A stretch of DNA of 57,437 nucleotides from Synechococcus sp. (GTDB lineage: Bacteria > Cyanobacteriota > Cyanobacteriia > Thermostichales > PCC-7336): NCBI GenBank assembly GCA_051439605.1, contig JBFRWN010000021.1, forward strand, positions 1-57,437. The letters are read 5' to 3'. Below the pieces are notes generated by a model. That model saw nothing but the letters and a program-made list of their open reading frames with translations, searched no databases and was not told the DNA's origin. Of this stretch, positions 1 through 57,437 are shown piece after piece; the stretch's first letter is position 1, and each line of letters starts with the position of its first letter. The position numbers and the translations under genes are program-made.

Positions 1-610
1 ATTGCGCGGTACATCCTGAAACCATTGATATCGCATCCGTTTCTGGCTCATGAGTTGTGTTTGGGCTACTGAACCAAACGTACCTCCCCGATGAGTACTA
101 GAGAGACGATTGCCAACCAAAATTTACGGAACAATCATTCATTCTCAAGGTCCCGAATCGCACCCCGCTAGCTCGCAAAACTGTGGATATCAATATGAGA
201 TTTTGGATTTCTAATCAACAAAGTTTCAACTGATAAGTTCGATTAACGATGAAGACGTACTCCGACAAAACTAACTGTCACTGATTAAGAAATACATATT
301 TGACAGCTTCGAAAAGTTGTTTCTACAGAAAATATTTTGCCATATTTAGAAGATTATTTTGACTTTTCTCAAGAGTTTTGGAAGGCCTTAACTATACTGG
401 GCAATTTCTTGCATCTATCTGAAACAGGGAGTTCAGCTCGTTTGACCGGGAATTTTGGAATTATGTCAGCCCTCATCAATAATCAGGATGACTGGTATCA
501 AACGCTTCTTTCCTGCTTAGAGATAGTACAAGCTTCAGGTCGGCGCAATCCCTCTACGAGTCATCGAACACAGATTGGGCATCTTCGTCAGGCAAACACA
601 ACGGCAAGCC

Positions 611-1195
611 TTACTTCCCAACGCATTGTTTGAAGCGTTTCCATTGCGATCGCAATACTCTCCACTGAGAAGCGAGGTGGAGAAGAAACAATCCAAAAAA
701 CGCAGAGATAGACCACACGTGCAGGTCTCCAGCTAAATCCACTACCGCCTGATTGGGAGAAAAAAAATCGGGGAGAGGGATCCCAAAAAATCGTACGTTA
801 CCCGCCCGAACAGAATTAGCTAAGTACACACCCGTTGCGGGAGCGATCGCCATGCAAACATACAAAAGGCTGTGTAATAGAGTTTTTTTGAACCAATTCA
901 CAGTTAGCTTTGGAAACCGCCTGCAATACTTGCGCCACCACACTTGAACCAGCACGAGCAGCCGCCAAATCAGCAGCACCACGGTTAAGATACCGATGGA
1001 TTTGTGAAAGCCGTATAATGCCTGTCGGAAAGGGAATCCTGCAGGCCAGCGGTCCATCACTACTCCCTCAATTACGAGGAAGAGATAGAGGCTCGCCATC
1101 CACCAATGAATCGATATCAACTGTTGAAAAATCGATTTCTGTTTAAATTTTTGTCCGTGACGGTTTTTGCTGGACATCGAATTCATCATTCTCAA
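611..1195 (-). CDS. Cytochrome b561 / cytochrome b domain membrane protein
   Basis: Four hydrophobic helices with the conserved His pattern (IHWWMA, FHKSIG, LHSLLY, LHVW...LHLA). Start uncertain; probably one of the Met codons near 1189-1177. Confidence 0.85.
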   Translation of the reverse strand: MRMMNSMSSKNRHGQKFKQKSIFQQLISIHWWMASLYLFLVIEGVVMDRWPAGFPFRQALYGFHKSIGILTVVLLIWRLLVLVQVWWRKYCRRFPKLTVNWFKKTLLHSLLYVCMAIAPATGVYLANSVRAGNVRFFGIPLPDFFSPNQAVVDLAGDLHVWSISAFFGLFLLHLASQWRVLRSQWKRFKQCVGK

Positions 1196-1459
1196 GTTGG
1201 TACTATCAAAAACTTCTTTACTTGAAGATATCGGAAACAGGTTTTCTCGTAAAAGTTTGATGTTGACAGGAACAGGTTGGATCTCTCATTCCTTTTTCGG
1301 TGTCCGCAGTTACCGATGCCGAGACTGCTGAGGCAGGATAGCCTAATCTCCAAAGGTGATATCTCCACTGTTGTTCTCGATTTTCACTCCAGTTCACTTT
1401 CTCTTTCCATTTGTTGATGAACGATTGGGTTCAATCAGAAGTCGTTGCAAAGGTGAACA

Positions 1460-2596
1460 GTGATGCTAGCTAAACCAATGGTGCCGTTGCTTGTCGGGTT
1501 TGCGTTATCCGGACCGCTGTCCTGTCAGTTTGCGGCGGCTGAAATGCGTGCATTTTCCCCTCTGCTCGAAGAATACGGTTTGGAGGAGAACAATGAATCG
1601 CCTCGGGACAATTACAGTACAGCCAGGCTCTCCCCAGGTGATCGCATCCAACTGACGATCCCGGCAGATACCGAAGAACTGTTCTCAGGCCCCTACGAAG
1701 TCCAGCAGGATGGCACCATCCCCATCCCCTTTATCGGAGCTTTTTCCGTGCAGGGATTGACCCTGGATGAAATTGAAACCCTGCTAGTGCGCACCTTGGA
1801 AAACCAAGAATTGTTTCTGCCCGGCGTTGCCGCCTCCGTGCAAATTTTGAACTATGGTTCGGCAATCGTGCATATTTCAGGCGCGGTGTTCGATCCGGGG
1901 ACCACTCAAGTGAATCAATTGCCATTAGAACTGTTGGCCGGGGGGCAAGGGTCAGCGGCCAGTATCCCCGGCGATGCCCCCCGTCGATTGCTAACAGACG
2001 CCATCCGGGCAGCGGGAGGGATTACCCCCGTTGCAGACCTGAGTAGAGTCCAGCTGGAACGGAATCATCGTACTGAAACCTTTGATTTAAGAGGGGTATT
2101 CGAGGGCTCTGCCTTCGAAAATCCGCTGATTTTAAGTGGCGATCGCATTGTGGTGCCCAGACAGGAATTTGAAGCCGACTATGCCCGTCCTTCAGTCCTG
2201 ACCCCCCCCACTATCCAGGTCTTTTTGTCCTCCACCACTGTTCCCGCCACCAGTAACAGTCAAGCGAACGAACAGGGCATCATAGAGCTGCCCTATGGCG
2301 CCCATTTCAGCCAGGTGCTCGGTCCTGCTAACTGTTTGGGGGGAACCTCTGCCACCAATGCCCGCCGCAGTGCAGTGTTAATTCGCACCGAGCGCAAAAC
2401 GGGTCAGGTGTTTGCCCTCGATCGCAAGGTGGAGGATTTGGTGCGGGATTCCGAGGCGAATGACGAAAACCCATTTTTGATGCCAGGGGATCTAGTGGCC
2501 TGCTACGACTCGGCAGTTACAAACTTTAGAGACGTCTTTCGGATTGTGGGAGAAACGATTTTGCCGATCGGAGTGTTTTGGGGGCTGGTAAGGTGA
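1460..2596 (+). CDS. Polysaccharide export protein (Wza/OPX family, SLBB domains)
   Basis: LSPGDRIQLTI, YEVQQDGTIPIPFIGAFSVQGLT (Poly_export) and LTDAIRAAGG...ADLSRVQLER, LSGDRIVVP (SLBB). Confidence 0.9.
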   Translation: MMLAKPMVPLLVGFALSGPLSCQFAAAEMRAFSPLLEEYGLEENNESPRDNYSTARLSPGDRIQLTIPADTEELFSGPYEVQQDGTIPIPFIGAFSVQGLTLDEIETLLVRTLENQELFLPGVAASVQILNYGSAIVHISGAVFDPGTTQVNQLPLELLAGGQGSAASIPGDAPRRLLTDAIRAAGGITPVADLSRVQLERNHRTETFDLRGVFEGSAFENPLILSGDRIVVPRQEFEADYARPSVLTPPTIQVFLSSTTVPATSNSQANEQGIIELPYGAHFSQVLGPANCLGGTSATNARRSAVLIRTERKTGQVFALDRKVEDLVRDSEANDENPFLMPGDLVACYDSAVTNFRDVFRIVGETILPIGVFWGLVR

Positions 2597-4017
2597 CGCG
2601 TCGGTGGCCCCTATTTGGGATAGCGCTCCTTCTCGCTAATGGATGGGTGTGGGCGATCGCCATTCTCTATTTACTGTCCGAGCCCACCTATTCCAGCGGT
2701 CTAACGATTTCGTTGCCCCCCTCCTCACCGCGCTCGGACATTAGCGTGGGGGATATCGGACAGGCCCAACTGGATACGGGAAATTCCTTTGGGCTAGTCA
2801 CCCTCGACCCGCGCGAAAGCTACAAGCTGCTGTCGATGTCCAGCCCCGTCCTGGAGTCCGTAGCATCGCAGTTGGATGTCCCTGTCGCAACACTGGAAAA
2901 ACGCGTTGATGCGATCCTCCCCCCCAATACCAGCCTGATTCAGTTTGAGGTGAAAGCCTCCAGTGCCGAAGAGGCTCGGTCAGGGGCGGAAGCCTTTTAC
3001 CGAGGTTTTCTGGATCGCGTCAATCAATTACGCCAAGAAGAGATTGCCCTGCGCAACCAAATTGCTCGAGAATTTCTAGCGAAAAAGATTGAAGACCTCA
3101 GTCGGGCAGAGGCAGAGCTGGCGAATTTTCGGGCAGAGTCGGGTCTGGTTTCCCTCGATCAGCTGGATCGCATCGCCGACACCTTAGAAGCGTTGCGCAG
3201 CCAGCGAGCGGAGATTGCTGCTCGCATGGCCAGCGAGCGCAGGCAGCAGGAGCAACTGTCCGCCACATTGGGATTGTCTCCCGCAGAGGCTAATCGCGTG
3301 TTTTTGTTGCAGGGCGATCGCGGTTTTCAAGCCAATATGGCGGCCTTTGGGGAAGCGCAATCGGCATTGGCAGAGCTGATGGCAACGCGAGGGAACAGCC
3401 ACCCTAGCGTTGTAGCCCAGCGATTGGAATCGAACAGCACCAGGAAGGCGCTCGAACAAACCATCGGTCAGCCAGTGAGCGATCGCGCCCTGCAATTACT
3501 GTCTTTGCCGCAGGACGGTACAGAGCGGGAACAGCTGTTGTCGACGCTGATTGCTGTGGATGCCAGCGCTCGGGGACTGGCAGCCCAGCTGGAAGAGTTG
3601 GACGGGCAAATTACTGCATTAATTCAGCGGCAAGCAGATCTCAACCGCAAAGGGGAACAATTGGTGGAGCTGGAGCAGCGGGCTCAAACGCTGCGGGTGG
3701 TGCTGTCGTCCACCACCGGAGCACTGGCCATCCGGGAAACGGATGTCACCACTACCTATCCCCTGGTGCAACTGGTAATTCCTCCTGTTCTGCCAGAAGA
3801 GCCCATCAGTCCCAAAAAGAGTTATGCCCTTGTGGGGGCCATCTTCGGGTCGGCCTTTGTCACCGTGGCGTTAGCGATTGCCTTTAGGCAACGACGGCGA
3901 CTGCAGTCTTTCATGACCAATGCATTGCAAGCAGAATTGCCCCCCGAGGATGGCCAGCCATTACACCCATTAGAACAGTCCCAGCTAGCACAGTCCCCCC
4001 TCGATAAGTCTGCATGA
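2593..4017 (+). CDS. Polysaccharide co-polymerase (GumC/Wzc N-terminal type), no tyrosine-kinase domain
   Basis: N-terminal TM, long coiled coil, then PVLPEEPISPKK followed by a TM. GTG at 2593 overlaps the wza stop (GTGA). No Walker A or Tyr cluster. Confidence 0.85.
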   Translation: MTRRWPLFGIALLLANGWVWAIAILYLLSEPTYSSGLTISLPPSSPRSDISVGDIGQAQLDTGNSFGLVTLDPRESYKLLSMSSPVLESVASQLDVPVATLEKRVDAILPPNTSLIQFEVKASSAEEARSGAEAFYRGFLDRVNQLRQEEIALRNQIAREFLAKKIEDLSRAEAELANFRAESGLVSLDQLDRIADTLEALRSQRAEIAARMASERRQQEQLSATLGLSPAEANRVFLLQGDRGFQANMAAFGEAQSALAELMATRGNSHPSVVAQRLESNSTRKALEQTIGQPVSDRALQLLSLPQDGTEREQLLSTLIAVDASARGLAAQLEELDGQITALIQRQADLNRKGEQLVELEQRAQTLRVVLSSTTGALAIRETDVTTTYPLVQLVIPPVLPEEPISPKKSYALVGAIFGSAFVTVALAIAFRQRRRLQSFMTNALQAELPPEDGQPLHPLEQSQLAQSPLDKSA

Positions 4018-5393
4018 GACGTGCCATCCTGACTCAAATCTTTGCCCCTGGGGATGTTCGACCCGGCAATGTGTTGGAGGCAGCTGTCTTTTGGCCGCTT
4101 GCGTTGCTGTATCCCATTTGGTTTGTGGGGGGTCTGTATTTAGTAGGTTCTGTCTTGGGCTGGTTGTTGGGCATCATCCTGGTACTGCGTATCTTGCGAT
4201 CGGGAATCAATCCCATTCCCCTCACCCTGTGGGTGTGGATTGCGGGGGTGCTGACGATCGCCCTAACTCTGTTTGTGGCCCACAACGGGTACGGACGGGG
4301 AACCGGAACGCTGATCAAAAGTATGGTGAGCTGGGGTCGCACCTGGGCTTTGTTGCCGCTCTATTTGCTGGCGGGATGTTTGCCCATTCGACCGCAGATT
4401 GTGTACAGGGGGGCAGCGATTGTTTGTGCCTGGACGCTAGCTCTGCTCCCTGCCTTTATGGCCCTCAAGGCCATTCACTTTCGCGAGGTGTGGTTTACGT
4501 CTCCCCTCAGGGTGATTGGCGGGCCCAATGCCCTCAGTTTTTTCCAAATCGGCGTTTACAGCAGCGAAGACCATGGAGCTGGGGAGCTGCGATGGAAGCT
4601 ATTTGCCCCGTGGTCGCCGGCCTTGGGATTGATTGGGGTTTGTTTTTTTATGTTGGCCCTTCAGGAAAAGGGGGGGTGGCGGTGGATCGGGTTGGCTGGC
4701 TCGGTGGCAATGGTGTTGCTGTCGGGGTCGCGGCTGTCTCTAGTTTGTTTACCCTTTGTTCTGGTGGTTTCTTGGTGCTTGCAGAACCTGAAACGACCGA
4801 TGTTCTTGGCCGGGGTAGGGGTAGCAAGCCTGCTAGGGGGGGTAGGGGCGGATGCAATTCTGTCTTTTTTGTCGCAGTTTTATCGAGATTTCAAGGCACG
4901 TCGGGCGGGGAGTTCGCAGGTGCGAGAGGATTTGCAGAAAATCGCTCTGTTTCGCTGGCAAGAGGCCCCCATTTGGGGACACGGACAGGTGGAAGGGGGG
5001 CCAATTACGGTCGCTTACATGCCCATTGGTTCCCACCACACTTGGTTTGGGGTGTTATTCGTACACGGGGTGGTGGGACTGTTTGCCCTCTTAGTCCCGA
5101 TGGTGCTGACCTTAGGAGAGCTTGTTCTCAAGGCCAATTCCAGTCCCGTGGCGATGACGGGTTTTCGGTTGATGCTGACCCTGTGCCTGTTTTCGTTTGG
5201 GGAGAATTTAGAAGCGATCGCTTATTTTTACTGGCCGGTGTTGATGGCGATCGGCATGGCTTTGGCATGCAAAACGCCCGCACGGGGAGCGATCGGCAAT
5301 GGATCTCGAGGCTCCAGATCCACCAAAGTTCAAGAGCTGCAAGAGGGAAAGCAACTCGTTAGACAGTCAGACAGTATAGTCATGAGCGGTTGA
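4014..5393 (+). CDS. O-antigen ligase / Wzy polymerase family protein
   Basis: Multi-TM; LLSGSR, PIWGHG and IGSHHTWFGVLFVHG motifs; ATGA overlap with the upstream gene. Confidence 0.85.
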   Translation: MRRAILTQIFAPGDVRPGNVLEAAVFWPLALLYPIWFVGGLYLVGSVLGWLLGIILVLRILRSGINPIPLTLWVWIAGVLTIALTLFVAHNGYGRGTGTLIKSMVSWGRTWALLPLYLLAGCLPIRPQIVYRGAAIVCAWTLALLPAFMALKAIHFREVWFTSPLRVIGGPNALSFFQIGVYSSEDHGAGELRWKLFAPWSPALGLIGVCFFMLALQEKGGWRWIGLAGSVAMVLLSGSRLSLVCLPFVLVVSWCLQNLKRPMFLAGVGVASLLGGVGADAILSFLSQFYRDFKARRAGSSQVREDLQKIALFRWQEAPIWGHGQVEGGPITVAYMPIGSHHTWFGVLFVHGVVGLFALLVPMVLTLGELVLKANSSPVAMTGFRLMLTLCLFSFGENLEAIAYFYWPVLMAIGMALACKTPARGAIGNGSRGSRSTKVQELQEGKQLVRQSDSIVMSG

Positions 5394-5446
5394 AAATAGC
5401 TTGAACCCCGATAGAAAATCTGTCACTGTCAGTGCAGCTGCCCGCC

Positions 5447-5830
5447 ATGAACCTACTCTCTGCTATGGGAAAGATGATTCTGATCGTCGATGACGACGAC
5501 ATCTCGACATTGCTCGTCAAAAGTTTCTTAGAGCGTCAGGGGTATATGGCGATCTCAGCTAACTGTGGAGAAAAGGCTTTGACCATCTGTGACAACATCG
5601 TTCCTGACCTCATCTTGATGGATGCGATGATGCCAGAGATGGATGGATTCGAATGCACTCAACGGCTCAAGCAACGATTTCCAGATAGGGACTTGCGCAT
5701 TTTGATGGTTAGCGGGCTGGAGGATGCTGACACCCAAGATAAGGTATCCGAAGTTGGAGCATGTGGGCATATCCAAAAACCCATTAATTGGACCGTTTTG
5801 CAGCAGGCGGTATCGCAGCAACTCGCATGA
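5447..5830 (+). CDS. Single-domain CheY-like response regulator
   Basis: ILIVDDD, PDLILMDAMMPEMDG, IQKP. Start could be 5432, 5447 or slightly downstream. Confidence 0.9.
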   Translation: MNLLSAMGKMILIVDDDDISTLLVKSFLERQGYMAISANCGEKALTICDNIVPDLILMDAMMPEMDGFECTQRLKQRFPDRDLRILMVSGLEDADTQDKVSEVGACGHIQKPINWTVLQQAVSQQLA

Positions 5831-5862
5831 TGCTGAAGTGCTGGCAAATTCGTGCTTGCTGT

Positions 5863-8541
5863 CTAATGGGTCTGCAACCAATCCTGAAAGTGGCTGGCGA
5901 CAACTTCTGACTCAGTCCTGACTTGCTGGACGAGATCTTCTAGGTGTCCTTCCCCAGCCTTCGCTGTCATTTCCAACTCCTTGCAGAGCGCCTGCAGCGG
6001 TAGAGCCCCTAACGAGCCGCTGACGGATTTCAAGGAATGTGCCGATCTCGCTAACCGGTCTAAATCGTTTTCTAGCAAAGCCGCCTGCATTTCCCTCGGG
6101 TATCGGTCTCGTCCGTCGAGGAAACTGTGAATCGCCTGTTGGAGTGCTGGGGAGCGATCGCCCCCTAAAGCCGTAACCAATTCAGCAAACGATTCTGGAT
6201 GTACCGGACTGTGGGAGAGTGTTGGGTTTTGCTTGCCAGCCGGTTGATGTTTACTCGGGAATTGTTGCTGACAGTTAGAGGAGGGTTGGGAGGTTGGCTC
6301 TGGAGAATGGGGCTGTCCGCTGTCAGGGGGAAGGGATCGAGGTAGATGGCGTTTGAGGGCTAGATCTAGATCTTGGGGGCTTACAGGTTTGGGGAGATAT
6401 CCATCCATCCCCGCCTCGAAGCAGATGGTTTTTTCATCCCCGAAGGCATTTGCGGTCAGCGCAACGATCTTGGGCCTAGCCGAGCGTTGATAGCGCTGGC
6501 AAATCTGACGAGTGGCCTCAATACCGTCCATTTGAGGCATTTGAATATCCATTAGCACCAAATCGTAATGAGTGCGTTCCAGTTTTTCCAAAACACCCAG
6601 ACCATTGTCAGCCACATCCACCTCGTAGTTCAAAATGCTCAACATTTCCTGCAAGATAATTTGATTGGCCTCTACATCTTCTGCCAGCAAAATTCGCGGT
6701 TTCCTGCTAGCAGAGAATGCCACAGGACCGGCATCGGTACTTGGGGGTCTGTCCTGCCGAGTAAGAGCTGCCGAACAAGCCTCCACTAACGTCGAGGGTA
6801 AATAAGGTTTGATAACCGACTGGATGCGTTTATCCTGTGCTAAAGAATCATCAAAATATTGGCAGTGTTTGATGCTGGCGATCGCCACAATGGGGAGGGA
6901 TACTTCTAGGTCTAAAAAGGAACGAATGTAGAGAATGGGATCGACCGCATTAATGGGAATATCCACAATTGCTAAATCGCTATCGCGATCGACACCCACC
7001 CCACTATCATTGGCCTGGATGGTGGCCACGCTATGGGTGACTTCGTTCAGTTCCCGAACGATCTGGTTGCCGTAATGCTGACTGGCACTAGCGGCAACGA
7101 TCTTGCGCCCCCGCAAAGCACTCGCAAAAGCTAGCTCCCGATCGATGTCCTGTTGGCTTAAGTGCGATCGCCGCAGTCGCACCGTCACGTTAAAAGTTGA
7201 ACCCCGATCGAGTTCGCTTTCCACCCATATGTCCCCTCCCATGAGGTTGCAGAGGCGCTTGCAGATGGCAAGGCCGAGGCCCACTCCACCATGTTTGCGT
7301 GAAAAGGTTGCGTCCGCTTGGCTAAAGGTTTCAAAAATCTTGTCGCGATCGCCAGCATCAATTCCAATTCCGGTATCGATCACCGAAAAACACAGCTGCT
7401 CGACGTCCTCACTCAAATGAAATTCTCGCTGTTTAAAGCGAGAGAGATTGGGCCGGTGGTTGTAGAGATTGACCTTAATTTGAATCGATCCAGAGTTAGT
7501 GAACTTAATGGCATTGCCTAACAGGTTGAGAAGAATTTGCTTGAGATATTTGCAATCTCCCAAATACTTGCGAGATACCCTGGATGAAACGAAGTAACTG
7601 ATTTCAATCCCTTTAATGGCAGCTTGGGTGCTAATCGAATCTAAGGAGGATTTCAATAATTGATAAATATCGATGTCATCTTCTTGTAGCGCAAATGATT
7701 TGGAATCCAGTTTTGAGAAGGTCAGAATCGAGTCCACAATCTGCAAGAGGGACTCCCCACTATTGCGGATGATATCCAGGTAACCCGATGCCTTGAGGGT
7801 TAAGTCCGACTGTTGAGCCAGTAGGTGAGCTGCTCCGATCGTCGAGTTAAGCGGAGTGCGAATTTCGTGACTCATCGTCGACAGAAATTCACTTTTGGCT
7901 CGGTTAGCGCTCTCGGCGTCGGATTTTGCCTTCAGAATAAACAGGATGTAAAGGGCAAAGACTGCAATGGAAATTAGCAGATAGGTTGCCATCATATCTG
8001 CCGCTCTATTCATCTTTTGATTGTGTTTGTCAAACAGAGCGTGTTCGACGGTTGCCAACTCTCGTGCAAATAGCTTGACATCTGGAATGGTTGCGGAAAG
8101 CCGAGCTCGAATTTCTGGGTATTGGCTGTAATCCCCTTCTAAAACGCTCTCAATCTTAGGCTCGAGGTATTGTAACAGTGTCGAGAATTCATTGAGTAGT
8201 TGTTCGCCGTCTTCAGTGCTGGCCAATCTAGCTCGAGGTACTCCAGAATCGAAAACGGCAATTCTGCTCCAGAGAACATCCAGGCGATCGTAAACATCCC
8301 ATTTTGATGTGGTGTCGCTGTCGGCTGCGTACAAATCTAACGCTGACAGAAATCGATGTAGCTCTAACTCCAGCTGAACTCCCGACCAGGTTTGGGGCTC
8401 GTGCAAGTACTCCTGTCGCAATACTTTGGAATCGCGAACAAAGTTAATGGTAAAAATGCTGCCAAACAAGGCAAATCCCGCCACGCTGAACCCGAGCAGC
8501 TGGTTATATTTCAATGAGATGCGTTTGAATGGCGATTTCAT
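5863..8541 (-). CDS. Hybrid sensor histidine kinase: TM-periplasmic sensor-TM-HisKA-HATPase-degenerate REC-REC-Hpt
   Basis: H-box FLSTMSHEIRTPLN, N-box NLLGNAIKFT, DTGIG, GGVGLGL; receiver ILLAED...DLVLMDIQMP; Hpt AHSLKSVSGSLGA. Two TMs flank a sensor of about 150 aa. Confidence 0.95.
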   Translation of the reverse strand: MKSPFKRISLKYNQLLGFSVAGFALFGSIFTINFVRDSKVLRQEYLHEPQTWSGVQLELELHRFLSALDLYAADSDTTSKWDVYDRLDVLWSRIAVFDSGVPRARLASTEDGEQLLNEFSTLLQYLEPKIESVLEGDYSQYPEIRARLSATIPDVKLFARELATVEHALFDKHNQKMNRAADMMATYLLISIAVFALYILFILKAKSDAESANRAKSEFLSTMSHEIRTPLNSTIGAAHLLAQQSDLTLKASGYLDIIRNSGESLLQIVDSILTFSKLDSKSFALQEDDIDIYQLLKSSLDSISTQAAIKGIEISYFVSSRVSRKYLGDCKYLKQILLNLLGNAIKFTNSGSIQIKVNLYNHRPNLSRFKQREFHLSEDVEQLCFSVIDTGIGIDAGDRDKIFETFSQADATFSRKHGGVGLGLAICKRLCNLMGGDIWVESELDRGSTFNVTVRLRRSHLSQQDIDRELAFASALRGRKIVAASASQHYGNQIVRELNEVTHSVATIQANDSGVGVDRDSDLAIVDIPINAVDPILYIRSFLDLEVSLPIVAIASIKHCQYFDDSLAQDKRIQSVIKPYLPSTLVEACSAALTRQDRPPSTDAGPVAFSASRKPRILLAEDVEANQIILQEMLSILNYEVDVADNGLGVLEKLERTHYDLVLMDIQMPQMDGIEATRQICQRYQRSARPKIVALTANAFGDEKTICFEAGMDGYLPKPVSPQDLDLALKRHLPRSLPPDSGQPHSPEPTSQPSSNCQQQFPSKHQPAGKQNPTLSHSPVHPESFAELVTALGGDRSPALQQAIHSFLDGRDRYPREMQAALLENDLDRLARSAHSLKSVSGSLGALPLQALCKELEMTAKAGEGHLEDLVQQVRTESEVVASHFQDWLQTH

Positions 8542-8671
8542 ATCCGAGAGCGGAACGCAGTTTGCTCGTGGCTAGGCAACACTGCCTATCAATTGGTGCC
8601 GAGAACACTGTTAAATTGCCCACAATCTGATGGGACACCGAGGAATTCTCCTCGGTGTTGGCAATAGCTGC

Positions 8672-9244
8672 CTACTTTATCTCGATTGCCTTGACCTGCC
8701 AAATCCAGCGATCGTTCATTTCAGAGGTGTTCAACTCGGGATGCTCGTCGCGGGGGTACACAATCCAGATGGGGCCGCGATCGCGAGGGGTGAGCGCGAC
8801 ACCATCCTCTGTGAGTGCCAGCAAGACATCGTAGTCTTCAAAGTCAGACACCGGAATTTCAACCAGGTAATCGTTCAACGCGATGACGGACAGTGTTTCC
8901 CCTTCTGCACCCAAATACTCCAGCAAATCCCGTCCCAATACCCCTTCGAATTCTGTCACTCCGTCGGTCCAATCGGTGGAGGTGGCGATGCCGGACGTGC
9001 CGATGGATTCCAGTAATTCGCGATCGAAGATGGCTAGCTCGCCGTTATTAGTATTTGCTATTTCTCCCGAAACCGTCAGAATTGGCCGTCCTGAGGGAAC
9101 GGGTAAATCGTCCGCTAAGGCGGAGGGGGCAACCAGTAGGGTGGCCGTGGCGATCGCCGCTGAGCCCAATCCCGTGAATAAGGCCACGGATTGCGAACTG
9201 TTGAATTTTGAAACGAATCCCATTGCGGTGGACGTTGACTTCAT
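8672..9244 (-). CDS. Secreted sulfite-oxidase-fold (molybdopterin-binding-like) protein, PruR/COG3915-like pterin-binding candidate
   Basis: Sec-type signal ending SALA; motifs ILTVSGEI, TSTDWT, FEGVLGRDLL, IALNDY, RDRGPIWIVYP, RWIWQVKAIEI; no Cys in the mature part. Start 9244 or 9223. Confidence 0.8.
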   Translation of the reverse strand: MKSTSTAMGFVSKFNSSQSVALFTGLGSAAIATATLLVAPSALADDLPVPSGRPILTVSGEIANTNNGELAIFDRELLESIGTSGIATSTDWTDGVTEFEGVLGRDLLEYLGAEGETLSVIALNDYLVEIPVSDFEDYDVLLALTEDGVALTPRDRGPIWIVYPRDEHPELNTSEMNDRWIWQVKAIEIK

Positions 9245-9415
9245 GATTGATTTCCCAGAGTATTCCCAGGCTCTCGAATGACAAGCGATTGGATGGGCCT
9301 GGTGCAGTGCGAGTCTACTGGGCAATGGTGAACAAATCGGGAAATTGTCGGTCAAGCTCTGGATGATGTCCCGTTATAGCTCTTGACATTTCAGCGAGGA
9401 CTGATGGATCTACGG

Positions 9416-9943
9416 TCAGTCACGGATTGGGACAGCTGAAATGTCCTCAGCGACTTGACGGTCGCTATCAAAGGGGAATTGCTGCTGTAACATTTGGCAG
9501 ATGCGATTGGCTGAGTTGCTGATGGAGGGGATGGCAGCAGGCAGTATCGGTCGCGTTAAGTGGGAAATGAGCTCAATGGGGGATCGGGCGATCGCGCAGC
9601 CCAAATCCTCTAGCGCCGTTGCCATTTCCACTTGGTGGTCGTCCACATGCTCTCCAAACCGAGCGCTCCGAGGAACCAAGATAAACGGCACCCGCAGTTG
9701 ACTCAACAGCAGGTACGACCCCTCTCCGCAGTGGGATATGACGATGCGAGCAGATTGCACCAACTGTTGAAATCGATCTTCGGGCAAAATTGCATGTACC
9801 TCTGCCCCTGTTGGCGTCACTGTACAGCTGCCAGCCTGCACTACTACTTCTTCGTGCAAAATGCCGTATTCGATCGCTGCTTCGGTCCATTGCATGAGCC
9901 GATTGAAGGGAAATTGTTCGGTACCGACGGTAACTAATATCAT
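9416..9943 (-). CDS. PssE/Cps14G-like glycosyltransferase (GT28 C-terminal-like)
   Basis: MILVTVGTEQFPFNRL, ISHCGEGS, PR...GEHVDDHQ. Confidence 0.9.
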   Translation of the reverse strand: MILVTVGTEQFPFNRLMQWTEAAIEYGILHEEVVVQAGSCTVTPTGAEVHAILPEDRFQQLVQSARIVISHCGEGSYLLLSQLRVPFILVPRSARFGEHVDDHQVEMATALEDLGCAIARSPIELISHLTRPILPAAIPSISNSANRICQMLQQQFPFDSDRQVAEDISAVPIRD

Positions 9944-10033
9944 GACGAAATCCTTGATAATTCTGGGTGACGTGAACTAACAGATCGGGAAATAGCTCTT
10001 GGGATCGCTATTGAGACGAACCCTATATGGGGT

Positions 10034-10537
10034 CTAGTTTGACCCAGACTGAATGAGCTGGGCTTTGGGATGGTTCTGGAGCAGCTGCGGCCAATGCACG
10101 TAAATTGCATCCAGACAAGGTCGAAGCAGCTTGGCCGATAAACTGAGGGTTTGTACTCGGGTAATGGATTCCACAAATACAGCTTTTGCCCCCAACACTT
10201 TTCCGAGGGCTAAGAAGGGAACCGCGACTCCCGCTCCTGTGGTCAACACCAGATCGGGCCGCTCTGCGAGTAAAACAGTGAGGGCCAACCCCAGATTTCT
10301 GAGCAGGTTAACGATATTGCGATTGGTTGGCCCCCATGCCCAATACACGGATTCGCTGGCTAAAGCGGCTTCTGTTGTTTCCGATCGGAAGGTAACCCAA
10401 ACCCGATCGCAATGGCTCCAGTAGCCCTCTAGCCTTTGCAATGCGCGGAAGTGTCCGCCGGTGGAACTGACAAGCAGCACCTTTTGGATTGCGGGTTGGG
10501 CCAAGTTGGAATTGAGGCGGTTGACCGGTGTAACCAC
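10034..10537 (-). CDS. PssD/Cps14F (Alg14-like) glycosyltransferase subunit
   Basis: LLVSSTGGHF, ERPDLVLTTGAGVAVPF, FVESITR. Confidence 0.9.
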   Translation of the reverse strand: MVTPVNRLNSNLAQPAIQKVLLVSSTGGHFRALQRLEGYWSHCDRVWVTFRSETTEAALASESVYWAWGPTNRNIVNLLRNLGLALTVLLAERPDLVLTTGAGVAVPFLALGKVLGAKAVFVESITRVQTLSLSAKLLRPCLDAIYVHWPQLLQNHPKAQLIQSGSN

Positions 10538-10581
10538 AATGATGTTCCTCTGAACTACTACTGTGGTTTCTACAGATAAAA

Positions 10582-10598
10582 AGTGAAATAGAAAGGAA
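10582..10598 (-). promoter_or_regulatory. Candidate OmpR-type direct-repeat operator upstream of pssD
   Basis: Minus strand TTCCTT-TCTAT-TTCACT; the same pattern recurs upstream of other EPS genes. Confidence 0.5.
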
Positions 10599-10861
10599 CT
10601 TCAATTTTTGTTGAGTCCCTCAACGGCACGTTTGAATTCCAATTCACATAACAAGCGTTCGATCTCTGACTTCGTCTCGAGAATGTCTTGCCCAGTCGAT
10701 GAATGCGATCTGAACCGAAATGGGAAGAAATGAACTAGGGATAACCCATCCTGGACAGGCTTGGATGCTGGCTCGATGCAGCAGTTTGGTGATGCTTTGC
10801 ATATGAACGAACCGTTTTTCAACCGAGCTGCACACCTTCAGAAAGCGGTAGGGGAGTGGCA

Positions 10862-12784
10862 ATGAAAATATTGCTGATTGAAGACGACGAACAACTGGCA
10901 GAATTGGTCTGCTTGAATCTCAAGTCTCAAAATTATGCAGTGGAGCTGGCGACTGACGGCCAGCTAGGGTTGGAGCTAGCCGAGGCTGCCAATCCAGATG
11001 CGATCGTTATCGATGGATATTTGCCCCGCTTAGATGGCATGGAACTGTGCAAGCGGCTGCGGGCCCATGGTAATGGTGTCCCTATCTTGATGCTGACCTC
11101 CCGTAACGAGGAAGCGGACAAAATCAAAGGGTTAGATGCCGGTGCCGATGATTATCTAACCAAGCCCTTTAGTTTGAACGAGCTATCTGCTCGCTTGCGC
11201 GCCCTCCTCAGGCGAGGGGGGAATTCTGTAGGAACTCCAATCGTGAAATGGGGACCGCTCAGTTTGACACCCGCCACCTGCGAAGTGCTGTACGGCGATC
11301 GCCTCGTGTCGCTGCGACCCAAAGAGTATGCGCTGCTCGAGCTGTTCATGCGCAACCCAAACCAGCTCTTTAGCCGCGATAAAATCCTCGATCGCCTCTG
11401 GACATTCGACGATGCCCCCAATGAAGAAACCGTCAAAGCTCACATCAAAGGACTGCGCCAACATCTCAAACAGGCTGGCGCTCCTGCAAAGCTGATCGAG
11501 TCCATCTACGGTATGGGCTACCGGCTCAACCCCCAGTACAAGCAGGTTGAAGCGGGTGTCCCCAATCATTCTGTACCCTCGGCGGCTGCAGCGACCATCA
11601 CACCAACCCTGACCGATCCAGTTCAGTCCCCCCCAACGGTGACTCGTTCGGGACCCGTAGCACAAGCACCCGTGGGAATTCCTGTATGGGAACAAATGAA
11701 ACCTAAAATGCTGGAGCGAGTGGCCGCTGTTGCGACTGCAGTTCAGGCGATGGAAGCGGGGACACCGCAGGAATCTCTCGATCGAGCGGGATGCCGGGAG
11801 GCGCATAAACTGGCAGGAATTTTGGGCACCCTGGGCTTCGATCGCGGCACTGCCTTAGCCCGTCAAATTGAAGTACAACTGAAAGACCCGAATCCCTTAC
11901 CGATCCGATTGAGGCAGCTGCTGGACGATCTGGAACGGGAGCTGGAGAAAGAGCCCAAACCAGAGACAATGGCGGAGCTGATGGCCTTGACCCAAGGGGG
12001 AGAGACTCAACCTGCCCCTGCCGATCTCGCTCAACCTCTAGAGCTATTGCTGGTGGGAGCCAACATCGAGATTTCAACGTTGCTCGTTCGTGAGGGGAAA
12101 GACCGCCGAGTACGATGTACGCACGTGTTAGACGCAGACAGTGCTCGTCGGCAAATCGAGCTCAGCACGCCACATGTGTTGGCGATCGCGGCGGAGGGGA
12201 TGTCTGCAACGTTTCAGCTGTTAGCTCAAATGGCTGCACAAGTAGCGACCATCCCCACTTTGGTAGTGACTGAAGCCATTGATTTATCCAATCGGGTTGC
12301 GTTAGCCAGACTGGGGGTAAAGCGGGTGCTGGAAACCCCTGCCGATAACGCCAGCCTATTTAGTGCAATCGACACCATTGGACAGCAGAACCATTCCCGG
12401 AATCCCAGAATTTTGGCGGTGGATGACGATCCAGAATTTACAGATATTTTGCGGGGAATACTTCCACCCTCGGGGTTTGATGTGACGGCGGTTGAAAATG
12501 CCGAGCTGGCTTGGGAGGAACTAGCCAGTCTCAACCCCGATCTGATTTTGTTGGATGTAGAAATGCCTGCGATCGATGGCATCGAGTTGTGTCAGGCACT
12601 CCGCAGTGACGAGCGATATTGGGGGACTCCCGTGTTAATTTTGGCATCTGTCCAAAATACCGCTCGGGTCCAGCAGGCGTTTATCGCGGGGGCAGATGGG
12701 TTTGTTAAGAAACCGGTGATTGCTACAGAGTTGATTGCGCAGATTTCAACTCACTTGGAGCGACGAACGTTCGGTCGAGCTTAA
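10862..12784 (+). CDS. RcaC-like multidomain response regulator (REC-OmpR wHTH-Hpt-degenerate REC-REC)
   Basis: MKILLIEDD...DYLTKPF; wHTH KEYALLELF...VKAHIKGLR...IYGMGY; Hpt AHKLAGILGTLG; C-terminal REC ILAVDDD...DLILLDVEMP. Confidence 0.92.
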   Translation: MKILLIEDDEQLAELVCLNLKSQNYAVELATDGQLGLELAEAANPDAIVIDGYLPRLDGMELCKRLRAHGNGVPILMLTSRNEEADKIKGLDAGADDYLTKPFSLNELSARLRALLRRGGNSVGTPIVKWGPLSLTPATCEVLYGDRLVSLRPKEYALLELFMRNPNQLFSRDKILDRLWTFDDAPNEETVKAHIKGLRQHLKQAGAPAKLIESIYGMGYRLNPQYKQVEAGVPNHSVPSAAAATITPTLTDPVQSPPTVTRSGPVAQAPVGIPVWEQMKPKMLERVAAVATAVQAMEAGTPQESLDRAGCREAHKLAGILGTLGFDRGTALARQIEVQLKDPNPLPIRLRQLLDDLERELEKEPKPETMAELMALTQGGETQPAPADLAQPLELLLVGANIEISTLLVREGKDRRVRCTHVLDADSARRQIELSTPHVLAIAAEGMSATFQLLAQMAAQVATIPTLVVTEAIDLSNRVALARLGVKRVLETPADNASLFSAIDTIGQQNHSRNPRILAVDDDPEFTDILRGILPPSGFDVTAVENAELAWEELASLNPDLILLDVEMPAIDGIELCQALRSDERYWGTPVLILASVQNTARVQQAFIAGADGFVKKPVIATELIAQISTHLERRTFGRA

Positions 12785-12945
12785 TGGATGAGAAGATTTT
12801 TCGGTGCTTCTTCAAACAGTTGCCCGAGAAGCTCTGTTGCTTCTCCTGCTCCTAAAGCTCGTAAGGTTCGAGCCAAATTCTGCTGTGACCCGTTGGCTTC
12901 GAGTTCCTTTGCTAAAGCGTAGAAAAAACGTTGTGCAGAATTCAT
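12781..12945 (-). CDS. Small hypothetical protein, 54 aa (not in the ORF track)
   Basis: Translated by hand: MNSAQRFFYALAKELEANGSQQNLARTLRALGAGEATELLGQLFEEAPKNLLIH*. AAGGAG lies 7 nt before the ATG. Confidence 0.6.
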   Translation of the reverse strand: MNSAQRFFYALAKELEANGSQQNLARTLRALGAGEATELLGQLFEEAPKNLLIH

Positions 12946-13087
12946 TTGATGTCTCCTTAGTGTTCAATTAATGGGAACCGTCTAGATGCTGTGAATAGCT
13001 CAGCCAATCAACTTTTTGAATGACCAACGAGCTGTTTATCCTAATTGAGATGGAAAAAGTGATGTTCTTTAGGAATTGGTAGGCAAT

Positions 13088-14074
13088 TTAGACTGCACCA
13101 GCTCGCCGACTCAAGATATGGGTAACGGTCTCCCAAATGAGATCGAAATCGTGGGTCAGACTCCATTGGTCCTGGTAGGAGCGATCCAAGGCCACGACTT
13201 CACCAAAGGTTTCGATTAACGAACGTCCCCGAACTTGCCATTCTCCTGTTAAGCCCGCCTTCACGTTTAATCGCTGCCAGTCGGCGATACCGTATTGGTC
13301 CACTTCATCAGCCAGGGGAGGACGCGTACCTACTAAACTCATACTGCCGATTAAGACACACCAAAATTGAGGCAGTTCGTCCAAACTAGTGCCTCGCAAA
13401 AATCGGCCTACGCGGGTAATCCGAGAATCTTGCTTGTTTTTGAAAAACGCTCCTTCAATCTCATTCTTAACATCCTTTTTACGGGCTTCTGCATCGCGCA
13501 CCATCGAACGAAATTTCCAGATCCGGATGGGTTGTCCTAAGTATCCATAGCGAATCTGGCTAAATAAAATGGGACCCGGACTATCGAGTTTGATCAGGAG
13601 TGCGATCGGGATAAACAGCACTGCTGTAATCAGTAGACCGATCGAAGCTCCGCAAATATCAACGATTCGCTTTGCCAGATTGGTAGTCGAGGGATGGGCA
13701 ACAGGCAGGGGCGATCGCCTGTTAGAGGAGCAATCATTGTGCAAAGATTGCATGCGCTCATCAATGTGAATAAATCGGTTACACCCAGTTATGGAGAGGG
13801 CATTAGCAACTCGTTCGCAAGGGCTCCATGCCACGAGTTGAATACTGTTGGCTTTCACCTGCTTACCCAGTGACGTAAGGGCACCGATTCCACAACTATC
13901 GATAAAGTCAGTGCGGCTAAAGTCGAGGATAAGGCGTGAACCTGGCTCGGCTGAATCAAGCTCAGTCGTACACTGCTGGATAAAGTCAGATGAGGTTCGA
14001 TCGTCAAAAGACTGCGGTACTTGGACAAGATGAAGAGCCAAACTATTTGCTGACTGTTGAAGAGTGTGAGTCAC
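13088..14074 (-). CDS. STAS (anti-anti-sigma) domain fused to a priming sugar transferase (Bac_transf)
   Basis: LILDFSRTDFIDSCGIGAL (STAS); KRIVDI, DSPGPILF, WKFRSM, RITRVGRFLR.TSLDELPQF, MSLVGTRP. Confidence 0.92.
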   Translation of the reverse strand: MTHTLQQSANSLALHLVQVPQSFDDRTSSDFIQQCTTELDSAEPGSRLILDFSRTDFIDSCGIGALTSLGKQVKANSIQLVAWSPCERVANALSITGCNRFIHIDERMQSLHNDCSSNRRSPLPVAHPSTTNLAKRIVDICGASIGLLITAVLFIPIALLIKLDSPGPILFSQIRYGYLGQPIRIWKFRSMVRDAEARKKDVKNEIEGAFFKNKQDSRITRVGRFLRGTSLDELPQFWCVLIGSMSLVGTRPPLADEVDQYGIADWQRLNVKAGLTGEWQVRGRSLIETFGEVVALDRSYQDQWSLTHDFDLIWETVTHILSRRAGAV

Positions 14075-14137
14075 GACCGTCGTTTCCTCCCGAGCAAAAT
14101 ATAGAATTTACTTACGGAAATAACGATAGAAGTCAAA

Positions 14138-14199
14138 GGTGAATTAGTAGGGAATATCTCAAAGAATCATCTGCCAATCTAAAGTGAATAAAAAGGGAG
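14138..14199 (-). promoter_or_regulatory. Two candidate direct-repeat operators upstream of the STAS-sugar transferase gene
   Basis: Minus strand TTCCCT-ACTAA-TTCACC (14138-14154) and CTCCCT-TTTTA-TTCACT (14183-14199), 45 bp apart. Confidence 0.5.
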
Positions 14200-14342
14200 T
14201 ATCTATCAGCTATTTGCTGAGAATAAGATCTGCCGATTGGCACAGTTTTTAATATAAAAAAACGACATCCGTACTTATTGACAGGATGCCGAATGGATAG
14301 GAGGCTTGCGGACTGATAATTCTAGGCAGGGATACTTGACTG

Positions 14343-15461
14343 CTAATACTGTACTGTCATAACTGGCTGCAGTTCCTGTTGAGCTCGTTCGGCATGGACC
14401 GTTGCCTGCTGCTGCTCTCGTTGAATTTGCCAAGATTGTGTCAAGGTTCGGATAGAAAAAGCTACTTTCAACAACGGCTTGAAAAAGCTCTGCGGCAAGA
14501 ATCGTAATAGGTAAGCGGCTAAAACCGTCAACACTGTTCCACGGGGCTCTGCCAAAATTCCCAAACTGCTTGTCAAAGCTCGATTTGCCAGGTCGAATGC
14601 TGTTTTACCATCCCCAATCATCACGGCTTTTTGAGCCAATGCACGATATTGATATCCAGTGGCTAATCTCTCCCATTTTGCGATTAGGTCTGGGGCATAG
14701 GTGGCGGTCTTTTTCAGCAGCTCTAGCCAGCTATCGAATTGTCGATAATAACTGGCTGAGAGGCCTGCTGCATTCACCCGGTAGCAAGTTAGGGCCTCCG
14801 GTAGCCCTTCAAATTTCCAGTTTGTCAGGCAAGCAATCCGCAACCACAAATCGATATCCTCCATGCGGCGAAACTGCTCGTCAAAATAGTTGCCCTGACA
14901 CTTCACCTCTTCAAGCACCTCCCGACGCACAACTGGCGTAGATCCGTTACTAATTGGGTTGCGGCACAGTAGGCGTTTGGCATCTACATATCCGGTAAAA
15001 GACATTAAGTAAGCGGCGGAATTCCCTCCAAACAATTGAGAACGGGAAAAGGATACTCCTATCTCAGGCTGGCTGTCTAAATGAGCCATGTGTTTTTCTA
15101 ACTTTTGAGGGGTCCATACATCGTCCCCATCCAAAAAGGCGATATAGTTTCCCGTGGCGTGGCGGATTCCCGCGTTTCGGGCTCCAGCTAAGCCGCGATT
15201 GTCCTGTTCGACAATGTGGATGCGGCGATCGCTAAATTGTTGGCATATCGCTAAACTATTATCTGGCGACCCATCGATAACCACAATAATCTCAAAGTCT
15301 TGAAAGGTTTGATCGAGCACGGACTGAATCGTGCTAGCAATAAAGTCCTCGACGTTATAGACAGGAATAATGACAGATACTTTCGGAAAGGTTTGAGAGA
15401 CATCCACGTGAGGAAGGGCAAAAGTACTTGCCGAGCGATCGAGGATTTGAGATGTTGTCAT
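14343..15461 (-). CDS. Glycosyltransferase family 2
   Basis: VSVIIPVYNVE, IDGSPD, GLAGARNAG, AFLDGDD, EDIDLWLR. ATG at 15461 follows AAGGAG; the upstream extension in the ORF track is AT-rich and probably non-coding. Confidence 0.92.
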   Translation of the reverse strand: MTTSQILDRSASTFALPHVDVSQTFPKVSVIIPVYNVEDFIASTIQSVLDQTFQDFEIIVVIDGSPDNSLAICQQFSDRRIHIVEQDNRGLAGARNAGIRHATGNYIAFLDGDDVWTPQKLEKHMAHLDSQPEIGVSFSRSQLFGGNSAAYLMSFTGYVDAKRLLCRNPISNGSTPVVRREVLEEVKCQGNYFDEQFRRMEDIDLWLRIACLTNWKFEGLPEALTCYRVNAAGLSASYYRQFDSWLELLKKTATYAPDLIAKWERLATGYQYRALAQKAVMIGDGKTAFDLANRALTSSLGILAEPRGTVLTVLAAYLLRFLPQSFFKPLLKVAFSIRTLTQSWQIQREQQQATVHAERAQQELQPVMTVQY

Positions 15462-15519
15462 TGTTTTCTCCTTTGCAAGAGCAGTGAATCTGCTTGTAAA
15501 AAGAAAGGTATGAGCAAAA

Positions 15520-15580
15520 GGTAAATAATTGGAGAAAAGTCCCAAAAGTGACTGAGCAAAGAAAGTAAAAAAATAAGGAA
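15520..15580 (-). promoter_or_regulatory. Two candidate direct-repeat operators upstream of the GT2 gene
   Basis: Minus strand TTCTCC-AATTA-TTTACC (15520-15536) and TTCCTT-ATTTT-TTTACT (15564-15580), 44 bp apart. Confidence 0.45.
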
Positions 15581-16112
15581 ACTTTCTATATTCTTTGATG
15601 GTTGAGAAAATAATTTGGATAGGATGGATAAAAACTTGAATTCTATTCCTATACACCGAATTCAGAGTGAATCAGAGGATAGTTGGTTGATTATTAGATA
15701 AGGCCAATTGACTGTTTTGTATCTAATATCTTTTAGATCTTATTTGGTAAAATATTCTGAATCTTTTTTCTGTTGTCTCTCTGACTGAATTGCCAAAAAA
15801 TCAATACTAGGACGGATGGCTATCTTCAAAAATATTTATAAAAACTCTGTTTCAAGACTCTTTTGTGCGGTAGTCATAACTGTCTGGGTATGTTATGGCG
15901 CTTAAATTCCTGAGCTACTCATCAAAGAAAGATCGGCTAAATCGAACAACTCATTTCTATTTAAAATCGATATAGATTTTTGAACCAACCCTTGATATCG
16001 ATCTGCTTTAGATGTCTGCTCTTCTGGCTTTTCAAAATTCAAAAAATATCCCTATCCAAGGATGCGAGGTAGTCTCTTGATGCGTGGCAGATCTCGATGT
16101 TGTGACCTCCCA

Positions 16113-17339
16113 CTAAGCCGCAATTTCCTTGTTAGATTTCCAGATATATCGACCCACTCCGTAGGTGAATACAGGCAGCACAATCCAGTGCACCAGAACA
16201 ACGGCTGCGGCCACGCCCACTAGACCAAAGGGCATACCGGCCAGAAGCGCGAGGGCAAAACACAGGGTGAATGCAAGGTTGTAGCGAAAATCTGTACCGG
16301 CTCGATTTTTGGTCCACAGCACTTGGGAGGCTGCTTGGGCAAAGGGGCGCGGAATGGCAGAAAGACAAATCAAGATAGCGAGGGGAACGGCAGCGGTCCA
16401 CTGGGATCCAAACACAAAGGGGATGTAATAGGGGGCCGCTACGGTTTGCAGGAGTACCAAAGGAATGATGATGGCAGCGATCGTTTTCAAAGATCGGAAA
16501 AATCGGGTGCGCAGCTCGCCGGGCTCCTCGCAGAAATGGGGATAGAGGGATTGAGAGAGGGCGTTAATGGCACTGAGTGAGAGTCCCAATCCAGCATTGA
16601 AGGCGAAATAGTACATCCCTAGCAGATCCACCCCTAGGAAGGGGCCCACCAGTAGATAATCCAGATTCTGTCTCAGTGTCTTGAGCATTTCCACCCCCAG
16701 CACATGGCGACCAAACCGAGCAATCTCTTGCCAGTCCTGCAAAGAGAATTGTTTCGGGGCTTGCCAAGGGTGGTTGACGAAATTGATCGCCACCCAAATC
16801 GGTGCCACAAGAAGTTTGGGGGCCACAATTGCCCACATCCCCCATCCCATCACTGCGAACAGAACGGTCAAGAGGGCATTGGCAATGACTTGCAACGAAA
16901 CCGACAGGGCGCTGACTTCTAGGCGGTTTTCCCGTTGGATCAAGGCAGACTTGACTTGCGCGAATGGTAGTAGCGGATAAATCAAGGCGAGGGTGCAGAT
17001 GGGTAAAATGAGCTGGCTGTCTCGATACACCCAGCCCGCGATAAACGCGGCCCCACACTGCAAAACAAGGAGGATGCCTGCCACAATCCAGGTGAGCCAA
17101 TAGGCGGTGTGGCTCAGGCGGGCGACATCTTTAGTCGGTGCTTGGATGAGTTTGGCGGCAATGCCGTTGCGGGTGAGCACATCCACAAAATCATTGACTG
17201 TTAAGACGATGGCGGCCAGTCCGTAATCGTGAGGACTGAGCAGGCGCCCGAGGACAACGACGACCAGCAATCGAGAAATGCGGATGACAACCTCGGTGAT
17301 ACCCATCCAACCCACATTTTGTAGAAATTTGCCTGACAT
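16113..17339 (-). CDS. Wzx flippase (polysaccharide biosynthesis protein)
   Basis: LGRLLSPHDYG, NLDYLLVG..LG...LGMYYFAF; about 12 TMs; likely start MSGKF at 17339. Confidence 0.9.
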   Translation of the reverse strand: MSGKFLQNVGWMGITEVVIRISRLLVVVVLGRLLSPHDYGLAAIVLTVNDFVDVLTRNGIAAKLIQAPTKDVARLSHTAYWLTWIVAGILLVLQCGAAFIAGWVYRDSQLILPICTLALIYPLLPFAQVKSALIQRENRLEVSALSVSLQVIANALLTVLFAVMGWGMWAIVAPKLLVAPIWVAINFVNHPWQAPKQFSLQDWQEIARFGRHVLGVEMLKTLRQNLDYLLVGPFLGVDLLGMYYFAFNAGLGLSLSAINALSQSLYPHFCEEPGELRTRFFRSLKTIAAIIIPLVLLQTVAAPYYIPFVFGSQWTAAVPLAILICLSAIPRPFAQAASQVLWTKNRAGTDFRYNLAFTLCFALALLAGMPFGLVGVAAAVVLVHWIVLPVFTYGVGRYIWKSNKEIAA

Positions 17340-17378
17340 GCCTTTTCCCTTAGTGCTAATCGGACGGTAGGGGGACAA

Positions 17379-17395
17379 AGTGAAACCAGCAGGAA
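17379..17395 (-). promoter_or_regulatory. Candidate direct-repeat operator upstream of wzx
   Basis: Minus strand TTCCTG-CTGGT-TTCACT, about 40 bp before the ATG. Confidence 0.5.
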
Positions 17396-17627
17396 AAGAG
17401 GTATAAATTTTGTCTCCAGCTGTAGCTGCAGCTGTTATGGCGATGCAATCCGCCTGCGAAGCGGAACGGCTGTATGGACTTGACGATCGCCTTCGTTTCT
17501 CCGGTTTTTCACAATCGCTCAATATAAAACATTTGCGATCTCGGCAAGGAAGGACAGCCATATCTTTGGCTAGTCAGGTGGCTGGAGCGCTGAGATTGTC
17601 TAGGAATTCGCAACGTTATGGAGATGA

Positions 17628-18710
17628 GTGGTGAGTAGAACAACGGTTTTGCATCTTGTGGGCGATCGCAAGATGGGCGGAATTGCAAGCACTCTCAAGC
17701 TTCTTCAGGACTCTCACCTGGCCGAGACCCATAACTTTCTCTTTCTCGAAACCGATGGCAACCCACAAGATGCGCTACGGATTGCCAAAACACTGAAAGG
17801 CATCGACATCGTTGCCATTCATTTTGCAGTGCGCACCGCTAATTTAGCGACACTGGTATGGATTCAACTGCTGTCAAAACTGCTAAGTTTCAAAATCATC
17901 CTGATCGAACATCACTACTCCCAACGGTTTCAGGAGATTGCTGCCACAAACCCCAACCGACTGCAGCGAGCATTGGCGATCGCCGGTCAGCTCGTCGATC
18001 GGGTTATCGCTGTTTCTCCCCCACAGCAACAGTGGTTATCTGGTTTTATTCCCGCATCTAAGCTAGTGACGATCGCCTCTTGCTCGTGCCTGCAAACTTT
18101 TTGGAATATACCGGAACGTCCCCCACATCAGGGGCCCCTCAGAGTGGTGTCTTACGGTCGTCATTCCTTACCAGCAAAAGGCTTTGATATTTTGATCGAG
18201 GCTGCAAAGCTCCTGCAAGATTTACCCATCCAAATAGCGATCGGTGGTCAGGGGCCAGACACCCAGCAATTGCGTCACTTGGCTGCAGCCACAAACAACG
18301 TGAAAATTGTGGCTCCAATCCCCGATGTGCCTTGTTTTTTAGACGCAGCAGATGTAGTTGTAATTCCCTCTCGTTGGGAACCGTGGGGGCTCACCTGCAC
18401 CGAAGCAAAGGCTGCAGGCAGGCCCGTCATTGTTAGTTGCGTGGATGGATTGATCGATCGGGTACAAGATTGCGGTCTTGCCGTTCCACCGGATAGTCCC
18501 AAGGAATTGGCTGCGGCTTTGAGGCGGCTGTCCTCGGATAGTAACCGCCAACAGTTGCGGGAGTGGGGGCGGGCCGCCAGAGATTCGGTTCGGTCAGCTG
18601 AAAGCAATTACATCTCTGCTTGGGCAGAATTGTTGAACTCTCAAACAGCAAAACGCTGCCGATACAATACAAAGTTGAACGGATTACTATCCAGTGATAG
18701 TAGGAGCTGA
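17628..18710 (+). CDS. Glycosyltransferase family 4
   Basis: KGFDILIEA, DVVVIPSRWEPWGLTCTEAKAAGRPVI. Confidence 0.92.
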   Translation: MVSRTTVLHLVGDRKMGGIASTLKLLQDSHLAETHNFLFLETDGNPQDALRIAKTLKGIDIVAIHFAVRTANLATLVWIQLLSKLLSFKIILIEHHYSQRFQEIAATNPNRLQRALAIAGQLVDRVIAVSPPQQQWLSGFIPASKLVTIASCSCLQTFWNIPERPPHQGPLRVVSYGRHSLPAKGFDILIEAAKLLQDLPIQIAIGGQGPDTQQLRHLAAATNNVKIVAPIPDVPCFLDAADVVVIPSRWEPWGLTCTEAKAAGRPVIVSCVDGLIDRVQDCGLAVPPDSPKELAAALRRLSSDSNRQQLREWGRAARDSVRSAESNYISAWAELLNSQTAKRCRYNTKLNGLLSSDSRS

Positions 18711-18757
18711 AGTTAGCTGAGAGTCACCATCCCACATCGAGAACCTCAGGATATCGA

Positions 18758-19126
18758 ATGACATTTCTGAATGGAATCACCGTACTTCTGCTGTACCAGT
18801 TACTGGGTGAAGTTGCGGCCCTTGTCTTGGGACTTCCGATACCTGGCCCGGTGCTCGGCATGACCTTCCTATTTTTGACCCTACGGCTCCATGGCAAAGT
18901 CCCAACCTCCCTCGATTCCGCCTCCAACCACCTTTTGCATCATTTCTCGTTACTCTTTATTCCCGCTGGCGTCGGAGTCATGGTGCATTTCGATCGCATG
19001 GCCAATGAATGGCTGCCCATCTCCGTCGCCCTCCTTCTCAGCACCATCGTTACCCTGGCCGGCACCGCAGCAATGATGTCAATTGCAAATTCCGTCCTGT
19101 CAAAGAGGGCACCCAACGATGCTTGA
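18758..19126 (+). CDS. CidA/LrgA family protein
   Basis: QLLGE...LPIPGPVLGM, LLFIPAGVGVM. Confidence 0.92.
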   Translation: MTFLNGITVLLLYQLLGEVAALVLGLPIPGPVLGMTFLFLTLRLHGKVPTSLDSASNHLLHHFSLLFIPAGVGVMVHFDRMANEWLPISVALLLSTIVTLAGTAAMMSIANSVLSKRAPNDA

Positions 19127-19850
19127 CTTCGACTTCTCCAATATTTGGGTCTACCTCCCTGCTTCTCCATTGGTGGAGCTAACGCTTACATTGCTGGTCT
19201 ACAACCTGGCCTACAGACTGTTCGTCTATGCAAAATGCAACCCGCTACTCAATCCAGTTCTGACTTCTATCGTCATGCTGATCGCATTTTTGCTGGCTAC
19301 CGACACATCCTACGAACACTATTTTGAAGGGGGACAATTCATTCACTTCCTGCTCGGACCCGCCACTGTTGCACTGGCTATCCCTCTGTACCGACAGTTT
19401 TCCAAAGTCACAAAAATTTGGCCGCAAGTGGCTATTTCGCTGGTATCGGGCGTCACCATCAGTGCCCTCAGCTCGGTTTTCATCGCCAAACTGTTGGGAG
19501 CCACCATCGAGACTCAACTCTCTATCGCCCCCAAATCCGTTACCACCCCTGTCGCCATGGGCATTTCAGAGAAAATCGGGGGACTGCCATCCCTTACCGC
19601 GGTGTTAGTGGTTATGACCGGAATTTTGGGGGCGGTTCTTGGTACTAGGCTGCTCGAACTGATGCGGATTAAAGAAGACAGCATTAAAGGGATAGCTATG
19701 GGGGCCACCTCCCACGGCATCGGCACCGCTCGTGCCTTTCAAGTCAGCCCTGAGATGGGGGCTTTTGCCGGATTAGCGATGGCTCTATCGGCACTGACAA
19801 CTGCGGTCATGTTGCCCTGGCTGTTGGGGGTCTTTGGCTTGGCTCTTTAG
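19119..19850 (+). CDS. LrgB family protein
   Basis: LLGPATVALAIPLY, PKSVTTPVAM, SHGIGTARA. Confidence 0.93.
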   Translation: MLDFDFSNIWVYLPASPLVELTLTLLVYNLAYRLFVYAKCNPLLNPVLTSIVMLIAFLLATDTSYEHYFEGGQFIHFLLGPATVALAIPLYRQFSKVTKIWPQVAISLVSGVTISALSSVFIAKLLGATIETQLSIAPKSVTTPVAMGISEKIGGLPSLTAVLVVMTGILGAVLGTRLLELMRIKEDSIKGIAMGATSHGIGTARAFQVSPEMGAFAGLAMALSALTTAVMLPWLLGVFGLAL

Positions 19851-19873
19851 CTGGATCGGAGGGAGTTCGACAC

Positions 19874-20461
19874 CTATCTCAGCAGCATCGGTCCGTACTT
19901 GATGCCCAGGTAAATCGCCGTCATTCCAAGCAGGACGATCGCCACCCACAAGGGTTGTCCCCCCAACATCCACATCAATACCAGCCCCACAGCCAGTCCG
20001 TCCGCCACCAACACGGCTAGCCTCTCCGCAATGGGCCACTGTCGCAGCGGAGGCATCACCTGCGGACGCAGCTCCAGTTGAACGAAGCAGTTGAACACCA
20101 ACTGACTGACCATCACAATTGCGGTGCCCGTCCCCAGCCATATCCAACTGCTATACAGCCCCAATAGTTCGAGGGCGATCGTGATTGCAAGGCAGTACAA
20201 AAAACCGAGCAACTGCGGATGACGCCCTCCCCGAGTCCCCCGGTACCATTCGTCAACCCATTGCCAATTATCTAAATCCACCACAGCCATGCGGGCCAAG
20301 TCAAAGCAAAACAGCAGCAAAGTAGCCGCTATCAGCCTCGCAGACACAGCAACCGGCAACGCCATTCGAGCAGCTACACCCAACCCAGCCACTCCATAGG
20401 CCAGCATTAGCCCAGTTCGCACAAATCGGTATGGGAAGAAACCTGCAATCCCTTCTGCCAC
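19874..20461 (-). CDS. Hypothetical membrane protein
   Basis: About 5-6 hydrophobic segments; DLARMAVVDL motif; no family recognised. Confidence 0.6.
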   Translation of the reverse strand: MAEGIAGFFPYRFVRTGLMLAYGVAGLGVAARMALPVAVSARLIAATLLLFCFDLARMAVVDLDNWQWVDEWYRGTRGGRHPQLLGFLYCLAITIALELLGLYSSWIWLGTGTAIVMVSQLVFNCFVQLELRPQVMPPLRQWPIAERLAVLVADGLAVGLVLMWMLGGQPLWVAIVLLGMTAIYLGIKYGPMLLR

Positions 20462-20677
20462 CTAGAGTCATCCTTTAAAAACTATGGCCAATGGACCTGC
20501 CCTAAGCAGAAATTCCTAAAAATTAAGCAGGATTTTAGCAGATCGAGGGCAAACTGTAGCGAATTACTCTTGCAGAGGCAGAAACAAAAGCTTTACTCTG
20601 AGCCTATCCCTGGACGGCAATTCTTGCCCAAGCAGGCTAAATTGGAACCCTGTCAGACGTTCATAAAAGTTTGCAAT

Positions 20678-20869
20678 ATGTCTTTTACTGCATCCGAGCA
20701 AAACCTGCGAACCGTTTGGAACCCATTACGTCAGGCGATCGCCGAAAGTTCTGGTTTCCAGGAATGGCGGCAATCTCAGGAACAAGAGTTTGAAGAGCGT
20801 AGCACCCTATCCCTCGATGTGTTGGTGCATCGCTACCTCAAAGAGACCCTAGCCACCCTCGCTTACTAA
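20678..20869 (+). CDS. Small conserved cyanobacterial hypothetical protein
   Basis: W..LRQAIAESSGFQEW...V.RYLKETLATLAY pattern; start taken at MSFTASE. Confidence 0.7.
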   Translation: MSFTASEQNLRTVWNPLRQAIAESSGFQEWRQSQEQEFEERSTLSLDVLVHRYLKETLATLAY

Positions 20870-20969
20870 CCCCCCTGCCTCACTCATAACCACCATCAAA
20901 ACCCTATGAATTCCAACTACTACCTACCTGGGCTTGTAGTTGGATTTTTTTTATTGCCCTGACTGTCTT

Positions 20970-21932
20970 TTAAAAGCCCGCACCAGCCATAGCTTCCTGA
21001 CCCCAAAGAGAAATCCACAAAGGGAGCGTCAGTAGCAAAGCAAACGAACTCCCGGCGATCGCTGTAACGGTTGCCTCGCGATCCAGAGCATACTCTTCGG
21101 CCAAAATCAGCGTAGAAAACGCACAGGGCATCCCCGCCTGCAAAATCAATGCCAGTTCGATATTGGGGGACAGATCGAACCACGGTACCAATAGGGCCAC
21201 CACCACAGGCAACAACAGCAGCTTAATGGCAATCGCAGGAGCCACCGTTGTTAAATGATGCCATCCCCGCAATTGGGACAGTCGCATACCGATCAAAATC
21301 AGGCTCAACCCCACGACTCCCCAAGCAAATCCTGCCAGCAGACGATCGCCCCACAAGGGAAGGGGCACTGACTTCAAAGCTGCCCCCATCGCAAACCCCC
21401 ACAGGGCAGGGGTACAAAATACCTGCAGACACAGCTGCTGCCAAGACAGATGGCTTTTACGTCCGTGGCGACTGGCCAGCCATACCCCCAACCCATAATT
21501 GCCCAGCACCGTGGCCACAAGGTCGTACAGTAACACCCACCCAAACACTCCATTGCCCGCCACCGCCAAACACACGGGATATCCCAGATAGCCCGTATTG
21601 CCCATCATGGCTGCTAGCTTGAAGCTGCCGCGCCGCTCTTTCGTCCACCGATTCACCTGAGGCAGCGATCGCAACAACACAGAGGCCGCTCCCCAAGCCA
21701 CCAGCAGCGCAGTACCCACCACGATCGGCAGCGTCAAATCCAGTGGAGGAATCTCCGCCTGCCGCATAAACCCAATCAGACCAAGGGGAATCCCCACCCA
21801 AAACATAAATCGACCCAGAGGTTCCGGGCCGATCGCTCGCTGAGCTTTGAGGGGCATATATCGATTCGCGATCGCCCCCACCAAGGACACCCCCAGCAGC
21901 AGCAGGTACAGGCGTAACAGAGTAAAAAACAC
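20970..21932 (-). CDS. AEC (auxin efflux carrier) family transporter
   Basis: GNTGYLGYP, KLLLLP, QAGMPCAF. Confidence 0.9.
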   Translation of the reverse strand: MFFTLLRLYLLLLGVSLVGAIANRYMPLKAQRAIGPEPLGRFMFWVGIPLGLIGFMRQAEIPPLDLTLPIVVGTALLVAWGAASVLLRSLPQVNRWTKERRGSFKLAAMMGNTGYLGYPVCLAVAGNGVFGWVLLYDLVATVLGNYGLGVWLASRHGRKSHLSWQQLCLQVFCTPALWGFAMGAALKSVPLPLWGDRLLAGFAWGVVGLSLILIGMRLSQLRGWHHLTTVAPAIAIKLLLLPVVVALLVPWFDLSPNIELALILQAGMPCAFSTLILAEEYALDREATVTAIAGSSFALLLTLPLWISLWGQEAMAGAGF

Positions 21933-21947
21933 AAGCTCAGCTGAGAA

Positions 21948-23024
21948 TTATTGAGGGAACTGAGCACTGAGATTTAGATCTCCCGCCTGCCACAGCAGAG
22001 GAGACATCGACTGGGTGTTGGACTGGCCCCGCCCGCTTGCGGCCTCTAAACCATTCGTTTGCAAGCGGCTCCACACCGAGTCCCCGATCGACTGCGAGAT
22101 GACACTAGACGCCTGCGCGCGGAAGACATCCCAAAAGATATTCAGGTCGGGTCGTTCTCGAGTCACTTCGATGTCGCGATCGCCCAGCAGCGTCCGCAGG
22201 CGATCCACCGCATCGTCAACTCCCCCCAGTTCGTCTACCAACCCGATCTCCAAAGCTTGTTGGCCAGTAAACACTCGTCCGTCCGCATAGCTGCGCACTC
22301 GGTTGAACGTCATTTCCTGCCGCTTGGCGAGTACTTCTTCATCCAGTACTGTATTCAGATCTGTGCGAACGTTCTGACGTCCCTGCGCCACTGCCTTCAC
22401 AAACTGTCCGTAAGAGCTATCCACCAATTCTTGCAACAGTTGGCGACCTTCGGGAGTCAGAGGGCGGGTGGGAGAGAGTAAATCTTTATAGGGACCCGTT
22501 TTGACGGTTTGCGGATCGATGCCGATATTTTCCAGAAGTTCTGCTGCGTTAAATCCTTGAATAATAACGCCGATACTGCCCACCAGGCTGCCAGGATTCA
22601 CAATAATCTCGTCCGCTGCACTGGCGACGTAGTACCCACCGCTGGCGGCAATATCGGTAACCGTCGCCACAATGGGTTTTTCCTGGCGAACCTTTTCCAC
22701 CGCCCGATACAGCTCTTGGCTGGCCCCCACCGTGCCACCGGGGCTATTGATGCGCAGCACTACCCCCTTGACGCGTTTGTTGTCCGCTAGCTTGCGCAGG
22801 CGATTGGCTAACCCACTCGCCCCCCTTACTCCGGAGGCATCCCCCGTAATCGGCCCCTGCAAAGACACCTCCGCAATGCGATCGCCCCCCACTCGGGAGA
22901 GAAAATCGCTGTTCAGTGCCTGGTCGGTGGGTGGGGAACTGTCAGTCGGTTGACGGACAGCAACAATGGCCGCAAAAAAGCAGACAACAATTAAAGTCAG
23001 TGCCAACAGGCGGTTGGTTTGCAT
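21948..23024 (-). CDS. sppA: Signal peptide peptidase SppA (S49)
   Basis: LRINSPGGTVGAS, AASGGYYVA, GSIGVI, KTGPYKD, DGRVFTG. Confidence 0.93.
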   Translation of the reverse strand: MQTNRLLALTLIVVCFFAAIVAVRQPTDSSPPTDQALNSDFLSRVGGDRIAEVSLQGPITGDASGVRGASGLANRLRKLADNKRVKGVVLRINSPGGTVGASQELYRAVEKVRQEKPIVATVTDIAASGGYYVASAADEIIVNPGSLVGSIGVIIQGFNAAELLENIGIDPQTVKTGPYKDLLSPTRPLTPEGRQLLQELVDSSYGQFVKAVAQGRQNVRTDLNTVLDEEVLAKRQEMTFNRVRSYADGRVFTGQQALEIGLVDELGGVDDAVDRLRTLLGDRDIEVTRERPDLNIFWDVFRAQASSVISQSIGDSVWSRLQTNGLEAASGRGQSNTQSMSPLLWQAGDLNLSAQFPQ

Positions 23025-23226
23025 AGTGTCTAAAACCAATCGGGTCAGGGATTAAAATACTCAATACTGAATAACTGGGCGACCAGCACCGTCCCAATCG
23101 TAAGCGATATCGATTCCTGAGGTTGAAATCAGGCGGGGAGCTTAAGAGATCGCAATTCCCTAGAGGTTGGGCGCGGAATCAACGCTAGCATCGTGAAAAG
23201 TGCCAACTTGCCTGGGGAATTCCACT

Positions 23227-23559
23227 GTGGCTCAGAAGCAACAATTTCGCAGTTTTGCCGACATGATAGAAACGTCGGAAACTCCTGTTTTAGTGGATTT
23301 TTATGCCCACTGGTGCGGGCCTTGCCGCATCATGGCCCAGATTCTGGAGATGGTGAAGTCTCAGTTGGGGGAGCAGGTCATGGTTGTCAAGATTGACACT
23401 GAGAAATATCCGAACATTGCCTCTCAGTGGCAGATTGAGGCATTGCCAACGGTCATGCTGTTCAAAGATGGTCAGCCGGTCGATCGCATCGAGGGAGTCC
23501 TGCAGCCTCAAGACTTACTGGCTCGCCTGCAACCTAACTTGGAAGCCCCGGTGACCTAA
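23227..23559 (+). CDS. trxA: Thioredoxin (probably y-type)
   Basis: VLVDFYAHWCGPC, KIDTEKYP, IEALPT; likely GTG start at 23227. Confidence 0.92.
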   Translation: MAQKQQFRSFADMIETSETPVLVDFYAHWCGPCRIMAQILEMVKSQLGEQVMVVKIDTEKYPNIASQWQIEALPTVMLFKDGQPVDRIEGVLQPQDLLARLQPNLEAPVT

Positions 23560-23659
23560 CCTCTGCCTAATTTCTGAGGGGGAATTTATCTGGAAAGCTC
23601 CCCTCTGCCAGCCCTCAGCCTGATAGCATAGCAAAGCTCATTCCTCCCCCAGTTCCTCT

Positions 23660-24529
23660 ATGCAACCCAGGCGCGTCGCGCGAGAACTTGCGCTGCTGGC
23701 AATCGCTCAGCTGCCCTCCACTGCGCAAAAGCTGTCCGCAAAGCAATTGGAGGACTACATCGTTGCAGCCGTGCGATCGCTCTCCGAAGAAGTAAGGGAA
23801 TCGCTGGAGGTTGCTGGAGATGGGGTGAGCCGCAGCGAACGCCTCTTGCAAGAGTCGGAACTCTCCCTCCCCATGACCGTTGAGGTATCGATCGAGGGTC
23901 AAGAAGCCCCCCAAACCAAACGGGAGGAGGCAGGAGAACGAACTGAACTCGCTCGCCTGAAGCAGGTGCAGCAGCAAATCGCCAAAATCGAAACGGGACT
24001 GCGCACCGCCACCCCCAGCAAAACATCCGCTAGCGCGATCGTCAGCGAACTCTTGGGGATAGTGGGTCAGCTGCGCACCTCTGTGGAACTCGTCACCCAG
24101 TCGGCGGAAGACTTCGATCGCCGCCTGCAAACCGCCCGTCAAACTATGCTTAAAGCCGTGCAAGTGGCAGGAACTGCCATTAACTGCTTGGGGGCATCGG
24201 TAACGCTGCCAGAGTTTGTTCGCATTGCCGACTCTGCCTCGGTCAAGTCCTACGCCCTGGACTTAATGCAAGCCATCCACAAAAATAAGGACGATATTGA
24301 CCAGCGCCTTCAAGATGCTTTGGTGGGCTGGAATCTGAAACGAATTGGCCGCATTGAGCGGGATATCTTGCGCCTGTCCATCGTGGAAATGGAAATTTTA
24401 GAGAGCGTCCCCGAACGGGTGGCGATTAACGAGGCAGTGGAGCTGGCAAAGAAATACGGCAGCGACGAATCCCCGGCGTTTGTGAACGGAGTGCTGCGTC
24501 GGATCGCCACGTCCAAATCAGACGGCTAG
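23660..24529 (+). CDS. nusB: Transcription antitermination factor NusB, cyanobacterial type with an extra insertion
   Basis: RRVARELALL; W.LKRIGRIERDILRL; VAINEAVELAKKY; FVNGVLR. Confidence 0.93.
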   Translation: MQPRRVARELALLAIAQLPSTAQKLSAKQLEDYIVAAVRSLSEEVRESLEVAGDGVSRSERLLQESELSLPMTVEVSIEGQEAPQTKREEAGERTELARLKQVQQQIAKIETGLRTATPSKTSASAIVSELLGIVGQLRTSVELVTQSAEDFDRRLQTARQTMLKAVQVAGTAINCLGASVTLPEFVRIADSASVKSYALDLMQAIHKNKDDIDQRLQDALVGWNLKRIGRIERDILRLSIVEMEILESVPERVAINEAVELAKKYGSDESPAFVNGVLRRIATSKSDG

Positions 24530-24897
24530 CTCACATCAGGCTCTAGCGAGAACAATCTAAAGGAACAGTCACCCACAAGGTAGGCGATGGGTAACCTTGC
24601 TCGTGGTGTAGAGATAGCGTCCTTCTCGCCAGCCATTCAGAGAGGCTCAAACCGGTGCGCTGCCAGCCGGAGAGAAAAGCAAGGAGAGTGTCTGCAAGGA
24701 TATTTTGCCAGTGTTTATACGGGTGAAAGCAAAAATACTTTTCCTCTTCTCGGTGTATATACTGATTGCTCTCCGTTAAAGCACCGATCTATAGGTATAT
24801 AGGTGTTGTATTCGATACGTAGAAGTTCTGTCGCGATGTTCCTTTGCTCCGAATTTCTTGCCGTGTCTGCCATTCCTACAGAGTTTACGGAAGAAGC

Positions 24898-25458
24898 ATG
24901 AAACGCCAGCACGCGCTTTCTCACTCCCAGAGAACCTCCAGGTCGTTTGGATTTAGCGTTTTGGAGGTAATAGTCGTTACCGCAACCTTGGGTGTTGTTA
25001 CCGGTGTGGCTATCCAACAATGGGGGTCGGCTGGCACCAAAATGGCCGTAGATGGATTTTCCAACCAGCTTAAGACCGGTCTTCAGATTGCACGCTTCGA
25101 AGCCATCAAACGCAATCGAAATGTTGCCTTCTACTGGGATGCCAGCAGCGAAACCTTTCAAACTGTCGTGAAGAGTTCCACCGGTTTGGGATGCGACGTC
25201 GATACGGGGGATGAAGCCCTCTCTCCACTCGAGCTACCGGAAGCCGTCGGTCTGCGCACTGGGATGGATGTCCGGGGAACCTTTGTCTCTCAGGATGGCA
25301 TCGTTTGGAGAGCGAACGGGCTGACAGCCAGCTGCAGTAACTTTGACGTTTCAGGCTCCAACACGATTGAAGTCAGATTTGATGATGTTCCGGGCAGCCT
25401 GGATTTTGATGTCGCCATTACCCCCACTGGCAGAGTCAGCACAGAATTTCTCAACTGA
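24898..25458 (+). CDS. FimT/FimU (GspH-like) minor pilin
   Basis: Prepilin site G|FSVLE plus hydrophobic helix; LQIARFEAIKRN; C-terminal ITPTGRV. Confidence 0.85.
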   Translation: MKRQHALSHSQRTSRSFGFSVLEVIVVTATLGVVTGVAIQQWGSAGTKMAVDGFSNQLKTGLQIARFEAIKRNRNVAFYWDASSETFQTVVKSSTGLGCDVDTGDEALSPLELPEAVGLRTGMDVRGTFVSQDGIVWRANGLTASCSNFDVSGSNTIEVRFDDVPGSLDFDVAITPTGRVSTEFLN

Positions 25459-25634
25459 AGTGTTGGGGCATGGACTGATAAGAATGCCACCTAGCCTCAA
25501 AGTCCAACAACAGTCCAGCTGACCTGTTCCACAACCGTACTTCCTTCCCGCAGATAGGGAACATCTACAGAAATATGTCAATTATGGGCATATTCATTTC
25601 AGTCTTTCCGTATAAAAACAGTCTTTTATTCCGT

Positions 25635-26036
25635 ATGACGCCAGCCAGGCACTTTAGAGGATTTTCCTTAGGGGAAGTGATGGTGGCCACCCTGATTCTG
25701 TCGATCGGTGTGTCGGCTGCTGTAGCTTCACTCAATACATCCTTAAGAACCACCCAAAAAGCCCAGGATGGCGGGAGTTTGGCCACCGTCGCGCAGTCAG
25801 AAATGGAGCGACAACGCTCTTTGTCTATTCCGGTTGCCGTTCCGGCCACCTCTGAAGCTGGCATTACCCGCACTGTTGCCGTCAGGGGATGTAATTTTAC
25901 GGATACCGATCTAACCTGCCTCCCTTCGGCCAGCTGTACCGCTGCCAACCCGGCCTGCCAAATTATTGTCACCGTTACTGCAGATGGAACAGCCGACAGT
26001 TTAGAGATTGACACGATTAAGGCGATCGCACGATGA
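25635..26036 (+). CDS. PilV-like minor pilin
   Basis: G|FSLGEVMVATLILSIGV; AQSEME; Cys cluster; IIVTVT. Confidence 0.8.
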   Translation: MTPARHFRGFSLGEVMVATLILSIGVSAAVASLNTSLRTTQKAQDGGSLATVAQSEMERQRSLSIPVAVPATSEAGITRTVAVRGCNFTDTDLTCLPSASCTAANPACQIIVTVTADGTADSLEIDTIKAIAR

Positions 26037-27439
26037 AGACCAGCAAGCGCGGCATGACTTTGGTGGAGTTGCTGCTTGGCATCGCAATCTCTGGCACGTT
26101 ACTGGTGCTGCTCGGCCGGATGTTTTCTGCCACGTTAAGAATTAATCGCATCAACCAACAGGGCACCTCGCTGCTGCAAAACTCGGAGTTTGCGGTGGCC
26201 TTACTGGAGAGTGAATTAAAGGATGCGGGCTATCGGGGGGGGGACAGAGCCTCCTTTGGCGGAGCCCCCCCCAACGAAGCGCAAACGGCAAATTTTGCAC
26301 AGGCCGTACGCTGGCCTTTCTCCATCGACTATGACGTGGCTGCTGCCAACGGGCTCGTTGGCATAGAGGATGTTTCCGGCCTCAGCGTCTCGCCGCTACC
26401 GACAATCGTTCACGTCGCAGGAACGGGCACGTCCTCCGACTCGGTGGGATTGGTCCGGGTTATCGGTATCGAGGACACGACTGCCACAGATACCTACCAA
26501 CTGGAATATGTCTTGTACGGCGCGGAGAATGGCGAATATACGCGCCTGCGCCAGCAACTGAACTGTACCGCCCCCGTCTATGCCAATTCGGTCTGTACGT
26601 TGGATGGCGGCAATAGCGGTCGCGCACCGACGATCGAAGGGGGGGAAGATCTGCAGGTGTTTTTTAAGCTGCGTCGGTTGCAAGGGGGCCAACCCGTTTA
26701 TACCGACAGCTTTCCAGGAGATGTTAGCGATGTGGCTAGCATCGGTGTGTATTTGCGATTGCGATCGCCCATAGCCGACCCCGGCCATACCGATACGGTG
26801 GCCTATCCCAGCGATGCGGTCGAACCTCCATCGGGGGTTTTGCCGGACGGTACGGCCATCTCCAGCTGGTCGCACTTGGGGGTGCCCGTCAACCAAACCT
26901 ATAACGATCCCTTTCGTCGCGTCGAAAAAGTCATCGAGATCGGCCTCAATAACAGCCAGCCCTGCAATCAATTGCCCATCGCCTGGCCAGCTAATAGCAT
27001 CCCCACCAGCACCAATCAGGCCACATCGCCTACCCACAATGGCAACGCCACGCCAGGGCCGGGGAACTTTGGTTGGGTCACCTGGAATGGGAATAACGGC
27101 ACCCCAGCCCTATTAAATGCCCTCAACCACCCCGAACTCTCGCGACTGAACTACACCGATCCCACCATTGCCGATGCGAACGACCCAGCCCGCCATAACC
27201 TGCAGGTGGGCAGCGTAGTCGAAGGTCTACCGGGTAATAGGAATCCCGGAAATGCTGCCCTAGCTCAATACGCCAATCAAGTCATTTTGGCCCCCGTCTG
27301 GGATAAGGCAGAGGGCAACGGAGCGAACCTGAATTACACCATTGCTGGATTTGCTCGCATCTTGCTCTTACCCAGCTCCACCATTGGAAACTTACAAGGG
27401 GTTTATTTAGGTCCTGCCGGCAACGCCTGTACGATCTAA
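26033..27439 (+). CDS. PilW-like minor pilin with an extra C-terminal domain
   Basis: G|MTLVELLLG; LLESELKDAGY; IEGGEDLQVFF; ATGA overlap with pilV. Confidence 0.82.
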   Translation: MKTSKRGMTLVELLLGIAISGTLLVLLGRMFSATLRINRINQQGTSLLQNSEFAVALLESELKDAGYRGGDRASFGGAPPNEAQTANFAQAVRWPFSIDYDVAAANGLVGIEDVSGLSVSPLPTIVHVAGTGTSSDSVGLVRVIGIEDTTATDTYQLEYVLYGAENGEYTRLRQQLNCTAPVYANSVCTLDGGNSGRAPTIEGGEDLQVFFKLRRLQGGQPVYTDSFPGDVSDVASIGVYLRLRSPIADPGHTDTVAYPSDAVEPPSGVLPDGTAISSWSHLGVPVNQTYNDPFRRVEKVIEIGLNNSQPCNQLPIAWPANSIPTSTNQATSPTHNGNATPGPGNFGWVTWNGNNGTPALLNALNHPELSRLNYTDPTIADANDPARHNLQVGSVVEGLPGNRNPGNAALAQYANQVILAPVWDKAEGNGANLNYTIAGFARILLLPSSTIGNLQGVYLGPAGNACTI

Positions 27440-27540
27440 GTACAAACTGGGAAAAATATACAATATAAATGTATCTAGGGTTACAGATTTTCTGGTTGAC
27501 TCAGTGATTCCAAGCACCTTCTGTTAGAGGGTTCTAAGGC

Positions 27541-29085
27541 ATGAAGTTTTCTCGCCGCCACGCCATCCCATCCCATCCCAAGCTGCAGCTTGCACTGGCT
27601 GCGCGGGGCTACATTTTAGTCGTGTCCGTATTGATGATGGGGGTGATTTTGCTGATCGGGACGGCAGCAGGATTTTTAAGCCTGACCAACGTCATTATTG
27701 CCGGAAATGTTGAGGCTAATCTTGGCACTCGCTATCGGGCAGAAGCTGGGGTTGATGCGGCGATCGCCTACCTCCAAAGCCAGGCATCCGGTTATTTATC
27801 CACTGCAGAAATTGACAGCGAGATCGCGAAAGCCAACACCCTCTCGATCCAGGGGGAGGCATCCACCTGTCCCTTCGATCCCGATACAGGGGTTCCCTGT
27901 ATTACTGTCACCCGCTGGACACCGGAAACCGTGGTGATTACTGCCATTGCTGGAGATCCCTCGACGAATGCCGAATACGTTGCCGAAGCGAGCATTCGCT
28001 TAACCCCCAGTACCGAATCCATGCCTCCGATTGGCTTGTTGGCGGAAGATACGATCGAAATTAACGGAGCGATGGACTTAACTGGTGGGACTGCCAGCCC
28101 GTATGACGACCTGCTAGCCCACGGCAATAATGGCTACGCGATCGATTCTCAGGCCACGTTGCCCTTGGTGGATGGCACTGTAGGCATTACAGCCTCTCCC
28201 GGAGCGAGCCTGTGCTTTGGGGGCGGAGTGGCCCCCTGTCCGGCGGATACAATTGCCACGCAATCGATCGTCGGCACCGATCTTGAGGAAGTAAAAACTT
28301 TGGCGATCGGCAGCGATATTTCCGAAATCACTGACAATGATTCCGATACTGAGAATGAGTTCGATACTGACCAAGTTTCCGTTACTGGCAATGGCAGTAA
28401 CTCTGTTCTGCTCAATACCAACAGCACCTCCCCAACAACTTCTTTGACGAGTGGCTCTTACATCACAGCCTCTCAAATCAATTCCGCTAGCCGTTCTAGC
28501 GAGGTTTCATCCTTACTCCAGACTTCTTCCGATAGCTTTACGGTGATTGCATCCTCGGAAGACGTTGTGTTTCCAGAAAATACCTCCCTCAGCGATGCGA
28601 AAGTCATTCTGCAAAGTGGCAGTTTTCGATTGCCAGCCAACAGTCAATTTAGCGATGTCGTGCTGATTGCAGAAGCCGGGAGCATTATTTTTGAAGGTGA
28701 CAACACCACGTTTACAGACTCTGCAGCGATTGCTTCGGATGGGATTGACGTGTTAACAGCGGTGACGTTTTCCGGCACCAGCCTGCTCGCCAGCGAAGGC
28801 TCGTTAAATAAAATTCGCTTCCAACATGACGGCATCACCTCCACCGATGACCTTTCGGTCATTTCGGAAGGGTCGATTGAATTCAATGCCAATATTCCGA
28901 GCTTTAAAGCAGGGTTGACGGCTACCGGAGACATCCTCTTCAACGGTACGATCGACTTCAGCGGATTTGCACAATCGGGAGCGTCTATCTTACTGGCACA
29001 AGGAACAGGGAGTGCGTCTGCAATTTCTAGCTTGGTGGCAACCGAACCCGAATATCGGTTTGGCTTTGTCTTGAGCAGAAACTAA
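27541..29085 (+). CDS. PilX/GspK-like minor pilin with a predicted beta-solenoid region
   Basis: G|YILVV (no Glu5, typical of PilX); RYRAEAGVDAAI; VVITAIA; repetitive I-x-A-x-G-x-I-x-F segments. Confidence 0.8.
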   Translation: MKFSRRHAIPSHPKLQLALAARGYILVVSVLMMGVILLIGTAAGFLSLTNVIIAGNVEANLGTRYRAEAGVDAAIAYLQSQASGYLSTAEIDSEIAKANTLSIQGEASTCPFDPDTGVPCITVTRWTPETVVITAIAGDPSTNAEYVAEASIRLTPSTESMPPIGLLAEDTIEINGAMDLTGGTASPYDDLLAHGNNGYAIDSQATLPLVDGTVGITASPGASLCFGGGVAPCPADTIATQSIVGTDLEEVKTLAIGSDISEITDNDSDTENEFDTDQVSVTGNGSNSVLLNTNSTSPTTSLTSGSYITASQINSASRSSEVSSLLQTSSDSFTVIASSEDVVFPENTSLSDAKVILQSGSFRLPANSQFSDVVLIAEAGSIIFEGDNTTFTDSAAIASDGIDVLTAVTFSGTSLLASEGSLNKIRFQHDGITSTDDLSVISEGSIEFNANIPSFKAGLTATGDILFNGTIDFSGFAQSGASILLAQGTGSASAISSLVATEPEYRFGFVLSRN

Positions 29086-29178
29086 GGTCGATAAAGAAGC
29101 GCTAGCCGACCGATCGGACCGTCGGCATCCATCGCAGAGTTTGTCGATGGAGATTGGACCGACTATCTTGCCAGTCCT

Positions 29179-30795
29179 TCAGCTCGGATCGGGCGATCGC
29201 ACCACCAACCGATAAATTGTGACGGTATCCACTGGCTCTCCCCCCCGCTGCAGCTCGATCTGACCGATTGCGTCCGCCGACTGGTAACTGGAAGGGGGAA
29301 GGCTAGACAGTTTCCCAAACCGCTGAGTCTCCAGATACAGTCCCGAACTGCCTAGCCATCGCTCGGGCTCGTACCAATAGTCAAACCCCCGCCGATCGCT
29401 GCCCAGACACGTCACGGGAACATCCCCGAGGGGGGCGATCGCCATCGCCACGTATCCGCTCAAAAACCATTCCCCCGTCGCCACAAACTCTGCCTCCTCC
29501 AACGCTGTGGTCAACAGTGCAGACTCGGCAATCCCGCGCCGCACCTGCCCAATGTCTAACTGTTGTGTCGAAGCATCGCGTTCGACCGGAATCCACCCCC
29601 CAAAGAGGGCACGCGTGCTGGGGGTCTGCAGAATACCCGCGTTGACGTGCAGAGCAGCCAACACCATCAGAAAGCTAGCAGTCAGCCCAGTGGTAGAAAG
29701 CCAAATCCAAACGGCGCGCGGTGCTTGCCGCCACCAGGTTGACGCCTGCGCCCCCAGCAGGATGGCAATTCCCCAAAACCCCGGCATCGGCCACGTCGGC
29801 AAGATGGCCCGATAGCCCCCCATCCAGGTAAACACCAACAGGGGGGGCAAAGACACGCAGAGGAGTAAGAGCTGCTGTCCTCGTCTGTGCACGACTCGAC
29901 CCCACCAGCCAGCTGCGATCGCCAGGCTGCACGTCCCAATCGTCCACCACATGGGAAAGCCAATGGTGGGAAACAGGTAAGCGATCCCCAGCAGCCAAGC
30001 GATCGTCAAACTGCCCAACAAATACGGTGCATCCGACACCGCTCGACTGGACTGAAAGACAAATGACGCCCACCCATGCTGGGCATTCCACAGCAGCAAC
30101 GGGGCAATGGCGATCGCAAACAACCCCACCCCCAACGCCGTCCATCCAGAGCGCAGTGCCAAGCGATGGGTGGGGCTGAGCACACAAAACAGAATCAGAC
30201 CAAACCCCAACGCGACCCCGTGATATTTCCCCAAGCAGGCCAGCCCCACTAGGGCACTGGCAATCGCTAGCCGATAGGTGGGTTGATAGGGGCGATCGCG
30301 AGAAAAAAACTCGTGACTGACGCAGTACAGGCAGGCGGTCCAGAAAAACATGAGGGGGCAATCAGGCAGGGTCAATGTGCCGAAGCCCAGTTGAAAAATC
30401 GGGCTAGCCGTAGCGATTGCTAGAGCGAACAAACCGGTGGGACGCGAAAACAGGCGATCGCCCGTCAAGTACAGCAACCACAACGTCAAGGTGTGCAGCA
30501 GCAGCGCTCCCAACCGAATGGAAAACGGAGAAACCCACTCCAGCAGCCAAGGACCCAAACCCGTCGTAATGGCAACCAAAAGGGGATGATCGAAATAGCT
30601 CCAGCTGGGATGGAGGGTATAAACGTAGTAATAGGCTTCGTCAAACCCAGCGGGAAGCGCAACGGCGATCGCCCCCCGCACGAGCAACCCTGCCAGCAAA
30701 AGGGCCAGGGCCCAACGGTGCAGGAGCCACCACTGCCCCCTCCCCTGCCGCACACGGGTCAGGGTTCGCACAGGCTGAGGCGAGTTAGAGTCCAC
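29179..30795 (-). CDS. ArnT/PMT (GT39/GT83-like) membrane glycosyltransferase
   Basis: DEAYY...WSYFDHP, LPD.PL, GLACLGKY. Confidence 0.88.
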   Translation of the reverse strand: MDSNSPQPVRTLTRVRQGRGQWWLLHRWALALLLAGLLVRGAIAVALPAGFDEAYYYVYTLHPSWSYFDHPLLVAITTGLGPWLLEWVSPFSIRLGALLLHTLTLWLLYLTGDRLFSRPTGLFALAIATASPIFQLGFGTLTLPDCPLMFFWTACLYCVSHEFFSRDRPYQPTYRLAIASALVGLACLGKYHGVALGFGLILFCVLSPTHRLALRSGWTALGVGLFAIAIAPLLLWNAQHGWASFVFQSSRAVSDAPYLLGSLTIAWLLGIAYLFPTIGFPMWWTIGTCSLAIAAGWWGRVVHRRGQQLLLLCVSLPPLLVFTWMGGYRAILPTWPMPGFWGIAILLGAQASTWWRQAPRAVWIWLSTTGLTASFLMVLAALHVNAGILQTPSTRALFGGWIPVERDASTQQLDIGQVRRGIAESALLTTALEEAEFVATGEWFLSGYVAMAIAPLGDVPVTCLGSDRRGFDYWYEPERWLGSSGLYLETQRFGKLSSLPPSSYQSADAIGQIELQRGGEPVDTVTIYRLVVRSPDPS

Positions 30796-32302
30796 CGCTC
30801 AAAATCGTTAGCGCCGCAAACGAGCCTGCATTCCAACAACTGTGCAATAGCATCGGGGCCAACAGGTTGCGACTGCGGCTGTACACAGTCCCCAGAACAA
30901 TGCCCAACACGGTCAGCGGCAACAAATCTGAAACATTGAGATGCACTATTGCAAACAGGACTGCTGTGAGAAGAATGGCACCCCACACCGGCATCACTTT
31001 GGTCAAAGACGGCAAGACAAACCCGCGGAACAAGGTTTCCTCAAAAATCGGCGCCATCACCGAAACCACCAACAGGAAAATCGCCCCAGGTAACCATCCC
31101 TGACTGTTCAAAATAATCGGTAATATCGGGTTTCCCCCACCGGACTGGGGCAAAAGCTTTTGGGCCAATGCCCCAGCTAACACCACCATTGGCAATGCAG
31201 CCAGATATCCCGATACCCCCCAAAGGGGCCATTTCCCTAGCAAGTGCACCTGTAAGGCAGATCCCGCAGTGGAAGCTAAGTCTACGGAAACCTCTGATTT
31301 TTGTGCTGTAGCGTCTAATGCCGGCTTAGACCATTCTTGATAAGTTCGCACAGTGACAGCGATCAGAAACAGACCAATCGCCGCCCCCACCGCGTAGGTA
31401 ATCGCCAGAGCGATCGCCTGCTGAACGTAACCCAGTTCGCGCGGGGCAGCTCCTAAAAACGAGACGTACACCCCCGGCACAAACAAGCCCACCAGCAAGT
31501 AAGCAATAAACCAAATAGAGACCACTGCCACCATCGTGTCGATGTCCCACGGCACCGACCATTGAGGGCCAAAGGCAGGCCACTTTTTCAAAGCTGCCCC
31601 CACCCCCCATACAATCAGCAACACAATGCCCACAAAAACTCCCACCAGCGGCACCCCAGACAGCAACACCAAACGGTTGAGGGAGTCTACCGCCACCTGT
31701 TCCTGCTCTTGCTCCAGAACTTGCAAGACATTAGACCGCTGCTGCAGCCGATACAGCTGTTGCAGAGCAACGAATTCAAACCATCCATCCAGGTTCTTTT
31801 GCAGCAGCACTTCGGCATTGGGCACGATGCGCAAAAACTGCGTCCCCCACAACCCACTTAACGCTTCCGCCACTGGAACCAGTTCTTCAGTTTTGACTCC
31901 CTGCCAATAGTCCTGAGCTTTCAGTAGCTCGTCCTGTTGAGCCAACAGCAATCCTGCCCGCAGGCTCAGTTCATCCAAACTTTTCTGCTGCAGCTGCAGT
32001 TGCTCGGCAAGATTCTCCGCCTCAAGTTGCGCTTGCAAGGGTGCCATGCGGCGGGTCAAGGTACTGGCTGCGTCCTGATAGCGCTGGGTGGCAGAGGTGA
32101 GAGGATCTTCCGATCCCAACAGGGCTCTGGCCACATCTTGATAGTCAGGATTGTCCAGCGTACGGACCGCCTGCAGCGACAGGTTGGTTTGAGCTAGATC
32201 TAAAGTGGTTTGAGGCGGGGGCTGAGACCAACTGCTGTAGAGCAAAGAGAACGCCAACCCGAGGGCAATGGCAGCAAGTAGATACGTAATCAGACGTCGC
32301 AT
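30785..32302 (-). CDS. CPBP (CAAX/Abi) intramembrane metalloprotease
   Basis: APIFEETLFRG, FAIVH, LLH..WN. Confidence 0.9.
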   Translation of the reverse strand: MRRLITYLLAAIALGLAFSLLYSSWSQPPPQTTLDLAQTNLSLQAVRTLDNPDYQDVARALLGSEDPLTSATQRYQDAASTLTRRMAPLQAQLEAENLAEQLQLQQKSLDELSLRAGLLLAQQDELLKAQDYWQGVKTEELVPVAEALSGLWGTQFLRIVPNAEVLLQKNLDGWFEFVALQQLYRLQQRSNVLQVLEQEQEQVAVDSLNRLVLLSGVPLVGVFVGIVLLIVWGVGAALKKWPAFGPQWSVPWDIDTMVAVVSIWFIAYLLVGLFVPGVYVSFLGAAPRELGYVQQAIALAITYAVGAAIGLFLIAVTVRTYQEWSKPALDATAQKSEVSVDLASTAGSALQVHLLGKWPLWGVSGYLAALPMVVLAGALAQKLLPQSGGGNPILPIILNSQGWLPGAIFLLVVSVMAPIFEETLFRGFVLPSLTKVMPVWGAILLTAVLFAIVHLNVSDLLPLTVLGIVLGTVYSRSRNLLAPMLLHSCWNAGSFAALTILSGGL

Positions 32303-32404
32303 GAGGGCGCATCAATTGGGGAATATCCCAAAGATACTGGGCCACGGGCGCAGAATGGAGATTTGTCCTGAAGGCAAAACCGCAGGTTAGCCACAAGAAG
32401 TCCA

Positions 32405-32938
32405 TCAAGGTTTATCATCGCGGGCGCAATAGCGACAGATATAGCTGCGTTCGAGTTCGCTGGGGGGGGTGGGTCGATTGCAGCGGGGGCAAGGGTGCAT
32501 GTTTTCGCTGGCTTGTATCTGCTTCATGCGCAGCGCCCAGCGTTCAAACGCTTCTTTAGGAGTCTCTGCCCTAGGTGGAACCGTCCTACCTGGGGAATAG
32601 GTGCGGTGTTTACCGGCCTGCTGAGTCCGTTCCTGCAAAGCTTTCCACTGGTGCCAGGTGCCTGGGCGAAATTTGAGGCTGTCAATTTGGCGATCGAGAC
32701 GGGGATTGAGCTTTTTGAGGATGAGTGTGCGTTGAAAGGCTAGGTTTTGTGCCCAGGTGGGAGAGGACGTCGCAACGGTGAGGACATTCTTGTGCAGCCG
32801 CACCGGCTTGGTGTTGGCGGCCACCACATCCCCCACCACCTCAGCCCACAATTTTTGGATAAATTCCAATTGGCGAAAGTCTTTCCAGGAGGGCTGCGTC
32901 TTGACAGCCTTCATCAGATCGTTGATGGAGTGCAGCAC
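32405..32938 (-). CDS. DUF721/DciA family protein with C-terminal Zn ribbon
   Basis: W.EVVG..VA.NT.P, L.VATSSPTWAQNL; CPRC...CRYC. Confidence 0.85.
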   Translation of the reverse strand: MLHSINDLMKAVKTQPSWKDFRQLEFIQKLWAEVVGDVVAANTKPVRLHKNVLTVATSSPTWAQNLAFQRTLILKKLNPRLDRQIDSLKFRPGTWHQWKALQERTQQAGKHRTYSPGRTVPPRAETPKEAFERWALRMKQIQASENMHPCPRCNRPTPPSELERSYICRYCARDDKP

Positions 32939-33095
32939 AGCAAGGGCCTGTCATGGGGCGTCTCTAGGATAGCGAACCCGTTTTAAGTCCAAGGGCAAGG
33001 CACCAGTTTTTTTAGCAAATTGCTGGCTTTTCTAACTGCCGTTAGGACCGGGAGGGCTGACGAATTCCATGGCACAGTAAATACAGTTCAGGCAT

Positions 33096-33434
33096 TTGAG
33101 GCCCCCAACCGTGTCAGAGTCCACCGATCGCCCTTCCCCCGAAGACTATTCCAACGGCATGCGCATCGCAGGTGGCATGATTTGGGGCACGGTTCTATCT
33201 CTAACCATCGGCTCCGGCATGGTACTTCTCCCCCAAGTCCCCCGTCCCTGGCTGTGGGCAGTGCCGGTGATGTGGGTGGCTCTATCGGGCCTTGGGGTTT
33301 GGTTGCAGTGGTCTGTGGCCCGAGGCAATTGCCCAAAATGCGGACGAGAACAGTCGGTTACCCGCTTAGGCAAGCGCTGCCCCCAATGCCGTAGCTACCT
33401 GCAGGCTAGCAACCGCAAGATTATTCGCATTTGA
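33096..33434 (+). CDS. Small two-TM protein with a C-terminal Zn ribbon
   Basis: Two hydrophobic helices, then CPKC and CPQC; start uncertain. Confidence 0.65.
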   Translation: MRPPTVSESTDRPSPEDYSNGMRIAGGMIWGTVLSLTIGSGMVLLPQVPRPWLWAVPVMWVALSGLGVWLQWSVARGNCPKCGREQSVTRLGKRCPQCRSYLQASNRKIIRI

Positions 33435-33442
33435 TTGACCCA

Positions 33443-34429
33443 TCACATCTGAAATATCCCCAGTATTGGGGCATGGTCTGACTCTGCCCGCTTGGAACTG
33501 GCGGAGGCAGAATTTGCCGGATCGATAAGGTCTTGATTCAAAATTTCACAGGTCAGAATTCGCTGGTTTAGCGATCGCGACACCAGCATGTGGTCAATGG
33601 TGGCGCGCCTGTCCATAAAAGTGTGGGTAAACCGCTGCTCGTCTCTCACCAACTGCTCGCAAGCGACCAGCTCTTGCCCCACTAGCTTCGGATTATTAAT
33701 GCGGGAAAACTGTCCCGCAACCGTCTTCACCGGTAGCTCGTGACTTTCAGCATTGAAATCTCCACACACGACTATGCGCGCACAAGCATCTTGTTTGAAT
33801 AGGCGATCGAGTAACCGGCGCACCTCTAGCGCTTGTCCAGCCCGCTTAATGGTAGACAGCAACTCGCTTTCAGCTCTTCCAGCCAAGCTGCGCCATTTCC
33901 CTCCCTCCTGCTGGCCAACAATTGTGCTGGGCAGCGGAGATTTCAGATGCAGGTTTATAACATGCAAAGACTTCCCCTGAGGCAGCTCAATTTCGGTATG
34001 GAGAAAGGGTCGATGCCAAGCAATCTCCTCCAGCTTTTGAGAGGGAATCGCCGTGTTTTGGCGAAAGGGGATTGTCACCAGATCGTGAAAGAGTTGTTGT
34101 TTATAGCGAAATGGAAATCGACTCAGGGTGACAATGTTACGAGACTCCAACGCATATCCAGATCCCAGATCGGGCTCGTAGGTTCCGGCCAAATGGTAAT
34201 CGCAGTATGACGTCTCTTCTAAGAGCTTCTGCAGGGCCAAGAATTGCCGTCGTTTCACACCTTCCTCTACAAGCTGCCCGTTAATCTCCTGCAAACACAG
34301 CACATCAGCATTCAGGTGCCTGAGTTGGTCGCGCAGCACCGGGATTCGCTGCGCTAGAGGAGGGTTCGTGGAATCCGCCTCAAACTGAAGGTTTTCAATA
34401 TTAAATGTGGCAATCCTCAACCGTTCCAT
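33443..34429 (-). CDS. Endonuclease/exonuclease/phosphatase family protein
   Basis: IATFNIENL, DVLCLQEI, HLKS, GDFN, IDHMLVS, SDHAP. Confidence 0.92.
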   Translation of the reverse strand: MERLRIATFNIENLQFEADSTNPPLAQRIPVLRDQLRHLNADVLCLQEINGQLVEEGVKRRQFLALQKLLEETSYCDYHLAGTYEPDLGSGYALESRNIVTLSRFPFRYKQQLFHDLVTIPFRQNTAIPSQKLEEIAWHRPFLHTEIELPQGKSLHVINLHLKSPLPSTIVGQQEGGKWRSLAGRAESELLSTIKRAGQALEVRRLLDRLFKQDACARIVVCGDFNAESHELPVKTVAGQFSRINNPKLVGQELVACEQLVRDEQRFTHTFMDRRATIDHMLVSRSLNQRILTCEILNQDLIDPANSASASSKRAESDHAPILGIFQM

Positions 34430-34694
34430 CACGACACCCGATAACAGCACACATTCGGTCTATTGGCCATGAGTTGCACCTAGCCAACCGCTCTAACGTG
34501 TTGTCTTTAACGCAATAGTGGCAGAAGACTATACAGATCATAGATGAAAATTGATGGTAGGACCTGAAGAAATAGAAAGCTTGCCGAATTCTTCCCGGTC
34601 AGGCGATAGTGAGTGTCAGGTGCAACCTTAACGAAACCCGCTCGCCTTCTAAAATCTTCACCATTCCCCTCTCCCACCCTTTCAGCGAGGTAAC

Positions 34695-36899
34695 TTGGCC
34701 GTGGTCGCGATTTCAACCCCAATTCCCGCCTTCTGTGAAGGCATTCAATACTTTTCTGAATCCGTTCCCGGTTTTGACCTCTACGGCCAGGAACCCGCCA
34801 TTCCAGAAGGAAGTAGAGCAGTTGCCGACCCCACGGATGCCGCTGCCGCTTACCAAACCATGTTGATGTCAGATGCACTGCGCTACATCATCTTGCAAAT
34901 GACCGCCAGCAAAGCCTCCGGCCACCCCGGTGGGTTCGCCAGCCAAGCTGAAGTGTATTCTGCCCTAGTCCTGCAGGGATACAAAAACATCATTACAGAG
35001 GTGGGGCACCACGCACCGGGCTTCTACGCCGCCACCTTCTTAGATCGCTCTCTAGAGGAGATGGGGATTTACACTGTCCAGGACTTGCGCGATCGCTTCC
35101 GGGAAAAGCACGGTCTGTTGGGTCACCTATCCGGCTTCATCCCTGGTATTTTGGCCCCCGCAGGTCCTCTAGGCCAGGGTCAACATTTCGCAATGGCTGC
35201 AGCCTTTCTCAACCGCGACACCCTTTACCCCTGCACCATTGGCGATGGCGGCTTGGGGGAACCCTACATTACGAGCGCCATCTCCCACTTCCACACCGCA
35301 TTCCCCACTGTCACTAACTTCCTGCCCATTTTGGTGTGGAACGGCTACAGCCAAGAACACCACAGCATGGTCTCCACCCAGTCTAATGAGGCCATGCTGA
35401 AGTACTGGCACGGCAACGGTGTGGAGGAAGTAATACTTGTCGATGCCAAAGACTTTGACGATTCCAGTCAGCCCGGAGACTTTGTTGACAGCACCGCCTT
35501 TAGCTTCGCGCAACGCCTTGCCTTCAATCAAGCGGTGATGACAGCGGTGGATCGAGCGGCCACCTCCGCCATGTCCGGCAAGCTGACGGTGCTGATCGTG
35601 AAACAGCTCAAAGGGGCAGGCGTTCATGCCAGAGGGTCAAAATCCCACAACCTCTATGGCTTCCACACGTTAGAAAACGAAGACATCGTCAGCGCTCTCA
35701 AATCCCTAGCCCTTCCACCCGCTGCTTGGAACCTCGTGCGGACCAACGCAGTTCGGGCCGCCGCTGGCCCCGCAGCAAAAGTGGCTACCACTGAATTCGT
35801 CCGCGAGCTGCCGGATCTGGGTCCATTGCCACTCAATGAAATCCCCATTGGGGAAGCCAAAATTGCCACCACCGCCATGGGGGCACTGGTGGCTGCTGTT
35901 GGCAAAGCAGACCCAGCTTTTTTGGTCACCAACGCTGATGGCAATGCAGCTTCCGGTATCGGCAATATCAACAAAGCCCTAAAAATCATCCACCCCACCT
36001 CCGACCCCCTCTATGACCAAGGGCCGCAGGGGCAAGTGTACGAACCCTTAAGCGAGGATGCTTGTGCCGGAATGGCTGCAAGTTTGTGCCTGATGGGGGG
36101 ACGTAGCCTGTGGTGCTCCTACGAATCCTTTGCCATCAACGGCCTACCCATTTGGCAGACTGTCACGCAAGCAATGGCAGAACTGCGTCGTCCCACCCCC
36201 TCCACCATTACCCTCTTTACCGCAGGTGCTCTTGAACAGGGTCGCAATGGCTGGACTCACCAGCGTCCGGAGGTGGAAAACTATTTCGCTGGAATGATGC
36301 GCAACGGCAATATTTTCCCAATCTTCCCTCCGGATTCAAACAGCATTCAGATGGCCTACGAATGGGCGCTAGGTACAAACAATAAAGGGGTGATCGTCAC
36401 CGCTAGCAAGTCTCCCTTACCAGTACGCACCTCCTTCAAGCAAACCCGCACTGGCCTCGAAACCGGTGGCATCGTATTGCACGAGACTTCAGGGTCCAAA
36501 ACTGTGGTTTTAGCTGTGATTGGCGACATGACTCTGCTCCCGGCATTTGCGGCTGCAGAGCTGCTCGAAGAGCAGGGCTACGGCGTACGGCTGGTGTCTG
36601 TTATCAGTCCCCGCAGGCTATACCGTCCCACTGACGTTGCCTGGGACACCTGCTCTGAACCCGATGGCGGATTTGCGGATGATGCTACCTTCGACTCTTT
36701 ATTTGGCGGAGATGCCCTTGTCGGCATTACGGGGGGAGCTAGCGGCATGCTGGAACCCATTATGCTGCGCAGCACGGTTCAACGAGATACGTTTGCCTGG
36801 AAACGAGGGGAAACCACCGCCAGCGCTAGTTTGTTAATGGAGTTTAACGGATTGGAAGCACAGGCGATCGCCAGACGAGCAACTACCTTGCTGAGCTAA
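34695..36899 (+). CDS. Phosphoketolase-family ThDP enzyme
   Basis: SGHPGG, GHHAPG, GPLGQG, ThDP motif GDGG...N, SEDAC, YESF, QGRNGWTHQ. Confidence 0.88.
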   Translation: MAVVAISTPIPAFCEGIQYFSESVPGFDLYGQEPAIPEGSRAVADPTDAAAAYQTMLMSDALRYIILQMTASKASGHPGGFASQAEVYSALVLQGYKNIITEVGHHAPGFYAATFLDRSLEEMGIYTVQDLRDRFREKHGLLGHLSGFIPGILAPAGPLGQGQHFAMAAAFLNRDTLYPCTIGDGGLGEPYITSAISHFHTAFPTVTNFLPILVWNGYSQEHHSMVSTQSNEAMLKYWHGNGVEEVILVDAKDFDDSSQPGDFVDSTAFSFAQRLAFNQAVMTAVDRAATSAMSGKLTVLIVKQLKGAGVHARGSKSHNLYGFHTLENEDIVSALKSLALPPAAWNLVRTNAVRAAAGPAAKVATTEFVRELPDLGPLPLNEIPIGEAKIATTAMGALVAAVGKADPAFLVTNADGNAASGIGNINKALKIIHPTSDPLYDQGPQGQVYEPLSEDACAGMAASLCLMGGRSLWCSYESFAINGLPIWQTVTQAMAELRRPTPSTITLFTAGALEQGRNGWTHQRPEVENYFAGMMRNGNIFPIFPPDSNSIQMAYEWALGTNNKGVIVTASKSPLPVRTSFKQTRTGLETGGIVLHETSGSKTVVLAVIGDMTLLPAFAAAELLEEQGYGVRLVSVISPRRLYRPTDVAWDTCSEPDGGFADDATFDSLFGGDALVGITGGASGMLEPIMLRSTVQRDTFAWKRGETTASASLLMEFNGLEAQAIARRATTLLS

Positions 36900-37040
36900 A
36901 AAAATCTAGTTCTACCTTAAGTCGTTCACTGGAAGACAAGCCTTGCATTGACAAGGGTAAAGCGGTGGATAGGTACAAGAGTCCTCAACACTAGCTTTAT
37001 TCTTATGCAAGTTGGTTGGGGCATTTCAGTGATTCCAGAT

Positions 37041-37099
37041 CCCTTTCTATGCATAGAGTTTGCGAACTAAACTAATGTGGCAAACTCTATCTGAAAGGG
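37041..37099. terminator. Long inverted repeat between convergent genes
   Basis: ATAGAGTTTGC (37053-37063) pairs with GCAAACTCTAT (37080-37090), extended by CCCTTTC / GAAAGGG. Confidence 0.45.
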
Positions 37100-37222
37100 C
37101 AGAAATCAAATACACCTAATGGGTCTAGTTTCTGCTGTTCGAAAGCAATAACGAAGGTGTAATTCACCTCATATGTATCGAACGGGCAAGCAAACTACAA
37201 TTAGAGAGAGAAACTGGTAACG

Positions 37223-39442
37223 TTACACCCCATAGTGCAAACATGAATTAAAATCCTGATCGCCCTTAGCAAGTTCAACAATAAATTCATCAGCAGGACA
37301 AGGCTTTGAGAACATGTAGCCTTGCATTAAATCAATTCCCAATTTGCGCAGATGGGCAAACTGTTCGGTTGTCTCGACCCCTTCAGCAACCACAGAAATT
37401 TTCATGGCCTGGGCCAGCTTCAAAACTACCTCAATAATCTGGGCATTAATTGGATCGCTCACAAGCTTGGAGACGAAGCTTTTGTCGACTTTTAGAGCAT
37501 CAACCGGGAGGTTCTGCAAGTAGCTTAGAGACGAGTAACCGGTCCCAAAATCATCGATATATATTTTGATGCCAAAATCACGCAGTTGCTGCAACTTGTT
37601 CGATGCCATTTCTCGATCTTTGAGAAAAACATTTTCAGTAATTTCAAGGCGGATCGTTGATGGATTTATCTGATAATTCGAATATATCCCTAAGACCTTC
37701 TCGTCGAAGTAGGGCTGTGAAATATATTTTGGACTAATGTTAACGTTGAGATAAAAATCATCGTCAATCAATCCAGCTCGCTTCCACTCCTGAATTTGTC
37801 GGCAGGACTGACTTAAGACATAGTCAGAAATTGGGATGATCAACCCAGTTTCTTCCGCAACATCAATGAATTGTCCGGGACCACGAAGGCGACCATTGGG
37901 AGCATTCCAGCGAACTAAGGATTCAGCGCCCACAAACCTGTTGTGGGAAGGGGAAAATATCGGCTGATAGAAAAGTGTAAATTCCTCTTGCGTAACCCCC
38001 CGTCTAAGTTCTGTTTCAAGCTTCATTCGAGATGAAACCTTAGAGTGCATGTTGCTATCAAAGATGGCATATTGTAACTCTGGTTTAGCTTTTGCCTCGT
38101 ACATCGCAATATCAGCATCGCGTAATATACTATCGGAATCTGAATACTGTCCCTGGCAAAAAACCACTCCTATACTGGCTGACGTAAAAATTTCATGGCC
38201 AGATATTTGAATTGGTCGATCGATCGTTTCAGCAATCCGTTCAACCACATGTAACAGTTCTTCAATGTGTTGAGTGTCTTGCAATAGAACAATGAACTCA
38301 TCACCACCCAGGCGAAAAACTGTGTCGGAAAGCCTGACGGCCAACTGTAGTCGCTTAGCAACGATTTCTAGCAATCGATCGCCAACGTTATGACCCAGAC
38401 TGTCATTAATCTGTTTAAATCGATCTAAGTCAAGAAATAGAAGACCAAATTTTGCATTCTGGTTGTCAACACTTTTCGATAACAGCTTTTCCAGCTGTCG
38501 GTTTAACTTCTTTCTGTTTGGAAGACCTGTTAACTCATCATGAAAAACTGCCTTTAATAACTGAAAGTTTGCTGTTTTAGTTTTATTGATGTCAGTGATC
38601 GATCCCGCAATTCGATAAGAGCTATTCTGACTATTTTTCATGGATGTGCCGCGGCATAGAACCCAACGGTATTCGCGATCGGCACATAAAACCCGATGCT
38701 CGCTTTCAAATGCGGGAAGTTTTCCACTCAAGTGAAGTACAAGCTGGGTCTTTAAACGCTCTATATCATCATGGTGAACCCGATCGAACCACTCGTCTAA
38801 AGTGTTAGATATTTCATCTTCTTTGTACCCTAAAATGCTTTTCCAACGGGGAGAATAGTATATCTCATTAGAGATTAAGTTCCAATCCCAAATGCCATCA
38901 TTCATTCCCCGAAATACCAAATCATATCTTTCTTGAGTCTGATTGGCCTCTTTTGCGATTGTTGCAAATGACGATCGGGTTGGGATAACAGTTTGTCTGT
39001 ATTGCTCAACAATATCTGTAGAAGCAGAACTTCCATTTCGATCTCTTGCTAGGCAAACTTCCGTGTAAACAGCAGAACAGTTAGGGCCAAATCTGATCGA
39101 ATCTCCCGGCTTCAGGATATGAGAGTAAATTTGGCTGCCGTTGACCTCTGTACCATTCTTACTGCCTGCTGAATATTGTCCACCATCTTTTAGGCGATAG
39201 ACGTAGCCTAGAGGTGATTTTACATCTTTAACCCGAGAAATTGTCGCATGATACTTTGAAACGAATTGATCGCTCAAACGGATCGTGTTGTCGAATTTTC
39301 GGCCGATAGTATAGAGATCGTCATGGAGGATATACGTTCTCCTGACACCTACATCCATCACCGTAAGCTTTGAAAATGAGTCCACAGGGCTCACTTCAGA
39401 TTCCCTTGCAAGAACATCTCCTGCGGTCTTCCTCTCTACCAC
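37223..39442 (-). CDS. FHA-PAS-GGDEF-EAL c-di-GMP signalling protein
   Basis: IGR...VSKYHA...SKNGT.VNG (FHA); DGIWDW...VHHDD (PAS); RLSD-x5-GGDEF; AESLVRW and DDFGTGYSSL (EAL). Confidence 0.93.
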   Translation of the reverse strand: MVERKTAGDVLARESEVSPVDSFSKLTVMDVGVRRTYILHDDLYTIGRKFDNTIRLSDQFVSKYHATISRVKDVKSPLGYVYRLKDGGQYSAGSKNGTEVNGSQIYSHILKPGDSIRFGPNCSAVYTEVCLARDRNGSSASTDIVEQYRQTVIPTRSSFATIAKEANQTQERYDLVFRGMNDGIWDWNLISNEIYYSPRWKSILGYKEDEISNTLDEWFDRVHHDDIERLKTQLVLHLSGKLPAFESEHRVLCADREYRWVLCRGTSMKNSQNSSYRIAGSITDINKTKTANFQLLKAVFHDELTGLPNRKKLNRQLEKLLSKSVDNQNAKFGLLFLDLDRFKQINDSLGHNVGDRLLEIVAKRLQLAVRLSDTVFRLGGDEFIVLLQDTQHIEELLHVVERIAETIDRPIQISGHEIFTSASIGVVFCQGQYSDSDSILRDADIAMYEAKAKPELQYAIFDSNMHSKVSSRMKLETELRRGVTQEEFTLFYQPIFSPSHNRFVGAESLVRWNAPNGRLRGPGQFIDVAEETGLIIPISDYVLSQSCRQIQEWKRAGLIDDDFYLNVNISPKYISQPYFDEKVLGIYSNYQINPSTIRLEITENVFLKDREMASNKLQQLRDFGIKIYIDDFGTGYSSLSYLQNLPVDALKVDKSFVSKLVSDPINAQIIEVVLKLAQAMKISVVAEGVETTEQFAHLRKLGIDLMQGYMFSKPCPADEFIVELAKGDQDFNSCLHYGV

Positions 39443-40094
39443 CTAATATCACTAGAAGCGCTGTGTACACAATCTAAAACCCGACCATGAACTATATTAC
39501 CCAGAGCATAGGGTGTATTTGCATACATAGAAGGTGGAGATAGGTTATTTTCGATGTCTGTAAAACCGTTGGACCACACAATTTGTTGAGAACATAATTA
39601 TCAAATATTACGGAAGTAAAAAACTAGTCCATATTGGACAGATAAATGCTTCTAAATGTGTAACTTTATCTGGATAAAAGTAAGACAATTGTTAATATCA
39701 TCAACCTAAGGGATGTTTTTCGTGTATCTACTAAACGATTTCTAAATTGTTCGGCCACATTGTCCCAATCTCGTTCTTGTATGCTTAGGGAGCAAGCTCA
39801 ATAGACGCTCTCATAGGTATGAAGCTCCGTACTGTACACCAAAAATTGAGCATCGGGGGGCAAAACATCAGTATTAGAATCCATCAATCGCGAATCCAAT
39901 ATATATATTAGTTAATAGGCAAGCACCTCTCCGAGTGCAACGCTTCGATTCAGGGGCTCGAGTCTCCTAAACACCCAGCTAAGGTTACCCTTCAGTTTAG
40001 GAACACTGAGCAAGCAATTCGCTCGTTTTTCAAACAAGCCCATCCATTGCTCCAACTACTTCTATATGGGTCAATCGATAGTGCGGGTAGTACC

Positions 40095-40964
40095 CTAGTT
40101 GCCACCTATGCCCAACCGCCCTGGAGAAGAACCGCTAGCAGAAGGCGATCGCTCGCCGGAGGCGATTAGCCTCAGCTGCTCGCTAATATCAATCGCAGTC
40201 CAACTTCCGTTTTGACGCAACCAATATTCAAAGTGTAGATGGGGTCCGGTGGAACGCCCAGTAGACCCAACAAAACCAATCACCTGCCCCTGCTCTACCC
40301 AAGTATTGGACTGGACAGCAACCTTCGACATATGGCCGTAGCGGGTACGCCGACTAGTATCGTGTGCAATAACTACCGCATTTCCCAAATTACCTGCCGG
40401 TCCAGCTGCAACCACTTGTCCCGAATACGCTGCAAGAATTGGAGTTCCTGCAGGAGCTGCTAAATCTATCCCTTGGTGGTAGTTAGCCAAACCGGTAATC
40501 GGATGCACTCTCATGCCGAACCCAGAGGATACCGGAGCGATTGTAGACAGTGGATAGCGCAGTCCCTCAAATCGGCTGCCCTCAATCAAAGCAGCAGGTA
40601 AAACCAAGGCAATGTCTTGGCCGGGATTCAAAATAAATTGCTGGCCACTAGAGCGCTCTTGCAGAATCACAACAGATGGGGGAGCAGATCTGCGCACAAC
40701 ATCGTCGTCCGCATTCAGGCGATCGACCAATACATCTTGGCCTGCCTCAACCTTCACCGTATTGCTTTCTGCTATTCGTCGGCTGCCTGAATTAGAGAGC
40801 CAGCTAGGCTGACTCTCTCTTGGGGGTAAATCTTGTTTGGATGCTTGTGCACCGACAGGATCGGCTAAATAGCAAGTTGTGCCGAAAACAATCCATGAGG
40901 CAATACACCATCTAGTCACCGGTGCTAGGATCGTCTGCAGCATTGGCTTAGAAACCCGTTTCAC
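40095..40964 (-). CDS. M23 family metallopeptidase
   Basis: SSGFGMR.HP, HQGIDLA, YGHM, GSTGRSTGPHLHFE. Confidence 0.92.
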   Translation of the reverse strand: MKRVSKPMLQTILAPVTRWCIASWIVFGTTCYLADPVGAQASKQDLPPRESQPSWLSNSGSRRIAESNTVKVEAGQDVLVDRLNADDDVVRRSAPPSVVILQERSSGQQFILNPGQDIALVLPAALIEGSRFEGLRYPLSTIAPVSSGFGMRVHPITGLANYHQGIDLAAPAGTPILAAYSGQVVAAGPAGNLGNAVVIAHDTSRRTRYGHMSKVAVQSNTWVEQGQVIGFVGSTGRSTGPHLHFEYWLRQNGSWTAIDISEQLRLIASGERSPSASGSSPGRLGIGGN

Positions 40965-41282
40965 ACGTTCACTCCAACAAGAGGGAAGATAAAATTAAGA
41001 CTGAACCCAACACCTTTGCATAGAGTAAAGAAAAACTCTGCATCCGCCAAGAGGGGACGGAGATAGGTCTGATTGAAAACTGCTGTCGATCGGTCATCGG
41101 GATGGCCATCAGAGCGGCCGCCTGTCTTCTAAAATTGCCCGTAAGCATGATATGAATTGCGCATTCGACAGAGAGCTTTTTTATCTCAGTTAGCACACAT
41201 AGTTCTCTACCTAAACAGGGGTCTGGATAGCTGAGATGTCCTTACCGATTTACGATCGCCATAACAACCATTGCAGGCGGGT

Positions 41283-42434
41283 TCAGGTAGACCGTTCTAG
41301 CAGGGGAACAAGAGCAGTGCAAAGACGATCGATATGCTCGCAGCTGTGGGTGGCAGACAGCGATACACGTAAGCGAGCAGTGCCCGGGGGAACGGTGGGA
41401 GGGCGAATAGCTTGAACCCAAAGTCCCCGATCTCTCAGCTGTTGAGAAGCCTTAACGGCAGCGTCAGATGCCCCCAGAATGAGAGGAACAATTTGGCTAT
41501 CGGTAGAGATTCCCAAACGACTTTCGAGATATCGGCGATTGCGGTGCACCTGTTTCTGCCGATCGGAGCAAGCACGGATGTAGCGAATTGCGGCCTGGGT
41601 GGCAGCTAAGACAGCCGCGGGCAATGAGGTGGTGTAAATAAAACTACGGGCTCTGTTTCGTAGCAGCTCGGCAATGGGTAGGCAACAGGCCACGTAGGCT
41701 CCGAAGCTGCCCAATGCCTTTCCACAGGTACCTACTTGAATCAAATTGGGAGAGTCGAGTCCTAATTGAGCACAGACTCCGGCGCCTTCAGGGCCGAACA
41801 CCCCAACACCATGGGCTTCATCCACCAGCAACAGACAGTCAAAGGCGTTCGCGAGCTTCAAGAGTTCTCCCAAAGGAGCAAGGTCGCCATCCATCGAAAA
41901 GACACTTTCTGTGACAATCATCCGCATTCCAGAGCTGGGTTGTTGCTCTAGGAGTGCCTTTAAATGGGCAATATCGTTGTGGCGAAATTCATCAGAGGTG
42001 GCACGACTCAATCCAACTCCGTCCCGCAAGCTGGCATGAGCAAGGGCATCGAAAAAGATGCGATCGCCACGTTTGGTAAGTGCAGATAATACTCCTAAGT
42101 TGGCCTGGTAACCGGAGTTGAACAGCACGGCAGCATCTGTCGATTTCCAGTCGGCGATATCCTGTTCTAATGCCTCGTGAAGAGCAGTACTGCCTGTAAT
42201 CAGTCGCGAAGCACTGCTCCCCGTTCCCCACCGTTTGATAGAAGCTGTTGCTGCTGATTTTAGGGCAGGATGCTGGGCTAACCCCAAGTAGTCATTGCTG
42301 GAAAAATTCACTAACCAGCGATCGCCCTCGCGCACCTTGACCCCATCGCAGCCTTGATGGTGGCGTAATTTTCGGTATAAGCCCAGCCGCTGAACCTGTT
42401 GAATGCGAGTTTGAATAATATCAAGTACTTTCAC
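41283..42434 (-). CDS. bioF: 8-amino-7-oxononanoate synthase
   Basis: FSSNDYLGLA, SGYQAN, ESVFSMDGD, DEAHG, GTCGKALG, IRPPTVP.G.ARLR. Confidence 0.95.
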   Translation of the reverse strand: MKVLDIIQTRIQQVQRLGLYRKLRHHQGCDGVKVREGDRWLVNFSSNDYLGLAQHPALKSAATASIKRWGTGSSASRLITGSTALHEALEQDIADWKSTDAAVLFNSGYQANLGVLSALTKRGDRIFFDALAHASLRDGVGLSRATSDEFRHNDIAHLKALLEQQPSSGMRMIVTESVFSMDGDLAPLGELLKLANAFDCLLLVDEAHGVGVFGPEGAGVCAQLGLDSPNLIQVGTCGKALGSFGAYVACCLPIAELLRNRARSFIYTTSLPAAVLAATQAAIRYIRACSDRQKQVHRNRRYLESRLGISTDSQIVPLILGASDAAVKASQQLRDRGLWVQAIRPPTVPPGTARLRVSLSATHSCEHIDRLCTALVPLLERST

Positions 42435-42658
42435 AGAAAAGTGCCCTACAGACCCATACCACGATCGTCAAGTCGCGTAGGATTGTCATCAGATGCAACC
42501 CTCACTGGACCTAGAGCTATCCGTCCTCACGGACATGGCCACAGCTAAGACCAGTATTCGCTACGAGTCAAATGTTAGTGACCCCCTACCGTTTGGGCTA
42601 ACAAGTGTCAGTAACTAGCCAACAGTGATGGAGAGTTCATCCTACAGGAGTTGACCGC

Positions 42659-43768
42659 ATGTCAGTCGTCTATGTTGCCATCTCATCCCACGGCTTTGGG
42701 CATGCCACCCGCGTCGCCGCTGCAATTGACTGTCTGTTGCAGCTAAACCCCGAGATTCTACCCGTCATAGTGACAGCTGTTCCTCGCTGGCTGTTTGATA
42801 AGCACATTACCTCTGGAAAATTTCTTTATCGTCCGCGTCCGCTGGACTTTGGTGTCATTCAGTCAGATAGCCTGACCATCGATCGCCAAACTACGCTGCA
42901 CAAGTTAGAACAGTTGAGGGAGCAGGCAGATGAGATCGTGCGAGCGGAGGCTGACTTCATTCGACTCAACCGCATCAAATTGGTGTTTGGAGATATTCCC
43001 CCCCTCGCCTGTGCCATCGCAAAAGCAGCGGGTGTCCCCTGCTGGATGTCGGGAAATTTTAGCTGGGATTTCATCTATCGCGACTATGGCCCAGAGTTTT
43101 GCCCCCATGCCGATTGGATTGCAGAGCTATACAGTATGGCAGAACGGCTGTTTCGGCTCCCTTTCCACCACGACATGGAGGCATTCTCAAGCATCGAAGA
43201 TGTGGGCCTGACTGGGAGCACACCAGCATTGCCTGCCAACCAAGTGCGCAGTCAATTGAAATTAGATCCGCAGCGCCCGACAGTGTTAGTCACCTTCGGT
43301 GGCATGGGAATTCAGGATATTCCGTATCAAAATTTATCCGCGTTTCCCGATTGGCAGTTTGTCACCTTGGACACCGACGCACCCGACAAACTCGACAACT
43401 TGCGCAAACTCAATGGAGAAGAATGGCGACCTGTCGATCTGCTACCAGTCTGCCATCAGGCGATCGTAAAACCGGGCTACGGAACGTTTGCCGAAGTCTT
43501 ACGGCTCCAGGTTCCAGTGCGATGCATCACCCGCCCCAACTTTGCTGAAGCCCCACTGCTCGTGGATGGGCTACGTCAGTTTGGCTGGCATCACATCCTC
43601 AAGCAAGAGCAGGTGCTGGGTAACTCCTGGAGCTGGCTTGAAGAAGACTTTGTGCCTCCCAGTTCTAATCAAAACATCGATCTCAACGGAAATTGGGATA
43701 TTGCCCGCGCATTAGCTGCAGAGCTCGCCCAGCCAAAGAGACAAAGTTTGCCAGGAACTGCTGCCTAA
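42659..43768 (+). CDS. GT-B fold glycosyltransferase (arabinokinase N-terminal-like)
   Basis: SSHGFGHATR, GDIPPLA, NFSWD, KPGYGTFAE. Confidence 0.8.
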   Translation: MSVVYVAISSHGFGHATRVAAAIDCLLQLNPEILPVIVTAVPRWLFDKHITSGKFLYRPRPLDFGVIQSDSLTIDRQTTLHKLEQLREQADEIVRAEADFIRLNRIKLVFGDIPPLACAIAKAAGVPCWMSGNFSWDFIYRDYGPEFCPHADWIAELYSMAERLFRLPFHHDMEAFSSIEDVGLTGSTPALPANQVRSQLKLDPQRPTVLVTFGGMGIQDIPYQNLSAFPDWQFVTLDTDAPDKLDNLRKLNGEEWRPVDLLPVCHQAIVKPGYGTFAEVLRLQVPVRCITRPNFAEAPLLVDGLRQFGWHHILKQEQVLGNSWSWLEEDFVPPSSNQNIDLNGNWDIARALAAELAQPKRQSLPGTAA

Positions 43769-43990
43769 CCCCTAACGATTTCAGAAATTTATCTCAGACA
43801 GGGTAATAGAGAAATGGGTGAAATACAGAGCTAAAGGGGCAATCTAAAGTGCTATGGTGTGAAGCCTTAATCTAGAATGTTGTTACATCCGTTCTGGGTT
43901 CAGACGCAGAAGTTTACGTTCTGGGCCATTAATCTGTCAAAATCATAAAGAGTATTACCTTTCGCGACTTAGCTCGGTTCACCACAATCT

Positions 43991-44398
43991 ATGACTTCCT
44001 CTCTAGACCGTTTTTCCACAGATGTCGATAGCCTCAACGCCATTGACGAGAAACTATCCAAACGCCACATTGATTTAGATCCATCGGGGTACTTCGTAAT
44101 TTACATCGATCGTGAAGAAGGTCTTATTTGCGCCAAGCATTACGGGGTATTGGTGAACGAGAATGGTTTGGCCATCGATCCAATCACCCGGACCCCCCTC
44201 CCAGCCAAAGGGAATATCCTCCAGACGCTTCTCAACACCTACACTGGTCGCACGGCCAAAGAACTGTGCGTGGATATTTTTGAGCGGGCGATCGCTCAAT
44301 GCCCTGTTTCTCAATTCAACCACGCCGCCTATTTGGGCCGTGAATTTCAAAAGGCAGAAGCAGCTCTAGCAACTGGTGGCGAATACATTCAGGATTAG
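43991..44398 (+). CDS. DUF4346 domain protein
   Basis: LDPSGYFVI, GRTAKEL, HAAYLGRE. Confidence 0.85.
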   Translation: MTSSLDRFSTDVDSLNAIDEKLSKRHIDLDPSGYFVIYIDREEGLICAKHYGVLVNENGLAIDPITRTPLPAKGNILQTLLNTYTGRTAKELCVDIFERAIAQCPVSQFNHAAYLGREFQKAEAALATGGEYIQD

Positions 44399-44548
44399 CC
44401 TCCTTGACCCCACTGAATATTTCTAGGGCTTTCGGCAATCTCCTAATAAAGCTTAGATTGTATTGACAGCATGGAACTGGGAGTTCCGGGTAGAGTAAAT
44501 TTGGTGTGGTCGAACCATAACGCCACGGTTTAGTCAAAGGGATGGCTT

Positions 44549-45499
44549 TTGAACGCGAAAACCGATTCCACGCTAAATTCCAACACCTTCACTGATGCCA
44601 GTCCAAATACTCGGCAGCAAGACGAGGCTTGGTGGGAATTACACGTAGCCTTGGCACCCGATCAAGAGGACAGTATTTTCTGGCGTTTGCAAGAGTTTGG
44701 CTGTAAGGGGATGGTTAGCGAGCGTAACGGTTCTCTCTTGAACGTGCGGGCTTACATTCCCATTGAAACAATTACCCCGCTGGATTTATCGGCACTGGCA
44801 CTCTTGCTCCGTCAAGATGCTCTTTTGGTAGGTAGTGACGCTCCTGAAGTGCATTGGGATCGGTTGGAGGCCACCGACTGGTCAGCTGAGTGGAAGGAGC
44901 ATTGGCAGCCCCAAGAAATTGGCGATCGCATTTTAGTGTGTCCCGCTTGGTTGGAGATTCCTCCCCACGGGGATAGGCATGTTTTACGGATGGACCCGGG
45001 GGCAGCGTTTGGTACCGGAGCACACCCCACTACTCAGCTCTGTGCAGAAGCCTTGGAGATGCATTTAGACGATCTGGAGCCAGGCGAACGGCTAGAAATT
45101 GCTGATGTTGGCTGTGGGTCAGGAATATTGTCGATGGTGGCTGCCAAATTAGGTGCAGAGCGAGTGTATGCCGTCGACACGGATGAGTTTGCAGTGACCG
45201 CAGCGCAAATCAACGCTCGAGAGAATGGCGTTTCCGATCGTATCGAAGTCTTCAACGGTAGCTTGGATGCTATTCCCCGCCGCGTTGATGGGTTGGTTTG
45301 CAATATTCTGGCGGAAATTATTATCGATTTGATTCCACAGTTTGAGCTGGTTTTGCGTCAGGATGGCTGGCTCGTGCTGAGTGGCATCTTAATCGATCAG
45401 GCCAAAATGGTGACTGAAACCCTAGAAGCCCATGGCTGGATGGTGTCGGCATTATGGAAGCGGAAAGAATGGTGCTGCCTGAACATCCGCCGTGCTTAA
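44549..45499 (+). CDS. prmA: Ribosomal protein L11 methyltransferase
   Basis: DPGAAFGTGAHPTT, DVGCGSGILS, NILA, LSGI. Confidence 0.95.
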   Translation: MNAKTDSTLNSNTFTDASPNTRQQDEAWWELHVALAPDQEDSIFWRLQEFGCKGMVSERNGSLLNVRAYIPIETITPLDLSALALLLRQDALLVGSDAPEVHWDRLEATDWSAEWKEHWQPQEIGDRILVCPAWLEIPPHGDRHVLRMDPGAAFGTGAHPTTQLCAEALEMHLDDLEPGERLEIADVGCGSGILSMVAAKLGAERVYAVDTDEFAVTAAQINARENGVSDRIEVFNGSLDAIPRRVDGLVCNILAEIIIDLIPQFELVLRQDGWLVLSGILIDQAKMVTETLEAHGWMVSALWKRKEWCCLNIRRA

Positions 45500-46302
45500 A
45501 GCAACTGCCGCGTCTAGCATTCGACAACGGAACCCTGTCTAGCTGGGTAGACAATGAGCACAGTACGATTTCCTTGGAGCCCTCCCAACGCCATTATCTG
45601 GAACGGGTCCGGCGCTTACGGCTAGGGCAACCTTTCTTGGCATTTGACAGCAGCGGACGACTCTGGAAAGCAGTCTTGACATCAGGCGGAGCTGAGATTG
45701 AGGCAGAACTCCGGCCCATAAGCAGAGAGTTGCCATACCCCCTAGAACTGGCAATTTCCATTCCCAAAGGCTCCGGATTTGACGATTTGGTTCGTCCATT
45801 AACGGAACTTGGGGTGACCACAATTGTGCCGATAATCAGCCAACGCACTGTGGTCGTTGCCAGTGCGAAGAAAGTGCGGCGATGGAGGGCGATCGCTCGA
45901 GAGGCCGTAGAACAGTGCGAACGGTTGGTGGTACCCACCATTGCCGAACCAATCAGCTTGCAGGCTTGGTTACAAGCATCAGGATCGCAGTCCCCAGTCG
46001 CACCCAGCCAGGATAGGCATCCTCAACAGAAATTTATCGCTGCAGCCCGCCAACACCAACAGCATTTGATGGCCCATTTAATAAACCGAGATATACAGGG
46101 GGGGGTTGCGGTTGCTGTGGGTCCAGAGGGGGGCTGGGCAGATGAAGAGTTAGAGCAAGCCATCGAGACCGGAGTGGAACCCGTGGGCTTAGGACCGCGG
46201 ATTTTGAGGACGGTCACAGCACCCTTGGCGATCGCCAGTTGGGTGGCTGGAAGCTGGGAAAGTCAAGGTTCTCTGGTGAACGCAGTTGCTCCCAATGAAT
46301 AA
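45469..46302 (+). CDS. rsmE: 16S rRNA m3U1498 methyltransferase
   Basis: HYL.RVRRL, TELGV, EAVEQCER, VGPEGGW, LGPRILR.VTA; start uncertain. Confidence 0.93.
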   Translation: MVLPEHPPCLKQLPRLAFDNGTLSSWVDNEHSTISLEPSQRHYLERVRRLRLGQPFLAFDSSGRLWKAVLTSGGAEIEAELRPISRELPYPLELAISIPKGSGFDDLVRPLTELGVTTIVPIISQRTVVVASAKKVRRWRAIAREAVEQCERLVVPTIAEPISLQAWLQASGSQSPVAPSQDRHPQQKFIAAARQHQQHLMAHLINRDIQGGVAVAVGPEGGWADEELEQAIETGVEPVGLGPRILRTVTAPLAIASWVAGSWESQGSLVNAVAPNE

Positions 46303-46331
46303 AGTTCTTTGGTATTCCGAGCTCCACCCTC

Positions 46332-46535
46332 CTAGTCGGATAGACGCTGAAGTCGATACAGCAGAGCGGCCACGATCGTCGCCGGGGTCAGTACGAGCGC
46401 GAGGGCGAGCGCCGGTGTTTTCGGCACTTGCAAATACGGTCCTCCATATTTGACGGCAAAGGAAAGTATGAATGTCAGCAGTACCAATTTGAGTACGTAA
46501 ACCACTGCTTGCTGTAGGGGGGAGGATTCAGTCAC
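46332..46535 (-). CDS. Small two-TM hypothetical protein
   Basis: 67 aa, KYGGP motif, overlaps the rsmA stop. Confidence 0.65.
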   Translation of the reverse strand: MTESSPLQQAVVYVLKLVLLTFILSFAVKYGGPYLQVPKTPALALALVLTPATIVAALLYRLQRLSD

Positions 46536-47428
46536 GATACACTCACACTCGATAGATCCGATTCAGACCCACCAGCCATAGTAGGCTGACCCTCAGCACT
46601 ATTGGAACGAAAGGGTAAGAGAGCATTACTGAATTTCACCCACTCTGATACCGTTAAGGCTTCCGCGCGACTCAACGGATCCAGTCCAAGTGACTCCAAA
46701 GCAGCATAAATCGCTGGTTTTTCTGCCAATGACTGTAGTGCATTTCCCAACGTCTTGCGGCGGGTGGCAAACCCTTGTTTCACCAATACTGAAAACCAGC
46801 GGGCATCCTGCGGTACTGCTGCGTGAACTCTTGGAGTCAACCGAATAATGGCAGACTCCACTTTCGGGGGGGGCTGAAAGGCTTTTCTGGACACCAACCG
46901 CACGATCTCGCATTCGGCCAAAAATTGGGATCGCACCGACATCGCCCCGTAGGCTTTCGTTCCCGGCTCTGCCGACAGGCGATCGGCAATTTCCTTTTGC
47001 ACTAGCAGGATAATGGTGGAAAACTGACGCACCGGAGCCTCTGGCGACCCCAACACCTTTTCCAAAATCGGGCTGGTGATGTTGTAAGGAATGTTGGCAA
47101 CTACTAGTTGTGCCTCCGGTGGCAGCGGTTCCCGCAGAAAGTCCCCTTCCCGCAGGGTAAATCGCTCCTCATCCCCCAAGTTCTTGCGCAGGACGGCGCA
47201 CAAATCGCGATCGAGCTCGTATGCCAACACTCTTGCCCCCGCTGCCAACAACCTGCGGGTTAACTTGCCTGTACCGGGTCCAATTTCCACTACACAGGGC
47301 CCCTGCTCTGGTAATTTTGCCCGCCCAGCCATCACCTCGAGATCCAAGCCAGCCGCTTCCACCATGCTCCGATGCACGCTGCTATCTTTCAGCCAATGCT
47401 GACCAAAGCGTTTTCGGGGACGGGGCAT
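46532..47428 (-). CDS. rsmA: 16S rRNA dimethyladenosine transferase
   Basis: RKRFGQHWL, EIGPGTG, VANIPYNIT, FQPPPKVES. Confidence 0.96.
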   Translation of the reverse strand: MPRPRKRFGQHWLKDSSVHRSMVEAAGLDLEVMAGRAKLPEQGPCVVEIGPGTGKLTRRLLAAGARVLAYELDRDLCAVLRKNLGDEERFTLREGDFLREPLPPEAQLVVANIPYNITSPILEKVLGSPEAPVRQFSTIILLVQKEIADRLSAEPGTKAYGAMSVRSQFLAECEIVRLVSRKAFQPPPKVESAIIRLTPRVHAAVPQDARWFSVLVKQGFATRRKTLGNALQSLAEKPAIYAALESLGLDPLSRAEALTVSEWVKFSNALLPFRSNSAEGQPTMAGGSESDLSSVSVS

Positions 47429-47607
47429 GAAAGACTCCGGAGAGAGCAAGGGAAAGGGAATTAAGCAGACCTCGTCATGGGAGGCTGAAAAACTTTTGTA
47501 GCCAAACAATCCAATATCTCTTTGAGTTTGGAGAGAGAAAGGAGTGACTTGAGAGAGAAGGGTGTGTCGATTCGTATCGCTACCGATGTCCCTAAAGTTC
47601 TACCACT

Positions 47608-48270
47608 CTAAAGCTCTACCACAAGATTGTGTTGGGCGGCATTGATGTAGGTGGTCCCCTGTTTGGTTTCACTTTTGCCACCATCTAGATGCATGTGGCC
47701 ACAAAAGTAATATCTCGGTGAAATTAAGTTTAGCAATGGGGCTAGCGTCGGGATCCTGCCCCGATACCATTTTCCCCCCTCATCCAGAGTGCCTTTGGGA
47801 GGAGCATGGGTCACCAGAATATCCACCTGGCTACCCTTATAGGTGTTTGCAAGGGCCTTGAGGCGATCGCGGCTGAGGGACCAGCACCAGCCACAGGGGG
47901 GAGTCCAAGGCACAAGCAAAACTTGCAGTTGAGCGATCTCCATCAGCTGCGTTTCCATTACCAGCATGCCGTTCTGCAGCTCCGACTCGTTATAAAGCGA
48001 CCCTAAAGTCTGAGCTGGTGGTTCGTGATTACCGGGTAAAAATAGCCAGGGGGTTCCGCTTGCATCAATCCGCTGCCAAAATCGCTGCAATTGTTCGAGC
48101 TCGGTGAGCCCATTAGGGTGGCAGCCCGATTGACCTGCCTCAGGCTGGCGCCCAGCCCAATTACAAAAGTCACCGCAGTTTACGTACCAATCAACATCTC
48201 CAATCAGTGCTAAGGCTTCATTCTGCAAGGCCTCATTGCAGTGATAATCGGACCCTACCAAAACCTTCAC
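47608..48270 (-). CDS. Metallophosphoesterase (calcineurin-like)
   Basis: SDYH, GDF, PGNHE, THAPP, CGHMH. Confidence 0.9.
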   Translation of the reverse strand: MKVLVGSDYHCNEALQNEALALIGDVDWYVNCGDFCNWAGRQPEAGQSGCHPNGLTELEQLQRFWQRIDASGTPWLFLPGNHEPPAQTLGSLYNESELQNGMLVMETQLMEIAQLQVLLVPWTPPCGWCWSLSRDRLKALANTYKGSQVDILVTHAPPKGTLDEGGKWYRGRIPTLAPLLNLISPRYYFCGHMHLDGGKSETKQGTTYINAAQHNLVVEL

Positions 48271-48586
48271 ACATCTCTCCTGGGCACCAACGCTTCCATA
48301 GTGATTCAGTCAGCCATCCTCGCCCACTAAACCGCAGTACTCAATAGTCTCCAATAGAGGGTTATTCGACAGAACTGTTCCGTAGCAGTCACAAAAACTG
48401 AGAGCCCTAACGTAGTTAGATCGTTGCCTGAAATAGCAGCTACAACTCATCGATCGGCTGGGATGGGTTGATATATATCAGCCAACTTCAACAAACAGGA
48501 TAGAATTTTGAAACTTCGAAGCAGAATGCTTGCGAAAATGGAGATACAAGCACTAGGATAATAGACCGTGCCCTTACAAAAGCATC

Positions 48587-48784
48587 ATGCCGAAAGTTAA
48601 GACCCGCCGTGCCACCGCTAAGCGCTTCCGCATCACCCGCACGGGTAAAGTTATGCGTCGCCGCGCCTTCCACAACCACCTGCTAGAACACAAGAGTTCC
48701 AGCAGCAAGCGCAAGTTGCGCGGAACGGGTTTGGTGGCTAAGTCTGAAGCGGCTAATGTCAAGTTGCAAATGCCCTACTCCTAA
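48587..48784 (+). CDS. rpmI: 50S ribosomal protein L35
   Basis: [21 protein letters not shown]...NHLL. Confidence 0.97.
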
Positions 48785-48916
48785 TTAAGCTCTGAGGGGC
48801 TAGCCAACTCACTCAGCATCGATCCTGGATCTCAGAGTTTAAGACCTTACGTCACACGTTTCAGGTACTCAGTTCACAGGATTCAAGTTTTAGTTACGTC
48901 AAACCCTGCATCTACC

Positions 48917-49264
48917 ATGTCGCGAGTAAAACGGGGTAACGTCGCCCGCAAACGACGCAAGAAAATCCTCAAGCTGGCTAAAGGCTACGTAGGATCCCAT
49001 TCCAAACTCTTCCGCACTGCTAACCAGCAGGTAATGAAGGCTTTGCGTTACTCCTATCGCGATCGCCGTCGTCGCAAACGCGATTTCCGCCGCCTGTGGA
49101 TTGCTCGCATCAACGCAGCTGCTCGCCAGCGGGGCAGTAACTACAGCACCCTGACGCATGGCCTCAAGCAGGCTAACATTGGCCTCAACCGCAAGATGTT
49201 GGCCCAAATGGCAATCTTGGATCCGTCTGCATTTTCCAAAGTTGTAGAGACTGCGACCAAGTAG
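48917..49264 (+). CDS. rplT: 50S ribosomal protein L20
   Basis: MSRVKRG...AKGY...[20 protein letters not shown]...LNRKMLA. Confidence 0.98.
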
Positions 49265-49308
49265 TGGCATATGGCATCCATCTTGCCTAACGGCAATAGG
49301 TAGCTGTA

Positions 49309-50124
49309 TTGAACGGGTCAGTCATTCGATCTTTGGTGTGGGTAGCCCTATTAACTGGGGCTACCTTTTCTATGGGTGATATCTGGTTTTTCCCTTCCTG
49401 GCTTGCGAATTCACTTGTCCAAGCGCGTCCTTGGCAAGACATCCAACAGTCTGGTGTACTGCGAGTCGCCGTCAAGGACAATTCGCCCCCCCTGGCTTGG
49501 CAAGACAATCAGGAATGGCAAGGATTTGAAGTTGATATCGCCCGCCAACTGGCAGAATCACTACTGGGAGACGAGCAGGCTGTCGAGTTTGTCGCGGTGA
49601 ATAACCAGGAACGACTGGAGATAGTTGCAGCCGATCGCGTCGATTTGGCGATTGCCCAAATCGGTATTACCCTCGGTCGCATTCGTTTAGTCAGCCTGAC
49701 GGTGCCCTACTACCTAGATGGCACCGCTGTTGTGGTACCCAGATCGTCACCACTTGCATCCACATCGGAACTGACGACAGAGGCGATCGCCGTCATAGAA
49801 GGTTCTACAGCTGTTGCGACTCTGAACACCCTGCACCCTGAAGTAGAGATCGTTGGAACCTCTTCTTACCAAGCCAGCCTAGAGGCATTGCAGACTGGCA
49901 AAGTTGATGCGGTGGCGGCAGATGCCTCAATCATGGCGGGGTGGGTACCAGAACATCCCGATTACAAGTTACTAACCCCGCTGATGTCGGGTTCTGGACT
50001 CGCGGTTGCTCTCCCGAAGGGGAACCAATATGCAGAGCTGCGTCAGCTCGTGCATGTGGAAATGCAGAGACTGGCGGATAGCGGTTGGTTCGAACAGCAG
50101 GCCAGCAATTGGGGTTTGCCCTAA
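49309..50124 (+). CDS. Amino-acid ABC-type substrate-binding protein (SBP family 3)
   Basis: GVLRVAVKDN.PP, GFEVDIAR, VDLAIA.I.IT, PYY.DG. Confidence 0.88.
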   Translation: MNGSVIRSLVWVALLTGATFSMGDIWFFPSWLANSLVQARPWQDIQQSGVLRVAVKDNSPPLAWQDNQEWQGFEVDIARQLAESLLGDEQAVEFVAVNNQERLEIVAADRVDLAIAQIGITLGRIRLVSLTVPYYLDGTAVVVPRSSPLASTSELTTEAIAVIEGSTAVATLNTLHPEVEIVGTSSYQASLEALQTGKVDAVAADASIMAGWVPEHPDYKLLTPLMSGSGLAVALPKGNQYAELRQLVHVEMQRLADSGWFEQQASNWGLP

Positions 50125-50915
50125 TCCTGCTGGTGAGAAAACTGGTAGGCCCCCCACAGGGTCAAGGCGATCGCCATTCCCCCCAACACGGCAATGGTGT
50201 ACCAGGGGAACTGGGATAGAGGGGCGTAGGCAGCAGCCCGAATACCGATACTGGCATGGGATAGGGGCAAACAATAGACAAACCAGCGCAGTGCGGCAGG
50301 CAGTTGGGCGGGGTCAAAAAACGTCCCCCCCAGAAACGCCATCGGAGTAATCACAAAGTTCGTAATCAGACCCACGCTCTCCAGCGAAGGTACCTTCAAG
50401 CCAGCAATCACCCCCATCCCGGCAAATACAGCGCAGTTGAGCATGAGGATGAACAAAGCTAGGGGATGCAGCAGTCGCCATTCTTGGGTGACCACCAAGC
50501 CCAACGCCAGCACGGCCACAGACGTTAAAGCCCCTCGCGAAATGCCCGACAGCACCTTGCCAATGTGTAGCGACAGCGGATGCACGGGGGTGAGCAGCAA
50601 CTCCTCAAAGGTTTTATTAAACAGCCGAGCACCACAAATCGAAAATGTGGTTCCAGCAAAACTAATCGTCATAGCCGACAGGGCAGCCATTCCGGGCAGG
50701 ATAAATGCCAGGTAAGACTCCGCCCCAGAACTCCCTGCCACAGCCTCTAACGAGCCCCCTCGCAGAGTACTACCTAACCCCAACCCAAAGGCCAAAATAT
50801 AAATTGTCGGGGCGACCAAACCGGAAGCCACAACCTGCCACACCCGCGATCGCAGCTCCAGCCAATCCCCCCACCAAACGGTGTAGCTGTCCGCCAAAAT
50901 TGTTTTGAGGTTCAT
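50121..50915 (-). CDS. ABC-2 type transporter permease
   Basis: YLAFILPG, FEELLLTPV, FLGGTFF, LPLSHA. Confidence 0.9.
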   Translation of the reverse strand: MNLKTILADSYTVWWGDWLELRSRVWQVVASGLVAPTIYILAFGLGLGSTLRGGSLEAVAGSSGAESYLAFILPGMAALSAMTISFAGTTFSICGARLFNKTFEELLLTPVHPLSLHIGKVLSGISRGALTSVAVLALGLVVTQEWRLLHPLALFILMLNCAVFAGMGVIAGLKVPSLESVGLITNFVITPMAFLGGTFFDPAQLPAALRWFVYCLPLSHASIGIRAAAYAPLSQFPWYTIAVLGGMAIALTLWGAYQFSHQQD

Positions 50916-51078
50916 CCTGATTTATCCATTCAGGCCCGCTTATCCACAGTCCGGGGTTCAGCTTAACGTGCAGGGAGATTACCCAACGACTTTTCTGGAG
51001 CTTGGCATTGACTCAGCGAATCTGGTTCTCCTGGTTTTCGCAGATCTTATAAAGCTCTAACAATCGCGATACTCAGGT

Positions 51079-52392
51079 CTACAGATCGCGGTGAGTAAAG
51101 GAACGGGCATCAGTCCCGCTGTAGGTGGCCACAATATGTCCATCCCCTTCCAACAGATATTTGTAGGTAACCAGCCCTTCCATTCCTACTGGCCCGCGAG
51201 GAGGCAGTTTCTGGGTACTAATCCCCACCTCTGCTCCAAAGCCATAGCGGAAACCATCTGAGAAACGGGTAGAGGCATTGTGGAACACTCCCGCTGCATC
51301 TACTGAATTCATGAAGTCTTCAGCTGCAGTTGCGTCCTCCGTCACAATTGCCTCGGTATGTCGCGAACCATACTCCTCGATATGGGCAATGGCGTCTGCC
51401 ATCGAGTCCACAACCTTCACCGAGAGAACTAAATCGCCATATTCCGTTTCCCAGTCGACATCGCAGGCGGGTACCATTTCGACGATTGCTCTGGCGCGAT
51501 CGCATCCCCGCACTTCCACCCCCTCCGCCTGTAGGGCATTAAGGACGCGAGGCATAAACTCAGCCGCCACATCCGCATGTACTAACAGAGTCTCTAAGGC
51601 ATTGCAAGCTGCCGGATAGTTGACTTTGGAATCCACGATCAGAGGAACCGCTTTCGCTAGGTCAGCCGAGCGATCGACGAAGGCGTGACAGATTCCATCT
51701 GCATGGCCCAGAACGGGAATCTTGGTGTTGTCTTGGACGTAGCGAACGAATGAATTAGAACCGCGGGGAATCACGAGATCGATGAGGTCATCCAGCGCTA
51801 GTAGAGCTTGCGTTTCCTCCCGAGTGGTCAACAAGCTGACGCTCGCAGTGGGAATTCCTCGAACTTCTAGAGCAGAATGAATCACCTCTACCAGCATGCG
51901 ACAGGAGTTAACGGCTTCCTTGCCACCCTTCAACACCACACCGTTGCCAGTTTTTAGAGCCAGTGACGAAATCTGAGTTACCGCATCAGGGCGTGACTCG
52001 AAGATAATCCCCAGCACTCCTAGAGGCGTGCTCTTACGGTGCAAGACCAGTCCCTGGTCCAGTTCCCGCGACCAGTGCAACTTTCCGACCGGGTCCGCCA
52101 ATCGCATGACATCCCGCACACCAGCAGCCATGGTAACAATTTTGTTAGGAGTTAATTTCAGTCGTGCGTAGGCTGCAGCGGACAGACTGCCCTCTGTAAC
52201 CATGAGCGAGGCCGCCTCCAAATCCTGCTTGTTCGCCGCTAAGATATCTGCGCTGCGGGCCTCCAAAGCATCGGCGATCGCCGCTAATGCGGCATCCTTT
52301 ATTTCTGTGGGCAAAACCGCCAGTTTCCGGGCTGCTTGGCGGGTAGCTCCCACCTGTTCCCGCAGGTTGATATCGAGTGTAGTGGCAGACAT
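51079..52392 (-). CDS. proA: Gamma-glutamyl phosphate reductase
   Basis: [48 protein letters not shown]. Confidence 0.96.
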
Positions 52393-52551
52393 GAGAGGGT
52401 TCTGAACTTGAAAGGACCGAAGCAACTGTCAGGCAGCGAGACAGTCAGGAGAGACAGTAGCAGAAAAGGACATTTGCATCACTACCCTAGCTGCTACGAG
52501 TCAAGAGACTTTAATTCTACTCAGGTGAACTCGCTTTTGAAGACCTGAATA

Positions 52552-53043
52552 TTACTGCCACTCGTTAGCCAGACGGACAAAGTCGCCGAGGTTAGCCCGG
52601 GGATGGCAGTTGAGACAGCCGGTCGGTTTAACGGTCTCCACAAATTCCACATCGGGATGTAAAGCGTTAAAAAAGCGAGAATTTTTCAATCGATAGGGAA
52701 TTTGTTCATCGTCTCGGCGGGGACGAGAAAAATCCTGTAAAAACTTCCAAGCAGCTGGCAGAAATGGCTCCTGAAGTACCTCGATCTGCACACCGTAATG
52801 ATCTGCGGATTGCAGCAAGATGCGCCAAGTCTCTCTTGGCATGACCTCGGGGGGAAGGGCTGTATGACAGCTGCCACAGGCTTCCACATACACCTGAGCG
52901 CCAAACCGATAACCCTCTGCCCACTCGGGAACTGCGTTATCCTCCTGCGCCTGCAACCCCCACCCCAATCCCAGGGCCACGATTGCCGAGAGGACAATAG
53001 CTAGCCAGCGAGAGCGACGGATTGAACCAGCGGTGTGGTTCAT
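52552..53043 (-). CDS. Diheme cytochrome c (DHC family)
   Basis: N-terminal hydrophobic signal; CGSCH and CLNCH heme motifs; start MNHTAG 2 bp after the ffh stop. Confidence 0.85.
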   Translation of the reverse strand: MNHTAGSIRRSRWLAIVLSAIVALGLGWGLQAQEDNAVPEWAEGYRFGAQVYVEACGSCHTALPPEVMPRETWRILLQSADHYGVQIEVLQEPFLPAAWKFLQDFSRPRRDDEQIPYRLKNSRFFNALHPDVEFVETVKPTGCLNCHPRANLGDFVRLANEWQ

Positions 53044-53045
53044 CG

Positions 53046-54518
53046 TTAACCTCCAAATCCCTTGCGGCCGCCACCTTTTTTCTTGTTCTTCTTTTTCTTG
53101 GGACGACCCGAACGATTTCCCCGCCAACCAGGGCCAGCAGCGGCAGAGGGGGCTCCACCTCCAGGCCTCCCGCCCCCCATTCCCGGCATTCCCATTCCCG
53201 GCATTCCCATTCCCGGGAATCCTCCCATGCGTCCCATCTGCCCCATCATGTCCCGCATCCTCTGGAAATCCCCCACAAGTTTGGTCACATCCCCCATCGT
53301 ATGGCCCGACCCCGCAGCCACTCGACGCTTGCGGCTGGCGCTGCGGGCTAACAAATCTGGGTTGCGGCGTTCTTCGCGGGTCATGGAATTAATCATTGCC
53401 TCAGACCGCGCCAGTTGAGCTTGACCCTTCTGCAGCTGATCGTCACTGAGCTTATTCATGCCAGGGACCATCTTCATCAGCCCCCCCAATGCCCCCATAT
53501 TTTTAATCAGGCGCATTTGCTTGAGAAAGTCCGTGAAGTCAAACTGCGCAGAGAGCATCTTCTCTGTCATGGCCTGCGCATCGGACATGTCAATTTCGTC
53601 CTGTGCCTTCTCCACCAGCGTCAGGATGTCCCCCATACCCAAAATCCGCGAGGCCATCCGCTCGGGATAGAAGGGATCCAGGGCCTCAACTTTCTCACCA
53701 GTACCGATGAACTTAATCGGTTGGCCAGATACCTGCCGGACCGAGAGGGCGGCACCACCGCGGGTGTCACCGTCCATCTTAGTTAAAATTGCCCCTGTAA
53801 CCCCAACGCGGTTATGAAATTCGCGGGTGAGGTTTGCTGCCTCCTGACCGGTCATGGCATCCACCACCAGCAAAGTTTCGTCAGGGTTGATGGTGGCCTT
53901 AACTTGCTCTAGTTCTGCCATCATGGTCTGGTCGATTTGTAATCGCCCAGCCGTATCTACAATGACGGTGTCAAATCCTTCTGCTCGAGCCTTAGCGACC
54001 CCTTGTTTGGCAATTTCTACCGGGTTGGTTTTGCCTAGGTCGAAGACTGGGATATCAATTTGCTCTCCCAGAGTTTTCAACTGTTCGATCGCAGCTGGCC
54101 GGTAAATATCTCCAGCCACGAGCAAAGTTTTCTTATTCTGCTTGCGTAAATAAAGGGCGAGCTTGGCCGACGCAGTCGTTTTACCTGTCCCCTGTAAACC
54201 AGCCATGAGAATAACAGTTGGGCCTTCAGTCGCTTCGTTCAGGGGGGCATTGGCTTCCCCCATCACCTTGACCAACTCGTCATTGACGATTTTGATGAAC
54301 TGCTGATCGGGGGTAACCCCCATAATCACGTTGGCCCCAAGTGCAGCTTCCCGCACGTCCTCTACGAATAGCTTTACTACCTGCAGGTTGACGTCAGCTT
54401 CCAGCAGGGCACGACGCACGTCTCGCAGCGCGTCCTTGATATTGCTTTCCGTGATTTTGTCTTGACCGCGCAGTTTTTTCCAGGCGGCTTCTAATTGGTC
54501 GGAAAGAGCGTCAAACAT
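53046..54518 (-). CDS. ffh: Signal recognition particle protein
   Basis: ALLEADV, GLQGTGKTT, DTAGR, TKMDGD.RGG, M domain. Confidence 0.98.
   Translation of the reverse strand: MFDALSDQLEAAWKKLRGQDKITESNIKDALRDVRRALLEADVNLQVVKLFVEDVREAALGANVIMGVTPDQQFIKIVNDELVKVMGEANAPLNEATEGPTVILMAGLQGTGKTTASAKLALYLRKQNKKTLLVAGDIYRPAAIEQLKTLGEQIDIPVFDLGKTNPVEIAKQGVAKARAEGFDTVIVDTAGRLQIDQTMMAELEQVKATINPDETLLVVDAMTGQEAANLTREFHNRVGVTGAILTKMDGDTRGGAALSVRQVSGQPIKFIGTGEKVEALDPFYPERMASRILGMGDILTLVEKAQDEIDMSDAQAMTEKMLSAQFDFTDFLKQMRLIKNMGALGGLMKMVPGMNKLSDDQLQKGQAQLARSEAMINSMTREERRNPDLLARSASRKRRVAAGSGHTMGDVTKLVGDFQRMRDMMGQMGRMGGFPGMGMPGMGMPGMGGGRPGGGAPSAAAGPGWRGNRSGRPKKKKNKKKGGGRKGFGG
53176..53216 (+). repeat. 15-bp tandem repeat (about 2.7 copies) encoding the Ffh PGMGM tail
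   Basis: CCCATTCCCGGCATT x2 followed by CCCATTCCCGG. Confidence 0.8.
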
Positions 54519-54656
54519 TGTGGATTGGGGACAACTCGAACACAGCTTTTTTAGGATAGCCTGCTGAGCATTGGGCAGTTAACTTCACTGTCATTTTCCT
54601 GAAGACGAAATCGAGCGAGAACGCGAGAAATGGGAAATCGTCGACCCGCTAAAAAA

Positions 54657-55340
54657 CTTCCGTGAGAAGGACAATTCTTGTCAAGTCCGACGTGGCGGGC
54701 ACATTTGCTTCGCGCTGGGTCAACCCAATAGGCTTCCATCCGCACTCTGTTGACTTCACCTTGAGGTCGGTGCACGCTGAGGTTCGTGGTACTTCCATCT
54801 TTTGATCGACCTCTAACGGCCAAGGTTTTGTTCGCAGTTACCCGAAGGCAGGGTTTTCTCCCAGGTAAAAGCGTCACTCATTGGCGATCGCCGAAGTCCT
54901 AGGCGGCTGTTTCGGCTCTTGGGTCTCCAAGGAGCGGCTCGTAGGTTTCTCCCGTCAGCCAAAGATGGTGCAGCACTATAGCCAACTTGCGGGCTACGGC
55001 TACGACAGCCCGCTTTTTCGCGGCTTTTCCACCACGCTGCGACAAGGGTAGACAGAACCGACGCAAGTGTGTGTCAGGACCAAATGGCCCCAGAATGTAG
55101 TGCGCTGCTCCTATCAACAGTTTCCGCAAAAGCTTATCTCCTCCCTTTGCAATGTTCATTTGTGGATGCCTCTCTCCGGATTCCCGTAAGTGAGGAAGCA
55201 GACCGAGGGAGGCTCCGACCGAACAGCTGTTAGGGAAGCGCAGCGGTTCCTCCCTCCTTTGGGATTGAGAATCCCGTAATTCCTAAACTGGGGATATAAC
55301 CATCCTCCCTTTTGGAAGGTTGGCCTTCTCATCTCATCTT
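54657..55340 (-). mobile_element. Internally deleted IS110-family (IS1111-type) element with both ends
   Basis: Sub-terminal inverted repeats GTGAGAAGGACAA (54662-54674) and TTGGCCTTCTCAT (55320-55332), 11/13 complementary; outward-facing TTGACA (54679-54684, minus strand); about 240-bp 3' non-coding end. Confidence 0.72.
54899..55252 (-). pseudogene. IS110 transposase C-terminal fragment
   Basis: RFPNSCSVGASLGLLP..RESG...IAKGGDKLLRKLLIGAA...KKRAVVAVARKLAIVLHHLW; the N-terminal DEDD/RuvC domain is missing. Confidence 0.88.
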
Positions 55341-55456
55341 TTTTGCAAGGGGTCTAGTCCATGTAATTTGCGGTAGTCTACAGTAGTTGCAATCCCATGA
55401 CACCCTCTTGGGATAAGGAGATGAAGGCTAAAACCCTGGCACCACCTTGCATCCAA

Positions 55457-55486
55457 GCGCCCGTAGCTCAGTGGATAGAGCATCTG
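55457..55486 (+). pseudogene. 5' fragment of a tRNA gene (probably tRNA-Arg)
   Basis: GCGCCCGTAGCTCAGTGGATAGAGCATCTG gives the acceptor 5' strand and complete D-arm (GCTC/GAGC), then diverges with no anticodon arm, T-arm or 3' acceptor strand. Confidence 0.75.
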
Positions 55487-55689
55487 TTGGGGAGTACGGG
55501 AAATTGACACCAATCAAGGCTTTCAGGATGCGCCACAGTTTATGTGGCATATTTTGTATCACAATCAAGAGCGGTTTATTTGCGATCAGCCGAAGTATCC
55601 TCTCAATCCTTTGATGAATATGGCTTCTGAGGTTGATTGCTCTGCTTTGCTCCAAAGGTGGCCAGTAAATATTAAAAGATGAAGGATTC

Positions 55690-57419
55690 GGTTAGCACGC
55701 ACAAGCGATGGGATCAGCAGTTTACAGCGAGGGGTAAGACTTGGTGTTTCTGCCAATAGAGGTCCTATGCCTGATTGAGAGTCAATGTTTTGAGAGCGGC
55801 TAGAGCATCGGCAGTCGCTGCACTCCGATGCATGCCATGATTGTTCTGCCGACGAGCGACAATCAGATCGCAGGCCTTTTCCGCATGAGCGCTGCCAATG
55901 TATTTCTGGTGAAGCCAGCGCTGTTGATAGTTGACGATGTAAGATGTTCGGGCCTTAAGGTAGCCAATCAATTCCTCCAATGCTTCTATATTTTTGGCGT
56001 GGGAGCGACAAGCTTCTAATTGTTCGATCGCCTCATCCACCTGTCCTCGCCACAGCGAAGCATTCAACCCTCGCCGTAGCTTTTGCTTCTGCTCACGAGT
56101 GGAGCAGATTCTCCCGACGAAGTCCGAACACTTGTGACGCAAGTGATACCAGTCAAGCAGGTGTTCCTTACGCTCCCATCCAGCCAAGCGCTGCTCGAAG
56201 AAGTTGCGAATCCAGCGAGCACCATCCCCCAACAAGGTCAGCCAGCCGCAGACCCCACCACATACCAGGAGCATCCAATAGAGTTGTTCGAGCAGGGCAT
56301 TTCCCCGGCCACTGAAGTAACGATATCCTTGTTGAGTGCTGACCTTGGCTACTCTCAGACTCAACCACTGAGAGGGCTCTGGTTTTCGGACCAACACGTC
56401 ATCGGTCGCAGCCAGGATTTGGTCAGTCTGGATTTCCGGTCCTAACTTTCGCAGCTTGTCAGCAGACAACGGCTCACCTTCATCTCGACGAGCAGTGAGA
56501 ACCCGTTACCAATCAGCGGTTTTGACCCCTTCTGGAGGATGAGGGTCTTGTTCGTCCAGGGCTTGTTGAACCGCCTCTGTCAGTTCTGCCGGCAAGGCGG
56601 CGGCTCGTCGAGGGTCGTTTTCTGGCACCAACAATATGGGCTTGAGATGCCTGAGGTCGCTCAGCTGGCTTAAGGCTTCCACTTGTTTGGCTTCGGCTCG
56701 CCGAATCTGTTGGCCATGGCGGCGCACCAGCTGTCTCAATTCCGTGGTGGAGAGTACTTTAGCCTCTTGGGTTTGCCATCCCAGCAATCTCTGGGTTGTC
56801 GCAAACGGAAGGTCTTTCGAGAATAGACATGCCATTTCTTGGAGGTTTCGGGTAATAATCGTTCCGTTATGCTCTGGCAGTAGCTCATTCCCGGGAATCG
56901 TATGTCGGTTGTCTCCCTGGTGATAGCAGACCTGACGCCGGAGGTTCACTATCCCTAGCCGGCACGCAACTTGCTGAGTATCAAATCCGTCCTCTCTCAC
57001 TACTCCGGGGGGGAGAACGATGCTTGTATTGGGTGACCAGCATCCGATCGAGCTCTTCCCACTGAGCACTCAATAACTGTCGTTCCACCTCCCTGCATAT
57101 TTTCAATGTCTCGCTTTCCAGTTGGTCTAAGGCGGTTTGTGGCTAGAGCTGGGAAGGATCGGCTGCAGGAAGGTCAAGACTGTGGAGTTCTGTCATCGTC
57201 TCCACACCGTTGCTCTCCTCTACCTGGCAGATGAGTACGCGCAAATGGCTCATGGGCTTTCTCCTCACCTTGAAGTGGCTGACTGGCCCTTACAAGCTAA
57301 CAGCTACTCTCGGTAGTCCTAGACAAGTAAGGATGCGTTGTAGTTGTGGACAAACATCCAGATAGCTCCGATATGATTCTCGAGCTTTTTGGAAAAGGAG
57401 AGGGTTTTGCGTACCAAGC
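55690..57419 (-). mobile_element. Decayed ISKra4-like insertion sequence
   Basis: Imperfect terminal IRs GGTTAGCACGCACAA (55690-55704) and TTTTGCGTACCAAGC (57405-57419), 11/15; encloses a transposase pseudogene; no clear target duplication. Confidence 0.65.
55714..57253 (-). pseudogene. ISKra4-like transposase pseudogene (two-part, frameshifted, three premature stops)
   Basis: GDGARWIR, LDWYHL, IGSAHAEK..D.IVARRQ motifs; RBS GAGGAG before ATG 57253; in-frame stops at 57143-57145, 56506-56508 and 55765-55767 (the frame continues DLYWQKHQVLPL to TGA at 55714); C7 run at 57007-57013 at the frame switch. Confidence 0.82.
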
Positions 57420-57437
57420 GTGAAACTCGCTGGCGCA

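Follow-up and report, generated by a model that had tools for sequence, protein, structure and literature searches.

A PruR homolog paired with a DTB-type hybrid histidine kinase within an EPS locus of a cyanobacterium

The window analysed here is the whole 57,437-nucleotide stretch of contig JBFRWN010000021.1 (assembly GCA_051439605.1, Synechococcus sp.). It contains a pruR homolog and a hybrid histidine kinase gene flanked by a Wzx/Wzy EPS locus (Table 1). The host is a cyanobacterium, as indicated by six Photo_RC matches, four of them near full length, and is probably an uncultured organism whose genome matches marine-sediment metagenomes. The genes pssD, pssE, pruR and the kinase gene share a strand and follow one another at intervals of 90, 171 and 130 bp, the last separating pruR from the adjoining kinase gene downstream. 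The scanned ORFs of the locus included no other kinase, and the GT4 at 17628–18710 had no pteridine glycosyltransferase among its 51 PDB matches. Promoter (6 against 5.0 expected) and terminator (7 against 5.5) scans gave chance-level counts, and an Rfam scan of 5300–11000 returned nothing above the gathering score. Contig X2 of another run, which shares its study with the possible source of the window, bridges wzy, receiver and kinase (5289–6053) and also kinase and pruR (8059–8915); contig X4 of another study bridges receiver and kinase (5731–6096). Among the contig pieces listed, none joins pruR to unique pssE DNA, and the X5 piece ends at 9469, the edge of the dispersed repeat.

Table 1. 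Features of the pair and of the surrounding EPS locus (positions in the window)
Feature	Position	Strand	Remarks
wza (OPX), wzc-like co-polymerase, wzy-like polymerase	1460..5393	+	
Single-domain receiver, candidate phospho-acceptor	5432..5830	+	D at residue 64
DTB-type hybrid histidine kinase	5863..8541	-	892 aa, HisKA-HATPase-REC-Hpt, intact
W-x7-E motif WSGVQLELE	8362..8388	-	W52/E60 of kinase, aligned to W40/E48 of DcpA ortholog
pruR homolog	8672..9244	-	190 aa; predicted Sec signal 1-44; no Cys
MITE-like dispersed repeat, ~94 bp	9375..9468	.	between pssE and pruR, overlaps pssE 3' end
pssE- and pssD-like glycosyltransferase halves	9416..10537	-	directly upstream of pruR
OmpR-type response regulator REC-wHTH-Hpt-(linker)-REC, candidate transcriptional output	10856..12784	+
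STAS-WcaJ-like priming transferase, GT2, wzx flippase (minus), GT4 (plus)	13088..18710	.

The pruR product carries the motifs ALNDY (residues 122–126), RDRGP (at 154) and WIWQ (at 180), where the initial annotation had recognized a Sec-signal protein of the sulfite-oxidase fold, PruR-like and unlikely to be a Mo enzyme. Its N-terminus shows a hydrophobic peak at residues 20–38 followed by A42-L43-A44 (an ALA-D cleavage site), read as a Sec signal by eye and hydropathy, which leaves a predicted mature protein of 146 aa; PruR proteins have a secretion signal at the N-terminus and run to about 170 aa. An ATG at 9223 is a possible alternative start. There is no Cys in the whole protein and no RR within the first 30 residues. 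A PDB search retrieved four PruR structures (7kos, E 1.2e-36; 7rkb, 1e-34; 7kp2, 1.6e-25; 7kom, 2e-16) and nothing else under E 0.04; the match to Agrobacterium PruR has E 1e-36. Residues W92, N124, Y126 and W182 align to W70, N102, Y104 and W160 of A. tumefaciens PruR, whose pocket roles are described in PMC11194511; W70 is the Trp that replaces the Mo-ligating Cys. The usual PW motif reads DW here, with D before W92. All the motifs are conserved in PruR relatives at 98, 77 and 71%. These results bear out the earlier assignment of the protein to PruR rather than to the Mo enzymes.

The kinase comprises TM1, a periplasmic domain, TM2, HisKA (H225), HATPase with intact N, G1 and G2 boxes, REC (D665) and Hpt (H835). 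TM2 is strong (hydropathy 2.53 at 185–203) and TM1 moderate (1.71 at 14–33), consistent with the layout of the PruR-DTB class, in which two TM segments enclose a W-x7-E periplasmic domain of 138–150 aa. A receiver-like region at about 470–600 has no Pfam match. The initial annotation had described a 2-TM hybrid kinase with W52-SGVQLEL-E60 at nt 8388–8362 and DVLWSR; both motifs lie where it placed them, DVLWSR at residues 88–93. Among NCBIfam models TorS scores highest, though below the cut-off. For the sensor domain, Pfam offered no family and a sequence search of solved structures no homolog. A profile of 56 proteobacterial PruR partners, built with the window excluded, matched the kinase at E 6e-22 (81 bits) in a search of the 17,073 genomic reading frames, the next best being 0.066; 1,000 shuffles reached at most 7.8 bits. 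A second profile, A2, made from the window and 49 partners, matched a 643-aa GGDEF-EAL DcpA ortholog (W40/E48) with 98.3% probability and E 1.9e-14; direct BLASTP against the same protein gave only 21% identity over 87 aa (E 0.003). The AlphaFold model of the domain is a four-helix bundle (pLDDT 93) resembling the fold predicted for DcpA. Its top fold matches, McpS (Z 14.4, rmsd 2.4, 112 aligned), QseE, McpN and TorS, are four-helix sensor domains, with scores in the range common for helical bundles. In full-length relatives (99, 85 and 69% over the periplasmic region) all the motifs are conserved. The claim of a DcpA-type periplasmic domain is thus upheld. Judged from sequence, the two genes are almost certainly members of the PruR and DcpA-sensor families, with every known functional residue retained in both. 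The kinase core is closer to cyanobacterial kinases, which were chosen by similarity (median identity 42%, n=35), than to DTB kinases (35%, n=34), and in a quick tree it stood apart from the DTB rows. The idea of a chimera carrying a cyanobacterial transmitter was nevertheless not supported: when the core was constrained to group with 25 DTB rows, the likelihood rose (p-AU 0.79), 10 of 74 rows having been removed as long-branch or identical.

Complex prediction weakly favoured an association of PruR with the kinase, scoring 0.55 against 0.01 for the best control, with at least 58% of contacts agreeing between runs and partner pLDDT of at least 77; within a family with a known complex, a passing score indicates likeness only. 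In the benchmark, 51 of the 78 solved complexes and 2 of the 108 mismatches reached the mark; values of 0.60 or less were seen in only 5 of those 78 but in all four passing mismatches.

The combination of PruR, a DcpA-type sensor and a TorS/BaeS-like kinase was named the PruR-DTB class by Greenwich et al. in 2024 (PMC11194511), which assigns to it 23% (Results) or about 29% (Discussion) of some 5,500 pairs. The pairing is therefore already published, and it is the cyanobacterial host that is new. Of the proposal that a pterin receptor was rewired to a phosphorelay, the kinase output stands, with intact catalytic motifs, while the novelty of the rewiring does not. The window pair resembles PruR-DTB systems such as that of Ruegeria pomeroyi, as outlined in PMC11194511 and the review PMC13259868, in gene order, PruR residues, W-x7-E sensor, HisKA-HATPase-REC transmitter and nearby response regulators; neither source, in the portions available, reports a tested member. 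It differs by its host, by its position inside a Wzx/Wzy EPS locus, and by a kinase that lacks PAS and has an extra receiver-like region and Hpt. Most homologous PruR pairs also abut or overlap, in contrast to the 130-bp gap here. PruR-DcpA of Agrobacterium tumefaciens likewise joins receptor and sensor domain, with polysaccharide and biofilm as output, but acts through c-di-GMP turnover, whereas the domain content of the window pair points to a phosphorelay. A PruA/FolM-type TGxxxRxG reductase, a further difference, was not found in one strict motif scan of the genome. VpbA-CdgA of Vibrio cholerae (meeting report, PMC12422006) belongs with PruR-DcpA in this comparison. TorT-TorS follows a like logic, with a ligand-binding periplasmic protein that docks on the helical sensor of an unorthodox kinase, although TorT, whose ligand is TMAO, belongs to the solute-binding proteins and has no relation to PruR.

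The pair is rare in cyanobacteria: of 401 genomes of the phylum one has the W-x7-E sensor, and of 30 genomes of the order one has PruR. That such pairs were known from Proteobacteria also holds as far as PMC11194511 goes: its survey of all public bacterial assemblies gives them only there, and Dataset S1, whose table carries no species names, names no cyanobacterium (the genus control, Ruegeria, gave 53). Proteins P0004, P0005, P0124 and P0125 had no match above 58% in genome or metagenome contig scans; P0124 comes from a contig of 37.9 kb, and P0125 and P0004 each from one of 18,636 bp. A second, divergent lipoprotein-type (type II) PruR-like pair was observed in 13 cyanobacterial genomes of five families, some complete or near-complete, with kinase or diguanylate-cyclase output.

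Two related genomes, G403 (85% complete) and G405 (92% complete), share the EPS locus. Repeat-rich secreted proteins begin in the slot of the pair, between wzy and pssE, and pruR was not found in either genome. Both regulators of the locus are resident EPS-locus genes in these kin, and so occur without the window kinase. The receiver has its best match in G403 (47–48%), in the orthologous locus, and the OmpR-type regulator has orthologs in G403 (61%) and G405 (52%).

A functional PruR-DTB system, probably an old acquisition from a proteobacterial-type source, is the reading that we moderately favour. Pterin-dependent signalling from PruR to the kinase is probable. On the Agrobacterium model, PruR would be exported by Sec, and the pterin ring would stack between Y126 and W182 with N124 hydrogen-bonding. 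Pterin-loaded PruR would then dock on the periplasmic four-helix bundle and shift the kinase/phosphatase balance, and phosphate may pass from H225 to D665, H835 and a response regulator, the receiver and the OmpR-type protein being the nearest candidate acceptors. Pterin amount or redox state would thereby be tied to polysaccharide output. The host encodes two FolE proteins as well as PTPS of the single- and dual-domain kinds.

A molybdoenzyme subunit of the MsrP/sulfite-oxidase kind would fit a sub-threshold Pfam Oxidored_molyb match of the small protein (E 5.7e-5) and a cytochrome b561 gene at 611–1195, 7.5 kb away. Twin-arginine export is a feature of MsrP. The lack of Cys and of a twin-Arg signal, the Trp at the Mo-ligand position and the small mature size make this identity exceedingly improbable, and a true sulfite oxidase was matched only at E 0.0046, with a profile. 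It is unlikely, though less so, that the pair responds to periplasmic redox state or to a different small heterocycle, pterin being a proxy or not the ligand. Redox-proxy sensing is raised, and the true ligand left open, in the available text of PMC11194511 and PMC13259868; side-chain sugars of cyanobacterial pterins (PMC3546692) may not suit a monapterin-tuned pocket, and the missing PruA-type motif points the same way. On the other hand, all the ring-contacting residues are kept, and the solved PruR complexes show a disordered pterin side chain (PMC11194511), so that a substituted tail may be compatible with the pocket.

Transfer from Proteobacteria is likely, judging by sequence type and patchiness; nesting was not robust in trees. 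A quick 96-row tree placed the window PruR among Alphaproteobacteria, with deeper branches unstarred, but this nesting was gone in the careful 46-row tree, where the window clade is sister to, and outside, the named proteobacterial rows (96/92). Both genes are of proteobacterial type, and the trees do not fix a donor. A recent transfer was rejected on ordinary GC3 and codon use. That branching, the host-typical codon use of the two genes (56th and 37th percentile) and a single clade of all cyanobacterial PruR-like proteins, not rejected at p-AU 0.19, would suit an old cyanobacterial remnant that is sister to the divergent PruR-like pairs of other cyanobacteria and has disappeared from most lineages. 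We regard this as quite improbable, given the rarity of PruR in the order, the identity of the window PruR (43–57% to 76 proteobacterial-set homologs against 29–39% to 12 type II proteins) and the match of its sensor to the two profiles (proteobacterial, 81 bits; type II, 2.6 bits). Gene position suggests the EPS locus as the output of the pair, a proposal that we hold tentatively and as somewhat doubtful. In the Synechocystis synechan cluster, as PMC8205485 describes it, the cluster-encoded kinase XssS with XssR controls the EPS cluster, and XssS/XssR/XssQ offer a parallel for a kinase and response regulator within a cyanobacterial Wzx/Wzy cluster; the analogy is one of function, and the portion available describes no pterin receptor. 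There is close to an even chance that the pair, though functional as a PruR-DTB sensor, is a passenger in a variable EPS slot, signalling to regulators elsewhere (motility, redox, envelope stress) and unconnected with these EPS genes. The other cargo in this slot in both kin and the dispersed repeat at the pssE-pruR junction agree with that, as do 15 similar H-box kinases and seven Hpt-like motifs in a rough count of the genome. An EPS neighbourhood is no family trait, with EPS probes matching 1/80, 2/80 and 0/12 of other PruR loci (together 3/172, many of them short), and the 2024 authors consider DTB outputs probably distinct from c-di-GMP/adhesin output (PMC11194511, available part). Co-orientation with pssD and pssE speaks for control of EPS, as does the receiver, which adjoins the kinase in the window but the OmpR-type regulator in G403. 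In G403 a kinase with a matching transmitter layout (34% over 674 aa) is encoded some 6 kb ahead of wza, which would fit a swap of one input for another.

With a complete PruR-DTB pair in a cyanobacterium, the known range of the system now includes a phylum that produces pterins in large amounts and whose pterins, according to a 2026 review, have incompletely understood roles. The window PruR is a concrete candidate receptor for pteridine glycosides, and the two response regulators of the EPS locus provide specific candidates for the output of this class of kinases; the type II pairs may be a better experimental entry. More speculatively, and with rather low expectation, cyanobacterial pterins or pteridine glycosides, or neighbours' pterins, might be extracellular signals read by two PruR-type receptors, the window pair wired to EPS-locus regulators and the divergent lipoprotein-type pair of at least five other families. 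If so, pterin signalling would control slime and mat formation beyond Proteobacteria.

Retranslation of the window reproduced both open reading frames with the coordinates and motifs of the initial annotation. The pruR product, counted from the ATG at 9244, has 190 aa and a hydrophobic N-terminus extending up to ALA-D; the whole protein is free of cysteine, and its first 30 residues of twin arginines. Its earlier assignment to PruR also held: in a phmmer search against the PDB, the only matches under 0.04 were the four PruR structures, with E values from 1.2e-36 to 2e-16, and W92, N124, Y126 and W182 correspond to functional residues named in PMC11194511. The PW motif of the family reads DW. 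The kinase (892 aa) starts 130 bp downstream of pruR and carries two hydrophobic segments followed by HisKA, HATPase, REC and Hpt domains, with intact catalytic sites (H225, the N, G1 and G2 boxes, D665 and H835). The two genes are a real, intact PruR-DTB pair, that is, PruR with a DcpA-type periplasmic W-x7-E sensor on a TorS/BaeS-like kinase, and belong to a published class. PMC11194511 reports such kinases in 23% (Results) or ~29% (Discussion) of ~5,500 pairs, often with response-regulator genes nearby, a description restated in a 2026 review (PMC13259868). The idea that the receptor had been rewired to a phosphorelay therefore stands for the pairing of PruR with a kinase and not for its novelty, since the class was already defined in print.

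The sensor was placed by profile comparison. A PruR ORF was present in 76 of 80 genome loci and a W-x7-E partner in 56; the independent profile of these 56, with the window left out, found the window kinase among 17,073 frames with E 6e-22 (next best, 0.066; shuffle maximum, 7.8 bits). A profile of 50 rows, the window included, in which W, E and R are invariant, matched a GGDEF-EAL DcpA ortholog of 643 aa in its periplasmic domain (98.3%, E 1.9e-14) and aligned W52 with W40 and E60 with E48, in agreement with the suspected kinship to DcpA; plain BLASTP of the window sensor against this ortholog gave just 21% over 87 aa. AlphaFold modelled the sensor as a four-helix bundle (pLDDT 93), whose top fold matches were four-helix sensors (McpS with Z 14.4, QseE, McpN and TorS), in the range usual for helical bundles. 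ESM Atlas matches at 0.95-0.96 were clusters without names, mostly from Pseudomonadota. Complex prediction, run without alignments, scored PruR with the sensor at 0.55, the best of the controls reaching 0.01; contacts agreed to 58% or more, and the partner had a pLDDT of 77 or higher. The score lies within a range up to 0.60 that holds 5 of 78 solved complexes and all 4 passing mismatches; the predicted complex weakly suggests that PruR may bind the kinase.

As regards the ligand, two FolE genes are present in the host together with PTPS in single- and dual-domain forms, the latter linked to biopterin synthesis by the title of a reference cited in PMC3546692, which describes the pteridine glycosides of cyanobacteria as abundant, with an unknown function. 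A single motif scan of the host, run with a strict pattern, found no PruA-type reductase; PruR pairs occur without it in V. cholerae (PMC13259868), and a meeting report (PMC12422006) mentions a V. cholerae VpbA-CdgA complex structure solved with pterins. Self-made pterins are a possible source, and likewise neighbour-made ones.

The contig is cyanobacterial, since the host genome has six Photo_RC matches (four near full length) and G403, a genome of the same genus, holds orthologs of nine flanking EPS and regulator genes (58-83%). Window DNA is present in marine sediment metagenomes of three studies, with contigs spanning the wzy-REC-kinase and kinase-pruR junctions; among the matches listed, no piece links pruR with unique pssE sequence. 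The STAS domain of the priming glycosyltransferase could be a regulatory input for EPS initiation. The GGDEF-EAL protein indicates that the host has c-di-GMP turnover enzymes. The LrgA/LrgB pair also occurs in G401 and G402, whose DNA gave no match to EPS export genes.

Location of the features in the window and in the compared loci (L)
Feature	Location	Remarks
EPS flank, one side		wza, wzc-like gene, wzy
EPS flank, other side		pssE, pssD, OmpR-type regulator, STAS-WcaJ, GT2, wzx, GT4
Single receiver	5432-5830 (+)	
Hybrid kinase	5863-8541 (-)	
pruR	8672-9244 (-)	
Dispersed repeat, ~94 bp	9375-9468	pssE-pruR junction, overlaps pssE 3' end
OmpR-type regulator	10856-12784 (+)	REC-wHTH-Hpt-REC
Priming glycosyltransferase	13088-14074	fused N-terminal STAS domain; also in G405 (57%)
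LrgA/LrgB (CidA/CidB-like) pair	18758-19850	immediately beyond EPS locus
GGDEF-EAL protein	37223-39442	unlinked to pruR
ISKra4-family transposase fragment	55765-56469	score under family cut-off
Slot cargo after wzy in related genomes	L110:14264-16098; L112:4326-11178	large glycine/aspartate-repeat (RTX-like) proteins
Type II loci	L108:7513-10784 (G038); L109:8874-11049 (G334); L229; L245-L254	profile searches
Transposase in type II locus	L248:6159-7475 (G689)	between pruR-like gene and GGDEF partner
Frames of 338-381 aa	L084-L107; L238-L244	PruR-like SUOX fold, 24/401 cyanobacterial genomes

Control of the EPS genes by the pair is favoured by the gene order, with pssD, pssE, pruR and the kinase on one strand (gaps of 90, 171 and 130 bp), and by the single receiver and OmpR-type regulator, both also found in the EPS locus of G403. 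The scanned locus ORFs include no kinase apart from that of the pair, a G403 kinase with similar transmitter layout lies ~6 kb ahead of wza, and the synechan cluster is controlled by XssS/XssR that it encodes (PMC8205485). On the other hand, the corresponding slot is filled by repeat-rich secreted proteins in the related G403 and G405 (the G403 slot crosses a contig break), and the dispersed repeat beside pruR has 47 matches of at least 80 nt in G000 and is present in G401 and G403 as well. Nine EPS probes matched 1/80, 2/80 and 0/12 of three sets of other PruR loci, in which 65/80, 24/80 and 6/12 loci were 8 kb or longer. On balance, we regard it as somewhat doubtful that the EPS locus is the output of the pair. 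One slot protein has, judged by eye, an N-terminal glycoside-hydrolase-16-like domain. The repeat is MITE-like: its ends are of the TATAG...CTAT type, it contains an inverted pair, it folds with z -2.15, and it has no Rfam match.

The pair proved rare among cyanobacteria. The sensor profile matched 1/401 genomes of the phylum, and the PruR profile 1/30 of the order and 0/6 other genomes of the host family. With the window PruR as query, 27/401 phylum genomes matched, three with PruR-sized proteins (G000, G038, G334) and 24 with frames of 338-381 aa and SUOX fold. Six such segments are without an obvious Cys-bearing Mo hairpin and show N or D-x-Y and F-W-A/V-F-Y motifs; these frames are possibly a third pterin-binding group.

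Divergent, lipoprotein-type PruR-like pairs (type II) were found in 13 cyanobacterial genomes of five families, and the literature searched gave no description of them. By profile, short PruR-like proteins occur in 11/400 class genomes (18 matches, seven being long SUOX-fold frames), 3/8 genomes of the order of G038 and 3/11 of the family of G334. They read D-[PL]-F where PruR has PW, with a lipobox in 9/12 (regular expression), ALNDY in 10/12 and the pocket Trp in 11/12. A membrane partner accompanies 12/13, once beyond an insertion sequence (G570 reaches a contig end), with GGDEF (8), kinase (3) or cut-off (1) output. The four-helix partners keep the Glu and the SR motif, Trp being replaced by H (8), R (3) or T (1), and their profile matched that of the window-type sensors (93.9%, E 1.6e-7). 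Nearest Atlas clusters are mostly from Chloroflexota and Actinomycetota. The window pair was rejected as a type II member (34% median identity; 2.6 bits). In G649, sister genome of G689, the type II gene and GGDEF partner adjoin.

Relatives of unplaced host retain all motifs; the kinases among them reach 99, 85 and 69% in the periplasmic region and the PruRs 98, 77 and 71%. All named close homologs are from Pseudomonadota (43-58%), save two MAG rows (Anaerolineae, Actinomycetota), and plasmids carrying homologs are numerous, with 217 records at E 1e-20. Pairs are frequent on plasmids of diatom-associated Pseudosulfitobacter (62/217 records), a possible exchange route among phototroph-associated marine bacteria. 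The codon use of the window pair is like that of the host. A quick tree placed the window clade inside Alphaproteobacteria, and a careful tree as sister to named proteobacterial rows, with a single cyanobacterial clade not rejected (p-AU 0.19); the simplest explanation would be a transfer that happened long ago. The published survey covered every public bacterial assembly, iterated at 60% identity (PMC11194511 supplement), and its Dataset S1, which gives taxonomy from class down to genus, returned 0 matches to the cyanobacterial taxon names tried and 53 to the control, Ruegeria. No report of a cyanobacterial PruR was found in the literature searched, which covers few subscription journals. Within the searchable literature, the cyanobacteria are then a new phylum for PruR-DTB, in which we infer that the window pair would sense pterins and may control EPS.
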